A DNA stretch of 54,361 nt, taken from assembly GCA_050298055.1 (NCBI GenBank), contig JBNKTL010000033.1, positions 1 through 54,361 on the forward strand, given 5' to 3'. This document shows, one piece after another, positions 1-54,361 of this stretch (positions are counted from its first letter, which is position 1; every line of letters starts with the position of its first letter). The DNA comes from Spirochaetota bacterium (GTDB lineage Bacteria; Spirochaetota; UBA4802; UBA5550). A program made the position numbers and the translations under genes. The notes under the pieces are model-generated. The model searched no databases, was not told the DNA's origin, and worked only from the letters and a program-made list of their open reading frames with translations.

Positions 1-1
1 G

Positions 2-322
2 ATATGGATCACCTTTCCCGATCCTCACGAAAAAAAATCCGCAAAGAGCATCCGCAGGAGATTCACGTCAATATCATACCTCTTACTCTTTAAGAAAATT
101 CTGAAAGATAACGGTATTATCCACCTTAAAACAGATTCCGAGGAACTCACCCGGTTTACAAAATCTGAAATCAGGAAGATATCGGGAAAAATCTGTGTTG
201 AGATGGAAGATATCCACAGGGATAAATCCGCTGATCACCGGCTCAGGGAGATACTGACCAGGTATGAGAAGCGCTTTATTGCTCAATCAAAGGCCATTAG
301 ATATCTGCGGTTTGTTCTCTGA
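2..322 (+). CDS. trmB: tRNA (guanine-N7)-methyltransferase, 3' part (gene truncated by window start; not in ORF track)
   Basis: Frame 2 reads IWITFPDPHEKK..RRRFTS..ILKDNGIIHLKTD..TRYEKRF..IRYLRFVL* (TGA 320-322). FPDP, LKTD and T-x-YE are TrmB motifs. Confidence 0.85.
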   Translation: MWITFPDPHEKKSAKSIRRRFTSISYLLLFKKILKDNGIIHLKTDSEELTRFTKSEIRKISGKICVEMEDIHRDKSADHRLREILTRYEKRFIAQSKAIRYLRFVL

Positions 323-364
323 GAAACCCGAGGATCCCAGCATCCGGAACCCCCAGTTCTTTCA

Positions 365-1006
365 CTATCTCTTTTTTATATCCTGCTTCTCTTTTAACTG
401 GACGGTGACTTTCTTCCTCGGTTTGGGCGGCCGGGGCTCCTTTTTCTGTGCTCTGACTTTTTTCCCGGGCAGTTTTTTCCAGTTGAGCTGGTGGACAATA
501 TCAGCCAGATCAATAAGTTCCCGGTGAACGGTATTTTCATCACCATACCATAAGGTAACTGTGGCACCCGATTCCTTCACCGCCTCTATTGCCGGGATGA
601 AGTCACTGTCCCCTGCCACAACGATAACATGCTGAATATGCCCTGCGGCGGCATGCCTTACCATGTCCACAGAAAGAAGAACATCAACCCGTTTCTGCTC
701 GAAATACTCCTTATAGCCGTCCCAGTTCCTTTTCAACACGCCCAATCGTATCGCCCATCTCTCAAGGGCGCTGATCTTGTTCATGAATGCCTCATGTTCA
801 TCCATCCGGGCGATCTCCCTCTCCGTAGGCTCGGGAGACATCCAGGGGGGACAGTAATAGAAATAGCACCGCAGGAGATCAAGGGAAATGGATTTCCGCA
901 AGGGTTTCATCAGGTATTCTGTCAGGTCTTCATACCGGGGCTCTATCTCATGCTTCTTCATCAGTGAAAGGAAATATGCTCCGTCAATAAAAATTGCTGC
1001 TCTCAA
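365..1006 (-). CDS. NYN domain (LabA/DUF88, PIN-like) protein
   Basis: FIDG, EQKRVDV and AGDSDF acidic motifs intact; TTG start with GGAG RBS; basic C-terminal tail. Confidence 0.85.
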   Translation of the reverse strand: MRAAIFIDGAYFLSLMKKHEIEPRYEDLTEYLMKPLRKSISLDLLRCYFYYCPPWMSPEPTEREIARMDEHEAFMNKISALERWAIRLGVLKRNWDGYKEYFEQKRVDVLLSVDMVRHAAAGHIQHVIVVAGDSDFIPAIEAVKESGATVTLWYGDENTVHRELIDLADIVHQLNWKKLPGKKVRAQKKEPRPPKPRKKVTVQLKEKQDIKKR

Positions 1007-1097
1007 TGTGTAACTCCATTATATGAAAATTTACCTATCATAATTGTAACGATTCAGCTATATGGCTAAAAGACTCTCTATTCAGGAAATAATAATA

Positions 1098-1129
1098 ATG
1101 TGCCCGTCGCCACCGCGGAGGGGCGCACC
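1098..1129. repeat. Degenerate copy of the ATGTCCCCGCCG palindrome family
   Basis: atgtgcccgtcgccaccgcggaggggcgcacc aligns with the reverse complement of the 14963 copy. Confidence 0.45.
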
Positions 1130-1363
1130 GTTTATTTTATTTTGTTAACATGTCATTTTTAGATATAGTTGAAAAGTTACTTTTTTAAAACCATCAATAC
1201 CCCGGGAAATAATTTTATAAAAATCCGGGGAAAAAAAGTTGATTTTTGATGAGAATAAGTGCATTATTTTACAGGCAGATAATCACGTAAAGCAGATTAT
1301 TGGGTATCTTTTAAAAATTAAAGCCCCTTATGTATATAATTTTATTGTATCCCGGAGAAATTT

Positions 1364-2182
1364 ATGTTCAAGACATTTTTACTTCTTTTCGCGCTTACCG
1401 CTTTTTTTATCTTTGTGGGAAAACTCCTCGCAGGGAGGAAGGGAATGGTTATTGCCTTCATTTTTGCCCTGGCCATGAACGGGGTCTCATACTGGTACGC
1501 CGACACAATCGTCCTGAAGGCATATAATGCCCGGCCGGCAGAGGAAGGGCACAGGCTGGAGCGGATTACACGGGAGGTGGCCCGAAAGGCCGGTCTTCCC
1601 ATGCCCAGGGTCTATATTATCCCCTCGCAATCGGCAAACGCCTTCGCTACCGGAAGGGACCCGGAACACGCCGCTGTTGCCGCAACCGAAGGGATACTCA
1701 GGCTACTCAATGATTATGAACTTACGGGAGTCATGGCCCACGAGATAGGCCATGTGAAAAACCGGGACACACTTATCCAGACTGTGGCGGCCTCAATCTC
1801 AGGGGGGGTTATGCTTCTCTCCCGGTTCGCCCTCTTTTTCGGCGGGAACAGGAAGCGGAGCTGGGCAAAAACCATTGCCATTTCAATCGTTGCGCCCATA
1901 GCCGCGGGGCTGATAACCATGGCAATATCCAGGGAGAGGGAATTCGGGGCCGATGAATTTGCCGCAAAGCTCACGGGGAAACCCATGTCACTGGCATCCG
2001 CGCTGCAAAAACTTGCGGCGGGGGTGAAACAGCGCCCCATGGATGACCACAGCCCGGAGACTGCCCACATGTTTATCGTAAACCCCTTTTCTTCCGCAAA
2101 CTACAGGGCGCTCTTCTCAACACATCCACCGGTGGAGAAGAGGATACAGAGGCTGAGCAGACTGGCGGGAGAGATGAGGTAA
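1364..2182 (+). CDS. htpX: Membrane zinc metalloprotease HtpX (M48)
   Basis: NAFATG, HEIGH, SREREFGAD and STHPP motifs; N-terminal TM helices. Confidence 0.93.
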   Translation: MFKTFLLLFALTAFFIFVGKLLAGRKGMVIAFIFALAMNGVSYWYADTIVLKAYNARPAEEGHRLERITREVARKAGLPMPRVYIIPSQSANAFATGRDPEHAAVAATEGILRLLNDYELTGVMAHEIGHVKNRDTLIQTVAASISGGVMLLSRFALFFGGNRKRSWAKTIAISIVAPIAAGLITMAISREREFGADEFAAKLTGKPMSLASALQKLAAGVKQRPMDDHSPETAHMFIVNPFSSANYRALFSTHPPVEKRIQRLSRLAGEMR

Positions 2183-2185
2183 CCG

Positions 2186-2223
2186 CCGGTGAAGAAGGGT
2201 TTTCTTCTACCGGTGTCTTTTTT
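2186..2223 (+). terminator. Probable intrinsic terminator between convergent genes
   Basis: ccggtgaagaa..ttcttctaccgg stem followed by a T-rich tract. Confidence 0.55.
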
Positions 2224-2232
2224 CTCAAAATT

Positions 2233-3210
2233 TTATTTTTTCGATAAAGAGAAGATACCGGTAAAGCCCGCATTATCTTTCCAGGTCCCGATTAATTTTT
2301 TCCCGTTGTCCCTGATCTGCGCTTCCAGTTTCACGCTGAATCCCCGGGAATCTGTTAATTCCGCATTAAATGATTGTTCTTTTTTAAAAGGCTTGTAGGT
2401 AAATTTTTCAATTCTGGCAATCTGTTTTCCCTTTATTCTGATCTGACCATTTTTAAAGAGCCCGCTTTTTGAAAAAATTATTTCTGCCCGGGCAATTCCG
2501 AACTTGCTTACGGTATATTCTCCCTGCCAGCTGCCGGCAAGTATTTTTGAACTGTACTCCGGTGCGTTGTATTTTTGGGGATATGTTGTATAGACCAGCT
2601 CCACATGAGGACTTCTTGTTAACGCTTCCGGAGTTATCATCATTCTTTCAAGGGGTAAGGCGCCCTTTTCAAGATAGCGGATAAATTTTTCATGGGGCCG
2701 CCACTTAAGAGATCCCAGTTTTTGTAATTTACCAATTTTAATTTTCGGTCCGCGCAAATAAGCTTTATAGACAAGTTCCGAGCAGTAAATTTTCAGATCA
2801 TCCATCCGGTAACGTATGTCATAGGGGCGTCCCAGCATCTTTTCCGCTTCAATGAGAGCAAGCCGGTATTTTTTATCCGTTAGATTTTTTACACGAAACT
2901 GGGCGAATACTCCGGCCATCCCCCTGTTTATCCATTGGAGCAGGGGTGTGTATTGCACCGGTCCTATTGCTTCCAGAACATAGGGTTTCTCCCCTTTATA
3001 AACGACCATCCCGCAATGGGAATATTGCGAGTCGGTTACGTCCGCGATGACCGATGTAAGATATCCCGGAATATGCTGGAACAGTATATCCCCGTTTTTA
3101 AAATGATATTTTCCCAGGTCTTTCTGTGCCACACTATTCTGCTTTTGAAAACAGGAGGTCCACAGGAGCATTAATAGCAGCAGGGGTATAAATTTTTTCT
3201 TCTTTTTCAT
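2233..3210 (-). CDS. YiiX/YebB-like permuted papain (NlpC/P60) cysteine hydrolase lipoprotein with extra C-terminal beta domain
   Basis: Lipobox WTS-C; GDILFQ, YSHCG, VLEA, GRPYD and YCSELV (His before Cys, the permuted order). Confidence 0.8.
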   Translation of the reverse strand: MKKKKKFIPLLLLMLLWTSCFQKQNSVAQKDLGKYHFKNGDILFQHIPGYLTSVIADVTDSQYSHCGMVVYKGEKPYVLEAIGPVQYTPLLQWINRGMAGVFAQFRVKNLTDKKYRLALIEAEKMLGRPYDIRYRMDDLKIYCSELVYKAYLRGPKIKIGKLQKLGSLKWRPHEKFIRYLEKGALPLERMMITPEALTRSPHVELVYTTYPQKYNAPEYSSKILAGSWQGEYTVSKFGIARAEIIFSKSGLFKNGQIRIKGKQIARIEKFTYKPFKKEQSFNAELTDSRGFSVKLEAQIRDNGKKLIGTWKDNAGFTGIFSLSKK

Positions 3211-3231
3211 TAAACTCAGTCCTTTAATAAA

Positions 3232-3582
3232 TTAACTTTTTTTCCTCGTTTCCTTTTTCTTTTTCCCTGATTTTGGTTTTGGCTCCGGTAATTCTTCCGC
3301 CGTGATCTTTACCAAGCGGCCCATCCACTCTTTATCTTCCAACTGCTCCCCTATGAGAAAATACGGTTTTGCCCCGGGATAAGGAGGAGCTTCAACCATA
3401 TCCTGAATAAAATCTCTTCCCGCGTCAGTGGGTTTTATAAACAGTTGATTGTCGCAGATCAGGGCTATGACCTTCTCGTCACAATAGAGCGCGTATTCCC
3501 CAAACATTTTCCTATACCTTATCACGCCAGCGTTTTCCATCTGCTCAGCAACAAATTCCACAAAACCCTGATCTGACGCCAT
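3232..3582 (-). CDS. TfoX/Sxy N-terminal domain protein
   Basis: RKMFGEYALY, ALICDNQLFIKPT, PPYPGAK. Confidence 0.88.
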   Translation of the reverse strand: MASDQGFVEFVAEQMENAGVIRYRKMFGEYALYCDEKVIALICDNQLFIKPTDAGRDFIQDMVEAPPYPGAKPYFLIGEQLEDKEWMGRLVKITAEELPEPKPKSGKKKKETRKKS

Positions 3583-3894
3583 ACACCCGCCTTCTTATAC
3601 ATTACATAATGGTCTTTTTGAGCCGCACTGTTTTCCGCACCGGCTGTGCCTGAGTAAAACAGAAATCCCTTCATTCCCTCACAATTACAAAAAGGTTTTC
3701 AGAAAAAGTCAACAACAATCGAATGTTATTGAGGTGTTCTCCCGATGGAACCGGCAGTAAAAAATTGAAATTGATACTTCTCATAAACTATTTTTTTCCC
3801 GCCATTCAATATTTTTCTCTTCACGACAATTCTCTTCCTTGACATTTTATCCTAAAAATAGTATGTCATTTATCACACAACAGGAGCGCCATTC

Positions 3895-4947
3895 ATGAAA
3901 AAGATCATTGCCCTCTCTGTACTTATTGTTCCCCTGGCCCTTTCGGGAAAAAACTCCTTTGTCTCGCTGGCCTACACCGAATCCGGTTCGGTGAAAGAAT
4001 ATTCCTTCTTGACCTCATCCCCGGTGATAAAAGGGAGTGTCCCGGAACTCTATGCACGGGGGAAAAGCCTGATAAAAGAAAGAAACTATACCGGGGCCCT
4101 CCCCTATCTGAAGGGTATTATCAGGCAGGGGAAAGACCCCCGGTACCGGGCAGGGGCCTGTTACCTTCTGGGGATCTGTTTCCGGGAAATGAAAAAATAT
4201 GATTGGAGCCTCAAGTCCCTGACAAATGCCGAGGCCTTCCTCTCCCTGAACCGGGGCAAACTGATGAGCGAAGAGGACGATATTCTGGGAAATTTCCATA
4301 CGACATTGGCCCGGATCTACCGGGAGATAAGCCTCACCTATCTGCGATGGAATAAATACGCCAGCGCCATTACTTACCTCTGGCAGTCACGCCGGGTGGG
4401 GGGTGACCCTTACGGACCCGGGGCCTATGAACCGGGGTCATTAAAAATTCTGGCACCGGTAAAGGACACCGCCCAGAAAAAACTTCTGGACTACCCCCTT
4501 TACAGATTCATGGCCGCGCCGGTAAAGGCGCCCACCCTGAAGAGTGTGAGAAAAAGATACTTCAGGACCATAGGAGAAGGCGACAGAAAATTCCGTGACT
4601 TTAAAGCAGAAGCCGGGATAAACGAACCCCTCTTTATGAGACCGCTCCCCGCGGAACCGGTGAAGAATCCTTCCTCAAAGGGGGGACTTTACACCGTGCA
4701 TTATAACCAGAGCGGCAAAATTGTTCTCATTGTACACAATAGTAAAGAGGCGGAAGATTTCAACATCTCCCTCTCTTATCAGAAGGGGAAACCGGTTTCC
4801 TCTCTCCTGGAGTCCCACACCTATCACTACAAATATGCCAGGTTCCATTATGAAAAAGGTAAACTGAAATTTTTAATGATCATAACCATGGAGACCCACA
4901 CGGCCCATTACGGGTTCATGCCCCTGGTGCGGCTTTATGTTTTTTGA
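3895..4947 (+). CDS. Exported TPR-containing hypothetical protein
   Basis: Signal peptide; TPR-like helices (ACYLLGICFREMKKY); AGGAG RBS; TTGACA upstream near 3839. Confidence 0.6.
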   Translation: MKKIIALSVLIVPLALSGKNSFVSLAYTESGSVKEYSFLTSSPVIKGSVPELYARGKSLIKERNYTGALPYLKGIIRQGKDPRYRAGACYLLGICFREMKKYDWSLKSLTNAEAFLSLNRGKLMSEEDDILGNFHTTLARIYREISLTYLRWNKYASAITYLWQSRRVGGDPYGPGAYEPGSLKILAPVKDTAQKKLLDYPLYRFMAAPVKAPTLKSVRKRYFRTIGEGDRKFRDFKAEAGINEPLFMRPLPAEPVKNPSSKGGLYTVHYNQSGKIVLIVHNSKEAEDFNISLSYQKGKPVSSLLESHTYHYKYARFHYEKGKLKFLMIITMETHTAHYGFMPLVRLYVF

Positions 4948-4987
4948 ATAGTAAATTCAGGTTCGTACCGGAATGAGCATGAATTTA

Positions 4988-5713
4988 TTATTCAGGCTCC
5001 CTGAACTCCCCGGTCAGGACCTTAATAAGAACAGGAGTAAACCTTCTCCTTATATTCTGGATCGAATCGGACGGCAGTTCAAATGTGATTAGCTGGATCT
5101 TATTCTCCATGGCCCAGGTCCCGAAGGAGCCGGGAACAGGATACCCGATATCGGTGACAAGGGGCAGGCCGGTCTCCCCGGAGAGCCATTTCCCCAGGGG
5201 AGTGGGCCCCGGGTCATCGATACACTCCATGGGTGCATGAATGGAGATAATGTACTCCGGCCGCAGCTCATCCACCAGTTTCAGGAGCGCGGCTGTCTCC
5301 GGCTCAGAAACAGGTCCCGTACCGGCGGAGAGTTCCGTATCCCGGGGGTTTTCATTGTTCCAGCTGTAACAGACCGGCCTGCTGCTCCAGTCTGATGTGG
5401 GGAAATTCCTGTTCAGGTCTACACCGGAGGCATTGCACCGTGTTCCCCGGGCAAGCCCGTCGGGATTAAGGGCGGGTACTACCGGGCACAGGAGTTCGCC
5501 TTTTGGGATTGTCCTGAGAACAGAGGAGAGGAGAACGGTTGATTCCGGCTCTGTCCCATGCTGGCCGGCAATCACCAGGCAGCTCACAGGACCCTTGCCA
5601 GGTCCAAAGACCTCCAGGGGGGCTCCCGGCCTGCTCATGCCGAAAGTTCTTCTGTTATGATCAATTGTTCCTCTCTTCTCTCTCGGAACCAATTTACTGT
5701 TGAGTTCATCCAT
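4988..5713 (-). CDS. mpaA: Murein tripeptide amidase MpaA-like M14 zinc carboxypeptidase
   Basis: HGTE, NPDG, RCNASGVDLNRNFP, SEPET, GYPVPGSFGTW, ITFELP. Confidence 0.85.
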   Translation of the reverse strand: MDELNSKLVPREKRGTIDHNRRTFGMSRPGAPLEVFGPGKGPVSCLVIAGQHGTEPESTVLLSSVLRTIPKGELLCPVVPALNPDGLARGTRCNASGVDLNRNFPTSDWSSRPVCYSWNNENPRDTELSAGTGPVSEPETAALLKLVDELRPEYIISIHAPMECIDDPGPTPLGKWLSGETGLPLVTDIGYPVPGSFGTWAMENKIQLITFELPSDSIQNIRRRFTPVLIKVLTGEFREPE

Positions 5714-5799
5714 TCTCTTTCCTCACACCTGAGTCCTTTGAATGAAAATTATTCTCTCCTGTTCTTGCTGTAAACTAATATTTATGCAAAGTTATGTAC

Positions 5800-6010
5800 A
5801 CCGCGAAGATAACGAAGAAGGATAATTGAACCGCCAAGGCGCAAAGGGCGCAAAGTTTAAGATAATGTTAAATGTTGGATTTTAAATGATCTTATCAAAA
5901 TAGGTTTCTTTAATTAAAATTCAAAATTAAAAACTCTTCCTTTGCGTACTTAGCGCCTTTGCGGTTCAAGACTCTTTCTCTTTCTTCGTGGACTTTGTGC
6001 GCTTCGTGGT
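5800..6010. repeat. Nested inverted repeats built from 9-bp-periodic units
   Basis: 5826-5855 pairs with 5940-5969 (26/30 matches); outer arms 5800-5820 and 5983-6010; related copies at 38822-39013. Confidence 0.8.
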
Positions 6011-6150
6011 AAATCTCTTTTTTTTTATTTGCGGATGGAGCATTATTTATATAGATAATAATATTGACACGGCCTTGATAAATCTTTAATTTATCAATAA
6101 AGAAACAGAAGAAACGGGGGAGATATGAAAAGAAGAGAAACGGGCCGGTC

Positions 6151-7257
6151 ATGGAGATACTGACTCTCTCCATACTCTTTGCCGTATCAGCCATTGGCGG
6201 TTTCGCCATGCACAGGTCGGATTTCTGCATTGCGGGAATGTTTCGGGACTTTTTTCTCTTCAGAAGAACGTCCTCCCTCAAGGCCCTTTTCGTGCTTGTT
6301 CTCGTCAGCATGGTCCTCTTTCATCTCTTTTATGCCACGGGACTTGTACCGGCAATCCCTTTTCCCCTCTATGCCGCTCCCACAATGGGAGCGTTCTTCG
6401 GCGGAATAATTTTTGGCATGGGGATGGTCCTTGCGGGGGGCTGTATTTTCGGCACACTCTACAAGGCCGGCGCAGGCCAGGGCGTCAGCATTGTGGCCCT
6501 TGCCGGCACCATAGCGGGGAGCGGAATATTTTTATTGACTGCCGGCATCTGGGCCCCCGCAGGAAAACTTTTCAAAATCAATACGAAAGATGTGACCCTG
6601 CTCCAGACTCTGGGGATACCCTGGACAACGGCAGTACCGGTCCTGGCCGCGGCTGGCGGTCTCCTGGTATACTACTGGTACAGGCAGGGAAGTTTTACTC
6701 TCTCATACGCCCCGGAAGGATATATTCACCCGCTGAAAACAGCTGTTATACTCTCCTGCGTGTCTCTTGTTTCACTGATCATCATCTCAATCCCCCCGGG
6801 TATTACAAGCAGCTATACGAAACTCTTCTCAGGCCTTATTTACTTTTTTTCACCGGACCGGTACGCGGACATGCCGATATTTAAAAAGAGAGTGGTTGAG
6901 TATTACAACACTTTTACAGATACGACAATAACCGGTACAATTGGGTACAAAATTGACGGCATCTTTTTTGTACAGCTGCCGGTTATTACCGGAGTGATTT
7001 TCGGTTCATTCATATCCGCCGTTCACCTGAAGGAGTTCTCACTTAAGTTCACTGCGCCCTTCAGGCAGTATATCAGCGGGTTTACCGGGGGTATCCTTAT
7101 GGGATGGAGCGCGCGGATATCAGCAGGATGTAATGTATGGCATATCTTCGGCGGCATGCCTGTACTCGGCTGGACGGCAATAATTTTTATACCCTCGATA
7201 ATGATCGGAACATGGATAGGGTCGGTTTTACTGAAGTCGGTGGTCTTGAGAAACTGA
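6151..7257 (+). CDS. YeeE/YedE (TsuA-like) sulfur-compound transporter
   Basis: Polytopic membrane protein with the three conserved Cys motifs DFCIAG, LAGGCIFG and SAGCNV. Confidence 0.88.
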   Translation: MEILTLSILFAVSAIGGFAMHRSDFCIAGMFRDFFLFRRTSSLKALFVLVLVSMVLFHLFYATGLVPAIPFPLYAAPTMGAFFGGIIFGMGMVLAGGCIFGTLYKAGAGQGVSIVALAGTIAGSGIFLLTAGIWAPAGKLFKINTKDVTLLQTLGIPWTTAVPVLAAAGGLLVYYWYRQGSFTLSYAPEGYIHPLKTAVILSCVSLVSLIIISIPPGITSSYTKLFSGLIYFFSPDRYADMPIFKKRVVEYYNTFTDTTITGTIGYKIDGIFFVQLPVITGVIFGSFISAVHLKEFSLKFTAPFRQYISGFTGGILMGWSARISAGCNVWHIFGGMPVLGWTAIIFIPSIMIGTWIGSVLLKSVVLRN

Positions 7258-7261
7258 ACAT

Positions 7262-7510
7262 ATGGGAACAAAAAAATATGACATCCGGGGCCAGATATGC
7301 CCGTCAACACTTCTCATGGTATTAAAGGAAGTGAATGAAAACAGTGAGACTCTCAAGAGCGGTGAGATGGAACTTGTCTTTCTCACGGACAACAGGGACG
7401 CGCTGGTTACTATCCCCCAGTCGGTAGAAACAATGGGATATTGTATAGAAACAATGAAGGAAAAGGGACACTACAGGATTACAATAAAGGGGTCTCTGGA
7501 CAGGCCATGA
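7262..7510 (+). CDS. TusA/YeeD-family sulfur carrier (CPST variant)
   Basis: YDIRGQICPSTLL, LVFLTDN, IP..V..MGY; 82 aa. Confidence 0.85.
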   Translation: MGTKKYDIRGQICPSTLLMVLKEVNENSETLKSGEMELVFLTDNRDALVTIPQSVETMGYCIETMKEKGHYRITIKGSLDRP

Positions 7511-9612
7511 CAAAAACCTTTGATATATCGAAACATGAAGAGCGGATAAACCTCCTTACCCGTTATATCAGGGACAAGATAAACCAGCTCCTCAACATAA
7601 TCGGGACAGCACCCATAAATGACTCTGAACTCACCGATGCCATGCTCACTGAGCTTGATCCCATAGGGATTGTTGCCGATTCATTTAAGCAGGTCCTCAT
7701 CAACCTGAGGAATGTCAACCGGGAGCTCAAGCTGGCCCGGGACGAAATACAGGCAATATTTGAATCTGTAGGCCTGGGACTCCTTGTTGTTGATCCCGAC
7801 CTGAAAATTGTCGCCCAGAACCGGAAGATAAAGGAGCTGTTTCATGAAAAGGAGAACAACTCTGAGGGAAAATTCTGCTATGAATTAACATGCAAGCATC
7901 AGAGCAAAATTCAAGACTGCACGGCAAGGGAAGTCTTTGAAAAGAACAGGCTTGTGGAAAAGCATCACTGGAAATGTCAGGATACGACTTTCCATGTAAT
8001 TGGCGCACCGATCAAGGATTCAGAGGGCAAACCGGTACTTGCGGTACTCTCCTATTACAACATTTCAGAGCAGTTAAAACAGGAAGAAGAGAGGGAGAAG
8101 GAGAGAGAGCTCCTGAGGATCACACTGGAGGGAATAAATGAAGGGATACTCTCCCTGGACCAGAACGGGGCTATCATCCTTGCGAACAGCGCCGCGGAAG
8201 ATATCCTTGAACAGAAGAAAGAAGAGCTCATCGGAAAACAAATTGAAGATCTCAATTTTTGCAAGAAGTTAGTATTTCAGGACAAACAGGTATTCTATCC
8301 GGAATTCAGCAAACAACTTCAGCCGTACCAGGGTTCTATGTGTATTCACTGTGACAGTGAAGAAGGTAAACAGATATTGGAGATTTACCAGATACCGCTC
8401 CTGTTCAGTGAAAAAATAAAATCAACAACGGTACTTATTATCAGGGACATTACGGAAAACCTGAGGATAGAGAGGGAAATGCTGAACTTCGAGAAGCTGG
8501 AGTCCCTCTCGATACTGGCAGGAGGGATTGCCCACGGTTTCAATAATATACTCACATCTGTCATGTCCAGTATTGACCTGGCAAGGATGAACCTGGACAA
8601 CAGGGATGAGTCGGAGACGTACCTCAACTACGCGGACACCGCCCTTGACCAGGCCAGAAAACTGGTCAAACAGCTCTCTGTTTTTGCCAAGGGCGGTTCA
8701 CCCATAAAGGAGGTGACTTCTCTCAGGGAACTCTTCCATGAAGTCATACAATTCTCCCTTGACGGAAGCAATGTAAAGCATGAGCTGTCAATAAGTAATG
8801 ACCTCTGGCTTGTGCATATTGATGTGGCGCAGTTTGGACAGGTCATCAATAACCTGCTTCTCAATTCTCTCCAGGCAATGAGTGGAGGAGGTACAATCAG
8901 GCTGAAGGCGGATAACTATATTAAGACAGCGGGGGATAAAGGCATTCCCATCCCAAACGGCAGGTATGTGAAGCTGTTAATTGAAGATACGGGAACGGGC
9001 ATTGAAGAACAGAACCTCAAAAGGATATTCGATCCTTTCTTCTCAACCAGGCCCGGTAGCAGCGGTATCGGCCTCGCGTCCGCATATTCAATAGTAAAAC
9101 GCCATTACGGACATATTGCTGTTAAATCAAAACCGGGAACAGGGACAACCTTTACGATTTACCTTCCGGCAACCCGTTCCATGAATGCGGAGGGGGAGAA
9201 AAAAGTCAAAGAGGAGAAGAAAAAGAGAGATAAAATCCGCATAATGATTGTGGATGATGATGAAATGATACTCAAATCAACAGGAAAACTATTGAAATTA
9301 ATGGGATATTATGTAGATACTGCCACAAATGGAGAAACCGGCATTAAAATAATGAAAGAGAACCTGGCAGAGAACATTCACTACGACCTGGTAATTCTTG
9401 ACCTGGTCATACCGGGAGGTATGGGAGGAGTAGAGACCTTAAAACACCTGAGAGAGATAGCCCCTGATATCAAGGCAGTCGTCTCAAGCGGATATTCCGA
9501 TGAAGAGGTCCTGGGAAACTACAGCGAATATGGATTTAATGGGATCGTCCCCAAACCATATAAATCAGCAGAACTGCAGGATGAAATAAATAAAGTCCTG
9601 TCAGAAGCTTAA
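7507..9612 (+). CDS. Hybrid sensor histidine kinase (N-terminal helical region, 2 PAS, HisKA, HATPase, REC)
   Basis: ATG 7507 overlaps the TusA stop (ATGA); LAGGIAHGFNN, NLLLNS, DTGTG and FDPFFST boxes; C-terminal REC (VDDD, LDLVIPG, KP). Confidence 0.9.
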   Translation: MTKTFDISKHEERINLLTRYIRDKINQLLNIIGTAPINDSELTDAMLTELDPIGIVADSFKQVLINLRNVNRELKLARDEIQAIFESVGLGLLVVDPDLKIVAQNRKIKELFHEKENNSEGKFCYELTCKHQSKIQDCTAREVFEKNRLVEKHHWKCQDTTFHVIGAPIKDSEGKPVLAVLSYYNISEQLKQEEEREKERELLRITLEGINEGILSLDQNGAIILANSAAEDILEQKKEELIGKQIEDLNFCKKLVFQDKQVFYPEFSKQLQPYQGSMCIHCDSEEGKQILEIYQIPLLFSEKIKSTTVLIIRDITENLRIEREMLNFEKLESLSILAGGIAHGFNNILTSVMSSIDLARMNLDNRDESETYLNYADTALDQARKLVKQLSVFAKGGSPIKEVTSLRELFHEVIQFSLDGSNVKHELSISNDLWLVHIDVAQFGQVINNLLLNSLQAMSGGGTIRLKADNYIKTAGDKGIPIPNGRYVKLLIEDTGTGIEEQNLKRIFDPFFSTRPGSSGIGLASAYSIVKRHYGHIAVKSKPGTGTTFTIYLPATRSMNAEGEKKVKEEKKKRDKIRIMIVDDDEMILKSTGKLLKLMGYYVDTATNGETGIKIMKENLAENIHYDLVILDLVIPGGMGGVETLKHLREIAPDIKAVVSSGYSDEEVLGNYSEYGFNGIVPKPYKSAELQDEINKVLSEA

Positions 9613-9662
9613 GAAATTTTAAATTTTGAATTTTGAATTATTGAAAAAAGTTTCACTCAAAG

Positions 9663-9734
9663 CCCCCCTAACCCCCGGAGGGGGCATAAGAGAGTATCAG
9701 ATAAATATCTTGCGCCCCCTTAGGGGGTTGGGGG
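9663..9734 (+). repeat. ~72-bp GC-rich hairpin element, copy 1 of 4 (REP/MITE-like)
   Basis: CCCCCTAACCCCC..AGGGGGCATAAGA..TAAATATCTTGCGCCCCCT..GGGGGTTGGGGG; other copies at 27354, 45725 and 49111. Confidence 0.85.
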
Positions 9735-9773
9735 ATATACCATGGATCTAAAAAAATTCCGAGAGGTAATGAA

Positions 9774-11942
9774 ATGAAAAGAACAGACCCGGTTGTTGCA
9801 TCAGAGAGAATATATTCCTACTCCGTTGAGAGCAAGAAAGCTGTTTCCGAGTTTTACGGTGAGGACACATTCAACAGCAGGGAGATGGAGAAGAGGCTCC
9901 CAAAATCCATATATGAAAAATTTCATGACATCAGGGAAAAAGGAAAAAACTTTGACCTCGAGACCGCAAATGCCGTTGCCCATGCCATGAAGGAATGGGC
10001 CATAGAAAAGGGGGCAACGCACTACAGCCACTGGTTCCAGCCCATGACCGGAAGTACCGCGGAAAAACATGACGCTTTTATTGAATTCACGGATTCGGGG
10101 AAAATCATTGAACGCTTCACGGGGAAACAGCTTGTGCAGGGTGAACCGGACGCGTCGAGCTTTCCCAGCGGCGGGATAAGGTCCACATTTGAGGCAAGGG
10201 GATATACGGTCTGGGACCCTTCAAGCCCGGCATTTATCATAAAAAGCGGCAAGGGGACGACCCTCTCCATCCCGTCACTCTTTCTTTCCTATACGGGAGA
10301 GGCCCTGGACAACAAGACTCCCCTCCTCCGTTCTATTCGCGCAATAAACGAGAGCGCACTGAGAGTGATGAAGATCCTGGGCAACAAAAAATGTAAAAAG
10401 GTAAGCGCCACCCTGGGACCGGAACAGGAGTACTTTCTCATAGACAAGGACTATTACAGCAAGCGGCCGGACATTGTTATGACCAAAAGGACACTTATCG
10501 GCGCAACACCGGCAAAGGGGCAGCAGCTTGAAGACCACTATTTCGGAAGCATAAAAGAACGGATACTCTCTTATATGCACGAAGTTGACGAAGAACTCTA
10601 CAAACTTGGCATTCCGGCCAAGACGCGGCACAACGAAGTGGCGCCGGGCCAATATGAAATAGCGCCCATCTTTGAAGAAGCAAATATCGCCGTTGACCAT
10701 AACCAGCTTGTCATGGAGACCCTGAGGAAAATCGCCCTGAGGCATGACCTTGTGGTCCTTCTGCATGAAAAACCCTTTGAGGGGATCAACGGATCGGGAA
10801 AACATCTCAACTGGTCCCTCTCCGATGACGCGGGGAACAACCTGCTCAATCCCGGGAAGACACCCCAGGACAATATCCAGTTCCTCGTCTTTCTCCTGGC
10901 AACCGTACGGGCGGTTTATCTTCACGCTGATATCCTGAGGGCATCGGTTGCTTCATCGGGGAACGACCACCGCCTCGGGGCCAACGAGGCGCCTCCCGCC
11001 GTCATCTCTGTGTTTATCGGGGAACAGCTTTCACGGATACTTGAGGATATCGAAAAAGGGGCTGTCACTGAAGTAACCAATGAAGCCATTATCGACCTGG
11101 GGATATCCAACCTGCCGGTCCTCAGCAGGGACAATACGGACAGGAACAGGACCTCGCCCTTCGCCTTCACGGGAAACAAGTTTGAATTCAGGGCGGTGGG
11201 ATCACAGCAGACTATTTCATTTCCCGCCATGGTCCTCAATACCATCGTTGCCGAGAGCCTCGATGATATAGCGGACATGATTGAAAACAGCAGCTCGAAG
11301 CCGAAACAGGCCGTTCTTGAAGTCATACAGGAGGAGATAAGCCGGGTAAAACCGGTCCTCTTCGCAGGGGATAACTATTCACGTGAATGGGAAGATGAAG
11401 CGGAGAGAAGGGGGCTTCCCAACAGGAAGAACCTCCCCTCATCGGTCACCGACATGATATCGGACAAAACCGTAAAGATGTTTGAAAAGTACAGGGTCCT
11501 GTCGGAGGTTGAGCTTCATTCCCGGTACCATATCAGGATCGAGAGGTACTGCACCAAGCTCGATATCGAATCACTGGCCCTCCATAACATGATCTCCAAC
11601 CAGGTCCTTCCCGCGGCAATAAACTACCAGAGAGAATTTGCCGGCTCAATTCACTTTGCCAAGAGGATGCTTGACGATTCCCACGATGTCTCCCTTCAGG
11701 AGGAGATGCTTATGGACCTTTCTTCACTGATCAGCAGGCTGTTGCAGATGAGAAAGGAGCTGAAAAACAGGCGGGAAGAGGCAATCTCAATAAATAATTT
11801 TCAGGAGCAGGCGGAATATTTCGCCCGGGAAATTATCCCCGTCATGACTGAAGCCAGGGAAATATCCGACTCCCTTGAACTACTGGTATCGGACGACCTC
11901 TGGCCCGTCCCCAAATACTGGGAAATACTCTTCATCGGCTAG
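9774..11942 (+). CDS. glnA: Glutamine synthetase type III
   Basis: HWFQPMTGSTAEKHD, GEPDASSFPSGG, HNEVAPGQYE, HEKPFEGINGSGKH, DRNRTSPFAFTGNKFEFRAVG; 722 aa. Confidence 0.96.
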   Translation: MKRTDPVVASERIYSYSVESKKAVSEFYGEDTFNSREMEKRLPKSIYEKFHDIREKGKNFDLETANAVAHAMKEWAIEKGATHYSHWFQPMTGSTAEKHDAFIEFTDSGKIIERFTGKQLVQGEPDASSFPSGGIRSTFEARGYTVWDPSSPAFIIKSGKGTTLSIPSLFLSYTGEALDNKTPLLRSIRAINESALRVMKILGNKKCKKVSATLGPEQEYFLIDKDYYSKRPDIVMTKRTLIGATPAKGQQLEDHYFGSIKERILSYMHEVDEELYKLGIPAKTRHNEVAPGQYEIAPIFEEANIAVDHNQLVMETLRKIALRHDLVVLLHEKPFEGINGSGKHLNWSLSDDAGNNLLNPGKTPQDNIQFLVFLLATVRAVYLHADILRASVASSGNDHRLGANEAPPAVISVFIGEQLSRILEDIEKGAVTEVTNEAIIDLGISNLPVLSRDNTDRNRTSPFAFTGNKFEFRAVGSQQTISFPAMVLNTIVAESLDDIADMIENSSSKPKQAVLEVIQEEISRVKPVLFAGDNYSREWEDEAERRGLPNRKNLPSSVTDMISDKTVKMFEKYRVLSEVELHSRYHIRIERYCTKLDIESLALHNMISNQVLPAAINYQREFAGSIHFAKRMLDDSHDVSLQEEMLMDLSSLISRLLQMRKELKNRREEAISINNFQEQAEYFAREIIPVMTEAREISDSLELLVSDDLWPVPKYWEILFIG

Positions 11943-11974
11943 AAAGAAAAAACAAAAACAGCGGAGGCAGCAAA

Positions 11975-12952
11975 TTGGATGTAAAACTGGACAACCCCGA
12001 TGATATTCAGAATCTACTCTGGAAATTCGCGGAGCAGAGGATACTGACTGTTGCGGCACGGACCGGTATCCTGAAACACCTGGGCGACACAAAGGACACC
12101 ATCGAAAAAACCGCCGCGCAGCTGAAGCTTGACAGCCTCGCCGCCGGCAAGATCATACGGGCGCTCTCCTCCATGGGGATCCTTGAAAACCGGGGAGACA
12201 CCTACTTCATGCATGAACCCCTGGCCCGATACTTCAGGGGCGACCCGCACGATATAACAGCCATGATCATGCATTCCCACCACCTCTATGATATATGGGG
12301 GACTTCCCTTGAGCAATGGGTCCGGGGCGAAAAGCTGCCTCCCCGGCAAAGAAGCGAGGAGGAGCTAAAGGCCTTCGGTGAAGCCATGCAGGCCATGGGG
12401 TCCTATGTGGCAGAGCAGGTGTCCGGGAGCCTTGACCTCAGGAATGTTAAAACCATGCTGGATGCGGGCGGAGGTTTCGGACATTTCACCAGGGCTATCA
12501 TGAAAAAAAACCCGGACATCAAAGGCACGGTGCTGGATACTCCGGACACGGTGAAACTGGCACAAAAGAATGCCCGGGAAGACCCTGCCGGCAAAAAGAT
12601 CGAGTGGATACAGGGGGACTACCACACCGCAGACTGGGGCAAAGATTACGACCTGGTCCTCCTGGCCAATGTCCTGCACCAGGAGAAGGTTGAGGGCGCG
12701 CAATCCCTGGTGACAAAAGGGGCAAATGCCCTGAAGCACGGGGGACGGCTTGTCATAGTTGACTTTTCAATCGATGATGAAAAGAGAAAAATGCTCATGG
12801 GGACTCTCTTCGCGGTAAACATGAGATCATTCGGCGACACCTACCCGGAATCGGACCTCAGAAGATGGATGGAGGAAGCGGGCCTGGTCAATGTTCAGCG
12901 GACAGACCTGAGTCCCTGCAGGTGGATGATAACGGGCTTCAGGATCTGGTGA
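11975..12952 (+). CDS. SAM-dependent methyltransferase (O-methyltransferase type with dimerisation domain)
   Basis: N-terminal winged-helix dimerisation region; LDAGGGFG, GDY, ANVLH, GGRLVIVDF. Confidence 0.85.
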   Translation: MDVKLDNPDDIQNLLWKFAEQRILTVAARTGILKHLGDTKDTIEKTAAQLKLDSLAAGKIIRALSSMGILENRGDTYFMHEPLARYFRGDPHDITAMIMHSHHLYDIWGTSLEQWVRGEKLPPRQRSEEELKAFGEAMQAMGSYVAEQVSGSLDLRNVKTMLDAGGGFGHFTRAIMKKNPDIKGTVLDTPDTVKLAQKNAREDPAGKKIEWIQGDYHTADWGKDYDLVLLANVLHQEKVEGAQSLVTKGANALKHGGRLVIVDFSIDDEKRKMLMGTLFAVNMRSFGDTYPESDLRRWMEEAGLVNVQRTDLSPCRWMITGFRIW

Positions 12953-13194
12953 GGGTGTAAGTTACAGGTCACGGGTTTCGGGTTGAACCATCTCCCGGCT
13001 TCTCAAATTCTTAAATATCATTGATTTTTTCAGGCATAAAATATTAATGGGACCCTGACTGGTTATCATGACTTATGAGCCTGTATACCGAATGAAAAAT
13101 TTCTTGCAATTAATCTATAAAAAATATAATAATAAAGCTGCTCCCGTAAGAAATATTTACAATCAGCAGCGTTACTGTTACCAGGTTTAATCAC

Positions 13195-14913
13195 ATGGGA
13201 CAATTAAGTGAAAACAGATCCCTCTTCATAAAAATTGCCGTTTATACGCTCTCATATCTCGGTGTATTTCTCCTGGCAATGATACTGTTTACGAAAAACA
13301 ATAACTTCAATGTCATCTATCATCCCGATGAACCGGGAAAGGTCTACCAGGTTAAAACCAACAGCTATAACCTTCATCATCCCCTGCTCATGCTGAACGC
13401 GACCAGGCTTTCGGTGGCCGTAACCGGGGCTGAAAAAGACCAGGATGTTGCGGAGACCGGCAGGACAGTATCGGCCTTATTCGGCGCTTTTTCAATTATT
13501 CTCATCATGATTTCACTGAACATGACATTAGGACTCCCGGCCGCGTTCTCCGCAGGTCTGCTCGCAACATTTTCTCCTCTCATCGTTCAGGCAGCCCATA
13601 TTTTCAAGGAAGATATCTCCCTGCTTTTTGGAATAACGGCTGTTATATTATCTATTTCGCTTTATGATAAATTCAGGAACAGAACAACCCTGGCATTGAC
13701 CGGTATCTCTGCGGCCCTTGCGGCTTCTTCCAAATATATCGGTTTGATTTTTTTGCCCGTGGCCCTTTTCTTTCTCCTTTCGGATAAAACCGTCAGCAAC
13801 GGCCTGACAAGAAGGAAACGCGCGCTGACAATGCTTGCCGTATTTTTTCTCGCAAGCTCTCTCCTGAACTACCAGGCATTTTATTATAAGGATTATATTT
13901 CAGAAAAATTAAGCGTTAAGCTTTCAAAAACCTTCCGGAAACCCGGTCCGGTGAAAAAGCCCCGTAAGGTCAATCTTAAAGATGAATCAACCGATATCAG
14001 TATCGCCAACACACGGCCCTTAAACCGGGCACCCGGAAACGGGAAGAAACTTTCCGGCAATAAAAACCCAAAAGACCATGACAGGGGCGGACTGGCTATT
14101 CTGACCGGCCATGGAGGCGTGGTATCCAGGAGCCCTTTGAAAGAATATATCCGGAAATATTTTAACCATACCGTTCCCGCGATTCCCGTACTGGCAATCC
14201 TTTTTTTCATTATCATGCTTATTAAAAGGAATGAAATAACAGTCCAGTTAAAAGTCATGTTTACTGTTTTCTTCATCTACTTTCTCGTAATCTCACTGGG
14301 GAAATCTACCGCGTCGAGGTATTTTATTCCCATTTCTCTCCTTACCCACGTTTTTGCCGCACTGGGGATTATTAAAATGACCGAATTGCTGGGGAAAAAA
14401 TTTAACAGGGTGCCGGTCACTCCCGTCTCTTTATTCCTCGTCTTAATTCTTATAATCCCCGCTTACTCCAGGGCCGCAAAAATGAACAGAATGTTTGACA
14501 CGTCACGGGACAACAGGAATGAAATGATCACATGGCTCGAGTCCAATATCCACAGTGAAGCGGTAATAGCCGCAGATTCTTATACGCGGCTGAAAAAGAT
14601 GGTCCGGAACATTGCTCCCGAAAAGAGGAAAAAAATAACCGTCAAAGAGATGACATATACCGGGGACCTGGAGAGTATCGGGAACGCACGGAAACTCGGT
14701 ATTACACATATTGTTGTATGCTCAAAATCTTATAATCGTTTTTTTAATAAAAACCTCGTAAGCAGCAGTAAAGCTACCGATACTGTGAGCATGCGAAGAA
14801 AATTTTACTCCGAGTTATTTAAAAATGGCTTGCTGGTATGGGAATCCCGGTATCCTGATACGGGTTCTCTTAATCCGGCGATTAAGATCTATCAACTGGA
14901 AAAAAACCAGTAA
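13195..14913 (+). CDS. ArnT/PMT-like (GT-C) lipid-carrier-dependent glycosyltransferase
   Basis: HPDE loop after TM1, HHPL, KED, SKY and RYFIP motifs; many TM helices; adjacent GT2. Confidence 0.78.
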   Translation: MGQLSENRSLFIKIAVYTLSYLGVFLLAMILFTKNNNFNVIYHPDEPGKVYQVKTNSYNLHHPLLMLNATRLSVAVTGAEKDQDVAETGRTVSALFGAFSIILIMISLNMTLGLPAAFSAGLLATFSPLIVQAAHIFKEDISLLFGITAVILSISLYDKFRNRTTLALTGISAALAASSKYIGLIFLPVALFFLLSDKTVSNGLTRRKRALTMLAVFFLASSLLNYQAFYYKDYISEKLSVKLSKTFRKPGPVKKPRKVNLKDESTDISIANTRPLNRAPGNGKKLSGNKNPKDHDRGGLAILTGHGGVVSRSPLKEYIRKYFNHTVPAIPVLAILFFIIMLIKRNEITVQLKVMFTVFFIYFLVISLGKSTASRYFIPISLLTHVFAALGIIKMTELLGKKFNRVPVTPVSLFLVLILIIPAYSRAAKMNRMFDTSRDNRNEMITWLESNIHSEAVIAADSYTRLKKMVRNIAPEKRKKITVKEMTYTGDLESIGNARKLGITHIVVCSKSYNRFFNKNLVSSSKATDTVSMRRKFYSELFKNGLLVWESRYPDTGSLNPAIKIYQLEKNQ

Positions 14914-14962
14914 CGACTCAGCTATATGACTAAAATATTCATATTTAATAAAAATGCCAATA

Positions 14963-14997
14963 GTATGTCCCCGCCGCGGTCGGCGGCGGGGACATAC
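14963..14997. repeat. Perfect 15-bp-arm palindrome GTATGTCCCCGCCGC-n5-GCGGCGGGGACATAC
   Basis: Exact inverted repeat; second copy in opposite orientation at 28611 with conserved flanks. Confidence 0.85.
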
Positions 14998-15079
14998 CAG
15001 TTGTCTTGTATTCATTAAAATGTCTATTTTAATACATAGCTGAGTAATTATAAAAAATAATTATTAGTCGAGGGAAAAC

Positions 15080-15817
15080 ATGGCAGAAAAAGAGAAAATA
15101 AAAAAAATCTCCTATATTATTCCTGTTTACAATGAGGAAGAGAATATTGAGTCCCTTTATCATGAATTAAAACCTGTAGCTGAAAAAATTGGAAAAAACT
15201 ATGAAATACTTTTCATAGATGATGCAAGTGCAGATAAGTCCCTTGCCATTATTAAAGCACTTTCAAAGAAATCAAAGAATGTCAAATATCTCTCTTTTGA
15301 AAAAAACTGCGGTCAATCAGCCGCCCTCTCCGCCGGGTTTTCACATGCAACCGGTGATGTTATTATCACCATGGACAGCGATATGCAAAACGACCCGAAG
15401 GATATTCCTGATATGCTGGGCCACTACGGCAAATATGATATGGTCAATGGATGGCGATACAACCGGAAGGACACCTTTTCAAAAAAAATCGGGAGCAAAA
15501 TCGGCAATGGTGTAAGAAATCTTTTTTTAGGCGACAATATTAAAGATACGGGATGTTCACTGAAAATTATGCGCGCTTCCCTGCTGAAACGGATAAAGAT
15601 CTTCTATGGACTCCACCGGTTTTTACCGGCACTGATGATGCTGGAGGGGGCCTCCGTAATAGAAGTTAAAGTCAATCACAGGGAAAGGATACACGGAACA
15701 TCCAATTACAGCAATCTCACACGGGCATGGCAGGCCCTTTACGACCTGATTGCAGTAAGGTGGATGATAAAGAAGCAATTAAAATTTAACATAAAGGACA
15801 AAAACATTGGAAAGTAA
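15080..15817 (+). CDS. GT2 polyprenol-phosphate glycosyltransferase (ArnC/DPM synthase-like)
   Basis: IIPVYNEEENI, DDASAD, GQSAAL, MDSDMQNDP, DTGCSLK, HRFLPAL. Confidence 0.9.
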   Translation: MAEKEKIKKISYIIPVYNEEENIESLYHELKPVAEKIGKNYEILFIDDASADKSLAIIKALSKKSKNVKYLSFEKNCGQSAALSAGFSHATGDVIITMDSDMQNDPKDIPDMLGHYGKYDMVNGWRYNRKDTFSKKIGSKIGNGVRNLFLGDNIKDTGCSLKIMRASLLKRIKIFYGLHRFLPALMMLEGASVIEVKVNHRERIHGTSNYSNLTRAWQALYDLIAVRWMIKKQLKFNIKDKNIGK

Positions 15818-16073
15818 AATAATTCTCATAATAGGTTTTGCCGGCCAGGCGGCATTTTTCATGAGATTTTTTGTACAATGGCTTTACTCGGAAAAGTACA
15901 AAAAAAGCGTCATTCCCACGGCATTCTGGTACTTCAGTCTCACAGGGAGCGTCCTCCTTTTAACCTACGCAATATTGAGAAAAGATATTGTCTTCATCGT
16001 CGGGCAATCAACCGGGTTCATTATCTATACAAGAAACCTCTATTTCATTAATAAAGAAAAGGGATATAATTAA
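15807..16073 (+). CDS. Lipid A biosynthesis N-terminal (LAB_N) domain small membrane protein
   Basis: GFAGQAAFFMRFFVQW, SVIPTAFWYFSL, DIVFIVGQ, YTRNL. Confidence 0.88.
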   Translation: MESKIILIIGFAGQAAFFMRFFVQWLYSEKYKKSVIPTAFWYFSLTGSVLLLTYAILRKDIVFIVGQSTGFIIYTRNLYFINKEKGYN

Positions 16074-16084
16074 TCCGTCAAGCG

Positions 16085-16365
16085 GAGGCCCCCCCTCCTC
16101 CCCGTTTCCGGACATTCAGAAACAGAGTCGTGTTATCTCAAAAAGCACTGTTAAAAGATGTGTAAGAAAAGGAGATCGGGGGGATGGAGAGGCCGGTCTT
16201 TCGACCTCCTGTCTCGACCGGCATTTCCCACGTCCTATGGGGCAGAGATAGGGGGATAAGAAAAGTTAATATAATTAATTTATCCCCACATCCCCTCTTT
16301 ATCCCCTTATCCCTTATTACACTCTTTTTCCTTTTCCCTCCTCTTCTTTTGTGGTCTTCGTGATA
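16085..16365. repeat. Mosaic of imperfect hairpin and short-period repeat modules
   Basis: Imperfect IR at about 16085-16110 / 16170-16195; gatagggggataag versus ttatccccacatcccctctttatccccttatccc; cttttgtggtcttcgtg resembles 5983-6010. Confidence 0.5.
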
Positions 16366-16468
16366 GATATCTTTTTTCTTTCCGAAACCGGAACGACATA
16401 AGCCTGCGGGGCAGATTTATCATTTTTAAAATATTTACCGTTAAAATCTTAAAAAAATTCACTTCCCG

Positions 16469-16500
16469 GTAACAGTTTTTACCACAGCTCTTGTTATAAT
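16469..16500 (+). promoter_or_regulatory. Candidate promoter of the barrel gene (ECF-like GTAAC...TGTT, also a perfect extended -10 TGnTATAAT)
   Basis: GTAACagtttttaccacagctcTTGTTATAAT ends 27 nt before ATG 16528. Confidence 0.5.
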
Positions 16501-16527
16501 TAATAACAACAGAAAAGGAGAAAAAAA

Positions 16528-17184
16528 ATGAGACAGTTAACAGGTCTGTTTGTCATAACATTTATTCTGGCTGCCGCCCCGGTCCTCTTTGCGGACGGTG
16601 AAGTCAAAAAGGACAAACCGAAGAAAAAGGACAACCCCCCGCACACACTTATCGGGAACAAGGATGTTACTCTTTCAGGTTACGGAGCACCGGTCTACAA
16701 GTTTTCGCCCGTGGGAGAGACCTACGGTCACTTCGTGGGAGGCCGCGGCGGTTTAATAATTGATGACATCTTTGTTATCGGCGGCGGCGGATACGGACTG
16801 GTCTATCCTGACGAACGGGAGAAGTTCTCCGGAGAAACCTACACCGGGACAGAGCCCTATGTACACATGGGTTACGGCGGAGGAATCCTTGAATTGCATT
16901 TCTTCCCCAAGAGTCTTATTCATATTTCGGCAGGTGTTCTCGTGGGAGCCGGAGGTATAACATTTGACAGCAATAATGAAGACAGTGGTAACAATAACAG
17001 GCAGGGAGACACATTTTTCGTAACGGAACCGGAAGTGAATCTCTTTGTCAATGTGACACGATTTTTCCGGATCGGCATCGGAGCATCATACAGGTATGTG
17101 TATGGAATTAACTCGGAAGAAATTTCGGACAGCGATTTCAGGGGACCTGCGGCACAGGTGATGTTTGCCTTTGGATGGTTCTAA
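16528..17184 (+). CDS. Stand-alone outer-membrane beta-barrel protein, paralog of the caspase C-terminal domain
   Basis: Signal peptide; Gly/aromatic alternating strands; C-terminal FGWF; about 85/170 identical to 19749-20261 with no gaps. Confidence 0.8.
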   Translation: MRQLTGLFVITFILAAAPVLFADGEVKKDKPKKKDNPPHTLIGNKDVTLSGYGAPVYKFSPVGETYGHFVGGRGGLIIDDIFVIGGGGYGLVYPDEREKFSGETYTGTEPYVHMGYGGGILELHFFPKSLIHISAGVLVGAGGITFDSNNEDSGNNNRQGDTFFVTEPEVNLFVNVTRFFRIGIGASYRYVYGINSEEISDSDFRGPAAQVMFAFGWF

Positions 17185-17191
17185 GGGGCAG

Positions 17192-17230
17192 GGAGACACG
17201 GGGAAAAACCCGTGTCTCCGCCTATTTTTT
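17192..17230 (+). terminator. Intrinsic terminator after the barrel gene
   Basis: ggagacacggg-gaaaaa-cccgtgtctcc (11-bp perfect stem) followed by gcctatttttt. Confidence 0.75.
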
Positions 17231-17255
17231 CAGGGGATCTTACGGAAACAAGTAA

Positions 17256-17284
17256 TTGACAGGCTCTCCAAAGAGCAGTATTTT
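17256..17284 (+). promoter_or_regulatory. sigma70-like promoter of the ECF operon
   Basis: TTGACA-17 nt-TATTTT, ending 35 nt before ATG 17320. Confidence 0.5.
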
Positions 17285-17319
17285 TTCCATAAAGATCAGC
17301 CGGGGACCGGAAAGGGCGA

Positions 17320-17805
17320 ATGGAAATAAATATCGAGGATTACTACAGAAAATACGCGCCAATGGTATTAAGAAGATGCAGGTATCTTTTAAAAAATGAG
17401 GACCGGGCAATGGATGCAATGCAGGACACATTTGTAAAACTTCTTCAGTACAGGAACAGGCTTAAAGGAGAATATCCCTCGTCTCTCCTCTACCGCATTG
17501 CCACAAACATCTGCCTTAACATAATTAAAAAAGAGAGTAAAAACCGGGAATTAAGCAGCGACACAATACTCAGCACCATAGCAGGTCTTGACAACTTTGA
17601 GAAGAGGGTATCGGACACCGACCTGCTTGAAAGGATCTTCTCCGGTGAGAAAAGCTCAACCCGGGAGATAGCAGTAATGCACTATATCGATAAGATGACA
17701 TACCACGAGATATCAGGGGAAACGGGACTCTCCGTATCAGGGATAAGAAAGAGACTTGACCGTCTGAAGAAAAAGGGAATAAGCTCTCTGGAGGCCCTCA
17801 GATGA
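17320..17805 (+). CDS. ECF RNA polymerase sigma factor
   Basis: Region 2 (AMDAMQDTF, LYRIATNICLN) and region 4 HTH (MTYHEISGETGLSVSGIRKRL); 161 aa. Confidence 0.92.
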   Translation: MEINIEDYYRKYAPMVLRRCRYLLKNEDRAMDAMQDTFVKLLQYRNRLKGEYPSSLLYRIATNICLNIIKKESKNRELSSDTILSTIAGLDNFEKRVSDTDLLERIFSGEKSSTREIAVMHYIDKMTYHEISGETGLSVSGIRKRLDRLKKKGISSLEALR

Positions 17806-18611
17806 AAAGGGACCTGTTACCGGAAATAATCCTTGAACGATACCTCCTCAATGAGCTTCCCGAAGAAAAAGCGAAAGAAATTGAGGCGTACATCCGGGAA
17901 AATCCCCGTGAAGCCGCCCGTCTTGATGAGCTCAGAGAATCAAACCGGAAGATCCTTGAAGAATATCCACCTGAAATCCGGACACCGATTATACGGGAAG
18001 CCTATGAAAGGGAAACGAAAAAGAAAGAGAGAAAATCCGCAATGGGTCTCCCCGGTTTTCTTAAAATCGCGTTTCCCGCGGGGGCCCTGGCGCTGTTTAT
18101 TTTTTCATTCTTCTTCACGGGTACAGAAGATAACATTTTAAACAGGGACATTACCAACGGGAACGGCGAGGTAACACGGATCAAAGGCCGGGAGGACAGC
18201 CTCTCCATTTTCAGGAAAACAGGCGCAGAGGTTCAGCCGCTTAAAAACGGCGATATCGTAAAGGAGAGTGACCTTCTTCAAATCGCTTACCGGGTCACCA
18301 CCGGCAGGTACGCGGTGATTCTCTCCATGGACGGCAGAGGATCCGTCACCCTTCACCTCCCCGAGAAACCGGACAGCTCCCCCAGGGTCAACCCGGGAAA
18401 GACCGTTTATCTTAAAAATTCCTATGAACTTGACGATGCCCCGGGGTTCGAAAGGTTTTTCCTCCTTGTTTCAAAGAATAAAATTAATATTGACAGCATC
18501 ATTAAGCGGGCGGAAGTATTGGCAAAAAACAGGGAGAGGGTGAGAACCGGGAAACTTGACGCGGGTAAACAGGTACGGGAAGTATCATTCATATTGAAAA
18601 AAAAGGATTAA
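17802..18611 (+). CDS. Putative anti-sigma factor: N-terminal ASD-like region, one TM helix, RIKG motif, DUF4384-like periplasmic domain
   Basis: ATGA overlap with sigma; LERYLLNEL; TM (IAFPAGALALFIFSFFF); SMDGRGSVTLHLP, SYELDDAPGFERFF. Confidence 0.75.
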   Translation: MKRDLLPEIILERYLLNELPEEKAKEIEAYIRENPREAARLDELRESNRKILEEYPPEIRTPIIREAYERETKKKERKSAMGLPGFLKIAFPAGALALFIFSFFFTGTEDNILNRDITNGNGEVTRIKGREDSLSIFRKTGAEVQPLKNGDIVKESDLLQIAYRVTTGRYAVILSMDGRGSVTLHLPEKPDSSPRVNPGKTVYLKNSYELDDAPGFERFFLLVSKNKINIDSIIKRAEVLAKNRERVRTGKLDAGKQVREVSFILKKKD

Positions 18612-18617
18612 GATGCC

Positions 18618-20261
18618 ATGAAAAGAGCAGTCACCATATCTCTTATTACACTCTTTATTCATTCTCTTTCGGGAACCTCTTTTACGGACCGGGCATGGGG
18701 AAAGGAGATAATCCACCGCTATGCCATTGTGGTGGGGGCCAATGACGGGGGGCCCGCGCGGATAAGGCTGAAATACGCGGTCTCCGATGCCGGCCAGTTT
18801 ATGAATGTTCTGAACAACCTGGGGGGGGTCCCGGAAGAGAACAGCGTACTCCTCTTTGACCCTGACGTGAGAAACTTTGCATCCGCGTTCAGGAAGATCC
18901 GGAGGAAGGTAAAGGAGAGGGAAAGCAGCAGCAGGAGAATTGAGTTCTTCTTCTATTTTTCGGGACATTCGGACGAAGAAGGGATCCTGCTGGGACGGGA
19001 AAAGCTTTCATATAAAAAGATCAAGAAATCCATCGAATATATCCCCGCGGATTTCAGGATAGCCATACTCGATTCCTGCTCATCAGGGGCCTTTACCCAG
19101 GTCAAGGGGGGAAGGAAGAGGCCTCCCTTCCTCTTCGATGAGTCGCATAACATGAAGGGGAATGCCATCCTCACATCGAGCTCCTCAGACGAAGTATCGC
19201 AGGAATCCGACAGGATAAAGGGTTCCTTTTTCACACACTACCTGGTGACCGGTCTCAGGGGAGCGGCAGACGTAACCCAGGACAGCAGAATCACCCTGAA
19301 CGAGGCGTACCAGTTCGCCTATTCCGAGACCCTTTCGCGGACGGAAAAGACCCTGAGCGGACCGCAGCACCCCAACTACAACATACAGATGACCGGAACG
19401 GGAGACGTTATTCTCACGGACATCAGGAAAGGGGCCGCAAAACTCATACTGTCAAGAAACCTCACGGGCAAATTTTTCATCAACGACCATGAGGATATCC
19501 TGGTGTCCGAATTCAGAAAAGCATACGGGAGAACAATGAGCATCGGCCTGGACAGCGGCGCCTACTCCGTTATTAACCAGAGACGCGACGGTACCTACCA
19601 GGCAAAGATCAGGCTCACGGGGAGGAGATCACAGACTCTTGCCATGGGGCATTTCTCAAAAACGGAGACCGAGACAACATATTCACGGGGAGGCCGTTCA
19701 AAAGAAGAAAAAGACAGTGTGCTGATCCCGGATTTTCACAGGCTGAAATTTTCCGGTTACGGCGCTCCCGTGGTCTCATTCGGAAAAGCCGGCAGCACAC
19801 TGGGGACCTACGTGGGGGGCAAGGGGGGACTTATTATCAACAGGCATTATGTGATTGGCGGAAGCGGTTTCGGGCTTGCCTGGCCGAACAAGAGGGAAGA
19901 AATCACCGGGGACCCCTATACGGGGGACAGACCCATAGTGGGGATGGGTTACGGGGGAGGAATGCTTGAATATATTTTTTCACCGTCAACCCTGGTAAAC
20001 GCCACAGCCGGGTTAGTGATCGGCGGAGGAGGGATTGGAGTTTCGGATACGGTGAACAGCGGCAACAGTAATGAGACCCGGAATGACACTTTTTTTATCA
20101 TTGAGCCTGATATCAACCTTTCCCTGAACGTAACCTGGTTCTTCAGGCTGAGCTTCGGCATCTCATACAGGTATGTAAACGGTATTGATACCTATGAGTT
20201 CAAGGACAGTGATTTCAGCGGGTTCAACGCAAGGATCACCCTGTCATTCGGTGTCTTTTAG
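18618..20261 (+). CDS. Exported caspase-like peptidase (C14) fused to a C-terminal outer-membrane beta-barrel
   Basis: Signal peptide; YAIVVGAN, LKYAVSDA, YFSGHS (His), ILDSCSSG (Cys), GSFFTH, QHP; barrel ending FGVF. Confidence 0.88.
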   Translation: MKRAVTISLITLFIHSLSGTSFTDRAWGKEIIHRYAIVVGANDGGPARIRLKYAVSDAGQFMNVLNNLGGVPEENSVLLFDPDVRNFASAFRKIRRKVKERESSSRRIEFFFYFSGHSDEEGILLGREKLSYKKIKKSIEYIPADFRIAILDSCSSGAFTQVKGGRKRPPFLFDESHNMKGNAILTSSSSDEVSQESDRIKGSFFTHYLVTGLRGAADVTQDSRITLNEAYQFAYSETLSRTEKTLSGPQHPNYNIQMTGTGDVILTDIRKGAAKLILSRNLTGKFFINDHEDILVSEFRKAYGRTMSIGLDSGAYSVINQRRDGTYQAKIRLTGRRSQTLAMGHFSKTETETTYSRGGRSKEEKDSVLIPDFHRLKFSGYGAPVVSFGKAGSTLGTYVGGKGGLIINRHYVIGGSGFGLAWPNKREEITGDPYTGDRPIVGMGYGGGMLEYIFSPSTLVNATAGLVIGGGGIGVSDTVNSGNSNETRNDTFFIIEPDINLSLNVTWFFRLSFGISYRYVNGIDTYEFKDSDFSGFNARITLSFGVF

Positions 20262-20264
20262 CGG

Positions 20265-20573
20265 TCAATTCACAGGGTCCCGGTACCGGAGCTCAACAAG
20301 TTCCGGCATCTCATGGGCGATGTTCCGCATCTCAACGGTTACACTGTCAATTTTATGGATAACATAATCGACCTTATCATCGATTTCACTGTCTTTTTCA
20401 GCGGGACCGGCCCTTTTTTCATTAATAATATTAATTGTTTCAAAAAAATCAAGGACATAGTTATTGAGAAGTTCGACCGATTCCCTGGTTAAATCGTAGA
20501 CCCTCTTCGATTCATCATCATTTCTCTGAAATTTTTTCAATACAAGAACTGGCTGCTGTTTTATATCAGTCAT
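20265..20573 (-). CDS. Hypothetical helical protein
   Basis: 102-aa ORF with GGGAG RBS; co-oriented with upstream minus-strand genes. Confidence 0.55.
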   Translation of the reverse strand: MTDIKQQPVLVLKKFQRNDDESKRVYDLTRESVELLNNYVLDFFETINIINEKRAGPAEKDSEIDDKVDYVIHKIDSVTVEMRNIAHEMPELVELRYRDPVN

Positions 20574-20625
20574 CTTCGGTTACTCCCGGTTTAAATACAG
20601 GATACTTCAAAAATCGTTTTTTTCA

Positions 20626-21345
20626 TCAGTCAGAGATATTTTTTTTATCATCACCTGTCTCTTCCCGTGAACCAGAACAGTCCTCCCCGTAGAGGTTTAT
20701 ATACTTCATGACCTTTGCAACAGCGTCCGGTTTCATGTTTCTTTTTGACGGGGGAAAGCTTTTTATGACCGAATCCACCCTCCCGTACACGGAACAGAAC
20801 GAGCTCTTCATCAGTCCCTGGGCCTCAACCAGTGAAAGGATGAACTGGAAGGTAAAATTATCCGGTTCACGCTCCGCGGCATGCCTGAGTATCTCCGCCG
20901 CCCCTTCCCTCCATATCCCGAATCCCCCGGACCTGAGAGGTTTCAGGGTAAAATAATCATCCATGGCCAGGAGGTAGCCGAGGACAAAGAGCTCGGCCGG
21001 TTTCATCAGGGTATAGCTCATGTCATTGGGAGAGACCCTCTTCCTGTTCGCGAGAGCAGTGATGTAGAGGACGGCATTCTTCTGTCCCCTTATGTTCCAT
21101 CCCAGGGCATTGATGACCGCGGCCTTTCTGTCCGCAGGCGCTGTCCCCAGGAGATAGCCGAGCACCTTCCCCGCGGCTTTTCTGCTCTTTCGCGCTTCCC
21201 GGACCTCCGGAATTTCCCGGTAGAGTGTATAAAAGTCCGTTGAAGTGAGAGGGGAATCGGCTGACAGTTTATCTCCCCAAAAGAGAAGGGAGATCACGAA
21301 AAGAAAAAGAAGACCTGGTCCTGTTCTGCTGCTCTTTTTTTGCAT
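20626..21345 (-). CDS. Exported hypothetical protein
   Basis: Signal peptide then DSPLTSTDF; KAAVINALGW and YLLAMDDYF. Confidence 0.65.
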   Translation of the reverse strand: MQKKSSRTGPGLLFLFVISLLFWGDKLSADSPLTSTDFYTLYREIPEVREARKSRKAAGKVLGYLLGTAPADRKAAVINALGWNIRGQKNAVLYITALANRKRVSPNDMSYTLMKPAELFVLGYLLAMDDYFTLKPLRSGGFGIWREGAAEILRHAAEREPDNFTFQFILSLVEAQGLMKSSFCSVYGRVDSVIKSFPPSKRNMKPDAVAKVMKYINLYGEDCSGSREETGDDKKNISD

Positions 21346-21388
21346 GATAATATCCTTAACCTGAATTTTCCATTAATTTTATACCGGT

Positions 21389-22735
21389 CTATTTTTCAAC
21401 AACAATGTCAAAATAACTTTTTCCGTCCCGCAGGGTATACTTGTCAAAATCTATTTTTTTCCCGGCAGGCCTGTGCCGGTACCTGCTCCATTTTACCTTC
21501 ATCCCGGTAAAAAGAGAGTAGATACCAACTGCCAGTCCGAGGGCTATCTCATTCTGTTTCCGGGTAAGAATATACCGGTCACTCCCGCGCCTCAGGTAGC
21601 CCAGCTCAAAGAGGGGGCTGACGGCATTCATGTGAAGGGGAACGATCCAGGTCCCGACGTACGGTTTGCCGATAATGAGATTCCCCGGCTTCACCCCCTT
21701 CCCGTGGAGAGAGTACTGCATAAACTTTATCAGCTCATACGCGGCATAGAGATTGTCCCCTCCATACCCGTAGTATCCCCCTTCTCTCCTGTAGCTTTCA
21801 AACACTGACTTTTCCCTCTCCCAGAACCTCCCCGAGGGGACCACATCGTTGTAATCAACAGAGTACCTGCTCCCCCGGGGATGACCTGCCGCTTTTTTTT
21901 CCCAGCCGGGACCGTCCCTGTACGCCCATGTCACCATGTTGTACCTGTACCCCCTGAAATCACCCGGATCCGGGGTCAGGTCCCCTTTGAGATGAAATGA
22001 AGTAAAATAGAACGAGACATCATCAAGGTAGCAGTACCAGTCGTCCCTCAGGTCCCTGCTGAGACACCAGTTCCTGTACCTGAATTTTTTCCTGAAGTAC
22101 CGTGACCTCTCCTTATCCTGAACATACCTGAGCCCCCTGTAGAGCACACGGTAGGGTACCGCGATAACCGGGCTCATTCCCCTGTAATACCTGCTCCCCC
22201 GTGACGCGAGATGCAGGGAGACCACCAGGTGAGGTTTTAAAGCATTAATGCGTGATATCTTTCCCTTTATCATCCTGCCTTTGCTGTCAGGAAAATCAAA
22301 AAACCTGTACCCGGCATTGGGGTCATCCGTTTTTGCGGCAGTACCGGGAGAGATTGACTTTTCCCGGCTCATGAAGGTCTGCAGATATATTCGGGGAAAT
22401 TTTATCCCGGTAAACTGCCGTGCAAGTCTTTTAAACCTCCAGAATTCACCTCCCGGTTCACAGTACCTGAGTATCCTTGCCGTTTTCACCGCAATGCTGT
22501 AGACAATCTCATGTTCTTTTAGTCCCCGGTACTTCGCGCCATACTTGAACGGATCGAGATACTCTCCGGACAGGGGATCGTAGCGGTCACCGTGCCGGGA
22601 CTGGGGCTCTTTGCTTACGCCCCCATGCCCGGGATTCAGGACGACCCGGTAAACCGGAACAGTCATCTTTTCAGGATAAAGGGGCCCCGATACCGGTAAA
22701 AGGAAAAAAAATATAAGAGAAATTTTCTTCAGCAT
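21389..22735 (-). CDS. N-acetylmuramoyl-L-alanine amidase (Amidase_3 fold) with large insertions
   Basis: VVLNPGHGG, E in KEHEI, VSLHL and FELGY Zn/catalytic motifs; signal peptide. Confidence 0.75.
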   Translation of the reverse strand: MLKKISLIFFFLLPVSGPLYPEKMTVPVYRVVLNPGHGGVSKEPQSRHGDRYDPLSGEYLDPFKYGAKYRGLKEHEIVYSIAVKTARILRYCEPGGEFWRFKRLARQFTGIKFPRIYLQTFMSREKSISPGTAAKTDDPNAGYRFFDFPDSKGRMIKGKISRINALKPHLVVSLHLASRGSRYYRGMSPVIAVPYRVLYRGLRYVQDKERSRYFRKKFRYRNWCLSRDLRDDWYCYLDDVSFYFTSFHLKGDLTPDPGDFRGYRYNMVTWAYRDGPGWEKKAAGHPRGSRYSVDYNDVVPSGRFWEREKSVFESYRREGGYYGYGGDNLYAAYELIKFMQYSLHGKGVKPGNLIIGKPYVGTWIVPLHMNAVSPLFELGYLRRGSDRYILTRKQNEIALGLAVGIYSLFTGMKVKWSRYRHRPAGKKIDFDKYTLRDGKSYFDIVVEK

Positions 22736-22831
22736 AGAGGGATAATAGTTTTAACCTGTAACAAGATTTCACGGCAGTTGTTATAACCGGTTTTTATTAT
22801 AAGGGACCGGGGAGCCCTGTCAAATGAAAAA

Positions 22832-23929
22832 TCAGGGGAAGCTGATGATATTCAACGAGAGGTAGGGATTTTCACCGGTATTCCCGCTTTTGCCTTTGCA
22901 GCTGTCATCATAACTCTCATAATCCAGAAGCACCGCCGCATGGTTCCCGAAGGGACTCATAAGCATCTTCCTGACCTGGAGATCCGTGAGACCATTAATT
23001 CTATTGATATATCCTTTAATTCTCCCTGACCTGATGACCTCCGCATCATCCGTTGAACTGAGATAGACGCTGGCTGATTTAAGACTTATGACTTTTCCTT
23101 TGACCCGCTCACACCTGTACCTGATAAATGCCATCTCACGGGCAAAATCGATACCGATTCTGTATTTCCTGTGATCAAGAGTGACAGAGCCGCTTTCCGG
23201 TTGAAATGAGGTAAACTGCACAATTTTAAACCTGTTCAAAAGATCCGATATTGACTGGTAGTTTTTCTTCCACAGACCGGGAAATCCGTCACCCCTTTCC
23301 GATTTCCAGAACAGGGAAGAAACAACCTCACCAGTCTTCCCCTGCCTGATGATGAATTCATAACCGCTGCGGCCGTACTTTTTGCTGTATCTTCTGCATA
23401 TGTAGGCAAAGTTTCCCTTCTTTGACCACCCGATAGGATAATGGACTCCCTCCATTGAGGTAATGTGTTTCGGTTCAAGATAGAACCTGTGTTTCATCAT
23501 ATGAAGGAGTTCCGCATAAGCAGCCGAATTACGGAAAGCTTTCAGTTTATCATCTGTCATGATAAGCCTGTATACACCGGGAGACCTGTCGATCTTCAGG
23601 GCAAGACCGAAGTATCCCGACGCGTCCTTCATCCGTCCCTCAAGAAGCCGTGCGCGTCCCATGTTGTAATAGGGTTCCCACCAGAGAGGGTCAACAAGAA
23701 CAGCCTCATGCCATATCTCCATGGCCTCACTGTATCTTTTTAACGTATAGCTGTACTTTGCCCTGTTGTTAAGGGCGCCCGCAAGGGTTCTGTTCCCTTT
23801 TTTCTTTACGACTTTGTTTAAAAAAGGCAGGTATTTATCCGGTTCTCTTTCCCGCTTCTTCCCGCTTCCCGAAAGGGGAAGACCCGGGAGAAAAAAGAAA
23901 ATAATAAGGAGGGATATGAGTCTATACAT
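22832..23929 (-). CDS. Exported TPR-containing protein
   Basis: Signal peptide; TPR (PYYNMGRARLLEG); PIGWSKKG beta-rich domain. Confidence 0.65.
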   Translation of the reverse strand: MYRLISLLIIFFFLPGLPLSGSGKKREREPDKYLPFLNKVVKKKGNRTLAGALNNRAKYSYTLKRYSEAMEIWHEAVLVDPLWWEPYYNMGRARLLEGRMKDASGYFGLALKIDRSPGVYRLIMTDDKLKAFRNSAAYAELLHMMKHRFYLEPKHITSMEGVHYPIGWSKKGNFAYICRRYSKKYGRSGYEFIIRQGKTGEVVSSLFWKSERGDGFPGLWKKNYQSISDLLNRFKIVQFTSFQPESGSVTLDHRKYRIGIDFAREMAFIRYRCERVKGKVISLKSASVYLSSTDDAEVIRSGRIKGYINRINGLTDLQVRKMLMSPFGNHAAVLLDYESYDDSCKGKSGNTGENPYLSLNIISFP

Positions 23930-24072
23930 AACATAATCTATTTAAGCCCGGAGAGATATCTCAAAGCATCACCGGCTGATATTTACAGATCAAGACCGGT
24001 TTCTGTAAAGTCTTTTTCATGGAAGGGACACGAAGAACATGCCGGACTTTCTTTCCCTCCCGGGACCGGTAT

Positions 24073-24216
24073 CTATATGCTCTTCAACTCTTCTATCATG
24101 CTTTTGAGTTTCTGATACTCCCGGGACTCGTTGCTGTAAAGGGCAAGACAGGACGTAAAGCACTCAATATACTCATTTTTCCAGTTTTCAAACTTCTTGT
24201 TTTTCTTCTCCATCAT
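24073..24216 (-). CDS. 47-aa small protein (not in ORF track)
   Basis: AGGAGcctt-ATG; MMEKKNKKFENWKNEYIECFTSCLALYSNESREYQKLKSMIEELKSI*; same strand as both neighbours. Confidence 0.6.
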   Translation of the reverse strand: MMEKKNKKFENWKNEYIECFTSCLALYSNESREYQKLKSMIEELKSI

Positions 24217-24315
24217 AAGGCTCCTGCTTGGAATTAAGATTCATAGACCGCTATCTGAATTATCGGGGAAAACCGGTTTTTCTATTAGGAGAAAATCATG
24301 GTTTATTATTTTACC

Positions 24316-25248
24316 TCAACACTCCGTATCCGGTTCAATAAAAAGCCATTCAACTTCTTCATGGTTCTTCCTGATGTTTGCTTCGATCCTGTTAATGATC
24401 GCACAGGATGTATCTATATCGAGGCCGCTCTTCAGCCTGATCTTTGCCGCAAGCATCACATCCGGCCCCATCTGCATTGTAATAATATTGAAGATCTCAA
24501 CAATGTTTTCGTCAGATTCAATCTCCTTTTTTATCAATACCTGGAGTTCTTCCGATGCCGAGCGGCCGATGAGGAGTGATTTCAGCCTGATGATCAGGAA
24601 CAGGGAAACAGATATCAGGATGACCCCGATAAAGATCGACCCCAGAGAATCATAGAGAGGGTTCCCGGTGATAAATGAAAGAAGGACAAAGACAAATGCT
24701 ATAGTAAGACCAAGGAGGGCCGCAACATCCTCTCCCACAACAACAAGGAGCTCCGCCCTGGCTGTTGTTTTGATCCACTCTCCCAGGCTTTTGTTCTTTT
24801 TGATGACTTTTATCTCTCTCAATGCCCCGAGCAGGCTCAGGCTTTCCAGTATAAGAGAAACACCCAGAACCAGGAGCGCCACCCACACCCTGTTCAGTTC
24901 TTCGGGATGGTTCAGCTTCTGAACACCTTCATAGATGGAGAAGAGTCCTCCCATGCTGAAAAGGAGAACCGCAACAATAAAGCTCCAGAAGTATATAAGC
25001 TTGCCGTAACCCAGTGGGTGTCGAAGGGTGGCGGGTTTTCCGGAACGTTTCAATCCCAGGAACAGGAGCATCTGGTTTGTACAGTCTGCCAGGGAATGAA
25101 TTGCTTCTGCCAGCATACTTCCGGAACCGGTATAGAGGGCGGCTGTTCCCTTGGCCAGGGCGATCCCCAGGTTGGCCAGAAACGCGTACATAATCGCTTT
25201 TGTTGATGAGCCATGCTTTGACAAGTTATTACCTTCCTGATTTTTCAC
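24316..25248 (-). CDS. Cation diffusion facilitator (CDF) transporter
   Basis: AEAIHSLAD, HPLGYG, six TM helices, C-terminal FIEPD. Confidence 0.9.
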   Translation of the reverse strand: MKNQEGNNLSKHGSSTKAIMYAFLANLGIALAKGTAALYTGSGSMLAEAIHSLADCTNQMLLFLGLKRSGKPATLRHPLGYGKLIYFWSFIVAVLLFSMGGLFSIYEGVQKLNHPEELNRVWVALLVLGVSLILESLSLLGALREIKVIKKNKSLGEWIKTTARAELLVVVGEDVAALLGLTIAFVFVLLSFITGNPLYDSLGSIFIGVILISVSLFLIIRLKSLLIGRSASEELQVLIKKEIESDENIVEIFNIITMQMGPDVMLAAKIRLKSGLDIDTSCAIINRIEANIRKNHEEVEWLFIEPDTEC

Positions 25249-25424
25249 AAATTTACCCGGAGCAGCTTATAAATTTCTTTCTCCGGGATCAAGATGATTT
25301 TTCATTTTTTCAGCAGAGTGAGAAAAATTTAAAATATTGTCATTGACTTGTGCTCATATTTGTATATACTATTTATTGAATCATCGCTGACAGGTTCAGC
25401 CCATTGAAGAAAAGAGGATGGTAT

Positions 25425-25844
25425 ATGCGCGGTAATCCGATCAGGGGACAGGAAAATCCGGATACAGGTTCCGGGAAAAGATTGAAAATAAAGATATTAA
25501 TAGTTGAAGATGAATGGATTACCGCCAAATACATAAAAAAGGTCCTTGAGACCGAGCGCTATTCCGTAATCGGCATAGCCGCAACAGGAGAGGATGCCGT
25601 GAGAATTGTTAAGGAAAACAATCCCGATTTTATTATTATGGATATTGTTCTCCAGGGTGATATGGACGGAATTGAAACCATGAAGGAGATCCTCTCCATT
25701 GCCAGAATACCCTTTGTTTATTCCACAGCAAGCGCGGACAGCAATGTCAAAAGCCGCGCCATATCCACAACTCCCTATGGATTCCTGAATAAACCCATTG
25801 AAAAGAGCGAGTTGATATCCGTCATAAATAACGCTCTTGCATAG
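25425..25844 (+). CDS. Single-domain response regulator (REC)
   Basis: ILIVEDE, MDIVLQGDMDG, KP; GAGG RBS before ATG 25425; TTGACT-16-TATACT at 25343-25370. Confidence 0.88.
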   Translation: MRGNPIRGQENPDTGSGKRLKIKILIVEDEWITAKYIKKVLETERYSVIGIAATGEDAVRIVKENNPDFIIMDIVLQGDMDGIETMKEILSIARIPFVYSTASADSNVKSRAISTTPYGFLNKPIEKSELISVINNALA

Positions 25845-25890
25845 GAGTGGCATCCCCTTTTTACATCTTTTTACGACAAGGAGAATACGA

Positions 25891-26295
25891 ATGAATGAAA
25901 ATGACCGGATCTTCAAAACGCTTCCTCTTCCGGTGGTCTATACCTTCTTTATAATAGGGATTATTTCAGCTCTCTGCTTCAGGGCAATAATACTCTTTCA
26001 GTATTTTGACGCGGCGTATGTGAGAATCACCTGGTATACGGGAATTATCGGGTATCTCTTTTTCTTTTTGTACAGGTACCGGGTATCAATGAAAAGGAAG
26101 GAAATAATCAAGAGCTACCGGCTCATAGAAAAACTGGAAAGAGGCAAAAAGCTTGAGGAAACAGAACAGAAGGCCGTAATATATATACTGTCCTCAATTA
26201 ATGTTTCTCTTGAAAACTATAATTACAATATCATTTTCCTCCTTTCATTGTTCGCAATAATTTTCGACCTTATCCTGAGTAATACCCCGAAATAA
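25891..26295 (+). CDS. Hypothetical membrane protein (3 TM)
   Basis: AGGAG RBS before ATG 25891; three hydrophobic segments. Confidence 0.65.
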   Translation: MNENDRIFKTLPLPVVYTFFIIGIISALCFRAIILFQYFDAAYVRITWYTGIIGYLFFFLYRYRVSMKRKEIIKSYRLIEKLERGKKLEETEQKAVIYILSSINVSLENYNYNIIFLLSLFAIIFDLILSNTPK

Positions 26296-26459
26296 ATATT
26301 TCTTAACAACTCAAGCTGAGAATAATCTTATTCAGTAAAATAAATATAACCGGTATGTCCGAAATTTCTCAAATACTCCGGAAAGGAGAAATAAAAGAAT
26401 TGAAAATAAAAAGTCAATATGGCAGTCTTGCCGACAATAACAGAGGAGGATGAGACATC

Positions 26460-27347
26460 ATGAAAAAATTTCTTTATATTATATTACTCTGGTCACTTAT
26501 TTTTACTACACAGTGTAAAAAGGAGAAGAAACAGGCGGTAGCCTTCGGACTGATAAACCTTGTTACGGGAAATGTAACATTAGATGACGGGGAAACGAAA
26601 AAACCCGCGGCACTTGGAGACAAAGTGGGTTCGGGGATGATCATAACAACAGGAAGTAAATCACTGGTTGACATCTATTTTGGAGTCAATGTTGTCAGGG
26701 TCACGGATAATTCCGTCCTGGAAGTTACGGAATACCTGAAAGAGACGGCAGCCGGGGGTGAGAAAACAGACCTTATGCTGAAAAAGGGAGCAGCGTACTC
26801 AAAGGTGGTAAAAAAACTCTCGAAACAGGATGTCTACACCATCGGGACACCCACAGCCGTGGCGTCGGTCAGGGGTACCGAATTCCTGGTCAGGGAAAAG
26901 GACGGGAAGAGTAATGTGGCCTGCCTTGACGGAAAGGTCTCGGTAAGACAGCCGGAAAAGCAGGAAACGGATTCCGTCCTCCTGAAGCAGGGCCAGGAAG
27001 TTGACGTGGAAGCGGGAAAAGCGCTTTCCGTGAGGGAACTCAAGGAAGAGAACCTCAACAATATAAGGAAAGTCCTTGATGATATCAAGGAGATGAAGCT
27101 GGAGATACGGGCAAAATTCGAAGAGCAAAAGGCTGAAATAAAGAAAAAGCTTGAAGACCAGAAAGAAGCAAACAGGCAGATGCTCCAGGACCAGAAGGAT
27201 AAAAACAGGGAAAATATCCAGTCCCAGAAGGATAAGGGCAAAGAGCAGATCTCCACTATCAAGGACACCGTCAAAGAAAAAAAGGATGAGATCAAGCCCG
27301 ATCTTAAGGGTGTTAAACCGACGATCAAGAAGCCGGAGTTAAAATAG
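26460..27347 (+). CDS. FecR-domain (LipL45-like) lipoprotein with C-terminal coiled coil
   Basis: Lipobox TTQ-C; TPTAVASVRGTEF FecR signature; Lys/Glu/Gln-rich coiled coil. Confidence 0.8.
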   Translation: MKKFLYIILLWSLIFTTQCKKEKKQAVAFGLINLVTGNVTLDDGETKKPAALGDKVGSGMIITTGSKSLVDIYFGVNVVRVTDNSVLEVTEYLKETAAGGEKTDLMLKKGAAYSKVVKKLSKQDVYTIGTPTAVASVRGTEFLVREKDGKSNVACLDGKVSVRQPEKQETDSVLLKQGQEVDVEAGKALSVRELKEENLNNIRKVLDDIKEMKLEIRAKFEEQKAEIKKKLEDQKEANRQMLQDQKDKNRENIQSQKDKGKEQISTIKDTVKEKKDEIKPDLKGVKPTIKKPELK

Positions 27348-27353
27348 GGTATT

Positions 27354-27422
27354 CCCCCTAACCTGAGGGGGCGCAAGATTTTATGCCAGGACTCATTTGC
27401 GCCCTCCGGGAGCCAGGGGAGG
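27354..27422 (-). repeat. ~72-bp hairpin element, copy 2 (reverse orientation, degenerate)
   Basis: ccccctaacctgagggggcgcaagattttat..cgccctccgggagccagggg matches the reverse complement of copy 1. Confidence 0.7.
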
Positions 27423-27505
27423 ATATTTTAAGAAATATACAAAATTCAATTTCCGTAATTTCGCGTTATTAATAACAAGAAAATTTATAAAAAGGAAGAC
27501 ATTTT

Positions 27506-28576
27506 GTGAAGGGAAAAGTCCATACCGCCGGAGTGGTCTTTCGTGAAAGAGCCTTTCTCTTCATCACGGTCATTCGGACCATCCCGTTCCTTTTTGCTGC
27601 CGGTTTTTTCCTGATACTCAAAATCAGGGGGATTTTTGATTTTGAGACATCGGAAGAATCACTCTCTCTCCTTCATGACATGGGTACAGAATACTTTCCC
27701 GAATTTATTCTGCCAGTTATTGTTATTTACACTGTCATTTTTTATTTCAACCATAAAAAGATCAGGCAAAAAGCAAATCCTGTAAGGCATTTAAACAAAA
27801 ACCGTGATCCCGCGAAAGCCGGGAAGATGGAAAAGGCACGCATGAACAGGGCGAAGCAGCTTCTTTTTTTTGAATTGAAAAAGACCGTCATTAATACACT
27901 GGTACTCCTGGTCAGCGCTGCCGTTATTACCTTCTTTATTATAAGTTTGGTCGATAAAAACAGGTATGAAGCCACTCCTTTGAAAAATATTTCCTGGTCA
28001 CTCTTCGCACTTTTCGGTATAGGTTTCTGGACATTCAGCAGGTTGAGGAATATTTTAGAAAACAGCGACCTCTGGAACATCATGTATGAATCATTCCCGG
28101 AAAAGCTTTCGGGGCCGGATCTCATAAACCACGGGTTCTTTCGGGGAAATGAAGCGCTGATCAGGTGGCTCGATTCTTTCTGGGCGGAACCGTTAAAGAT
28201 CAATTACGCGCAAAAGGGGAGCGGGTTTGCCCTTGAAAAGGAAGGGATACAGATATATCTCTTTTGGGATTGCGCTTCATCTTCAATCCTCTATCTTTTC
28301 ATAGCTGCCATGCTTCCGGAGGGAAGCCGTGACGCCAACGGCAAATTAAAAGAATTTACAGATTACATTGAAGACCGGGACTTTGATCTTTCTCTTTTCC
28401 CGGAAGGCATTTATATGAAAGGGAGAGAAGACAGGATCTATTCTCTGCTGAAAGAATACAGGGAATATGGCGGCGAAGCGACAATGCTTACTGATATTCT
28501 GAAAAGGATACTGCAGTCAATAAAAAAACTGGGGGGACAACCCGGGCCTTATTATCCATCTTTTATTAATGAGTAA
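27506..28576 (+). CDS. Hypothetical membrane protein
   Basis: 356-aa ORF; four hydrophobic segments followed by a soluble domain. Confidence 0.6.
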   Translation: MKGKVHTAGVVFRERAFLFITVIRTIPFLFAAGFFLILKIRGIFDFETSEESLSLLHDMGTEYFPEFILPVIVIYTVIFYFNHKKIRQKANPVRHLNKNRDPAKAGKMEKARMNRAKQLLFFELKKTVINTLVLLVSAAVITFFIISLVDKNRYEATPLKNISWSLFALFGIGFWTFSRLRNILENSDLWNIMYESFPEKLSGPDLINHGFFRGNEALIRWLDSFWAEPLKINYAQKGSGFALEKEGIQIYLFWDCASSSILYLFIAAMLPEGSRDANGKLKEFTDYIEDRDFDLSLFPEGIYMKGREDRIYSLLKEYREYGGEATMLTDILKRILQSIKKLGGQPGPYYPSFINE

Positions 28577-28610
28577 TTTACTTATTAGTATTCATTAAAA
28601 AAAAGAACTG

Positions 28611-28645
28611 ATATGTCCCCGCCGCCTTCGGCGGCGGGGACATAT
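28611..28645. repeat. Perfect 16-bp-arm palindrome ATATGTCCCCGCCGCC-ttc-GGCGGCGGGGACATAT
   Basis: Exact inverted repeat; same family as 14963. Confidence 0.85.
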
Positions 28646-28888
28646 TGTTGATATTTTACTCAACAGGTTGATTATGTCAATAGGGATGTAATATTAATAT
28701 TATTTCATGTTTACCAAAAAACAACTGTTTGCGTTACATGCTTTCGGCAGTGCGAAGTTGGTTTTTTTATTATTCTTATATTGAGCCTGAACAGGTGCGT
28801 TTTTTAATTTTTCCTGATTTCCAATAATTTTCTTTGACAGGGGAGATAAATAATTTATAGTATTCATAAAGTGATTGTGTGGTGCATC

Positions 28889-30196
28889 ATGAAAAACTTT
28901 CTTTTCCTGTTCATAATCGTGCTGATGGTCCCCCTGAGGCTGAATTCCGAGATCGTCTACATGAAAGACGGCCAGATATTAAAGGGATCGATTATCAGAG
29001 AGGACAGGAGCACTCTTATCGTAAAAACCAGGTTCCAGACAAGAAAAATATACCGGGACCATGTAAAGAGGATACTCTATGGTGACCGTGAAATGGAGAG
29101 TATTAATATACTCCTCAAAAGCGGAGAGATCTTAAAGGGCTACCTTGTTGACCAGGACGCGAAGCAGGTGATCTTCAGGGAAAAGAAGGACGCTACCTGG
29201 AATGAAGTAAAGAGTGAAACTGTCATCCACGACGGGGGAACAGGGGCGGTTTCATCCACGCTCCTTTCCAACGGTTATTTTTTAATTTCATACAGAGACT
29301 ATGATGATACCTATAAAGGTAAGTATGTTATTTTGGACACGGATAGCTGGAAAATTGCAAAGACAGAGTCTATTTTCCACGATGCTCAGACACTTTATAT
29401 TTCACCAATGGCCATGTCCGATGGAAATATACTTTTCGCCTATGGCGATCAGGACGATTCTGTCTATGGAAAATATGTTGTTATTGATAAAGCATTAAGC
29501 CATATTAAGGTATCAAGTGACGCGATAATCAACGGCATCACCCTCACATCCCGTGACAGTTACTGGCTCAATAACCTGGTATCCGTGAACAACTCCAAAC
29601 TCACCCTCAAATGGTGCGACATCTGCAGCAACAACTCATCAACCTCCAACCAGACCGCGGAAGCGGTTCACACAAACGGTGAACTGGTGGTCCAAAACTG
29701 CAGGTTTTACGGAAACGACGGGGGGATCTTTGCCGGATCGGGAAAAGTCCGTATCATCGACTCCCAGTTCTATAACAACGGGAAGGGCTATGCCCTTCAC
29801 ATGGACGGCCCCGCCGTTTCATACGGTGATGTTCTCATCAACCATGCGGACTTCTTCAACAACTACGGGGGCATTAGGCTGGAGAACAACAACGGAGCCA
29901 ATGAAATAATTAAGAACTCAGTTTTTCATATGAACAGAAACGGAGGTATCACAGCGGACAGCAGGGTAACGCTGAACAACTCGGTCTTTACGGATACGTA
30001 CACGGGGATGGCCCCGGGTACTGACGTTGTGGATTCGGACCCGTTGTATCTCAATGAGGGGACCCCCGATTTTGGATATATCGATCTCTTCATTCAAACG
30101 GTCCTCCTGGGGTATCCGGCTGATTCTCCCGCAAAGGGCCTGGGGGACGACCTGCGTAACGCCGGGGCGTATGATTCGGGTTATGCGGGGGAATGA
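28889..30196 (+). CDS. Exported mosaic protein: two small SH3-like repeats, two propeller-like blades, parallel beta-helix
   Basis: Signal peptide; MKDGQILKG and LKSGEILKG repeats; two ~50-aa repeats ending GKYV; FYGN/FYNN/FFNN beta-helix rungs; SPA..G..AGAY terminus; TTGACA-16-TATAGT upstream. Confidence 0.6.
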   Translation: MKNFLFLFIIVLMVPLRLNSEIVYMKDGQILKGSIIREDRSTLIVKTRFQTRKIYRDHVKRILYGDREMESINILLKSGEILKGYLVDQDAKQVIFREKKDATWNEVKSETVIHDGGTGAVSSTLLSNGYFLISYRDYDDTYKGKYVILDTDSWKIAKTESIFHDAQTLYISPMAMSDGNILFAYGDQDDSVYGKYVVIDKALSHIKVSSDAIINGITLTSRDSYWLNNLVSVNNSKLTLKWCDICSNNSSTSNQTAEAVHTNGELVVQNCRFYGNDGGIFAGSGKVRIIDSQFYNNGKGYALHMDGPAVSYGDVLINHADFFNNYGGIRLENNNGANEIIKNSVFHMNRNGGITADSRVTLNNSVFTDTYTGMAPGTDVVDSDPLYLNEGTPDFGYIDLFIQTVLLGYPADSPAKGLGDDLRNAGAYDSGYAGE

Positions 30197-30413
30197 AAAC
30201 GGTTTTTAATTGACCTCGTTCCACCGCCACCGGAGCGCCCTTTCCCTATGGAGAGGGCTCCTTAGTATAAAACTTTATCTGTTTTCATATTTGCCACCAC
30301 AGATGAGAAAGATGGATATAATATATGGAAAAATAATAAAAATATTATTGCCTAAACACTCATTGAATATAAAGTGAAAAAATATTTCTTTCAACAGGCA
30401 ATTACAGATAAAA

Positions 30414-30620
30414 ATGATGTTAAAAATATTTTTTTTCACTTTATATTTTCTTTTAATCAATAAGATGGCATTCGCGTATCTTGATCCGGGATCAGGAAGC
30501 TATTTATTTCAGCTCCTGATCGCGGCATTTATCGGCGCGATTTTCTCATTGAAATTATACTGGAAAAAATTCTCAACTTGTGTAAAAAAGCTCCTTGGCC
30601 GGAAACAAGACGCAAAATAA
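30414..30620 (+). CDS. Small membrane protein with AFA|YLDPGSGS motif
   Basis: Signal-like N-terminus, YLDPGSGS, TM helix and basic tail; TAATG overlap with the next gene. Confidence 0.8.
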   Translation: MMLKIFFFTLYFLLINKMAFAYLDPGSGSYLFQLLIAAFIGAIFSLKLYWKKFSTCVKKLLGRKQDAK

Positions 30621-32017
30621 TGGAAAAAATATATTCATCCTTCCGGGACCCCGACGGATTTGTTTTCAAACATAATAACCGGGTTTACAGGGCCGTTACA
30701 GATTCGGGGAAACAGAATTTCGAAAATCTTATTAATACGGGACTCTATAAAGAATTAACAAACAAAAGACTGCTGATAAATCATGAAGTGGTCAATGACG
30801 CCCGGCTCCGGGAAAAAACAGGGGAGAAATTTCCTTTATTAAAGGACTCCCTTTACACACTGATAAAACCCGAACCGGTCCCTTTTGTTTCCTACTCCTA
30901 CGAATGGTGCTTTTCCCAGCTGAAAAGCGCCGCTCTGGCAACACTGGAGATCCAGCGGACCGCATTGGGATACGGGATGTCACTGAAGGACGGCAGCGCA
31001 TTCAATATTCAATTTCTAAACAATGATCCGGTCCATATTGATACCTTATCATTTGAACAATATACTGAGAACGAACCCTGGGCCGCCTACGGACAGTTCT
31101 GCAGGCATTTTCTCGCGCCGCTGGCGTTAATGAAATACAGGGACTTGAATCTCAACAAACTGCTGCAGGTATACCTGGACGGGGTCCCTTTAAACGTTTC
31201 TTCCCGGATCCTCCCTCTTAAGAGCAGGTTTTCTTTCGGCATATTACTGCATATTCATTTACATTCAAAAGCGGATAAAACTTTAAAAACAAAAAGTTCA
31301 CAATCCAAAAAGATCAGCAAACATTCACTGCTGGGAATAATTGATTCACTGGAAACGGCCATTGAAAAAATTAACATTAAGCAAAGCGAATCAGAATGGA
31401 CGGGCTATTATAATAACCTGACTTATTCCAAAGAATCTTTCGCGCACAAAAAGGAGATTGTATCGGAATTACTGGATAAAATTAACGTAAAAACATTATG
31501 GGACATCGGGGCCAATACCGGGGAGTTCAGCCGGCTTGCGGCGGAGAAGGGGATTGCTACTCTCTCAATAGACGCTGACCCCCACACCGTTGAAAGGAAC
31601 TACCGGGAAAGCATGAAGCAGAACACCGGAAACATTCTTCCCCTCTGTATTGATATCTGCAATCCAAGCCCCGGTTTGGGCTGGAGCCAAAGGGAAAGAA
31701 TGCCGCTCATGGAGAGAGCTCCCGCGGACGCGGTCCTGGCACTGGGAATCATTCATCATCTTGTCACGGGCAATAATCTTTCCTTTGAAATGATCGCCGG
31801 GTTCTTCGGCAGGATCTGCAAAAATCTTATAATCGAATTTGTTCCCAAAGACGATCCCGGGGCAAAGCAGCTGCTGAGATTCAGGAAGGATATTTTCACA
31901 GATTATTCTCAAAAGGTTTTTGAATCTGCTTTTTCAGATTTGTTTTCCATTAAATCACAAACACCTGTTAAAGGAACCGGCAGAATTATCTATTTAATGC
32001 AAAGGAAGGGCCTTTGA
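30620..32017 (+). CDS. Kinase-like domain fused to a class I SAM methyltransferase
   Basis: SFRDPDG, LKDGSAFN (DxxxxN), IDTLS; then WDIGANTG, SIDAD, ALGIIHHL; ATG 30620. Confidence 0.75.
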   Translation: MEKIYSSFRDPDGFVFKHNNRVYRAVTDSGKQNFENLINTGLYKELTNKRLLINHEVVNDARLREKTGEKFPLLKDSLYTLIKPEPVPFVSYSYEWCFSQLKSAALATLEIQRTALGYGMSLKDGSAFNIQFLNNDPVHIDTLSFEQYTENEPWAAYGQFCRHFLAPLALMKYRDLNLNKLLQVYLDGVPLNVSSRILPLKSRFSFGILLHIHLHSKADKTLKTKSSQSKKISKHSLLGIIDSLETAIEKINIKQSESEWTGYYNNLTYSKESFAHKKEIVSELLDKINVKTLWDIGANTGEFSRLAAEKGIATLSIDADPHTVERNYRESMKQNTGNILPLCIDICNPSPGLGWSQRERMPLMERAPADAVLALGIIHHLVTGNNLSFEMIAGFFGRICKNLIIEFVPKDDPGAKQLLRFRKDIFTDYSQKVFESAFSDLFSIKSQTPVKGTGRIIYLMQRKGL

Positions 32018-33522
32018 AAAAGATTTATCATAAACTCTCTTTTGCGGTCCATCCCGTTCTCTTGTCCGTGTATCCCGTTTTGTTCCTTTACGGCCATAAC
32101 ATTGAACAGACCGCGTGTAAAGAAATAATTCTTCCCATAACCTTAAGCACGGGGAGTACAGTCATTCTCCTGGGTCTTCTGGCCCTTGTTTCCCGAAACA
32201 GGTTTAAATCATCACTCTTTACCTCCCTGTTTCTTTTTCTCTTCTTCAGTTACGGGCACGTGAGTGAAATTTTACATAAGGGGGCAGTGTTAAAAAAACC
32301 GGAATATATTTTACCGGCACTCTATTTATTCATTCTCATTATTTTCACCGTCCTGACGATAAAATCAAAGAGCAAACTTCATAATATAACAAATATACTA
32401 AATATTATATCCCTCTCTCTTATCCTTATTTCATGTTTCAGCATCATTAAATTTTCAGTTGAAACCTCCGGTGATGTAGTCCCTGAGGATGATCTTGGAA
32501 AGAGAATCACTTCCCGTGATCTCAACACAGAAGACCTTCCGGATATCTATTACATAATTCTGGACGGGTACGCGGGAGAGGAGACCTTAAAGAATGTCTA
32601 TAATTTTGATAACAGTGAGTTTCTTGATTTTCTCAGGAGCAAGGGGTTTTTTGTTGCTTCGAAGAGTTATAGTAATTATCCGCATACTTTTTTATCATTT
32701 GCATCGACTTTAAATATGGAGTATCTTAAAAATAATAATCTCAATAAAAAAGATATTGGTCAATATTTCAAGATGGTAAAAAAAAATAAGGTAATGCCGC
32801 TATTAAAATCAAAAGGTTATACAATCATAAATTTTATATCCGGTTCTACAGTTACAAATAATATTAATAATGTTGATTTAAATATTGATTGTGGTTTATT
32901 AAATGAATTTAAAATTATACTGGCAAATTCAACATTTTTATTTCTATTCCTTAAAGAAACAGGTTTTTATTCTCTTACACGAAAAAGAATATTAAATACT
33001 TTTAGAGAAATCCCAAAACCAAGAAAGACTAAAAAACCATTATTTATTTTTGCTCATATTCTTTCACCACATCCGCCATTCCTGTTTAATCAAGATGGTT
33101 CTGAAGTTTTAAAAACCGATTTAAAATTTACAGGGAATATTTGGGAAGCAAAACCAAACTATATTAACCAATTGATTTTTATTAATAAAAAAACAAAAGA
33201 ATTGATTAAGAATATTTTAATTGCAAATTCAAAAGCAGTAATAATTATCCATGCGGATCATGGGACTTCATCTATCAATGAAGATAAAAAAATAAAAGAG
33301 AACCTCTTTTTGAAAGAAAAATTTAATATTTTAAATGCACTTTTATTACCAGGTGGGAAAAATGTTCCTCCGTATCATACAATAAGTCCCGTAAATATCT
33401 TTAGACTTCTTTTTACTAAATATACTGATGAAAAATATAACTTACTTCATGACAATTGCTTTTTTAATTATGAAAAACAATCAATTATTTTTACAGATGT
33501 AACTGAAAAAGTAAAAAAATAA
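32014..33522 (+). CDS. Membrane-anchored sulfatase/alkaline-phosphatase superfamily transferase (LtaS/EptA-like)
   Basis: Five TM helices, then PDIYYIILDGY, SNYPHT (Thr nucleophile position), HILSPHPPF, HADHG; TTGA overlap. Confidence 0.8.
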   Translation: MKKIYHKLSFAVHPVLLSVYPVLFLYGHNIEQTACKEIILPITLSTGSTVILLGLLALVSRNRFKSSLFTSLFLFLFFSYGHVSEILHKGAVLKKPEYILPALYLFILIIFTVLTIKSKSKLHNITNILNIISLSLILISCFSIIKFSVETSGDVVPEDDLGKRITSRDLNTEDLPDIYYIILDGYAGEETLKNVYNFDNSEFLDFLRSKGFFVASKSYSNYPHTFLSFASTLNMEYLKNNNLNKKDIGQYFKMVKKNKVMPLLKSKGYTIINFISGSTVTNNINNVDLNIDCGLLNEFKIILANSTFLFLFLKETGFYSLTRKRILNTFREIPKPRKTKKPLFIFAHILSPHPPFLFNQDGSEVLKTDLKFTGNIWEAKPNYINQLIFINKKTKELIKNILIANSKAVIIIHADHGTSSINEDKKIKENLFLKEKFNILNALLLPGGKNVPPYHTISPVNIFRLLFTKYTDEKYNLLHDNCFFNYEKQSIIFTDVTEKVKK

Positions 33523-33535
33523 ATTCATACACATT

Positions 33536-34825
33536 TTATAGAAAAAAATCAAAATAACCCGGACCATCAGCAATTATTCCGTTTTGTCCATAATTTATAC
33601 GCCCTGAGCCTGAAATATCATCCACTGATATAATTCTGTCATATGTAGAATCTTCATCCATAAAAATTATAGCAGAACCCAAATGATTTAAGAATTTACG
33701 TGGTCCGTAAAAATCAACGATAGCTACTGATGGCAATCTGGTTTCTTCATTAAAAGTTTTTAATGTTGAATTAAATGTAAGTTGAACAATGTAATCATTA
33801 TTACTAGTATAGTTATCATTAACAGTCAGATAAATATATGAAGACTTGACACTGACATCCCAGGCTTCTTCATAACCAGTGCCAGTGTAAGAAGCAGCAT
33901 CCAATATTGTTTCCGCACCTGGATTATAAGCAGAAATGGTGTTACTATGTGCAATATATACTATTCCATTATTATCAATAGCTAATCCCCTGATATTTGA
34001 AATACCACCCATAGCAAAATCACTTTTTAAATTGTTTCCATCAAGTTCGCAACGATGAAGTTGAGAAAATGTTGAAAAATAAACTAAATTATTAATTCTA
34101 TCAACTGCTATTGCGGTAGATTCATATGAACTAATAGATGTAATCTTAACAATGGTTGTGGAATTAATGCTGTCAATTCTGAATATATCAACATCATCAT
34201 AGGCATAATTTGCGATATAAATTCTACCTGATGAATCGAAGTCCACATCATATGGATTAATTGTTGTTCCTCCTCCATCATCCATATAACCAAGATCTGG
34301 TCCTGTTTTTGAAATCCAGCTTGTGCTTGAAAAATCATTATCAATCTGTACCAGGCGGTTATTCTGATAATCCGGTATCACGATCTTCGTCTCATAAAGC
34401 CCCATATCAATGGGAATATCAACAACAGCACCGGGATCCAGGTCTCTTGTTACGGCACCCCTGAGGGTGGCGCTGGGAGTGTATGCAAGGACCTCGAACA
34501 ACCTGCCGCCTCCGGCAGGAACGGAAAGGGTTATTTCCGAAGGAAATGTTTCCACATATTCCTGCGTTATCGTATCCATACCCGATCCGGTCACATTGAG
34601 CACAAGGGAGGTAAGGTTCGTGGGTGCTGTCTGGGCAAAAGCCTTTGATTCAAATATATTCAGAATTTTATCTATAACAGACTTCTCATAAGACACGGAC
34701 TTTTCTTTTTGAAGTCCCAGGTTAATTTTAATGGTAACGGAAGACGTTTCATGTGAAGAACAGTTGAGAAATATACCCAAGGCAAAGATAATGAGATAAT
34801 ACAAAGCTGTATTTTTGTTTTTCAT
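33536..34825 (-). CDS. Lipoprotein with Ig-like N-domain and NHL-like beta-propeller
   Basis: Lipobox FLN-C from ATG 34825; PYDVDFDSSGRIYIAN and IRGLAIDNNGIVYIA blades. Confidence 0.72.
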   Translation of the reverse strand: MKNKNTALYYLIIFALGIFLNCSSHETSSVTIKINLGLQKEKSVSYEKSVIDKILNIFESKAFAQTAPTNLTSLVLNVTGSGMDTITQEYVETFPSEITLSVPAGGGRLFEVLAYTPSATLRGAVTRDLDPGAVVDIPIDMGLYETKIVIPDYQNNRLVQIDNDFSSTSWISKTGPDLGYMDDGGGTTINPYDVDFDSSGRIYIANYAYDDVDIFRIDSINSTTIVKITSISSYESTAIAVDRINNLVYFSTFSQLHRCELDGNNLKSDFAMGGISNIRGLAIDNNGIVYIAHSNTISAYNPGAETILDAASYTGTGYEEAWDVSVKSSYIYLTVNDNYTSNNDYIVQLTFNSTLKTFNEETRLPSVAIVDFYGPRKFLNHLGSAIIFMDEDSTYDRIISVDDISGSGRINYGQNGIIADGPGYFDFFL

Positions 34826-35085
34826 GATAAACCCTCTTATTTCATCAAAAAAATAGAAAAAAACAAAATGCGCGATTTTGTATAATATAATAAAACTGGC
34901 CGTAAAAATCAATACAAGTTTATTTTTTTTCTCTTTTAGTAAAACTTTTCACCGGTATTTCGGGAGTATTACCGGCACAGCCGGCCGTTAAAACTATCAT
35001 TTCATCCCGGACGCGAATAATACGGTTCCGGTTTATTCCGTTATTTTAATAGACAACGGTGAGATCATTAATATTCTGCCGGAAT

Positions 35086-36234
35086 ATGGAAAAAATAGAG
35101 ATCGTTAAAGCTGCCTACGGCGGATACGGGCTGGGATTTATCCAGGGAAAGGCAATATTTGTTCCCCAGGCCTTCCCCGGCGACAGGCTTAATGTCAGGA
35201 TTACCCGTGACCATCCCGGGCACTCTTTCGCGGAAATTGAATCATTTATTGCGCCTTCTTCCCTCCGCCGTGAAGCCCGGTGCCCTTTATCCGGAGAATG
35301 CGGCGGATGCGGTTATCTTTCCATTGATTATAAGGATGAACTGAATATAAAGAAAGAGATCCTTGTGGAATCACTGAATCGGATAGGCAAGCTGGCCCAC
35401 GGCTCATTTCCCTCACCGGAAATGATTGCCGGCCCCCGGTACGGATACCGCAGCCATGCCACGGTAAAACATGAAACCGGCACGGGCAACGGATTTTTCC
35501 GGAAGAGATCCAACACCCTTGTCCCCTTTCCCGATCAGGGCTGCCTTCTCCTGGACCATCGGCTTGCCGCCGCCCTGAAGGATCACAACCCCGGGGAATA
35601 CCCTGAATTTCGGGCCGCACTTGCACATGACGGCGCCTGCCGTATATCAACCGGCAGTAAAGAGCGGCTTATTGAGAAAGAAGGGGACTTTACATTTACA
35701 CGGGACATATGGAACTTCTACCAGGGGAACAGGTACATCCGCGGGTCCATGCTCGCCCTTGCCTCCCGCTGGGCTGAAGTTTACGGCACCGGAGACCTCC
35801 TTGATATCGGGTGCGGTGTGGGATTTTTTACAATTCCCTGCGGGAGGTACTTTCGGGAATGCACCGGTATGGATATCGACGGTTCATCGGTTTCCCATGC
35901 GGTGGAAAACGCGAAGCTGAACGGAATCACTAACTGCAGGTTTATTGAAGGGAACATTGATACTATCAAACCCGGACGTTACGCGGGGGGGACCGTTATT
36001 ATCGACCCTCCCCGGACAGGGCTCTCAAAAAGGGGCCTGAAAAATATAATTGCCATGGCGCCGAAAACCATCATTGCCTTCTCCTGCGATCCGGCAAGTT
36101 TTGCCCGTGACTGTTCGCGATTCATAAAGGAAGGATATGTTATGAAAGAACTGGTCTTCATTGATATGTTTCCCGGAACACATCATATTGAATCAGCCGC
36201 GCTTTTAACCGGGGGAGGAGCTGAAGTCTCATAA
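35086..36234 (+). CDS. rlmD: 23S rRNA (uracil-C5)-methyltransferase RlmD/TrmA family
   Basis: TRAM domain, CPLSGECGGC, LDIGCGVG, DPPRTG, SCDP, DMFPGTHHIE. Confidence 0.85.
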   Translation: MEKIEIVKAAYGGYGLGFIQGKAIFVPQAFPGDRLNVRITRDHPGHSFAEIESFIAPSSLRREARCPLSGECGGCGYLSIDYKDELNIKKEILVESLNRIGKLAHGSFPSPEMIAGPRYGYRSHATVKHETGTGNGFFRKRSNTLVPFPDQGCLLLDHRLAAALKDHNPGEYPEFRAALAHDGACRISTGSKERLIEKEGDFTFTRDIWNFYQGNRYIRGSMLALASRWAEVYGTGDLLDIGCGVGFFTIPCGRYFRECTGMDIDGSSVSHAVENAKLNGITNCRFIEGNIDTIKPGRYAGGTVIIDPPRTGLSKRGLKNIIAMAPKTIIAFSCDPASFARDCSRFIKEGYVMKELVFIDMFPGTHHIESAALLTGGGAEVS

Positions 36235-36412
36235 AAGAATTCTGCCGTACACTGAGAACAGCGATTAACCCGCGTCAGTGAAATTATTGGGATTCCTTTT
36301 TCCCATAAATGAATAAACGGATTTATTTCCCTTGCAATTGAGATTGTTTTATCATAAGGTGCAGAATGTTTTTTACAATGGCGGTATGCCGTAAATAACC
36401 GGAGATTGAAAA

Positions 36413-36646
36413 ATGAGTATAATGATAAATAATGAAGACGAATTTAATTCCGCAATAAAACGTATCTTTGAAATCATTGTTTCATGCCAGGGGAACCTGC
36501 CGGAGCTGGGCACGCCCCAGGGGAAGGAACTGGAAATGCTCACAAGCATGGCCTTTGTCTATGTACAGAGAACAAATCCTTCAAATCCTGATCCCATGGA
36601 AACAATTACACGGCGGATAACAGAGCTGGGAGTTACCGGCTTATAA
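36413..36646 (+). pseudogene. HigA-like antitoxin N-terminal half lacking the HTH
   Basis: INNEDEFNSAIKRI..GTPQGKELEML..PDPMETI..ELG matches the HigA N-terminus; stop codon where the HTH should begin; no adjacent toxin. Confidence 0.55.
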
Positions 36647-36870
36647 CTTCAGGGAAGGCCGAAGTCAACCCGGAACTATACCTATTCCCCCCTCTTAAAA
36701 TAATAGACCCCCCGGTGGTCCAGAAACTCTCCCTCCCCCGACCCTGAGGGAAGCGAGGCCGTAATATCCCAGGGTGTAGCTTCCCCTGAATTTAGGGAGA
36801 AGGGTCACCTTTTCACTCCTCCCGGCGCATCTAAACCAGCTATTGTTTTTCCAAAAAAACACTGTGTTTA

Positions 36871-37461
36871 TTAAAGCTGTGATAATATTTTTAAATGAGG
36901 TATGACTTTCTGAGGCTCCATATTCTCAAGACTTTCGTCACCACCTAAAGCCAAGGCAGGAACATAAACAATTGCTTCATCACTTTGTATTGGACCAAAT
37001 TTTTCGACTACAGGAATTTCAATTTCCCCATAAAAATCATCATACCAACTATCTTCTAACCCAATATCAAAATTAAAAAAGAAAGTTATGCTATTGCTCA
37101 TGTATGATAGTGTTCTCGTGTGAACATTATAGAACACAATGTTCGGACGGTTTAAAACTTCAACCCATTCCCACAGAAAGAGGTTTCCTGTTGCACTTCT
37201 GGCAAATACAATTGCCTTATCACTAATTTCTTCAAAGCTCCATGCCAGTGGATTAAATTCATCAGGATTTACAAGCCAGAATAATCCATCTTTATAGCCA
37301 GAGAATCCATGTTTTTCCCACAATTCTATGATAAAATCATCCTGGTCGTCGGGTCCCATTATTAACCCCCGATACTTCTCAATTATATTTTCAGGTACAG
37401 GTTCTGAATATATTGGAGAACCTACGATACTGATAAAGTCATCTAATATTTTTTCCATCAT
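36871..37461 (-). CDS. GAD-like / Tdi1 (DUF1851)-type polymorphic-toxin immunity protein
   Basis: IEKYRG, LWEKHGFSGYKDGLFWLVNPDEF, FARSATGNLFLW, YVPALALGG; acidic; low GC. Confidence 0.8.
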   Translation of the reverse strand: MMEKILDDFISIVGSPIYSEPVPENIIEKYRGLIMGPDDQDDFIIELWEKHGFSGYKDGLFWLVNPDEFNPLAWSFEEISDKAIVFARSATGNLFLWEWVEVLNRPNIVFYNVHTRTLSYMSNSITFFFNFDIGLEDSWYDDFYGEIEIPVVEKFGPIQSDEAIVYVPALALGGDESLENMEPQKVIPHLKILSQL

Positions 37462-37923
37462 TTAATTTTATCCATATAAGAAATTCATCTGCGCCAGGCA
37501 CAGTTTTTCATAATTTAGACACATAGGAAATTGCTCTCTACCGGATACAATAATTTGTCGCAAAGCCCTTTTTGCACATCTTGTGCGGGCTTTCCACTAG
37601 CGCATCCGTGCGCGTCGCATAATCCATCTTATCAGAACCTGATTATTACAAACACCGGTTAATTTAATTGACAGAATGTGCGGGTATGGCAAGTACTTTA
37701 TAAATTTGCGTCAAAAAATAAATTTTTGAGTGGATTTTTCGCATTACTCTATCCCCGGGCGGTTAACCCGTCCTGAGATTCACAATATGTTTCTATATTT
37801 CAAGATTGTAAAATGCATGGATTGCGAAGTTCGTTAATTATGGCGGCCGGCTTCGTTTTACGAAGTAACCTTCACGTATCCCGTGGGTGATGGATAAATT
37901 GAGAAGAGGCAGGTTTTCTCCGT

Positions 37924-37963
37924 CATAAAAAAGACTTTTCATAGCTGAAAAGTCCTTTTTATG
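37924..37963. terminator. Bidirectional intrinsic terminator
   Basis: cataaaaaagacttttca-tagc-tgaaaagtcctttttatg, just downstream of the 37978 stop. Confidence 0.7.
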
Positions 37964-37977
37964 GATGTTTTTACAAT

Positions 37978-38526
37978 TTAAAAATAAATTTCCGGAATAA
38001 ACTCTGTTTCAAGAATTTTATCCGAAAGCATTCTCAGAAAGATCTGTTTGTAATTATACTGATCCATGGATGAGACTTCAACCCACTCACATTCTTCATG
38101 GCTGATAAAGCTTAAAGCCGGTTCACCATTGGCCAGCTTACGGGACGGATCAAGGAACAACCCGTTTTGTCCCGCTAAAAACAGACCTTTCGCTCCGCTC
38201 ACTGCTTCATCATCCCCTAATTCGTCCAGCAGCCAGTCATCTGCTGTTGTATTTCCCTCGTCAGATAATTCATATCCTGCTTCAGGACCGCCGGCATCCC
38301 ATGTGAGTGAAGTGGCGGTTTGAGCTATCTCTCGAAAAGATCCGGGTAAACCGGAATCGGGTTCTATCTTTTCATTTTTTTGATAATTGAATTCACATTC
38401 TTCAAATTCAACCGTTCCCTCTTCAACCTTCACCACCGCATCACACAGCCTGTTAAGAATTTCATTATCTTCATCGGTGCTGCATAAACCAATTAACAGG
38501 TCTTTCAATTTTTCCGAATCATTCAT
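37978..38526 (-). CDS. Very acidic hypothetical protein, possibly SUKH/SMI1-like immunity
   Basis: AGGAG RBS; LPGSFREI and LDP..NGEPALSFISHE motifs; adjacent to the GAD-like immunity gene. Confidence 0.6.
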   Translation of the reverse strand: MNDSEKLKDLLIGLCSTDEDNEILNRLCDAVVKVEEGTVEFEECEFNYQKNEKIEPDSGLPGSFREIAQTATSLTWDAGGPEAGYELSDEGNTTADDWLLDELGDDEAVSGAKGLFLAGQNGLFLDPSRKLANGEPALSFISHEECEWVEVSSMDQYNYKQIFLRMLSDKILETEFIPEIYF

Positions 38527-38821
38527 AGTAACTCCTTTTTATATGGCCTGAGACCAGGCAAAATCTTATATTCATACTGAAAAACTCATTTAGTCTGTTT
38601 GCAGGTTCTTTTTGAAAACCCGCAGAACATTCCTGAAATGCGATTCAGTATCCGTAAGAAAAAAACCGAAACAGTAAATATCGTCAAACTCTTTTTTCAC
38701 ACAGATCAGTTAAAATGGATTCTTACTCTGGCAGCTCTGACTACCTGTATGACATGCAATACACTTTCACTGCCTTGGCAGTTCAATTCTTTTTTTCCTT
38801 TTTCTCTCTTCCTTTCTCTTC

Positions 38822-39122
38822 CTCTGTGCCCTCTGCGGGCTCTGTGTGACATAAATCTTTAAGTTTCTCACAGAACTCACAAAGCTCATAGGGTTAAGAT
38901 TTCAATCATCAACAAACTTTTAAATCAATCACTCTCTCCCTTCGCGCTCTTTGCGCCTTTGCGGTTCAACATTCTTTTCCTTTTCCTTTGTGCCCTCTGT
39001 GAGCTCTGTGTGAAACTCTTTCCTCTTAATATGTAAAAAAGTGGATAAGAAAACAGATCATTACGTCGCTGAGCTCCTCATGATGACAGATTCTTTAATC
39101 CGGAACTTGTAACTTGTAACTC
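38822..39122. repeat. Mosaic of 9-bp-periodic and heptamer repeats
   Basis: ctctgtgccctctgcgggctctgtgtga (38822) resembles ctttgtgccctctgtgagctctgtgtga (38986); inverted unit at 38868; 38940-38969 is 26/30 identical to 5940-5969; aacttgt tandem at 39104. Confidence 0.8.
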
Positions 39123-39235
39123 AAAACTAATCTTCTGAGAGCACAATATCAACTTGACTTTTTCACCTTTTATCCGCATTCTCACTTTTACAGACACCTA
39201 AACAGAACAGGCTGTCACGGGACGTTAAAAACATT

Positions 39236-40105
39236 ATGAAAATCAGTTCAGAATTCGTGGGACTTAAACTGAAAGAGTATTCCGTAGAGACAAACCGGCG
39301 GCACAGCATGAACTATGCCGCGGCTGTGGAGGCGGACAACCCCCTCTATTTTGACGATACCTCACAAGAAGGGATTGCGGCCCATCCCCTCTTCCCCGCG
39401 GCACTGACCTGGCCCATGATACAGAATATCGGGGACTTTATTGATACCCCCGATTTTCCCAAAGAGATCTTTCTCACCCAGGTCCACTATACGGAACATA
39501 TCGAGGTCCGGAGACAGATCATACCCGGAGAGACCCTGGCCATCAGCGGTGAATTCGCCGCCATACTTCCCCACCGGGCGGGGACCCACGGAATTATCCG
39601 CTTTGACGCCCGGGACAGTTCCGGGGAAACGGTCTTCACCGAGTATATCGGTGCCATGTTCCGGGGAGTGGAATGCGGCGATGAAGGGGCGGGTACCGGA
39701 AATACTCCCGTCATCTCAATCCCGGAAGAACTCACGGAGACAAAAAAAAGTACCAGGAGGATCCACCGCCTGAGGCCCTTTCTCTATGACGGCTGCAGCG
39801 AAATTGTCTTCCCCATCCATACCTCGGAAAAATTTGCACGGCAGGTGGGGCTTCCGGGGATCATACTCCAGGGTACGGCAACCCTTGCCTTTGCCATGAA
39901 TGAAGTGATAGAAAACCACTGCGGAAGAGATCCCCGCAGAATAAAATCCCTGGGGTGCAGGTTCACCGGGATGGTCCTCCCCGGAACGGAGATCACCATA
40001 TCCCTTTATCAAAAAAACGGCACACCGGAAATGATTTACTTCGAGGTGCTTAACAGCGAATCAAAAAAAGCCATATCCGGCGGATACGCGGAAATAATAA
40101 GATGA
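39236..40105 (+). CDS. Double hot-dog MaoC-family dehydratase
   Basis: YAAAVEADNPLY, PIHTSEKFARQVGLPGIILQG, RFTGMVLPG. Confidence 0.82.
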   Translation: MKISSEFVGLKLKEYSVETNRRHSMNYAAAVEADNPLYFDDTSQEGIAAHPLFPAALTWPMIQNIGDFIDTPDFPKEIFLTQVHYTEHIEVRRQIIPGETLAISGEFAAILPHRAGTHGIIRFDARDSSGETVFTEYIGAMFRGVECGDEGAGTGNTPVISIPEELTETKKSTRRIHRLRPFLYDGCSEIVFPIHTSEKFARQVGLPGIILQGTATLAFAMNEVIENHCGRDPRRIKSLGCRFTGMVLPGTEITISLYQKNGTPEMIYFEVLNSESKKAISGGYAEIIR

Positions 40106-40116
40106 GGAAGGAATAA

Positions 40117-41814
40117 ATGGAAAAGGAAGAACTTGTACTGCCTCTCCTGAACAACTACCTTGAATACTGGGCAAAAAATAGACCTGAGCAGGTTGCCATG
40201 GTACAGCATGAGGATGACAGGAAATTCACCTATAAGAAGTTTGTGAAGCTTGTTGATTTCTTCGCCCTGAAGCTCCGGGACATGGGGCTTGAGAAGGGGG
40301 ACCGGCTGGCCACCATGCTGGTGCTGGTCCCCGAGCATATGGTCCTCATGTACGCCTGTTTCAAACTGGGAATTATCATCGCACCCCTGGATGTCCGCCT
40401 CAAGGAGGAAGAGGTGGTCCGTGACGTGGAAAAGATCCAACCAAAGGCCTTCTTCTTTCTGGGGAACACACCTGTCCGTGACTTCAGGAAAGTTGGCGAA
40501 GCGGTACGGGACAACTGTTCCTCCGTGAAACACCTCGTGCAGTTTACCCCCGACCCCGGGCCGGAAGATATTGTCCCCGGGGCAATTAGCATAACGGAGA
40601 TGATGGATAAGGGGAGACTTATTCTCCTCAAGATAAAGGACCTCTTTACAAGGAAGCTTGCCAGGGCATACGGGACAATCGACACGAAGACACCGGCACT
40701 GATCATCTACACAACGGGGACCACCGGTGAACCAAAACCCGCGGTCCTCACCCACGAAAATATCATCGTCCAGAACCGGGTGCTCCGCCGGGGAATACAG
40801 CTTGATGAGGATATTGTCATCATCGTCAACCTCCCCCCCAGCCACGTGGGCTGTGTCACCGAGATGTTCATGACCACCATCTACGACGGCGGTACCGCCG
40901 TACTGCTCCGGATATTCGATGTCAGGTTCACCCTGGATGCCATTGAGAAGCATAAAGTCAATGTCATCGGCCAGATACCCACCCAGTTCAGGATGCTCTG
41001 GGCGGATGTGGATTATGCCAGGTACGACCTCTCAAGCCTGAAGTTTGCTGCCTATGCCGGATCGGCGGTTGACGTTGAATTTTTAAAGAAACTCTCCGCC
41101 ATGGCCCCGGCCTTCGGTACGGGGATCGGTATGACGGAGAACGCGGGCTTTGCCACCTTCACTCCTCCCGGAATTTCCGTGGAAGAAATGGCCGGCCAGG
41201 TGGGCAGGGCCTTTCCCGACCTCTTCGAGGTCACGGTCCGCCAGCCCATGAAGGAGGACGGGAGCGCCGGGGAGGAGATGCCTTCCGGCGAACAGGGTGA
41301 GATATGCTACCATCCCCCCGGGGTTTTCCGGGGATATTTTAACAACCCGGAGGAGACGGCGCGGGTGGTCTCACGGGAGGGGATACTTTACACCGGGGAC
41401 ATGGGTTACTTCAGGGAGATGGGGAGCTATAAAGCACTCTACCTCTCGGGGAGGAAGAAATTCGTCATCAAACAGAAGGGGTACAACGTCTTTCCCGGTG
41501 AGGTGGAAGACCATATCATGGCCATGGACCAGGTTGACGTTGCGGAGGTCGTGGGGATCAAACATGAAATCTTTGACGAGGGAATATTCGCCTTCGTGAA
41601 GCCTTACAAGGGAATGACACTGACACCGGAAATGGTCCTGGAGCATTGCAGCAACATTGCTTCTTATAAGAGGCCCCAGCACGTGGTCATCTGGCCCGCG
41701 GAAAGGGCGTTCCCCATTACACGGAGCACCAAGGTGGACAAGCTTGAGCTGAAAGAAGAGGCCGAAGCAATAGTCGGCGAACTGAGAAGCCGGGGAGGCT
41801 GGGACGCCGGATAA
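40117..41814 (+). CDS. Class I adenylate-forming enzyme (acyl-CoA ligase)
   Basis: YTTGTTGEPKP, GMTE, TGDMG, GRKK..GYNVFPGEVE, TKVDK. Confidence 0.9.
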   Translation: MEKEELVLPLLNNYLEYWAKNRPEQVAMVQHEDDRKFTYKKFVKLVDFFALKLRDMGLEKGDRLATMLVLVPEHMVLMYACFKLGIIIAPLDVRLKEEEVVRDVEKIQPKAFFFLGNTPVRDFRKVGEAVRDNCSSVKHLVQFTPDPGPEDIVPGAISITEMMDKGRLILLKIKDLFTRKLARAYGTIDTKTPALIIYTTGTTGEPKPAVLTHENIIVQNRVLRRGIQLDEDIVIIVNLPPSHVGCVTEMFMTTIYDGGTAVLLRIFDVRFTLDAIEKHKVNVIGQIPTQFRMLWADVDYARYDLSSLKFAAYAGSAVDVEFLKKLSAMAPAFGTGIGMTENAGFATFTPPGISVEEMAGQVGRAFPDLFEVTVRQPMKEDGSAGEEMPSGEQGEICYHPPGVFRGYFNNPEETARVVSREGILYTGDMGYFREMGSYKALYLSGRKKFVIKQKGYNVFPGEVEDHIMAMDQVDVAEVVGIKHEIFDEGIFAFVKPYKGMTLTPEMVLEHCSNIASYKRPQHVVIWPAERAFPITRSTKVDKLELKEEAEAIVGELRSRGGWDAG

Positions 41815-41834
41815 TTCCGGGCCCGCGCCGGAAC

Positions 41835-42761
41835 TCATTTAAGGCTTTTAAGAAATTCCCGGTAGTGACGGGCGGATTCGCCGGGCCGTTCCACCATGGG
41901 CACATGTCCGCAGTTTTTCATGATCACCACTTTGCTTCCGGGAACTTTCTTTGCGAGGATGTCCGCTCCCGAAACATGGAGTATCCTGTCTTTATCACCC
42001 CAGAGAATCAATACCGGTTTTTTGACTTTCCCTATCTCCGATTCAAGTGAGTATTTTTCCCTGGTAATCTGGGCGAATATCTTCTCATTAAACGGCCTGT
42101 TTTCAATGCTTTTCAGGGTCAGATAGCGGATAATACTGCCGGGTAGAGGAGGAGCCTTCACAAACACAAACTCAAGGAGCTTCTGAAAATCCCCGGGTGT
42201 ATTGACCATTAACCTGTTGTTCCCTTTTTCAAGCAGCCGGACGAACTCGCTTTTTTCGGAGGAAAGGACTCCTCCCGGGGCAAACAGGCCGAGACTGAGG
42301 ACCCTCCCGGGATATTCAACGGCAAACCTCCCCGCGATGGCCCCTCCCATGGAGTTCCCCACGATATGAAACTTTTCCAGTTTCAATCGGTCTGCAAACT
42401 CCCTGAGCATCCTGACCTGTTCTTTTGATGTATATACAGCTGACTCCAGTTTTGAACTCTCTCCGAAACCGGGAAGGTCGGGTACGATGACCCTGTAACC
42501 GGGTGTTATCTCTTTGGAGAACCGCGTCCAGTTGTCTTTGTCGGCGCCAAAGCCATGGAGCATGACCACGGTCTCTCCTTTACCGCCAATAAGGTAGTGA
42601 ATGGTATGCTTTCCCACCGGTTCTGTTTTTTCCATTAAACCGGCAGCTTTGCGGGTTGCAAAGATTGAGAAATCATAGAGGAGTCCCGGAAAGAACAAAT
42701 AGACCGACGCAGAGAGGATGACCAGTAACCCGATTATAACAGCAGCAACTTTCTTTTTCAT
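41835..42761 (-). CDS. Alpha/beta hydrolase (lipase/esterase)
   Basis: HGFG, PDLPGFGES, GNSMGG, WGDKD, CGH; N-terminal anchor. Confidence 0.9.
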   Translation of the reverse strand: MKKKVAAVIIGLLVILSASVYLFFPGLLYDFSIFATRKAAGLMEKTEPVGKHTIHYLIGGKGETVVMLHGFGADKDNWTRFSKEITPGYRVIVPDLPGFGESSKLESAVYTSKEQVRMLREFADRLKLEKFHIVGNSMGGAIAGRFAVEYPGRVLSLGLFAPGGVLSSEKSEFVRLLEKGNNRLMVNTPGDFQKLLEFVFVKAPPLPGSIIRYLTLKSIENRPFNEKIFAQITREKYSLESEIGKVKKPVLILWGDKDRILHVSGADILAKKVPGSKVVIMKNCGHVPMVERPGESARHYREFLKSLK

Positions 42762-42808
42762 TTTTTACTCTCCCGTGTTTCTTCCCTTTTAACAGGTTTA
42801 TCCATACA

Positions 42809-43558
42809 CTACACTATTCCAAATTTTTCAGCTATCATTTTTTTTATTCCGATGCTGTTTTTTACGGCAAATCCCCGGTAGTCGTTATTAAAATAGATAT
42901 AGATCCTTTTGAGATCTCTCTTTTTAACATCTTCATGCAGCAGGTCCACATACGCCTGCAGTTCCTTATCGCTGTAGAGGGTATCATAGTTTTCTCCGTG
43001 AAATCTCAGGTACGCATATTCACCTGTAATGACCGGTTCCGAGGGCATACCCAGTCCGTTTACCATGCAGAACCCGCACCTGTTTTCCAGAAGCCGGAAA
43101 GTTTCGTCACACCACCAGGAACCGTGTCTGAATTCAATGACATGGTCATAGTTTTTGTTCAATAACTTCAGGAGCCTGTTGACCCGGTCAAGGTTTTCTT
43201 TGGTAAAATGCAAGGAAGGGGGCAGCTGAAAGAGAACGCACTTGCCCTTCCGCCCCAGCGGCTTCAACAGGGTGTAGAACCTGTCCAGCGGTTCATCAAT
43301 ATTATGCAATCTCCTGTTATGTGTTATTACTCCCGGGGCCTTCAGGGTAAAGAAAAAATCATCACCGGTTATCTCATACCAATTTTTAACCGTGGTTTCT
43401 TTCGGCAGTCTATAGAAGGTCATGTTGACCTCAACACTGTTAAATGTTTCGGAGTAAAAGGAAAGCCACTCCTCCTGCTTCAGTTTTTCAGGATAGAAAA
43501 CTCCCTTCCAGTGCCGGTAACTCCAGCCGGAAGTCCCGATAAAATATTTTGGAATCAT
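42809..43558 (-). CDS. DUF72 family protein
   Basis: IGTSGWSY, VEVNMTFY, LFQLPPS, EFRH, YLRFHG, YFNND. Confidence 0.92.
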   Translation of the reverse strand: MIPKYFIGTSGWSYRHWKGVFYPEKLKQEEWLSFYSETFNSVEVNMTFYRLPKETTVKNWYEITGDDFFFTLKAPGVITHNRRLHNIDEPLDRFYTLLKPLGRKGKCVLFQLPPSLHFTKENLDRVNRLLKLLNKNYDHVIEFRHGSWWCDETFRLLENRCGFCMVNGLGMPSEPVITGEYAYLRFHGENYDTLYSDKELQAYVDLLHEDVKKRDLKRIYIYFNNDYRGFAVKNSIGIKKMIAEKFGIV

Positions 43559-43756
43559 ACGGGATATTTAAACAGAATTGTTACAAAACACCACTATTTT
43601 TTCACTTTCAGCATGAGAAGAATCCTTAGGCATTAAATAAATTCCGGAAAATTATGATGACATATTTTATAAAAAGTTTTAATTAATCAAGGGCCTCAAG
43701 CGTATTAATATTAAGAAAGGATAACACCTGTATTATATAGTGAGAGGTTGGATAAT

Positions 43757-44203
43757 ATGAGAACGACTATTAATGGAGACTTATCATTGCTCAATAGATT
43801 AACTGCAGCCATGGCTGAAGCTGATCTGCCAAAGGATAAGCTGATTAAATTATTAGTGTCACGGATAATCAATAAAAACAGTTTTGTTCCCAAACCCTAT
43901 AAAACGGTGAAATATCAAGAGAGTGGACAGGATACCGTATGGAAAATTGAACATATCAACCTGGAGCCTGTAGACTATGAGAAGCTTTTGGATTTAAGGA
44001 GACATTTTAAGTTTTCAGTTTCGTGGTTTATCGCTTTTGCCATTATTAATTATCTTGATGAATTAGTAAAGGTTTTTAGTAATTCAGGAAATACTGAAGA
44101 TACTCTGGATAACTATGTGAAAGATTATGTTTATATTTCTAAAATGGTATGCAGTATTCGTGTATTTATCACAATGATGGAAATCCGGAGCAAAAAAACC
44201 TGA
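43757..44203 (+). CDS. Hypothetical protein, DUF1564-like / ribbon-helix-helix-like
   Basis: MRTTIN start, TVKYQ, DYE..LD.R...KFSVS; GAGAGG RBS; low GC. Confidence 0.5.
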   Translation: MRTTINGDLSLLNRLTAAMAEADLPKDKLIKLLVSRIINKNSFVPKPYKTVKYQESGQDTVWKIEHINLEPVDYEKLLDLRRHFKFSVSWFIAFAIINYLDELVKVFSNSGNTEDTLDNYVKDYVYISKMVCSIRVFITMMEIRSKKT

Positions 44204-44365
44204 AAAAACTGAGAAAACCCAAATAGTACGAAATTAATATGAAAATCAAGCATCCGGTTCTCATCCCGGATTTTTAATCACGTCCGAATCCTCCTGAACA
44301 ATCACTTATCCGCTGTCCTGATAAAAAGGAACACATCCACCTGTCTTCCTTTCATTAATGATCAA

Positions 44366-44396
44366 AAATAATTACTAAATATTTTAGTAATTATTT
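44366..44396. promoter_or_regulatory. AT-rich perfect palindrome with 14-bp arms
   Basis: aaataattactaaa-tat-tttagtaattattt. Confidence 0.45.
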
Positions 44397-44411
44397 AGCT
44401 ATGTAAAATAT

Positions 44412-44446
44412 AAAAGAAACAAAGGGGCACTTTCAAATGTGCCCCT
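44412..44446 (-). terminator. Intrinsic terminator of the DoxX gene
   Basis: aggggcac-8 nt-gtgcccct stem with a T-rich tail on the minus strand. Confidence 0.7.
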
Positions 44447-44463
44447 CAGACAATTATAATCAA

Positions 44464-44880
44464 TCAAGCCTGTTCACAGGACTCAAAGTGACGCGTTAAC
44501 GAATGCCTGCAGAGAAAGGTGCGCAACCATTGGGGCCGTAACAGCCATGCAGTTGCAAGTGAAAGGAACAGAAATACCAGCGGGACAAGGGCCATTACCG
44601 GCTCACCTGCAATGATTTGAGTCAGGATGGCGCCGCCCATTGTTCCCGAAAGAATAACCGCTCCATAGAACCTCCGCGTAGGGACCACAAGCAGAAGCCC
44701 TCCTGCCATTTCAATAAAACCGGTCACATACATAAACCAGAGCGGCAATCCCAGGTTCAAAAAGTTCCTGATCTGGAACTCCATGCCGACAATCTTTGTC
44801 CAGCCCGTATAAAGGAAAAAGAAAGACAGTCCCAGGGGAAGGAGTATTGTTGCTCTTTTAATAATGTCTTGCGTTTTCAT
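44464..44880 (-). CDS. DoxX family membrane protein
   Basis: GWTK, GLPLWF..TGFIEMAGGLLL, MGGAILT; GGAGG RBS. Confidence 0.88.
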   Translation of the reverse strand: MKTQDIIKRATILLPLGLSFFFLYTGWTKIVGMEFQIRNFLNLGLPLWFMYVTGFIEMAGGLLLVVPTRRFYGAVILSGTMGGAILTQIIAGEPVMALVPLVFLFLSLATAWLLRPQWLRTFLCRHSLTRHFESCEQA

Positions 44881-44926
44881 GTCAAACCTCCTTAAGGAGA
44901 ATTGTCAAGTCTTTTGAAATCATCAC

Positions 44927-44950
44927 ATATGTTAGTGATTTCTAACATAT
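44927..44950. promoter_or_regulatory. Candidate repressor operator upstream of DoxX
   Basis: atatgttag-tgattt-ctaacatat perfect 9-bp arms, 47-70 nt before the start. Confidence 0.5.
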
Positions 44951-44987
44951 TTTAGTTACTGGAAACGGCTGCAAAACAGGTATTTTT

Positions 44988-45611
44988 TTATTCCTCAAGG
45001 GCCCCTTCAAGAAGAGCAGAGAGCCTCTCCAGTGTAACAGGGTACGGTTCAATCCCTATCTGCATCCAGTCGCTGAAGCCCAGGAGCGCCTCGGGGTCTT
45101 CCAGGGAAAGATAATTGAAATAGTCCAGGGAATCAAGCAGGAGTGCGGTATCGTTCATGGGGAAGGTCTCGTTTGCCTTTCCCCGGTCCCAGTCACCGAA
45201 TATCTCATCCTTTTTCTCCATCCATCCCGGGGTAAGCCAGTAGACCTTCCTGCTCTTTTCCGCGCCCCTGCGCGTTTCTTTATCCGCGAGCATATCGAAG
45301 CAGTCTTCTACATCCAGGCGTACCGCCCTCTCCGAATGTTCCCTGATCAGGCTGTCGATGTTTTTCTCCGGTTCGTTGAAGTTAAAATAGCATTTAGTCC
45401 CCAGGGCAACGATTATCTTCTCTCCCCTGGCGGACGCCTCTTTTAACCTCTCCGGAAGTTCCTCTTCCATTTTCGAGGATTTTTCATGGGAACCGGCCGA
45501 CACAAAGAGAATATCAGCGGCATTGAGGAAACCCTCCTCCTTCAGCTTCTCCATCTCTCCCTTCAGGGCATTGCAGGTCACAACAACTGTATTTTCGAAG
45601 CTTTTGTTCAT
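44988..45611 (-). CDS. DUF1638-like protein
   Basis: VTCNALKGE, GSHE, GTKC, DCFDML, YWLTPGW; start at 45611 (GAGGGAG RBS) or 45626. Confidence 0.7.
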   Translation of the reverse strand: MNKSFENTVVVTCNALKGEMEKLKEEGFLNAADILFVSAGSHEKSSKMEEELPERLKEASARGEKIIVALGTKCYFNFNEPEKNIDSLIREHSERAVRLDVEDCFDMLADKETRRGAEKSRKVYWLTPGWMEKKDEIFGDWDRGKANETFPMNDTALLLDSLDYFNYLSLEDPEALLGFSDWMQIGIEPYPVTLERLSALLEGALEE

Positions 45612-45724
45612 ATCTCTCTCCCTCATTTATTAAGAATTTTATAATATACTAAATATTACTTGGCTCTCGTCAAGTAAAGTTTCCGGAAAAACACTCGACG
45701 GGATTTATATTGAGTATATTATGA

Positions 45725-45801
45725 AGACCCCCTAACCCCCTGATGAGGCATAAAAGGGTTTATGATAAATATCTTGCGCCCCCTCAGGGGGATGGGGGTC
45801 T
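45725..45801 (+). repeat. ~72-bp hairpin element, copy 3
   Basis: agaccccctaaccccctga..gcataaaag..gataaatatcttgcgccccctcagggggatgggggtct. Confidence 0.85.
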
Positions 45802-45818
45802 AAATAAGAAATCAACGG

Positions 45819-46124
45819 GTGAAGAAAATGAACCATAATAAAACAGATGAGATACTGGCATCCATCAGGAAAAAACGAAAACAATTCAGAGAGGAGCTGG
45901 GCCTATTGAAGATCGGGCTCTTCGGCTCCTACGCCCGGGGAAGCAGGGTGAAGGGAGGTCATATGGATATCCTGGTTGAATTCAAAGAGGAAAACCTGCG
46001 CTCATATATCCAGATGAAAGATGAACTTGAAGAACTTCTGGGTGAAAAAGTATTGCTCCACAACGCACATCAGCTTAAACCCGCGGTAAAGCCCTATGTT
46101 CTCAGGGAGGTGATCCATGTTTAA
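45819..46124 (+). CDS. Minimal nucleotidyltransferase (MntA-like antitoxin) with degenerate active site
   Basis: LFGSYARG..HMDILVEF (DxD to HxD), LEELLGEKVLL (third Asp lost); start GTG 45819 or ATG 45828. Confidence 0.8.
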   Translation: MKKMNHNKTDEILASIRKKRKQFREELGLLKIGLFGSYARGSRVKGGHMDILVEFKEENLRSYIQMKDELEELLGEKVLLHNAHQLKPAVKPYVLREVIHV

Positions 46125-46527
46125 AGACTACAGGATCTACCTTGCCGATATTGAAGATGCCCTGATAAAAATAATGCTCTATACGAAAGAGATAAGCCGG
46201 GAAGAATTCACCGGCAACTCCAAAACTTCCGATGCCGTTATCTATAACCTGGAAAAAATATCGGCCGCGTCCGGGCAGCTCCCCGATAAGGTAAGGTATC
46301 TCGCCCGTGATGTAAAATGGGACAAACTGGAAGTCCTGGGGGAGGTCCTTTCCACACAGATCACTTCACCCAACAGGGAACTTGCCTGGGAAGCGGCAAA
46401 GGCTCTTCTTCCTCCCCTTGGAAAATCTCTCACCACTCTTAAAAAATGGTCCGGCGAGCTTGCCGCGCGTGAAAATATGGGGCGGGGGATGCAGACCCCG
46501 GAACAGGAATATGAAAGGTGGTATTAG
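46117..46527 (+). CDS. DUF86/HepT-like HEPN protein with the RxxxxH motif lost
   Basis: DYRIYLADI, KTSDAVIYNLE, VKW..LGEVLSTQI where MRxxLxHxY is expected; overlaps the MNT stop. Confidence 0.75.
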   Translation: MFKDYRIYLADIEDALIKIMLYTKEISREEFTGNSKTSDAVIYNLEKISAASGQLPDKVRYLARDVKWDKLEVLGEVLSTQITSPNRELAWEAAKALLPPLGKSLTTLKKWSGELAARENMGRGMQTPEQEYERWY

Positions 46528-46606
46528 GGTCTTTCGTTCCCCGGATAAAAAAAACCGGGCAGTAACACCCGGTCCATTAATTTCCAATGCATGATCTCTG
46601 GGATTT

Positions 46607-46849
46607 TTAAGGCTTACCGTTGTTGGGACGGCACCTCTTCCCCGGTTTTCGCCGCGGATGATAGTGTGTTTTGCCCTTCTTGATACACTTTTTGCAGGCC
46701 CCTTTCTTCTGCGGCTTTTTCAGTTTATCGCAGCCTTCAAGGGTCCTGATTTCACCTCCCGTCTTATGGGCCGAGCCTGATGTGATCAGCAGGCCAAAGA
46801 AGATAAAGGTGAACAGGGAGATAAGAATAATGGGAGTAATTTTTCTCAT
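46607..46849 (-). CDS. Small secreted cationic four-Cys peptide
   Basis: GGAG RBS; 27-aa signal peptide; 53-aa mature part with 14 Lys, 5 Arg, 3 acidic residues and 4 Cys. Confidence 0.65.
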   Translation of the reverse strand: MRKITPIILISLFTFIFFGLLITSGSAHKTGGEIRTLEGCDKLKKPQKKGACKKCIKKGKTHYHPRRKPGKRCRPNNGKP

Positions 46850-46958
46850 AGAACATCTCCGGTAATAGTTATTTTTCTATCCGGGGCCCGGAAAATATCA
46901 GCCCCGGAAAATTATTACAGGTATAATATGACAACGGGAGTTTGTACAAGCTTTTTTT

Positions 46959-47738
46959 TTATCGTGAATAATTATTTATTTCCACGGGAATCCCGTACTC
47001 AGGCACCAGAACATTTATTTCCGGATGGATCCGGTCCAGCATTTTTACCAGGGGGGCGGGGTCTATGGTGCTGCTTATGGGCGGGAAGGCATCGTCGAAG
47101 TGATGGAGAAACACATTCCCCGGCATGAGTTTTTCGATAATAGCAAAGGCCATTTCATGGATGCGGCTGTGTCCCTGGAGGGGGAGACTCAAAATATCAA
47201 CGTCCTCCGGATACTCCTCCCCGGGATCGAGACCCAGGCTTCCCAGGTGAAGGAGCCGGAAGCCCTTCCCTTCAACCAGCCAGGTGACCGTCCTGCCTTC
47301 CGGGAAGGGGGCCTTTGCTATCCTGAAAAGCCTTACCGGTGAACATAACGACCGGAAGAGCGTCTTAACGATCAGCCTGATATCGAACCTGATGTGTCTC
47401 CCCCTGAGCATGGTGATATTCACTGACCCTATACCCAGTGATTTTGAAGATTCCGGTATGACAAAGCACTCATCATTCATTCCCTGGTTTTTTTTCAGAT
47501 TTGCGGCTATCTCCGGAGGAAGAAATATCTTTACCCTGATCTGTTCCGAAAAGTATGGGAGATTTTCCGCGTGATCAAAATGTCCGTGAGTCACAAGAAT
47601 TCCCGAAACATCCGGGATATTCTCTAGCTCAAGCTTCGGCATTTCCGGGTTGCGAGTGATATAGGGATCGATAACTATCCCGGTTCCCGATGCATCGATC
47701 CTCACTGAGGCGTTCCCGTACCAGGTGAGTTTTATCAT
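46959..47738 (-). CDS. Metallo-beta-lactamase-fold hydrolase (UlaG/UPF0173-like)
   Basis: IDPY, THGHFDH, HHFDD; AAAGG RBS before ATG 47738. Confidence 0.85.
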   Translation of the reverse strand: MIKLTWYGNASVRIDASGTGIVIDPYITRNPEMPKLELENIPDVSGILVTHGHFDHAENLPYFSEQIRVKIFLPPEIAANLKKNQGMNDECFVIPESSKSLGIGSVNITMLRGRHIRFDIRLIVKTLFRSLCSPVRLFRIAKAPFPEGRTVTWLVEGKGFRLLHLGSLGLDPGEEYPEDVDILSLPLQGHSRIHEMAFAIIEKLMPGNVFLHHFDDAFPPISSTIDPAPLVKMLDRIHPEINVLVPEYGIPVEINNYSR

Positions 47739-47954
47739 GACCTTTCTCGTACTATGAATATTTTGTGTATAAGACTCTCTATAATATGATATCACTAACA
47801 CTAGTTATTCTCAAAATATCATTACTCCAGTCAATGGTTTTTCACGAAAAAATACAGTATGCCACAGGATACGCAGCCCGATACTCCTTCCTGGTCAAAA
47901 AATCATTTACACCAGAACCCTTCATGATACTTTTATCATTGTAAGGGAAAACAG

Positions 47955-49061
47955 ATGTTACAGATTATCTCACAGATCATCATCTTCGGGGGAGCCCTCT
48001 CCCTCTTTCTCGCGGTAACCCAGTTGGTTGCCAGAGACCGGACCACCCAGCATTATCTCATTGCCCTTCTCCTGGTATGCCTGGGGATTTTTCTCTTCAA
48101 GGCCCATTTTATTTATTATGGGATTTCCCTGAAATATCCCGCGACTCTCCTTTTTTCACTTCCAACTTTCCTGTCAATCGGGCCGTTCCTCTATTTCAAT
48201 TTTCTCATGCTTATGGATTCCCGGTTTACAGTAAGCTTCCGGAAGGGCCTTCACCTGCTTCCGGCATTCTTCTTTTTTCTCCTGGAAATTATCTCACTGC
48301 TTTTTATCACTTCCGAGAACGTTATGGGACTGAGAAGACTGGTCCTCAGGGAGTTGTTTACACCGGGGACCTCACCCCTTACCCGGATAATTCAATACTG
48401 TATCTACGGCGCAATATTTAATACAATTTTTTACCAGCTTGCTATTCTCAAAAACACCCTTGATCTCTATAAATTCAGGGAGATGGATATCTTTAAAAAG
48501 CTCCTTTTTCTCATTATCTCCATATCTCTCCTCTCAACAACAAGTTTCTTTTTCCTGATATTTACCGGGAAAAAGTTCTTCCTGCTCTCCGGATTGCTTG
48601 TATTAACATTTCTCATCATGTTTGCCTATATCATTTTTCAGAGAGAAGTGGATTTACTAAAGAATTTAAGCAGCGACTTCCGCAGAAAGAGATATGAACG
48701 GTCACTCCTGAACGGTATCGATACGGAAAACATCCGGAAGCGTCTCTCTGAACTCATGGAAGAGGAAAAACTCTACACCCAGAGTGATATTACCCTCCCG
48801 AAGCTGGCAGAATCCCTCCTGATCACCCAGCACCAGCTCTCCGAATTTCTCAATGAAAAACTCAACATGAATTTCAACACCTTTATCAACAAACACCGCA
48901 TAGACGAAGCAAAAGATCTCCTGCATGCGGACACGGACCTCTCAATTTTACAGATCGCTTACAGTGTGGGATTTAACTCAAAATCGGCATTCAATACCGC
49001 CTTCCGGAACTTCACAAAAACAACGCCGGCAAACTTCCGAAAATCATATTCCCCCAATTAA
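47955..49061 (+). CDS. Membrane-anchored AraC-family regulator (about 7 TM plus double HTH)
   Basis: Hydrophobic N-terminal region; HQLSEFLN, FINKHRI, IAYSVGFNSKSAFNTAF. Confidence 0.9.
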   Translation: MLQIISQIIIFGGALSLFLAVTQLVARDRTTQHYLIALLLVCLGIFLFKAHFIYYGISLKYPATLLFSLPTFLSIGPFLYFNFLMLMDSRFTVSFRKGLHLLPAFFFFLLEIISLLFITSENVMGLRRLVLRELFTPGTSPLTRIIQYCIYGAIFNTIFYQLAILKNTLDLYKFREMDIFKKLLFLIISISLLSTTSFFFLIFTGKKFFLLSGLLVLTFLIMFAYIIFQREVDLLKNLSSDFRRKRYERSLLNGIDTENIRKRLSELMEEEKLYTQSDITLPKLAESLLITQHQLSEFLNEKLNMNFNTFINKHRIDEAKDLLHADTDLSILQIAYSVGFNSKSAFNTAFRNFTKTTPANFRKSYSPN

Positions 49062-49110
49062 TACTTCGACTTCGTGATTTTGTGAAGTTTCACATGAAAT
49101 TTACACAGAA

Positions 49111-49180
49111 AGACCCCTAACCCCCTAAGGGGGCATAAGAGAATTTTTGGTAAATATCTTGCCCCCCTGAGAGATGGGGG
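49111..49180 (+). repeat. ~72-bp hairpin element, copy 4
   Basis: agacccctaaccccctaagggggcataagag..taaatatcttgcccccctgagagatggggg. Confidence 0.85.
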
Positions 49181-49210
49181 AAATAATCAAGGAAAAAATT
49201 CCCAAGGTCC

Positions 49211-49255
49211 CGATTTATAAATCACTCCCTTTTCCTCGTAGCGATTTATCTATCA
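49211..49255 (+). promoter_or_regulatory. Tandem direct repeat, candidate AraC operator
   Basis: CGATTTATAAATCA (49211) and CGATTTATCTATCA (49242), 12/14 identical, 31-bp period. Confidence 0.6.
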
Positions 49256-49320
49256 GGTCGATCCTCTTACTAAAAGTCAATACACTCATACCAATGCTTA
49301 AACACTGAGGAGGACAAGTC

Positions 49321-51045
49321 ATGAATTCAAAATTGATCAAGAGAATAAATTTTCTGGAGCTGCGCGCGAAACTCAACACCCTTGAACCCTCCGGTCTTGT
49401 GACCAAGTACGGAACTCCCCTTTTGGGGGCGATCATGAAGGAGAAAGGATATGAAGTAAAGATCCTTCTGGAAGGGACAAGTGACCTCTCCCTTGAAAAT
49501 ATCGCAGATTGCGACCTTCTCTGTATCCCTGTCTACTCCCCCCTCATGGGCAAAATAAAGGAATACACATTCCGGGTAAAGGAAAAATATCCCCGCATCC
49601 CCATCATCCTTGGAGGTCCCCTGGTAGGAATGCTCCCATTAAAGCTACTGGATGAAGAATTTTTTAAAATGGGAGATTACATGGTCCGGTGTGAAGGGGA
49701 TGAAGCCCTCCCCCAGCTGGTTGACTTTCTCAATAAAGGAAAGGATCTCAAAGAGGTAAAGGGGATCTCATTTAAACGGAGAAACAGTATCGTCCATAAT
49801 CCGGACCGCCTTCCCCCGGAGACATTCTCAACTATTCCGGACCCAACGCTCATTGAGGGTTTTGAAGAAAACCTGAAAGGGGCCGGAAGGTTCAAATATC
49901 TCAACCTCCTGCAGACCTCCCGGGGATGTGCTTTCAACTGCAGTTTTTGTCCCACTGGCAAACTTTTTGGGAAGAAATACAGGAACAGGGACATTGAGAG
50001 CATTATCGCTGATATAAAAGAACGGGTAAAGTACAGTAACATGTTCCTGGTTGTTGACAACAGCTTTCTCAGCAACCGGAAAAGAACGGCAAAACTCCTT
50101 GAACGGATGGTTGATGAAGACCTGGATGCGGGTTATATTATCTTTGAACGGCACGAGATCAGTAAAAACCGCCGGATCCTCACTCTCATGAAGGACGCCA
50201 ACATATTAAGTATCATTGTGGGGATAGAATCCCTGGATGACGACAACCTCAACCTCTACAATAAGAAACAGAAAAGCGCTAATGTTCGGCAGTCGGTAAA
50301 GACCATAATGGACCACGGGATCCATGTGATCGGAACATTCATGATAGGGGGAGACGCGGATACAAAGGAAACTGCCCGGAGTATTACTGAGTTTGTGAAA
50401 AAAACCGGTGTCACCCTCAATCTCTTCATTATGCATGATACGGAGTATGATGAGACCCGGGAGCATGTCATCCCCTTTAACAGAAGGTTTGTGACCTATT
50501 ACAGGAACCAGGAACCGGAAAATACCGATTTCTACGATTACATGACCGGTAATTTCGTGACCTACTTCCCCAAAAGGATGAAACCGAGCACACTGCAGCA
50601 GGCGGTGCTGGATATCTATGAAGAGGCTTACTCCCATAAGAATAACTTAATGAACATCTTTTCCGGGAATATCTTTAAATCACTTTTCGGCGTGGCCCAG
50701 GGATACAGGTTCAAGAGGATCAATAACAATATCAGAAAAATATCAGACAGCTACTATTTAAATTATCTCAAAGAGATTGAGAAGGGTCTCTATGATGAAA
50801 ACGAGGTGCTCAGGGAGGACAAACTCAATGAAATTGATTTTATCCCTATCCCTCTTCCCATAGAAAGAGAATCGGGCAACAACAGCTATGATGCGCTGAT
50901 ATTTCTCTGCACAATACCGGGCGCGATAAGAATAATAATAAAAGTACTTGGAAAAAAGATATTAAAAAGAGCCCGAAAAGGCATCTCCCGTATTTCCCTG
51001 AAAAACAGGACGGGTAAAAAAACATTATCAGCAGGAGGGTATTAA
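49321..51045 (+). CDS. B12-binding radical SAM enzyme
   Basis: IILGGP, EGDE, QTSRGCAFNCSFC, VDNSF, GIES, GTFMIG. Confidence 0.9.
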   Translation: MNSKLIKRINFLELRAKLNTLEPSGLVTKYGTPLLGAIMKEKGYEVKILLEGTSDLSLENIADCDLLCIPVYSPLMGKIKEYTFRVKEKYPRIPIILGGPLVGMLPLKLLDEEFFKMGDYMVRCEGDEALPQLVDFLNKGKDLKEVKGISFKRRNSIVHNPDRLPPETFSTIPDPTLIEGFEENLKGAGRFKYLNLLQTSRGCAFNCSFCPTGKLFGKKYRNRDIESIIADIKERVKYSNMFLVVDNSFLSNRKRTAKLLERMVDEDLDAGYIIFERHEISKNRRILTLMKDANILSIIVGIESLDDDNLNLYNKKQKSANVRQSVKTIMDHGIHVIGTFMIGGDADTKETARSITEFVKKTGVTLNLFIMHDTEYDETREHVIPFNRRFVTYYRNQEPENTDFYDYMTGNFVTYFPKRMKPSTLQQAVLDIYEEAYSHKNNLMNIFSGNIFKSLFGVAQGYRFKRINNNIRKISDSYYLNYLKEIEKGLYDENEVLREDKLNEIDFIPIPLPIERESGNNSYDALIFLCTIPGAIRIIIKVLGKKILKRARKGISRISLKNRTGKKTLSAGGY

Positions 51046-52019
51046 TGAAAAAAAATTTATCTGCAGTTGTTATGATCATATTACTGCACTCTGTTATGAT
51101 CAGCCTTGCCCATGCGGGGACCTTAAAACCGGGAGTACAGGGATCATATCTCATCTGGGACTCCGGTGTGGCGGCCATGAACGTTGACATACTGGAAAAC
51201 CAGATAAAGAAAGAACTGGACCAGGGGGTCCTGAATCTCGGGGACCTTGCCGGTTATGAAAATCTGGAGATCAGTGATCCGGAAACCACCGGGTATATGT
51301 ACGGACCGGTATTATCATATGAAACCGATAATAAGAAATGGGAGTTCCGGGGTTCCCTTATGTGGTTTGGAAAGTATACTACCAGTGTGGATTCAACGGT
51401 AACCATGAGCGCCAACATACCCATATTGGGGAATACAACAATGCCTTTCACAATAAATACCGAAATGGAGATGGAATATAAGGATATTGACCTTCAGGTA
51501 AAAAGGATGATAACCGGGACATTTGGTATCCTTGCGGGATATAACTTCCAGTCGTATAAATCGGAGATTGAATCTGATTATACATTTAACTTTATGTCAG
51601 CCTCTATGAGTGCATCAATGGATTTCAAACTGGATTCCTTCATGCATCTTCTCTACCTGGGAGCGCCTTTCCGGAAGGAGATTTCCCCTCTTTTTCTTGT
51701 AAAGGGAACACTCGGAGCAGGAATCCCCGTTGCGGGAAAAGCGGATCAGAAACTGGTTATCAGCAGCACTTTTTTTAGCGAAGACATTACCAATAACAAC
51801 GGCAAAGTGGTTATGGCTTATCTGGTCTTCGGAGATGTGTCACTGGGTGCAAGACCCGCTCCCAACCTGACAATATGGGCAGGATATCAATACCGCAGGT
51901 TTTCCATGAAATTCGAAGATCTTGACATGAATGCTGACGGCATTTCCAACGAATCCGCCGGTAAAACGGACAATTATCACAGGATAACATTTACGGCCGA
52001 ATACAATATTTCTCTTTAA
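51045..52019 (+). CDS. Putative outer-membrane beta-barrel protein
   Basis: TAATG coupling; signal peptide (LAHA); amphipathic beta strands; ends FTAEYNISL. Confidence 0.65.
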   Translation: MKKNLSAVVMIILLHSVMISLAHAGTLKPGVQGSYLIWDSGVAAMNVDILENQIKKELDQGVLNLGDLAGYENLEISDPETTGYMYGPVLSYETDNKKWEFRGSLMWFGKYTTSVDSTVTMSANIPILGNTTMPFTINTEMEMEYKDIDLQVKRMITGTFGILAGYNFQSYKSEIESDYTFNFMSASMSASMDFKLDSFMHLLYLGAPFRKEISPLFLVKGTLGAGIPVAGKADQKLVISSTFFSEDITNNNGKVVMAYLVFGDVSLGARPAPNLTIWAGYQYRRFSMKFEDLDMNADGISNESAGKTDNYHRITFTAEYNISL

Positions 52020-52049
52020 CTGATGGACCCCTTATCAAGACATAAGGAT

Positions 52050-52092
52050 AAAAACCCGGGACTACCCGAAGTACAAGCAGTCCCGGGTTTTT
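52050..52092. terminator. Bidirectional terminator
   Basis: aaaaacccgggact..agtcccgggttttt between convergent genes. Confidence 0.75.
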
Positions 52093-52154
52093 CGTCAACT
52101 TTCCTGTCTTTTCTCTATGCACGTGTACTTCCCCGGGAAAAACAGATCAACTCA

Positions 52155-52394
52155 TTACTTCAATAAAATCGACTTTAACTGTTCCGTATATTGCCGGAAT
52201 TCGTTATAGAGATTTTTGTCCCTGCAGTGGTTGTTGAACCTGTCAAAATCATCGGGATACTTCTCAGCTGCCGCCAGTATTTCTTTGTAAACATGGTTGA
52301 GACTTGCCATCATTTTTTCATCATCAACCTTGTCCTGGTAATTTTCATAGGCATTAATATAGTCGGCAAGGGTCTTAATAATTTCCGTATTCAT
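52155..52394 (-). CDS. Hypothetical 79-aa helical protein
   Basis: GGGAG RBS before ATG 52394, 13 nt after the PilZ gene stop. Confidence 0.55.
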   Translation of the reverse strand: MNTEIIKTLADYINAYENYQDKVDDEKMMASLNHVYKEILAAAEKYPDDFDRFNNHCRDKNLYNEFRQYTEQLKSILLK

Positions 52395-52407
52395 GTTTTT
52401 CTCCCGG

Positions 52408-53511
52408 TCATGGTTTTTCCAGTCCTTCAATAAACTCATCATAATAGACTTCACTTAACGCATCAATATCATGAATTTCGCACCCGATTTTTATATAGTT
52501 CTTTTTCGTAAATGAAATATTTTTCACATATCCCAGGATATTTGCTTTTAAATTATTCGGCAGAAAGAGATCAAAATAGAGGAGGCTCTCGGTCTTAAAA
52601 TATTTAATATACTTTCTGTCTTTGAATATAATTCCCAGTCCATTCTTCGACACATCCGAAACTCTGAACCTGTCCCCGTATTGCCTTATTATCTGATGTT
52701 TCATAATAAGTTTGTCCGTAACCACAGCCATCTTTTTTGCAAGGGCAAAATACTTCTCATCCATGGGTTTTTCATTATTTATTCTCACAAAGCCGTAGGG
52801 CATTTTCATTTTGTAGATAATGGGAACGGATATTTCGGATTGCAACTTCTTATTTGACTGCAGTCGGTGATCGTTCCGAAAGATCTCTTCAATATATTCA
52901 CGATACATCTCTTTATCTTCATTTTCATCTTCATGATAAATATTTTTTATAAAAAGAGGTTTTATTTTATTTTTAAAATATTTAAACCGGTGGGACACAC
53001 CTTCATTACTGAAATAGATAACGATTACATCAAAGATCGTATCCAACTTGATCTTTATTGCGTCTTTGATTTTTTCGAGTTTTTTCGCATTGTCCGCCAG
53101 GTTATTTTTGATTAAAAAGTCGGAAATGATATTTGATATTGTGATAATTATTTCCTTAAACTTCTCATCCAGCAGGTTTATCCGTGGATCTTTCCTTTCA
53201 CAGGAATAAAATTCAAATTGTTTTGGCCGCAGGGAAACCAGGTCATCCTGCACACGGAGAATTTCGAATTGTCCCGCGAACTCCTCCCCCTTTGTGTTGC
53301 GCGTATAAATAATGAGCTCGTTATCTTCTTCCAGATCAATATCCTGAGAAGATATTTTAAATCTGGCAATATTATCTTTGTATTCGATAAACCGGGCCGC
53401 TACATTCAGGAGCTCTTTTTTGATATAGGGCTTTAACCTTGTATAATAAGAATGCAGAATTTTATCGAATGTACTTCTCTCACTGTATATTTTTTTGTCA
53501 AAAATATTCAT
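52408..53511 (-). CDS. DUF1577-like protein with PilZ motifs (candidate c-di-GMP receptor)
   Basis: ERKDPR (RxxxR), GAF-like SEISVPIIY..PYGFVRI, DVSKNGLG (DxSxxG). Confidence 0.7.
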   Translation of the reverse strand: MNIFDKKIYSERSTFDKILHSYYTRLKPYIKKELLNVAARFIEYKDNIARFKISSQDIDLEEDNELIIYTRNTKGEEFAGQFEILRVQDDLVSLRPKQFEFYSCERKDPRINLLDEKFKEIIITISNIISDFLIKNNLADNAKKLEKIKDAIKIKLDTIFDVIVIYFSNEGVSHRFKYFKNKIKPLFIKNIYHEDENEDKEMYREYIEEIFRNDHRLQSNKKLQSEISVPIIYKMKMPYGFVRINNEKPMDEKYFALAKKMAVVTDKLIMKHQIIRQYGDRFRVSDVSKNGLGIIFKDRKYIKYFKTESLLYFDLFLPNNLKANILGYVKNISFTKKNYIKIGCEIHDIDALSEVYYDEFIEGLEKP

Positions 53512-53754
53512 TCTGCAGATTCCCCCAATACATATTAAAGAAACCGTAACGACTCAGCCATGCATCATAACAAAAAAACTTTTTCAAAAATGAGAAAAAC
53601 ATAAAAAGAAACGGTAATTTTAACCACACAGCCAAATAGCAACATGATAGAGTATCATCATTTCTCATGTAATGCAAATAGATTTTTATATTTTTTCACG
53701 TGAGGATAAGGCTTGAGTAATTAATTTAAAAAGGGAGGTTAAAAAACCTGTTAC

Positions 53755-54015
53755 TCAATTCCCGGTTTTCTTTGACGGTGGATGTTCCATTTTCATATAG
53801 ACTCCTCCCGTTTCAAGTTCATCAAGCATCTGCCGGAGCCTTTTCTCTTTTGTATCTTGCAGCTTTGCCCTGTTTATCCAGCCGATGTAATCATTCTGCT
53901 GATAGGCAGGCCGGTTTTTGTACACTTCTGTCAGACCGTTCTTTTCCAGTGCCTCTTTCACAAACCGGGGCATGGGATGCCGTTGACGCTTCAATCCTGT
54001 TTTCTTATCAGCCAT
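53755..54015 (-). CDS. YdeI/OmpD-associated family protein
   Basis: MPRFVKEAL, RPAYQQNDYIGWINRAK..TKEKRLRQMLDEL..GGVYMKM. Confidence 0.85.
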   Translation of the reverse strand: MADKKTGLKRQRHPMPRFVKEALEKNGLTEVYKNRPAYQQNDYIGWINRAKLQDTKEKRLRQMLDELETGGVYMKMEHPPSKKTGN

Positions 54016-54032
54016 CTATTTCCCCTCTGCTA

Positions 54033-54263
54033 TCAGTGCCCTTTTTCTTTTTCATCCAGTTTTATGACTTGAGGATTTTCCGGAGTTGACCATTCATGGA
54101 GAAGGTCCTCCAGGTACTTTTCTAAATCTTCCTCCTGCACACCTGAAGGAATTATGATATCAGGGGAGATCCGTTTCTTCCCCTCGGGACCGGGAATAAA
54201 AACCTTCCACTGCCCCCCTTCTTTGACTATTTCAATTTTTTTTCCGAATACGCTGTATATCAT
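54033..54263 (-). CDS. Conserved small hypothetical protein
   Basis: MIYSVFGKKI..GPEGKKR..DIIIP..YLEDLLHE; start uncertain (54263 or 54302). Confidence 0.6.
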   Translation of the reverse strand: MIYSVFGKKIEIVKEGGQWKVFIPGPEGKKRISPDIIIPSGVQEEDLEKYLEDLLHEWSTPENPQVIKLDEKEKGH

Positions 54264-54361
54264 ATGCCCATACCAGCTGTAATGATTCTCCTCACTTCTC
54301 ACAAATGAATATCATAAAAAAGTGATTTTATCATGTCAAACTAAATACATCATAAAAATCA

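Follow-up and report, generated by a model that had tools for sequence, protein, structure and literature searches.

Can a caspase-fold protease held in the outer membrane control an ECF sigma factor from across the cell envelope? The question is raised by four genes in the window, the whole 54,361-nucleotide stretch of spirochete DNA analyzed here. The original prediction was that the protease acts as site-1 enzyme on a membrane anti-sigma factor, with a separate barrel gene as the output. The composition of the locus is confirmed: a stand-alone 8-strand barrel, an ECF sigma factor, a zinc-free single-pass anti-sigma factor, and a protein that joins a signal peptide, a caspase domain, an Ig-like domain and a barrel.

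16528 to 17184, forward strand: stand-alone outer-membrane-type barrel, 218 amino acids, with a signal peptide-like N terminus and a C-terminal Phe (assigned by paralogy to the caspase barrel)
17320 to 17805, forward strand: ECF sigma factor, 161 amino acids (Pfam, TIGR02937)
17802 to 18611, forward strand: anti-sigma factor, 269 amino acids, comprising a helical domain without zinc ligands, a transmembrane (TM) helix, a linker and a periplasmic Ig-like DUF4384 domain (profiles, structure)
18618 to 20261, forward strand: signal peptide, C14 caspase-fold protease, Ig-like domain, linker and 8-strand barrel, 547 amino acids (profiles, model, alignments)

The four open reading frames are co-oriented, as had been claimed. 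The sigma gene ends and the anti-sigma gene begins within a shared ATGA (17802 to 17805), and the caspase gene starts at 18618, 6 nucleotides after the anti-sigma stop, again as described. A search of Rfam gave no match.

The sigma factor is short, with sigma2 and sigma4 regions only. Pfam Sigma70_r2 and r4_2 both match above cut-off, the ECF model TIGR02937 scores 64 bits against a cut-off of 43, and conservation indicates a bipartite target promoter at its own locus. The anti-sigma factor has the traits of class I (ASD) proteins, namely, a helical N-terminal ASD, one TM helix, and a gene at position +1. The TM helix spans about residues 87 to 106 and is followed by a disordered linker (107 to 126) and the DUF4384 domain (131 to 268); the matches to DUF4384 (E value, 6.5e-5) and NF052375 (7e-5) lie below the respective cut-offs. 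By fold comparison, the N-terminal helices resemble RslA (Z 6.3) and MucA (Z 6.2) at a middling level, and the best match overall (Z 9.2) is to generic Ig folds, with Csx30 absent from the matches. A TM-like segment was found in 66 of 68 homologs, the two misses being truncated gene calls. The HxxxCxxC zinc ligands (ZAS) are absent from the window protein, and zf-HC2 matches just 2 of the 68. Homology between the anti-sigma factor and the caspase was rejected (hhalign probability, 1.5%).

The signal peptide, intact His/Cys dyad and C-terminal barrel expected of the protease all appeared in profiles, alignments and an AlphaFold model (pLDDT 84). Peptidase_C14 (PF00656) matches with 42.9 bits against a cut-off of 21.4 (E value, 6e-11). 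The model divides the protein into a caspase domain (residues 30 to 270), a beta-sandwich (272 to 350), a disordered linker (353 to 372) and a barrel (378 to 545), with fold matches to metacaspase 4 (Z 20.9), MALT1 (Z 18.8) and NspA (Z 17.2). A signal peptide-like N terminus is present in 68 of 68 caspases.

18966 to 19079, forward strand: catalytic dyad, H117 (18966 to 18968) and C154 (19077 to 19079), invariant in alignments
19686 to 19691, forward strand: candidate release site R357-G358, where the Ig-barrel linker begins (conservation)
19749 to 20258, forward strand: C-terminal 8-strand barrel domain of the caspase, residues 378 to 547 (AlphaFold model)

H117 and C154 are invariant in 88 and 68 homologs (alignments A1 and A3). 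D57 and D152, likewise invariant, align with metacaspase Asp positions and are candidate acidic S1 residues, located in alpha1 and before the catalytic Cys as in C14B peptidases. Those enzymes are described as cutting after Arg or Lys via S1 Asp residues (PMC4357240). In the linker, position 357 is Arg or Lys and position 358 is Gly, each in 64 of 68 proteins.

A survey of gene neighborhoods, proposed alongside the original prediction, showed conserved linkage. Of 70 distinct loci, 69 keep the order sigma, anti-sigma, caspase, as do 44 of 47 additional metagenome loci with enough flanking sequence; such linkage is far beyond chance. The caspase profile matches 2,856 clusters (50% identity) at E values of 1e-30 or lower, a count that does not imply triad membership of all of them. 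The stand-alone paralog adjoins 21 of the 70 loci and 3 of 78 further loci, and it is therefore no core part.

What might the protease cut? Two short stretches bear on this.

18174 to 18188, forward strand: T-R-I-K-G (residues 125 to 129) in the anti-sigma factor, candidate site-1 cut after K128 (conservation)
19095 to 19109, forward strand: T-Q-V-K-G (consensus, T-R-x-K-G) in the loop after the catalytic Cys of the caspase, candidate self-processing or pseudosubstrate site (conservation)

An (R)-x-K-G motif is common to the anti-sigma linker and the caspase activation loop, with the Lys present in 68 of 68 proteins of each kind. In the anti-sigma factors, K128 is accompanied by G129 in 67 and R126 in 65 of 68. 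Despite its place next to a disordered linker, K128 is one of just six invariant columns. The complete RxKG is present in 65 of the 68, compared with a background of 0.06 per 270 amino acids. Among more distant anti-sigma factors, 15 of 66 lack RxKG; for K-G, 43 of 71 could be parsed, and every one of these 43 retains it. The caspase loop has K163 and G164 in 68 of 68 and Arg at position 161 in 50 of 68, the window protein having Gln there; its KG recurs in 78 of 78 further loci. In effector caspases, the corresponding loop is the one cleaved upon activation (PMC4357240); in the AlphaFold model of the window protein, the loop is of low confidence. KG is short, and its conservation could be structural in origin. 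A prediction of the caspase:anti-sigma complex, another of the checks first proposed, gave a weak result: a pair score (ipSAE) of 0.46 versus 0.02 for the best control, with no interface given. This score falls in a band where passes are more often wrong than right unless there is prior reason to expect the pairing: values of 0.60 or less were obtained for 18 of 157 true complexes and for both false passes. Runs agreed in at least 73% of contacts, with a partner pLDDT of at least 80.

From sequence and modeling, then, release of the sigma factor probably comes about through cleavage of the anti-sigma factor by the protease. An arrangement of the opposite sense, which we consider unlikely, would have the caspase shield the anti-sigma factor, or the RxKG linker plug the caspase as a pseudosubstrate, until a signal broke the contact through caspase self-cleavage and general periplasmic proteases degraded the anti-sigma factor. 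The revised model of TonB transducers has this form: in the Fox system, the signaling domain of the transducer binds and protects the anti-sigma factor and is itself cleaved (PMC11637429). The linkage, shared motif and weak complex at our locus fit protection as well as cleavage. A single invariant Lys-Gly in an exposed, membrane-adjacent linker would nevertheless be explained more simply as a cut site.

That barrels occur in both the first and the last gene had been recognized; that they are related, and that the caspase tail is interchangeable and in part not a barrel, had been missed. The stand-alone protein is, by sequence, a paralog of the caspase's own barrel, with 49% identity to caspase residues 360 to 547 over 189 amino acids (E value, 2e-50). 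It has no Pfam or NCBIfam match, and its ESM Atlas neighbors are unnamed clusters and one OMP_b-brl set; the fold was modeled for the fused copy and is assigned to the stand-alone copy via the 49% identity. The fused barrel matches NspA (Z 17.2; rmsd of 2.6 over 150 residues) and OprF (Z 16.0) and has OmpA/NspA-type traits: eight antiparallel strands, long loops on one side (423 to 439, 477 to 489 and 522 to 534 in the model), and a C-terminal aromatic residue. Across the family, caspase tails have been exchanged repeatedly, the barrel being one of several. Some are not barrels (CsgG-like plus Kelch; a 54-amino-acid tail), and outer-membrane tethering is therefore not required.

Neighboring stand-alone genes share the tail class of their caspase in 24 of 24 cases. 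The cognate tail is the top match for just 6 of 22 stand-alone proteins, some of which form their own clade, so that strict concerted evolution of the pairs was rejected; by sequence, the match is one of class, with lineage-level pairing in three clades. Exchangeable tails paired with matching output genes suggest that the sensor is modular in design. A more far-reaching reading, possible in our view and distinctly tentative, is that of a receptor-caspase family. The fused copy of an outer membrane protein would fire the protease upon binding, clustering or blocked assembly, one K-G site would serve both its own loop and the anti-sigma factor, the sigma factor would make the unfused protein as a replacement or decoy, and a tail swap would retarget input and output together. 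If true, this would be death-receptor-like caspase signaling across the envelope with a matched decoy, which is not described in the literature searched.

Control of the locus was examined through three noncoding features.

16469 to 16498, forward strand: predicted cognate ECF promoter, -35 GTAACA (16469 to 16474), 17 nucleotides, -10 TGTTnnA (16492 to 16498) (conserved motif)
17186 to 17231, forward strand: intrinsic terminator-like hairpin and T-run, 3' of the barrel gene (predicted fold)
17256 to 17284, forward strand: weak sigma70-like promoter candidate for the triad, TTGACA-17-TATTTT (10/12 consensus)

Across loci, the motif GT[AG]AC[AG]-N17-TGTT precedes the first gene of the module. 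It is found before 13 of 16 upstream paralogs, before 4 of 4 downstream paralogs, and before the sigma gene, where that gene is first, in 33 of 51 loci by one scan and in all but 12 of the 51 by another; it was missed in 15 of 47 further sigma-first loci. A shuffled control had the motif in 0.35 of 88. None of 17 sigma genes sited behind a paralog carries it, nor do any of 11 barrel homologs from genomes without a caspase match or with another tail class. With a matrix from whose training the window was left out, the window site scores 23.3 bits, more than any other site in the genome. Because the promoter precedes stand-alone genes (13/16) and never the sigma gene behind them (0/17), the stand-alone barrel gene is the likely output of the sigma factor, as the original prediction had it. 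A wider regulon found no support: the genome has four further sites above 18 bits, versus seven and one in two shuffled genomes, with no convincing gene downstream. The motif is near-palindromic, with 6 of 88 matches on the reverse strand. Its reading as the operator of a dimeric repressor was rejected, since opposite the left GTGAC the right half is TGTT in 21 cases and TGTC in one, and the A downstream occurs on one side only.

The hairpin (-29.4 kcal/mol; z, -4.3) was equaled in stability by none of 200 shuffles, and sigma70-like sites in the region are at chance level (7 found versus 5.6 expected). Given the hairpin after the barrel gene and the sigma70-like site before the sigma gene, the four genes at the window locus are probably not one transcript. 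A hairpin at this position has a z value below -3 in 7 of 17 loci, so a conserved terminator is not a general feature of the family.

The same promoter data bear on a reading in which the caspase is itself an output, an envelope protease induced by the sigma factor to mature or clear outer membrane proteins such as the stand-alone barrel, with the anti-sigma factor sensing stress through DUF4384. In sigma-first loci the promoter does drive all three genes, one locus (L015) has it directly before the caspase gene with no sigma gene alongside, and all other targets among the loci are envelope-protein-like. We nevertheless think this quite unlikely, since it leaves unexplained both the motif common to anti-sigma factor and caspase loop and the near-invariant tight coupling, and since in the window the terminator-like hairpin lies between the ECF promoter and the triad, as would be expected if the sensor were constitutive.

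Thus, conserved linkage, an intact protease on a barrel and the barrel as likely output give the original interpretation partial support, and the paralogous, class-matched barrel, the ECF-type promoter on the barrel gene and the shared (R)-x-K-G go beyond it. On balance we judge it probable, with due reserve, that the locus encodes a self-contained trans-envelope switch of the regulated-intramembrane-proteolysis type with the caspase-fold protease as its dedicated site-1 enzyme. The barrel would sit in the outer membrane, with the Ig and caspase domains N-terminal to it hanging into the periplasm. A cue on the tail domain, be it a bound ligand, clustering or failed assembly, would activate the protease, which would cleave itself at K163-G164, perhaps be released from its anchor at R357-G358, dock on the DUF4384 domain, and cut the anti-sigma linker after K128. 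An RseP-type protease would complete processing and free the sigma factor; the genome has such a gene, with M50 and two PDZ stretches (G000:C15). Transcription from GTAACA-N17-TGTT would then yield essentially one product here, a protease-free copy of the caspase's barrel, which would either do the job that the sensor monitors or titrate the signal as negative feedback.

An anti-phage or cell-death module, with the barrel as a phage or toxin receptor and the caspase killing or arresting the cell by broad proteolysis like PCaspase, would accord with the known caspase-sigma pairings of immune loci (Csx29/Csx30, PCaspase, DdvA) and with a weak PADLOC caspase match (E value, 1e-4). It appears highly improbable: the genes flanking the module in the window are housekeeping or envelope genes by family profile scan, none of 72,556 plasmid records matched, the protease has the signal peptide-like N terminus of an exported protein, and a single barrel gene makes up the predicted regulon. 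If the proposed switch is real, a large bacterial caspase-fold family gains a signaling role as site-1 protease of an anti-sigma factor, acting from the outer membrane. Regulated intramembrane proteolysis would gain a new protease class, and DUF4384 would be a caspase docking domain. Since the analysis names K128 as candidate cut site, C154A as catalytic mutant and a promoter of 30 bp, the role of bacterial caspases outside immunity is directly testable.

Several known systems resemble parts of this one. That similar triads were already annotated is correct: operons of sigma-70 and metacaspase genes were listed in 2012 for Myxococcus xanthus DK1622, other Deltaproteobacteria, Ralstonia and Fibrobacter (Asplund-Samuelsson et al. 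2012, PMC3501461), with rows MXAN_4950, MXAN_6682 and Fisuc_0911 combining an ECF sigma factor, a TM hypothetical protein and a metacaspase. That listing gives the operon pattern only: it assigns no anti-sigma factor, describes no barrel, promoter or cut site, and proposes no mechanism. The M. xanthus operons, likened here by gene order alone, end in lipoprotein genes rather than a paralogous barrel. The 2012 data set labels two metacaspases "ActD-like protein"; a literature search for a link to the M. xanthus act operon (ActD) returned nothing relevant. Among sigma factor groups, ECF25, whose taxa include Spirochaetes, Deltaproteobacteria and Fibrobacteres, likewise has a single-pass +1 anti-sigma factor with zinc-binding and/or DUF4384 domains (Casas-Pastor et al. 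2021, PMC7826278). The promoter given there for subgroups s1 and s2 is GGAAC/GTC, versus GT[AG]AC[AG]/TGTT here; the group description reports no motif for other subgroups and mentions no caspase.

Cleavage of an anti-sigma factor by a caspase-like protease to free an ECF sigma factor has a precedent in type III-E CRISPR Csx29/Csx30/CASP-sigma, in which one group of Csx30 C-terminal domains is DUF4384 (PMC10028731; bioRxiv 10.1101/2022.08.17.504292). Csx29 is a TPR-CHAT protease switched on by Cas7-11 RNA binding, whereas the protease here is an exported C14 enzyme on an outer-membrane tail, without CHAT or TPR. Unlike Csx30, the anti-sigma factor here is a membrane-spanning protein; CRISPR genes are absent next to the locus, and no Cas families occur among the window reading frames scanned. 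In DdvS/DdvA of M. xanthus, the periplasmic part of a TM anti-sigma factor includes a caspase-fold domain, which has been proposed to act as site-1 protease on the juxtamembrane linker ahead of RseP (PMC11506125). There the CHAT domain is part of the anti-sigma factor, cleavage itself is only proposed, and the output is CBASS/CRISPR; in our locus, protease and anti-sigma factor are separate proteins, placed on different membranes, and a barrel is the predicted output.

TonB-transducer signaling (Fox; PMC11637429) and DegS-RseA-RseP also connect an outer membrane protein, an inner-membrane anti-sigma factor and an ECF sigma factor, and their responses include the receptor type itself. Our locus differs in having no TonB receptor and no HtrA/PDZ site-1 protease, with no Pfam match to FecR or STN domains on the four proteins; in its outer membrane protein, a small 8-strand barrel and the protease are fused. 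Lastly, the MALT1 paracaspase (caspase-Ig3) and the metacaspases, of C14B, share the caspase fold followed by a beta-sandwich, the His-Cys dyad and the acidic S1 (PMC4357240), whereas the protein described here, at 13 to 18% identity to them, is bacterial, exported and predicted to be membrane-anchored.

The genes of the module lie on one strand of the window, and their anatomy, linkage, promoter placement and motifs, as reported here, are computed observations.

16528-17184, forward strand: stand-alone barrel
17320-17805, forward strand: ECF sigma factor
17802-18611, forward strand: anti-sigma factor
18618-20261, forward strand: caspase with a C-terminal barrel

An ORF check recovered these four reading frames, the ATGA overlap of sigma and anti-sigma and the 6-nt gap before the caspase gene as originally described. 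Profile searches assigned the sigma to the ECF family. The anti-sigma has an N-terminal helical domain, a single transmembrane segment, a disordered linker (residues 107-126) and an Ig-like periplasmic domain; its DUF4384 match is subthreshold, and among 68 homologues DUF4384 was matched at E ≤ 0.01 in 28 and zf-HC2 in 2. For the 547-amino-acid caspase protein, a structure model (pLDDT 84, built on an 88-row alignment) predicts a signal peptide, a caspase domain, a beta-sandwich, a linker and an 8-strand barrel, in keeping with the exported caspase-barrel fusion that had been claimed. Its fold matches include metacaspase 4 (Z 20.9), MALT1 (18.8) and NspA (17.2). The topology of OmpA and NspA served as a guide to orienting the barrel. 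Because the long loops of the modeled barrel lie on the side opposite both termini, as in OmpA and NspA, the caspase domain is expected to face the periplasm. The genome also encodes an RseP-type M50+PDZ protease.

GC content is unremarkable. The window holds several other features.

1364-5713: genes of the M48, C92 and M14 peptidase families, in close proximity
13195-16073: PMT_2 glycosyltransferase, GT2 and LAB_N genes, just 5' of the module
21389-22735, reverse strand: exported 448-amino-acid protein with a split, weak Amidase_3 match (E 3e-5, below the cutoff)
26460-27347: FecR-domain gene preceding the next five ORFs
27506-34912: five successive ORFs of 356 to 502 amino acids, lacking a Pfam match at E ≤ 1e-8
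36871-37461, reverse strand: GAD-like/T6SS Tdi1_C immunity-type protein; none of the scanned window ORFs is an obvious cognate toxin

The PMT_2/GT2/LAB_N trio resembles surface glycosylation or lipid A modification genes, and no conservation of it beside the module was seen in the loci inspected.

To the 16 loci obtained by a pattern scan we added 57 of the 63 places, in 59 genomes, at which a search through 401 genomes of the phylum gave a match; not used were the window itself, four loci whose flanks were short and a single partial match. With the window this made 74 loci, or 70 after removal of 4 duplicates. Sigma and anti-sigma lie directly 5' of the caspase in 69 of the 70, so the expected linkage among homologs is borne out, and in a second set, the best 80 of 429 metagenome loci less 2 duplicates, the same order was found in 44 of the 47 loci with more than 1,500 nt upstream; both counts are to be read with the selection of loci by caspase similarity and the nonindependence of related loci in mind. 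Among the named hosts are Spirochaetota, Aminicenantes and FCPU426. The module is real and conserved. At the sole exception, L015, the caspase has no adjoining sigma or anti-sigma, yet the promoter motif described below stands directly 5' of it (20.7 bits).

The caspase and Ig domains are constant across the family and the tail is variable, switching class at least 10 times on a tree of the constant part (FastTree, without bootstrap).

Tail classes of the caspase in 70 loci
8-strand barrel: 18
type of about 295 amino acids: 5
LA_2272 repeat plus C-terminal domain: 38
others, including CsgG-like plus Kelch and a 54-amino-acid tail: 9

One genome (G264) has four triads of sigma, anti-sigma and caspase, with different tails. 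The tail of L101, and of its close relative L102, comprises a CsgG-like domain and a Kelch propeller, and that of L098 a CsgG-like domain and a barrel-like end (these three loci come from G264 and G244). In L096 (G341:C35) the caspase stops 54 amino acids past the Ig domain and has no membrane anchor; its promoter and motifs are intact.

The window's stand-alone barrel is 49% identical to caspase residues 360 to 547 and, as judged by sequence, is a copy of the caspase's own tail. When every ORF of each locus was searched with HMMs of the tail classes, a stand-alone tail-like gene was found in 21 of 70 loci (12, 5 and 4 by class), spread over several separate parts of the tree, and likewise in 3 of the 78 metagenome loci. 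Its class agreed with that of the adjoining caspase tail in all 24. In the tree of 8-strand barrels, stand-alone copies pair with the cognate fused copy in three supported clades (L009; L049/L052; L072) and elsewhere group with one another, the window's own pair having no resolved placement; the top match was the cognate tail for 6 of 22. On these grounds, the match is one of class and in part of lineage. The stand-alone paralogue is an accessory feature, as most caspases have none alongside. L066 carries two in tandem 5' of the sigma, and unlinked copies occur in some genomes.

The upstream regions show the motif GT[AG]AC[AG]-N17-TGTTnnA. In its strict form, for which 0.35 matches would be expected in 88 shuffled regions, it precedes 13 of 16 upstream stand-alone genes, 4 of 4 downstream ones and 33 of 51 sigma genes heading a unit, but 0 of 17 sigma genes that lie behind a stand-alone gene. 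The proposal that the upstream barrel gene is the output of the sigma is therefore likely correct, as a promoter-defined output. By a matrix trained without the window, the site at 16469 (23.3 bits) outscores every other site in the 4.7-Mb genome; its weight rests on position and not on rank, because the other genome-wide matches do not exceed chance level and sites above 20 bits numbered 2 and 0 in shuffled genomes. In held-out data, scores exceeded 14 bits for 7 of 7 new linked stand-alone genes, for 2 of 3 testable unlinked ones in genomes with an 8-strand caspase, for 0 of 8 in genomes where the 401-genome search matched no caspase and for 0 of 3 where the genome's caspase bears another tail. 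The same threshold was passed by 32 of 47 sigma-first regions of the metagenome loci and by 3 of 3 stand-alone genes there. That the caspase is a mere output of the sigma we regard as quite unlikely. The 70 loci hold 26 further sites of at least 18 bits, 18 before stand-alone genes, 5 before other ORFs and 3 before TonB-receptor-like genes of about 790 amino acids (plug domain confirmed in one). Such a gene lies directly 5' of the sigma in L005, L008, L060 and L003, with its own promoter copy in three; in L005 it is preceded by ExbD/TonB-like genes.

Since a strong hairpin with a T-run adjoins the 3' end of the window's barrel gene, this gene probably forms its own ECF-driven transcript, and expression of the triad would be separate or depend on read-through. 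Of 17 comparable loci, 7 have a hairpin of this kind.

Lysine 128 of the anti-sigma is one of six invariant alignment columns and lies within T-R-I-K-G, where the disordered linker ends (K128 in 68 of 68 sequences, G129 in 67 and R126 in 65). The caspase loop directly after the catalytic cysteine has the consensus T-R-x-K-G-G, with K163 and G164 in 68 of 68 and R161 in 50 of 68, the window having glutamine at the latter position; KG recurs in this loop in 78 of 78 further loci. In 64 of 68 caspases, a third [RK]-G is found where the linker to the tail begins. All three are candidate cut sites. The background frequency of RxKG is 0.06 per 270 amino acids, and more distant anti-sigmas contain it in 51 of 66, K-G being kept in 43 of 43 that were parsed (28 others fall outside this count). 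Because comparison of anti-sigma and caspase sequences revealed no homology, the common motif is best read as a sign of shared recognition.

Complex prediction with caspase residues 28 to 360 and anti-sigma residues 108 to 269 gave an ipSAE of 0.46 (runs 0.53, 0.46 and 0.38); the best control reached 0.02, contact agreement was at least 73% and partner pLDDT at least 80. In calibration, 116 of 157 solved complexes attained the mark, as did 2 of 215 mismatches; 18 of the 157 and both mismatches did so at or below 0.60. The prediction faintly suggests that the two proteins pair, the score bearing on the pairing and not on the interface. A protector or pseudosubstrate role of the pairing is an unlikely explanation. 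We think it rather probable that the caspase serves to cleave the anti-sigma, with K128 as the candidate site: a cue acting on the tail would activate the periplasmic caspase, which would process itself and then cut the anti-sigma after K128, an RseP-type protease would act next, and the sigma would transcribe a protease-free copy of the caspase tail. Each catalytic and signaling step here is one that we infer. A more tentative reading, less likely than not, is that the fused tail senses its own protein class, the output being the unfused version. A module for defence or cell death seems very improbable.

A full-text literature search, with most subscription papers outside its scope, found no description of a barrel-coupled caspase/sigma system, and the module is without a mechanistic description in that literature. 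Operons of an ECF sigma, a transmembrane protein and a metacaspase are reported from M. xanthus, other Deltaproteobacteria, Ralstonia and Fibrobacter (PMC3501461); section 13, the supplement rows and the part of Dataset S1 covered give no mechanism for them, and their likeness to the triad is one of operon pattern, set by description and not by sequence homology. Other parallels are the Csx29 protease, which cuts the anti-sigma Csx30 (PMC10028731), of which DUF4384 is one C-terminal group (bioRxiv 2022.08.17.504292); DdvA, whose periplasmic CHAT domain has been proposed to make the site-1 cut in DdvA itself (PMC11506125); and PCaspase, a C14 protease with a sigma among its many substrates (bioRxiv 2023.06.23.546230). 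ECF25 anti-sigmas also bear DUF4384, but the promoter reported for that group is unlike the GT[AG]AC[AG]-N17-TGTT motif found here (PMC7826278 supplement). TonB transducers are the classic route from the outer membrane to an ECF sigma (PMC11637429). The module would work like regulated intramembrane proteolysis combined with cell-surface signaling, and by the features tested it falls outside the TonB, DegS and type III-E families. What the window's locus contributes is the matched stand-alone paralogue as a likely, promoter-defined output, with controls.

Follow-up and report, generated by a model that had tools for sequence, protein, structure and literature searches.

Genes and features of the locus

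The window, by which we mean the whole stretch of DNA analysed (54,361 nt; contig JBNKTL010000033.1 of a Spirochaetota bacterium), carries four genes on the forward strand that encode, in order, a free-standing barrel protein, an ECF sigma factor, an anti-sigma factor and a caspase-like protein ending in a second barrel. The first gene (16528..17184) was assigned from its ORF, an AF2 model and Foldseek to a putative small outer-membrane barrel protein of 218 aa, made up of a signal peptide, a tail rich in Lys that contains a DNPP motif, and the eight-stranded barrel itself (16672-17181). The AF2 model has eight strands (pLDDT 88.4), and its Foldseek matches were solved eight-stranded barrels, namely the OmpA TM domain, NspA, OprF-N, Ail and OmpW (E 2e-5 to 4e-4, target-normalised TM-score up to 0.74); sequence identity to the OmpA TM domain, NspA, Ail and OmpW is 9-14%. 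A Pfam search with this protein returned no match to any family and no Plug domain. PF13505 (OMP_b-brl) did not match it at E <= 1, and the same model matched 9 of 60 members of the barrel family (best E 1.7e-6). The family comprises 3,627 representative relatives, mostly of about 200 aa and mostly free-standing; among the best 150 of these, about eight are caspase fusions and the barrel domain nearly always runs to the last residue.

The initial annotation had credited the free copy with its own signal peptide and terminator, and both were recovered: a hydrophobic N-terminal helix spans residues 2-23, and the gene is followed by an intrinsic terminator with an 11-bp stem (8 GC pairs) and a T run (17192..17219, + strand). 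Hydrophobic N-terminal helices were taken as export signals in the free barrel and the caspase-barrel protein alike, their cleavage sites being read by eye.

The two barrel copies flank the sigma and anti-sigma genes. The ECF sigma factor (161 aa; 17320..17805, + strand) contains regions 2 and 4 only (Sigma70_r2, 42.3 bits, cut-off 24; r4_2, 26.7 bits, cut-off 25.7) and scored 64.4 bits with TIGR02937 (cut-off 42.9). Its stop codon is overlapped by the start of the membrane anti-sigma gene (269 aa; 17802..18611, + strand), which was assigned from the ORF and its domain layout: an N-terminal sigma-binding region, one hydrophobic span, the motif TRIKG (18171-18188) immediately outside the membrane, and in the periplasm a DUF4384-like domain that reached 23.4 bits, under the DUF4384 cut-off of 27. 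The NCBIfam anti-sigma model NF052375 scored 23 (cut-off 100). The layout is kept across 21 homologs, in which K128 of TRIKG is invariant and R126 and G129 are nearly so.

The fourth gene encodes a protein of 547 aa. Its caspase part (18618..19748, + strand; Pfam PF00656 and AF2) comprises a signal peptide, a Peptidase_C14 domain with His117 and Cys154, a beta-sandwich (residues 264-349) and a linker. PF00656 scored 42.9 bits (cut-off 21.4), and H117 (SGHSD) and C154 (DSCSSG) are invariant across 18 homologs; the sequence points to a Peptidase C14 enzyme (caspase/orthocaspase) with a catalytic His-Cys dyad and predicted activity. The C-terminal part (19749..20261, + strand; alignment and AF2) is an eight-stranded barrel paralogous to the free one, with modelled strands at residues 378-545 (block pLDDT mostly 77-95). 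Both barrels of the window are predicted by the models to be eight-stranded OmpA-like outer-membrane barrels, and both end in an aromatic residue (FGWF in the free barrel, FGVF in the caspase-barrel).

Similarity of the two barrel copies

The segments 16672-17184 and 19749-20261 are each 513 nt long (170 codons plus stop) and translate cleanly, the former being the C-terminal part of the ORF that starts at 16528. They had been described as gap-free twins with about 85/170 identical residues, and our ungapped alignment returned exactly that count, 85 of 170; BLASTP aligned the pair at 89/171 (52%, E 6e-54) with two compensating single-residue gaps. The 4.7-Mb genome contains no barrel copies beyond these two, and about half of the residues are conserved between them in the predicted outer loops (8/17 in L2, 7/13 in L4). 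The free barrel and the caspase anchor are thus members of one protein family.

The nucleotide sequences indicate an old pair. The two copies share 277 of 510 nt, their synonymous sites are saturated (pS 0.84), and identical degenerate residues use the same codon at 27 of 84 positions. No run of shared codons exceeds 4, a length equalled or exceeded in 45% of 10,000 shuffles. A 28-nt patch of 93% identity (at 16867 and 19944) was considered as a conversion tract and rejected, codon sharing showing no clustering beyond chance (p ~0.45). The free barrel is under purifying selection, with a dN/dS of 0.075 between two free-barrel orthologs and of 0.128 between the window's copy and that of L044; decay of the free copy, for which the initial annotation had suggested a dN/dS check, is not what these values indicate.

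Conservation of the locus

The sigma/anti-sigma/caspase triad was found in 15 of 16 related loci and also in further relatives. In seven of the nine readable loci with a barrel-type caspase, the full order free barrel, sigma, anti-sigma and caspase-barrel is kept; barrel-type loci lacking an adjacent free barrel were L004 and, from G026, L036. Among the 15 loci where the caspase ends differently, none has a free barrel directly before the sigma gene. The triad persists without this barrel where the caspase C-terminus is long or short, and a non-caspase paralog of the C-terminus was found at 0 of 13 such loci within the fetched flanks. The expectation that homologous loci carry a neighbouring paralog of the caspase C-terminus therefore stands for the barrel type (7/9) and is not supported for the other C-terminal types (0/13 within those flanks), nor is the broader prediction that caspase C-termini vary and match the adjacent gene.

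Five relatives have barrel matches yet no caspase match at E <= 1e-10. A metagenome scan with a 7-row alignment recovered 4 loci, and one with the free barrel as query recovered no matches. An apparent anti-sigma-caspase fusion in L029 proved to be a run of unknown bases.

Promoter motif and transcription units

An ECF-type promoter motif, GTAACA-N17-TGTTATAAT (16469..16500, + strand), lies 28 nt before the ATG of the free barrel. Its general form, GTRACA-N17-TGTT, precedes the free barrel in all six readable four-gene loci, and in six related loci it is found 21-39 nt ahead of the free-barrel start. Of 15 three-gene loci, 9 have a regular-expression match immediately ahead of the sigma gene, and variant -35 boxes were read by eye before the sigma gene in 4 more. 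In total, 25 matches occurred in 279,446 bases of related loci; shuffled sequences averaged 2.5 matches and never exceeded 7. The strict motif has a single site in the whole genome, the one before the free barrel. When one mismatch was allowed, 10 sites were obtained genome-wide, against 6 for the reversed control, so no wider regulon can be read from the relaxed motif. The lone free barrel of G009, where no caspase match was found, is not preceded by the motif. L007 and L010 hold a second motif copy before a Plug-domain receptor-like gene adjoining the sigma gene, and these are the only loci with Plug proteins near the module.

The position of the motif suggests that the sigma factor reads GTRACA-N17-TGTT and that the free barrel is its first product. 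The earlier description of the free barrel as induced agrees with this, since its gene bears the motif found ahead of the sigma gene at three-gene loci. Since the gene with this promoter type encodes a barrel related to the caspase anchor, the module's likely product and the anchor of the caspase are members of the same protein family. In the window itself, the motif is missing before the sigma gene and a terminator stands there, so co-transcription of the sigma gene with the barrel gene is uncertain here; a sigma-70-like promoter candidate, TTGACA-17-TATTTT (17256..17284, + strand), lies before the sigma gene and is a consensus match only (10 of 12 positions). In five other four-gene loci, the gap between barrel and sigma genes is only 72-97 nt, with no motif in between. 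The -10 element of the motif (TGTTATAAT) is also similar to an extended -10 box of the sigma-70 type. An Rfam search of 15500-20800 gave nothing credible, the sole match being a microRNA family far below threshold.

Relationship of fused and free barrels

Identity of the window's fused barrel is 50.0% with the adjacent free barrel, 51.8% with P0008 and 51.2% with P0010, both of them free barrels from other organisms; a specific pairing of twins is not supported where the fused barrel resembles foreign free barrels as closely as its own neighbour. In six paired genomes, the own neighbour ranked 1, 1 (tie), 2, 3, 4 and 16 among 37. Fused barrels are polyphyletic (AU p 7e-11), and a lineage-specific origin of the window's pair gave an AU p of 0.20. 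Fused and free barrels form separate well-supported clades in G011, G022 and G032, and between G011 and G022 the fused orthologs diverge faster (42.6% identity vs 61.5% for the free ones). The G006 pair is 72% identical, the next-best free barrel reaching 45.6%. The fused and free barrels of G003 are sisters (support 100/98), and the G003 caspase domain groups with those of G011 and G022.

Two fused-barrel lineages look re-copied, and the co-divergence of the G003 and G006 pairs could reflect functional matching instead of mere re-copying. The likeness of free barrel and anchor is best read as one of shared ancestry within one locus, with no tuned match in this genome, and in some lineages one barrel copy was apparently later re-copied onto the other.

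Proposed module and alternative explanations

We give a little better than even odds to a four-gene envelope signalling module in which the free barrel is the main, sigma-driven product and its likeness to the anchor comes from shared ancestry. The caspase-like protease would be exported and anchored by its eight-stranded OmpA-like barrel on the inner side of the outer membrane, and the anti-sigma factor would sit in the inner membrane, with its DUF4384 domain in the periplasm, and hold the ECF sigma factor. The caspase domain would then be periplasmic and may cut the anti-sigma factor, perhaps at TRIKG. The free barrel appears to be unremarkable among the small outer-membrane proteins of its large family; as the putative first gene behind the sigma factor's own promoter type, it would be the module's main product and no passive neighbour. 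In the window, the terminator after the free barrel and the sigma-70-like promoter would partly uncouple the two units.

The adjacency could instead be historical, the free barrel being merely a donor or relative of the anchor outside the circuit and its motif being read by another sigma factor. The strong terminator and the sigma-70-like promoter that part the two units in the window agree with this, as do the size and mostly free-standing nature of the family, the five relatives with a barrel and no caspase match, and the likeness of the -10 part to an extended -10 box. We nevertheless hold it to be improbable: the motif stands directly before the sigma gene at three-gene loci, as expected of an autoregulated ECF promoter, it is unique in the genome, unlike a housekeeping promoter, and the short barrel-sigma gaps of the five other four-gene loci contain no motif. 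A functional pairing, put forward in the initial annotation with the free barrel as receptor or decoy, is somewhat less improbable, though still unlikely: once induced, the free barrel would bind or compete with the caspase barrel (through a shared ligand, a shared membrane site or mixed oligomers) and feed back on signalling, with re-copying keeping the match. It would account for the restriction of adjacent free barrels to barrel-type anchors (7/9 vs 0/15), the closeness of the G006 pair and the sister pair of G003 despite the different grouping of its caspase domain; the half-conserved loops L2 and L4 fit it too, and a free barrel behind a sigma-type promoter makes a feedback loop possible. 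Against it, the window's fused barrel is no closer to its neighbour than to free barrels of other organisms, fused and free barrels separate in G011, G022 and G032, and fused orthologs diverge faster. Solved eight-stranded barrels of this OmpA-like fold are mostly monomers, which also counts against such pairing.

The least probable of the alternatives, and a very unlikely one in our estimation, is surveillance of barrel assembly: the caspase's barrel would depend on the barrel-assembly machinery for its insertion, failure of which would leave an untethered caspase able to reach the anti-sigma factor and turn the sigma factor on, and the free barrel would share the insertion route and modulate the signal. 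Substrates of the barrel-assembly machinery typically end in an aromatic residue, as both barrels do (GWF and GVF), and the protease and its presumed substrate would lie in different membranes. Producing more outer-membrane protein under assembly stress contradicts the sigma-E paradigm, however, and the triad also occurs with long or short caspase C-termini that lack this barrel. We think it improbable that output and sensor of the circuit are paralogs by design, the sigma-induced free barrel replacing or binding the caspase-tethering barrel so that the cell measures and corrects barrel occupancy in the outer membrane; the companion idea that re-copying between the genes (in G006, G003 and perhaps the window's clade) keeps the barrels interchangeable is equally doubtful.

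Bacterial caspase homologs are widespread, with substrates and roles defined for few of them. The circuit proposed here is compact and testable: it has one defined promoter motif, one likely target gene, an anti-sigma factor in the membrane whose conserved basic motif lies immediately outside it, and a protease tethered to the other membrane. The paralogy of target and anchor, apparently renewed repeatedly in some lineages, may represent local gene duplication or a feedback device. If the occupancy reading were true, it would be a feedback arrangement new to trans-envelope signalling, with a bacterial caspase serving in a role other than death.

Comparison with known systems

Operons that combine sigma-70-family and metacaspase genes have been recorded in Myxococcus xanthus DK1622 and other bacteria (Asplund-Samuelsson et al. 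2012, PMC3501461). The present locus resembles them in joining a caspase homolog and a sigma factor in one operon conserved across several groups; the available part of that report lists the operon type, with no description of a DUF4384 anti-sigma factor, barrel anchor, free paralog, promoter or mechanism. Our search of the literature on DUF4384 and on orthocaspases with sigma factors found no study of this module. In the ECF classification paper (preprint text and part of one supplement), the word caspase is absent, and DUF4384 occurs once in the supplement, under group ECF25.

The Dma1 system, as far as its available description goes, also ties an ECF sigma module to the outer membrane by an eight-stranded barrel, with proteolytic sigma release proposed. 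Its barrel is located on the anti-sigma factor itself, unlike here, where it is on a separate caspase and the anti-sigma factor ends in the DUF4384-like domain; that description includes no caspase and no free barrel paralog as a sigma target. Cell-surface signalling of the FecA/FecR/FecI type (PMC9249621, PMC11637429, in the portions available) is comparable in that an ECF sigma factor drives the gene next to it, which encodes an outer-membrane protein, and proteolysis acts on the anti-sigma factor, as proposed here. In contrast to that type, the window's putative target is an eight-stranded barrel without a Plug or signalling domain, and the candidate protease, a caspase, would be anchored in the outer membrane. 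In Pseudomonas aeruginosa, the ECF sigma factor SigX is involved in transcribing oprF, a gene for an OmpA-family barrel (PMC3832394), and the N-terminal barrel of OprF is among the fold matches of the window's free barrel. As far as the accessible part of that account goes, SigX/oprF has neither a caspase nor a paralogous anchor, and the likeness drawn here is one of arrangement.

Finally, in the accessible parts of the Craspase reports, Csx29 cleaves Csx30, which binds RpoE (bioRxiv 10.1101/2022.08.17.504292; PMC10028731), and DUF4384 is noted to occur frequently in fusions with protease domains and to form one class of Csx30 C-terminal domain (bioRxiv 10.1101/2022.08.17.504292). Craspase is cytoplasmic and RNA-guided, uses a CHAT-type protease and is described without membrane components, and in these respects it differs from the present locus. 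The two are alike in that a caspase-like protease cuts, or here may cut, the binder of an ECF-type sigma factor, and some Csx30 C-termini are DUF4384.

Organization of the locus

The locus comprises four co-directional genes, the first of which (16528-17184) is a 218-aa open reading frame for a small outer-membrane protein, here called the free barrel. It is followed by a terminator with an 11-bp stem (17192-17219), which together with an N-terminal hydrophobic helix in the product bears out the claim of the initial annotation that the free barrel has its own signal peptide and terminator. A candidate sigma-70-like promoter (17256-17284) precedes the gene of an ECF sigma factor (17320-17805), whose regions 2 and 4 score above the cut-offs, and the sigma stop is overlapped by the start of a membrane anti-sigma factor gene (17802-18611) with a weak match to DUF4384 (23.4 bits, cut-off 27). 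The last gene (18618-20261) encodes a 547-aa protein consisting of a Peptidase_C14 caspase domain and a C-terminal barrel, the fused barrel. His117 and Cys154 of the caspase were invariant in 18 homologs. Just past the membrane span of the anti-sigma factor lies TRIKG (18171-18188), in which K128 was invariant and R126 and G129 nearly so in 21 homologs, and DRIKG (residues ~198-202, window ~19209-19223) lies between the two halves of the caspase; both are candidate sites for cleavage after basic residues.

Upstream, 13195-15817 encodes two glycosyltransferases that look like a pair for modifying envelope glycans, a PMT_2-type membrane enzyme (572 aa) and a family-2 enzyme (245 aa). Some 140 nt before the promoter motif described below lies a pyrimidine-rich run of TCCCC-type repeats (16275-16334), and a 33-nt stretch in the region coding for the caspase signal peptide (18631-18663) is 82% identical to it, probably by chance.

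Sequence and predicted fold and membrane placement of the two barrels

The segments 16672-17184, the C-terminal 170 residues of the free-barrel frame, and 19749-20261, the caspase anchor, are each 513 nt long without an internal stop on translation. They had been described as gap-free copies of ~50% identity, and the ungapped alignment agreed (85/170 residues identical); BLASTP gave 52% identity (E 6e-54), and these were the only two barrel copies in the 4.7-Mb genome. At the DNA level 277/510 nt were identical, synonymous sites were saturated (pS 0.84) and the codons common to both copies were not clustered above chance. Judged from these sequences, the pair is old. The free barrel protein bears a Lys-rich tail; in the alignment of this periplasmic tail (16528-16671) with its homologs (A4), it was Lys/Glu-rich, with DNPPxT invariant in the seven closest homologs and a length reaching ~100 aa in two related genomes (G006 and G032).

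The model of the free barrel (pLDDT 88.4) had eight strands behind a signal helix, and the solved structures most like it were the OmpA transmembrane domain, NspA, the OprF N-terminal barrel, Ail and OmpW. The caspase model was weaker overall (mean pLDDT 67.7): the caspase domain and a beta-sandwich (264-349) were followed by a linker of low confidence and then by a barrel of eight strands (378-545) that was well predicted. The last residue of each protein is aromatic. Since a barrel with an even number of strands has both termini on one side, the periplasm by the OmpA convention, the modelled caspase domain should lie in the periplasm, suspended from the outer membrane. The barrel family included 3,627 representatives at E <= 0.001, mostly free-standing and ~200 aa long, with about eight caspase fusions among the best 150. 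Pfam OMP_b-brl was matched by 9/60 members and not by the free barrel of the window.

Phylogeny and selection

The initial annotation had regarded the free barrel as a twin of the caspase barrel, but the match is not a specific one: the fused barrel was 50.0% identical to its neighbour versus 51.8% and 51.2% to free barrels of other organisms, and the neighbour ranked 3rd of 37. Elsewhere, the own neighbour ranked 1st in G006, 1st by a narrow margin or tie in G011, 2nd in G003, 4th in G032 and 16th in G022, and the G006 fused barrel was 72% identical to its neighbour versus 45.6% to the next free barrel. Between G011 and G022, free barrels were 61.5% and fused barrels 42.6% identical.

In the barrel tree, the free and fused clades of the window were separate and each well supported, the fused barrels of G011, G022 and G032 stood apart from their free neighbours, and the fused/free pairs of G003 and G006 were sisters. 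A single clade of all 18 fused barrels was rejected (log-likelihood 178 lower, AU p 7e-11); forcing the free and fused clades of the window together was not (p 0.20). A quick tree of the caspase domain was compatible with one origin for the barrel type, and in it G003 grouped with G011/G022. On the strength of these placements, the anchor looks to have been re-copied from or onto its neighbour in at least two lineages, not recently, because dS of the G006 pair was 1.13. The free copy is not decaying and is under purifying selection (dN/dS 0.075 for G022 versus locus L047, 0.128 for the window versus locus L044).

Gene order in related loci

Sigma factor, anti-sigma factor and caspase genes (the triad) occurred in the same order in 15 of the 16 loci found via the caspase, and more loci were obtained from relatives in the same family and order. 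Three kinds of caspase C-terminus occurred: the 170-aa barrel, a weakly barrel-like form that is shorter (~150 aa), and ~380 aa of 16-residue GxQxxGxxN repeats. In the long form (L005-L007, L009, L010, L012, L013, L016 and L017; alignment A5), about ten repeats preceded a conserved ~150-aa module, and no Pfam family was matched outside the caspase domain.

Ten barrel-type loci, one per organism, were recovered, nine with a readable upstream region (L003 begins within the sigma gene). A free barrel lay directly before the sigma gene in seven of the nine (window, G003/L011, G006, G011, G022/L046, G032 and G038). L004 and L036 were the exceptions; L036 comes from G026, where the free barrel is on another contig. 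None of the 15 loci with another caspase C-terminus had an adjacent free barrel (G039 has one 5 kb upstream); as the organisms are related, this contrast is offered as description, not as a statistical test. The expectation that other caspase C-termini would match a neighbouring gene was not supported, with a non-caspase paralog of the C-terminal domain present in the fetched flanks of 0/13 such loci. L047 holds free barrel, sigma and anti-sigma genes before the contig ends. An apparent single 568-residue anti-sigma-caspase frame in G038 (L029:1-1706) was false, a run of unknown bases lying between the two coding regions.

Promoter motif and proposed mechanism

GTRACA, 17 nt and TGTT(A/T)(A/T)AAT were found upstream of the free-barrel ATG in all six readable four-gene loci, and the barrel-sigma intergenic space of these loci was without the motif. 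Among the 15 three-gene loci (triad alone), a regular expression placed it directly before the sigma gene in nine, and variant -35 boxes (GTAGCA, TGACA, GGACA) were seen by eye in four more. Across 29 loci (279,446 bases) the expression gave 25 matches, against a mean of 2.5 and a maximum of 7 in shuffles. The strict motif occurred once in the genome of the window (16469-16500); with one mismatch there was no excess (10 sites versus 6 in the control). In G009, which gave no caspase match, the lone free barrel was without it. Since an ECF sigma factor often transcribes the operon that encodes it, the simplest reading is that the motif is the promoter of this sigma factor, with the free barrel gene placed first behind it; the terminator and sigma-70-like promoter of the window may give the sigma operon separate basal expression.

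The mechanism that we favour is a trans-envelope switch, in which the caspase, tethered to the outer membrane, would act on the anti-sigma factor at its periplasmic part and thereby free the sigma factor, whose first product would be the free barrel. Two links in this chain, motif to sigma factor and caspase to anti-sigma factor, are inferred. That the free barrel is a decoy or partner of the fused one, as first proposed, is unlikely; that it is an unrelated neighbour is slightly less likely again, and a role in assembly surveillance is the most doubtful of the three.

Parts of the proposed switch have precedents. Sigma/metacaspase operons were catalogued in 2012, with no mechanism in the accessible portion of the source (PMC3501461); in Dma1 an eight-stranded barrel anchors an ECF module to the outer membrane; an ECF sigma factor drives a neighbouring outer-membrane protein in cell-surface signalling and SigX-oprF (PMC3832394); and the substrate cut by the caspase-like protease of Craspase binds a sigma factor and can carry DUF4384 as its C-terminal domain (bioRxiv 10.1101/2022.08.17.504292). 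As far as the accessible portions of these sources extend, none joins a barrel-anchored caspase with a free barrel paralog as promoter-proximal gene, and a literature search found no paper on this module. What this locus adds is the free paralog of the anchor barrel and its promoter.

Two free barrels that are not next to the sigma gene keep sequences close to the motif: the one in G039 (L038:2201-2962), which lies 5 kb before a long-type triad, has GTGACA-N17-TGTTTAAT, and the one in G026 (L037:1950-2687), on another contig, has GTAGCG-N16-TGTT. Unlinked regulon members are therefore possible from these sequences. A second GTAACA-N17-TGTT copy (L007:1809-1841 and L010:2038-2070) lies 46-49 nt before a ~790-aa TonB-receptor Plug-domain gene directly upstream of the sigma gene; in these two loci the target of the sigma factor may be a receptor-like outer-membrane protein and not a small barrel. 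Further matches away from sigma and barrel genes were L012:8330-8362 (~180 nt past the caspase stop), L018:978-1010 and L015:4396-4428 (minus strand), the last divergent from the sigma gene.
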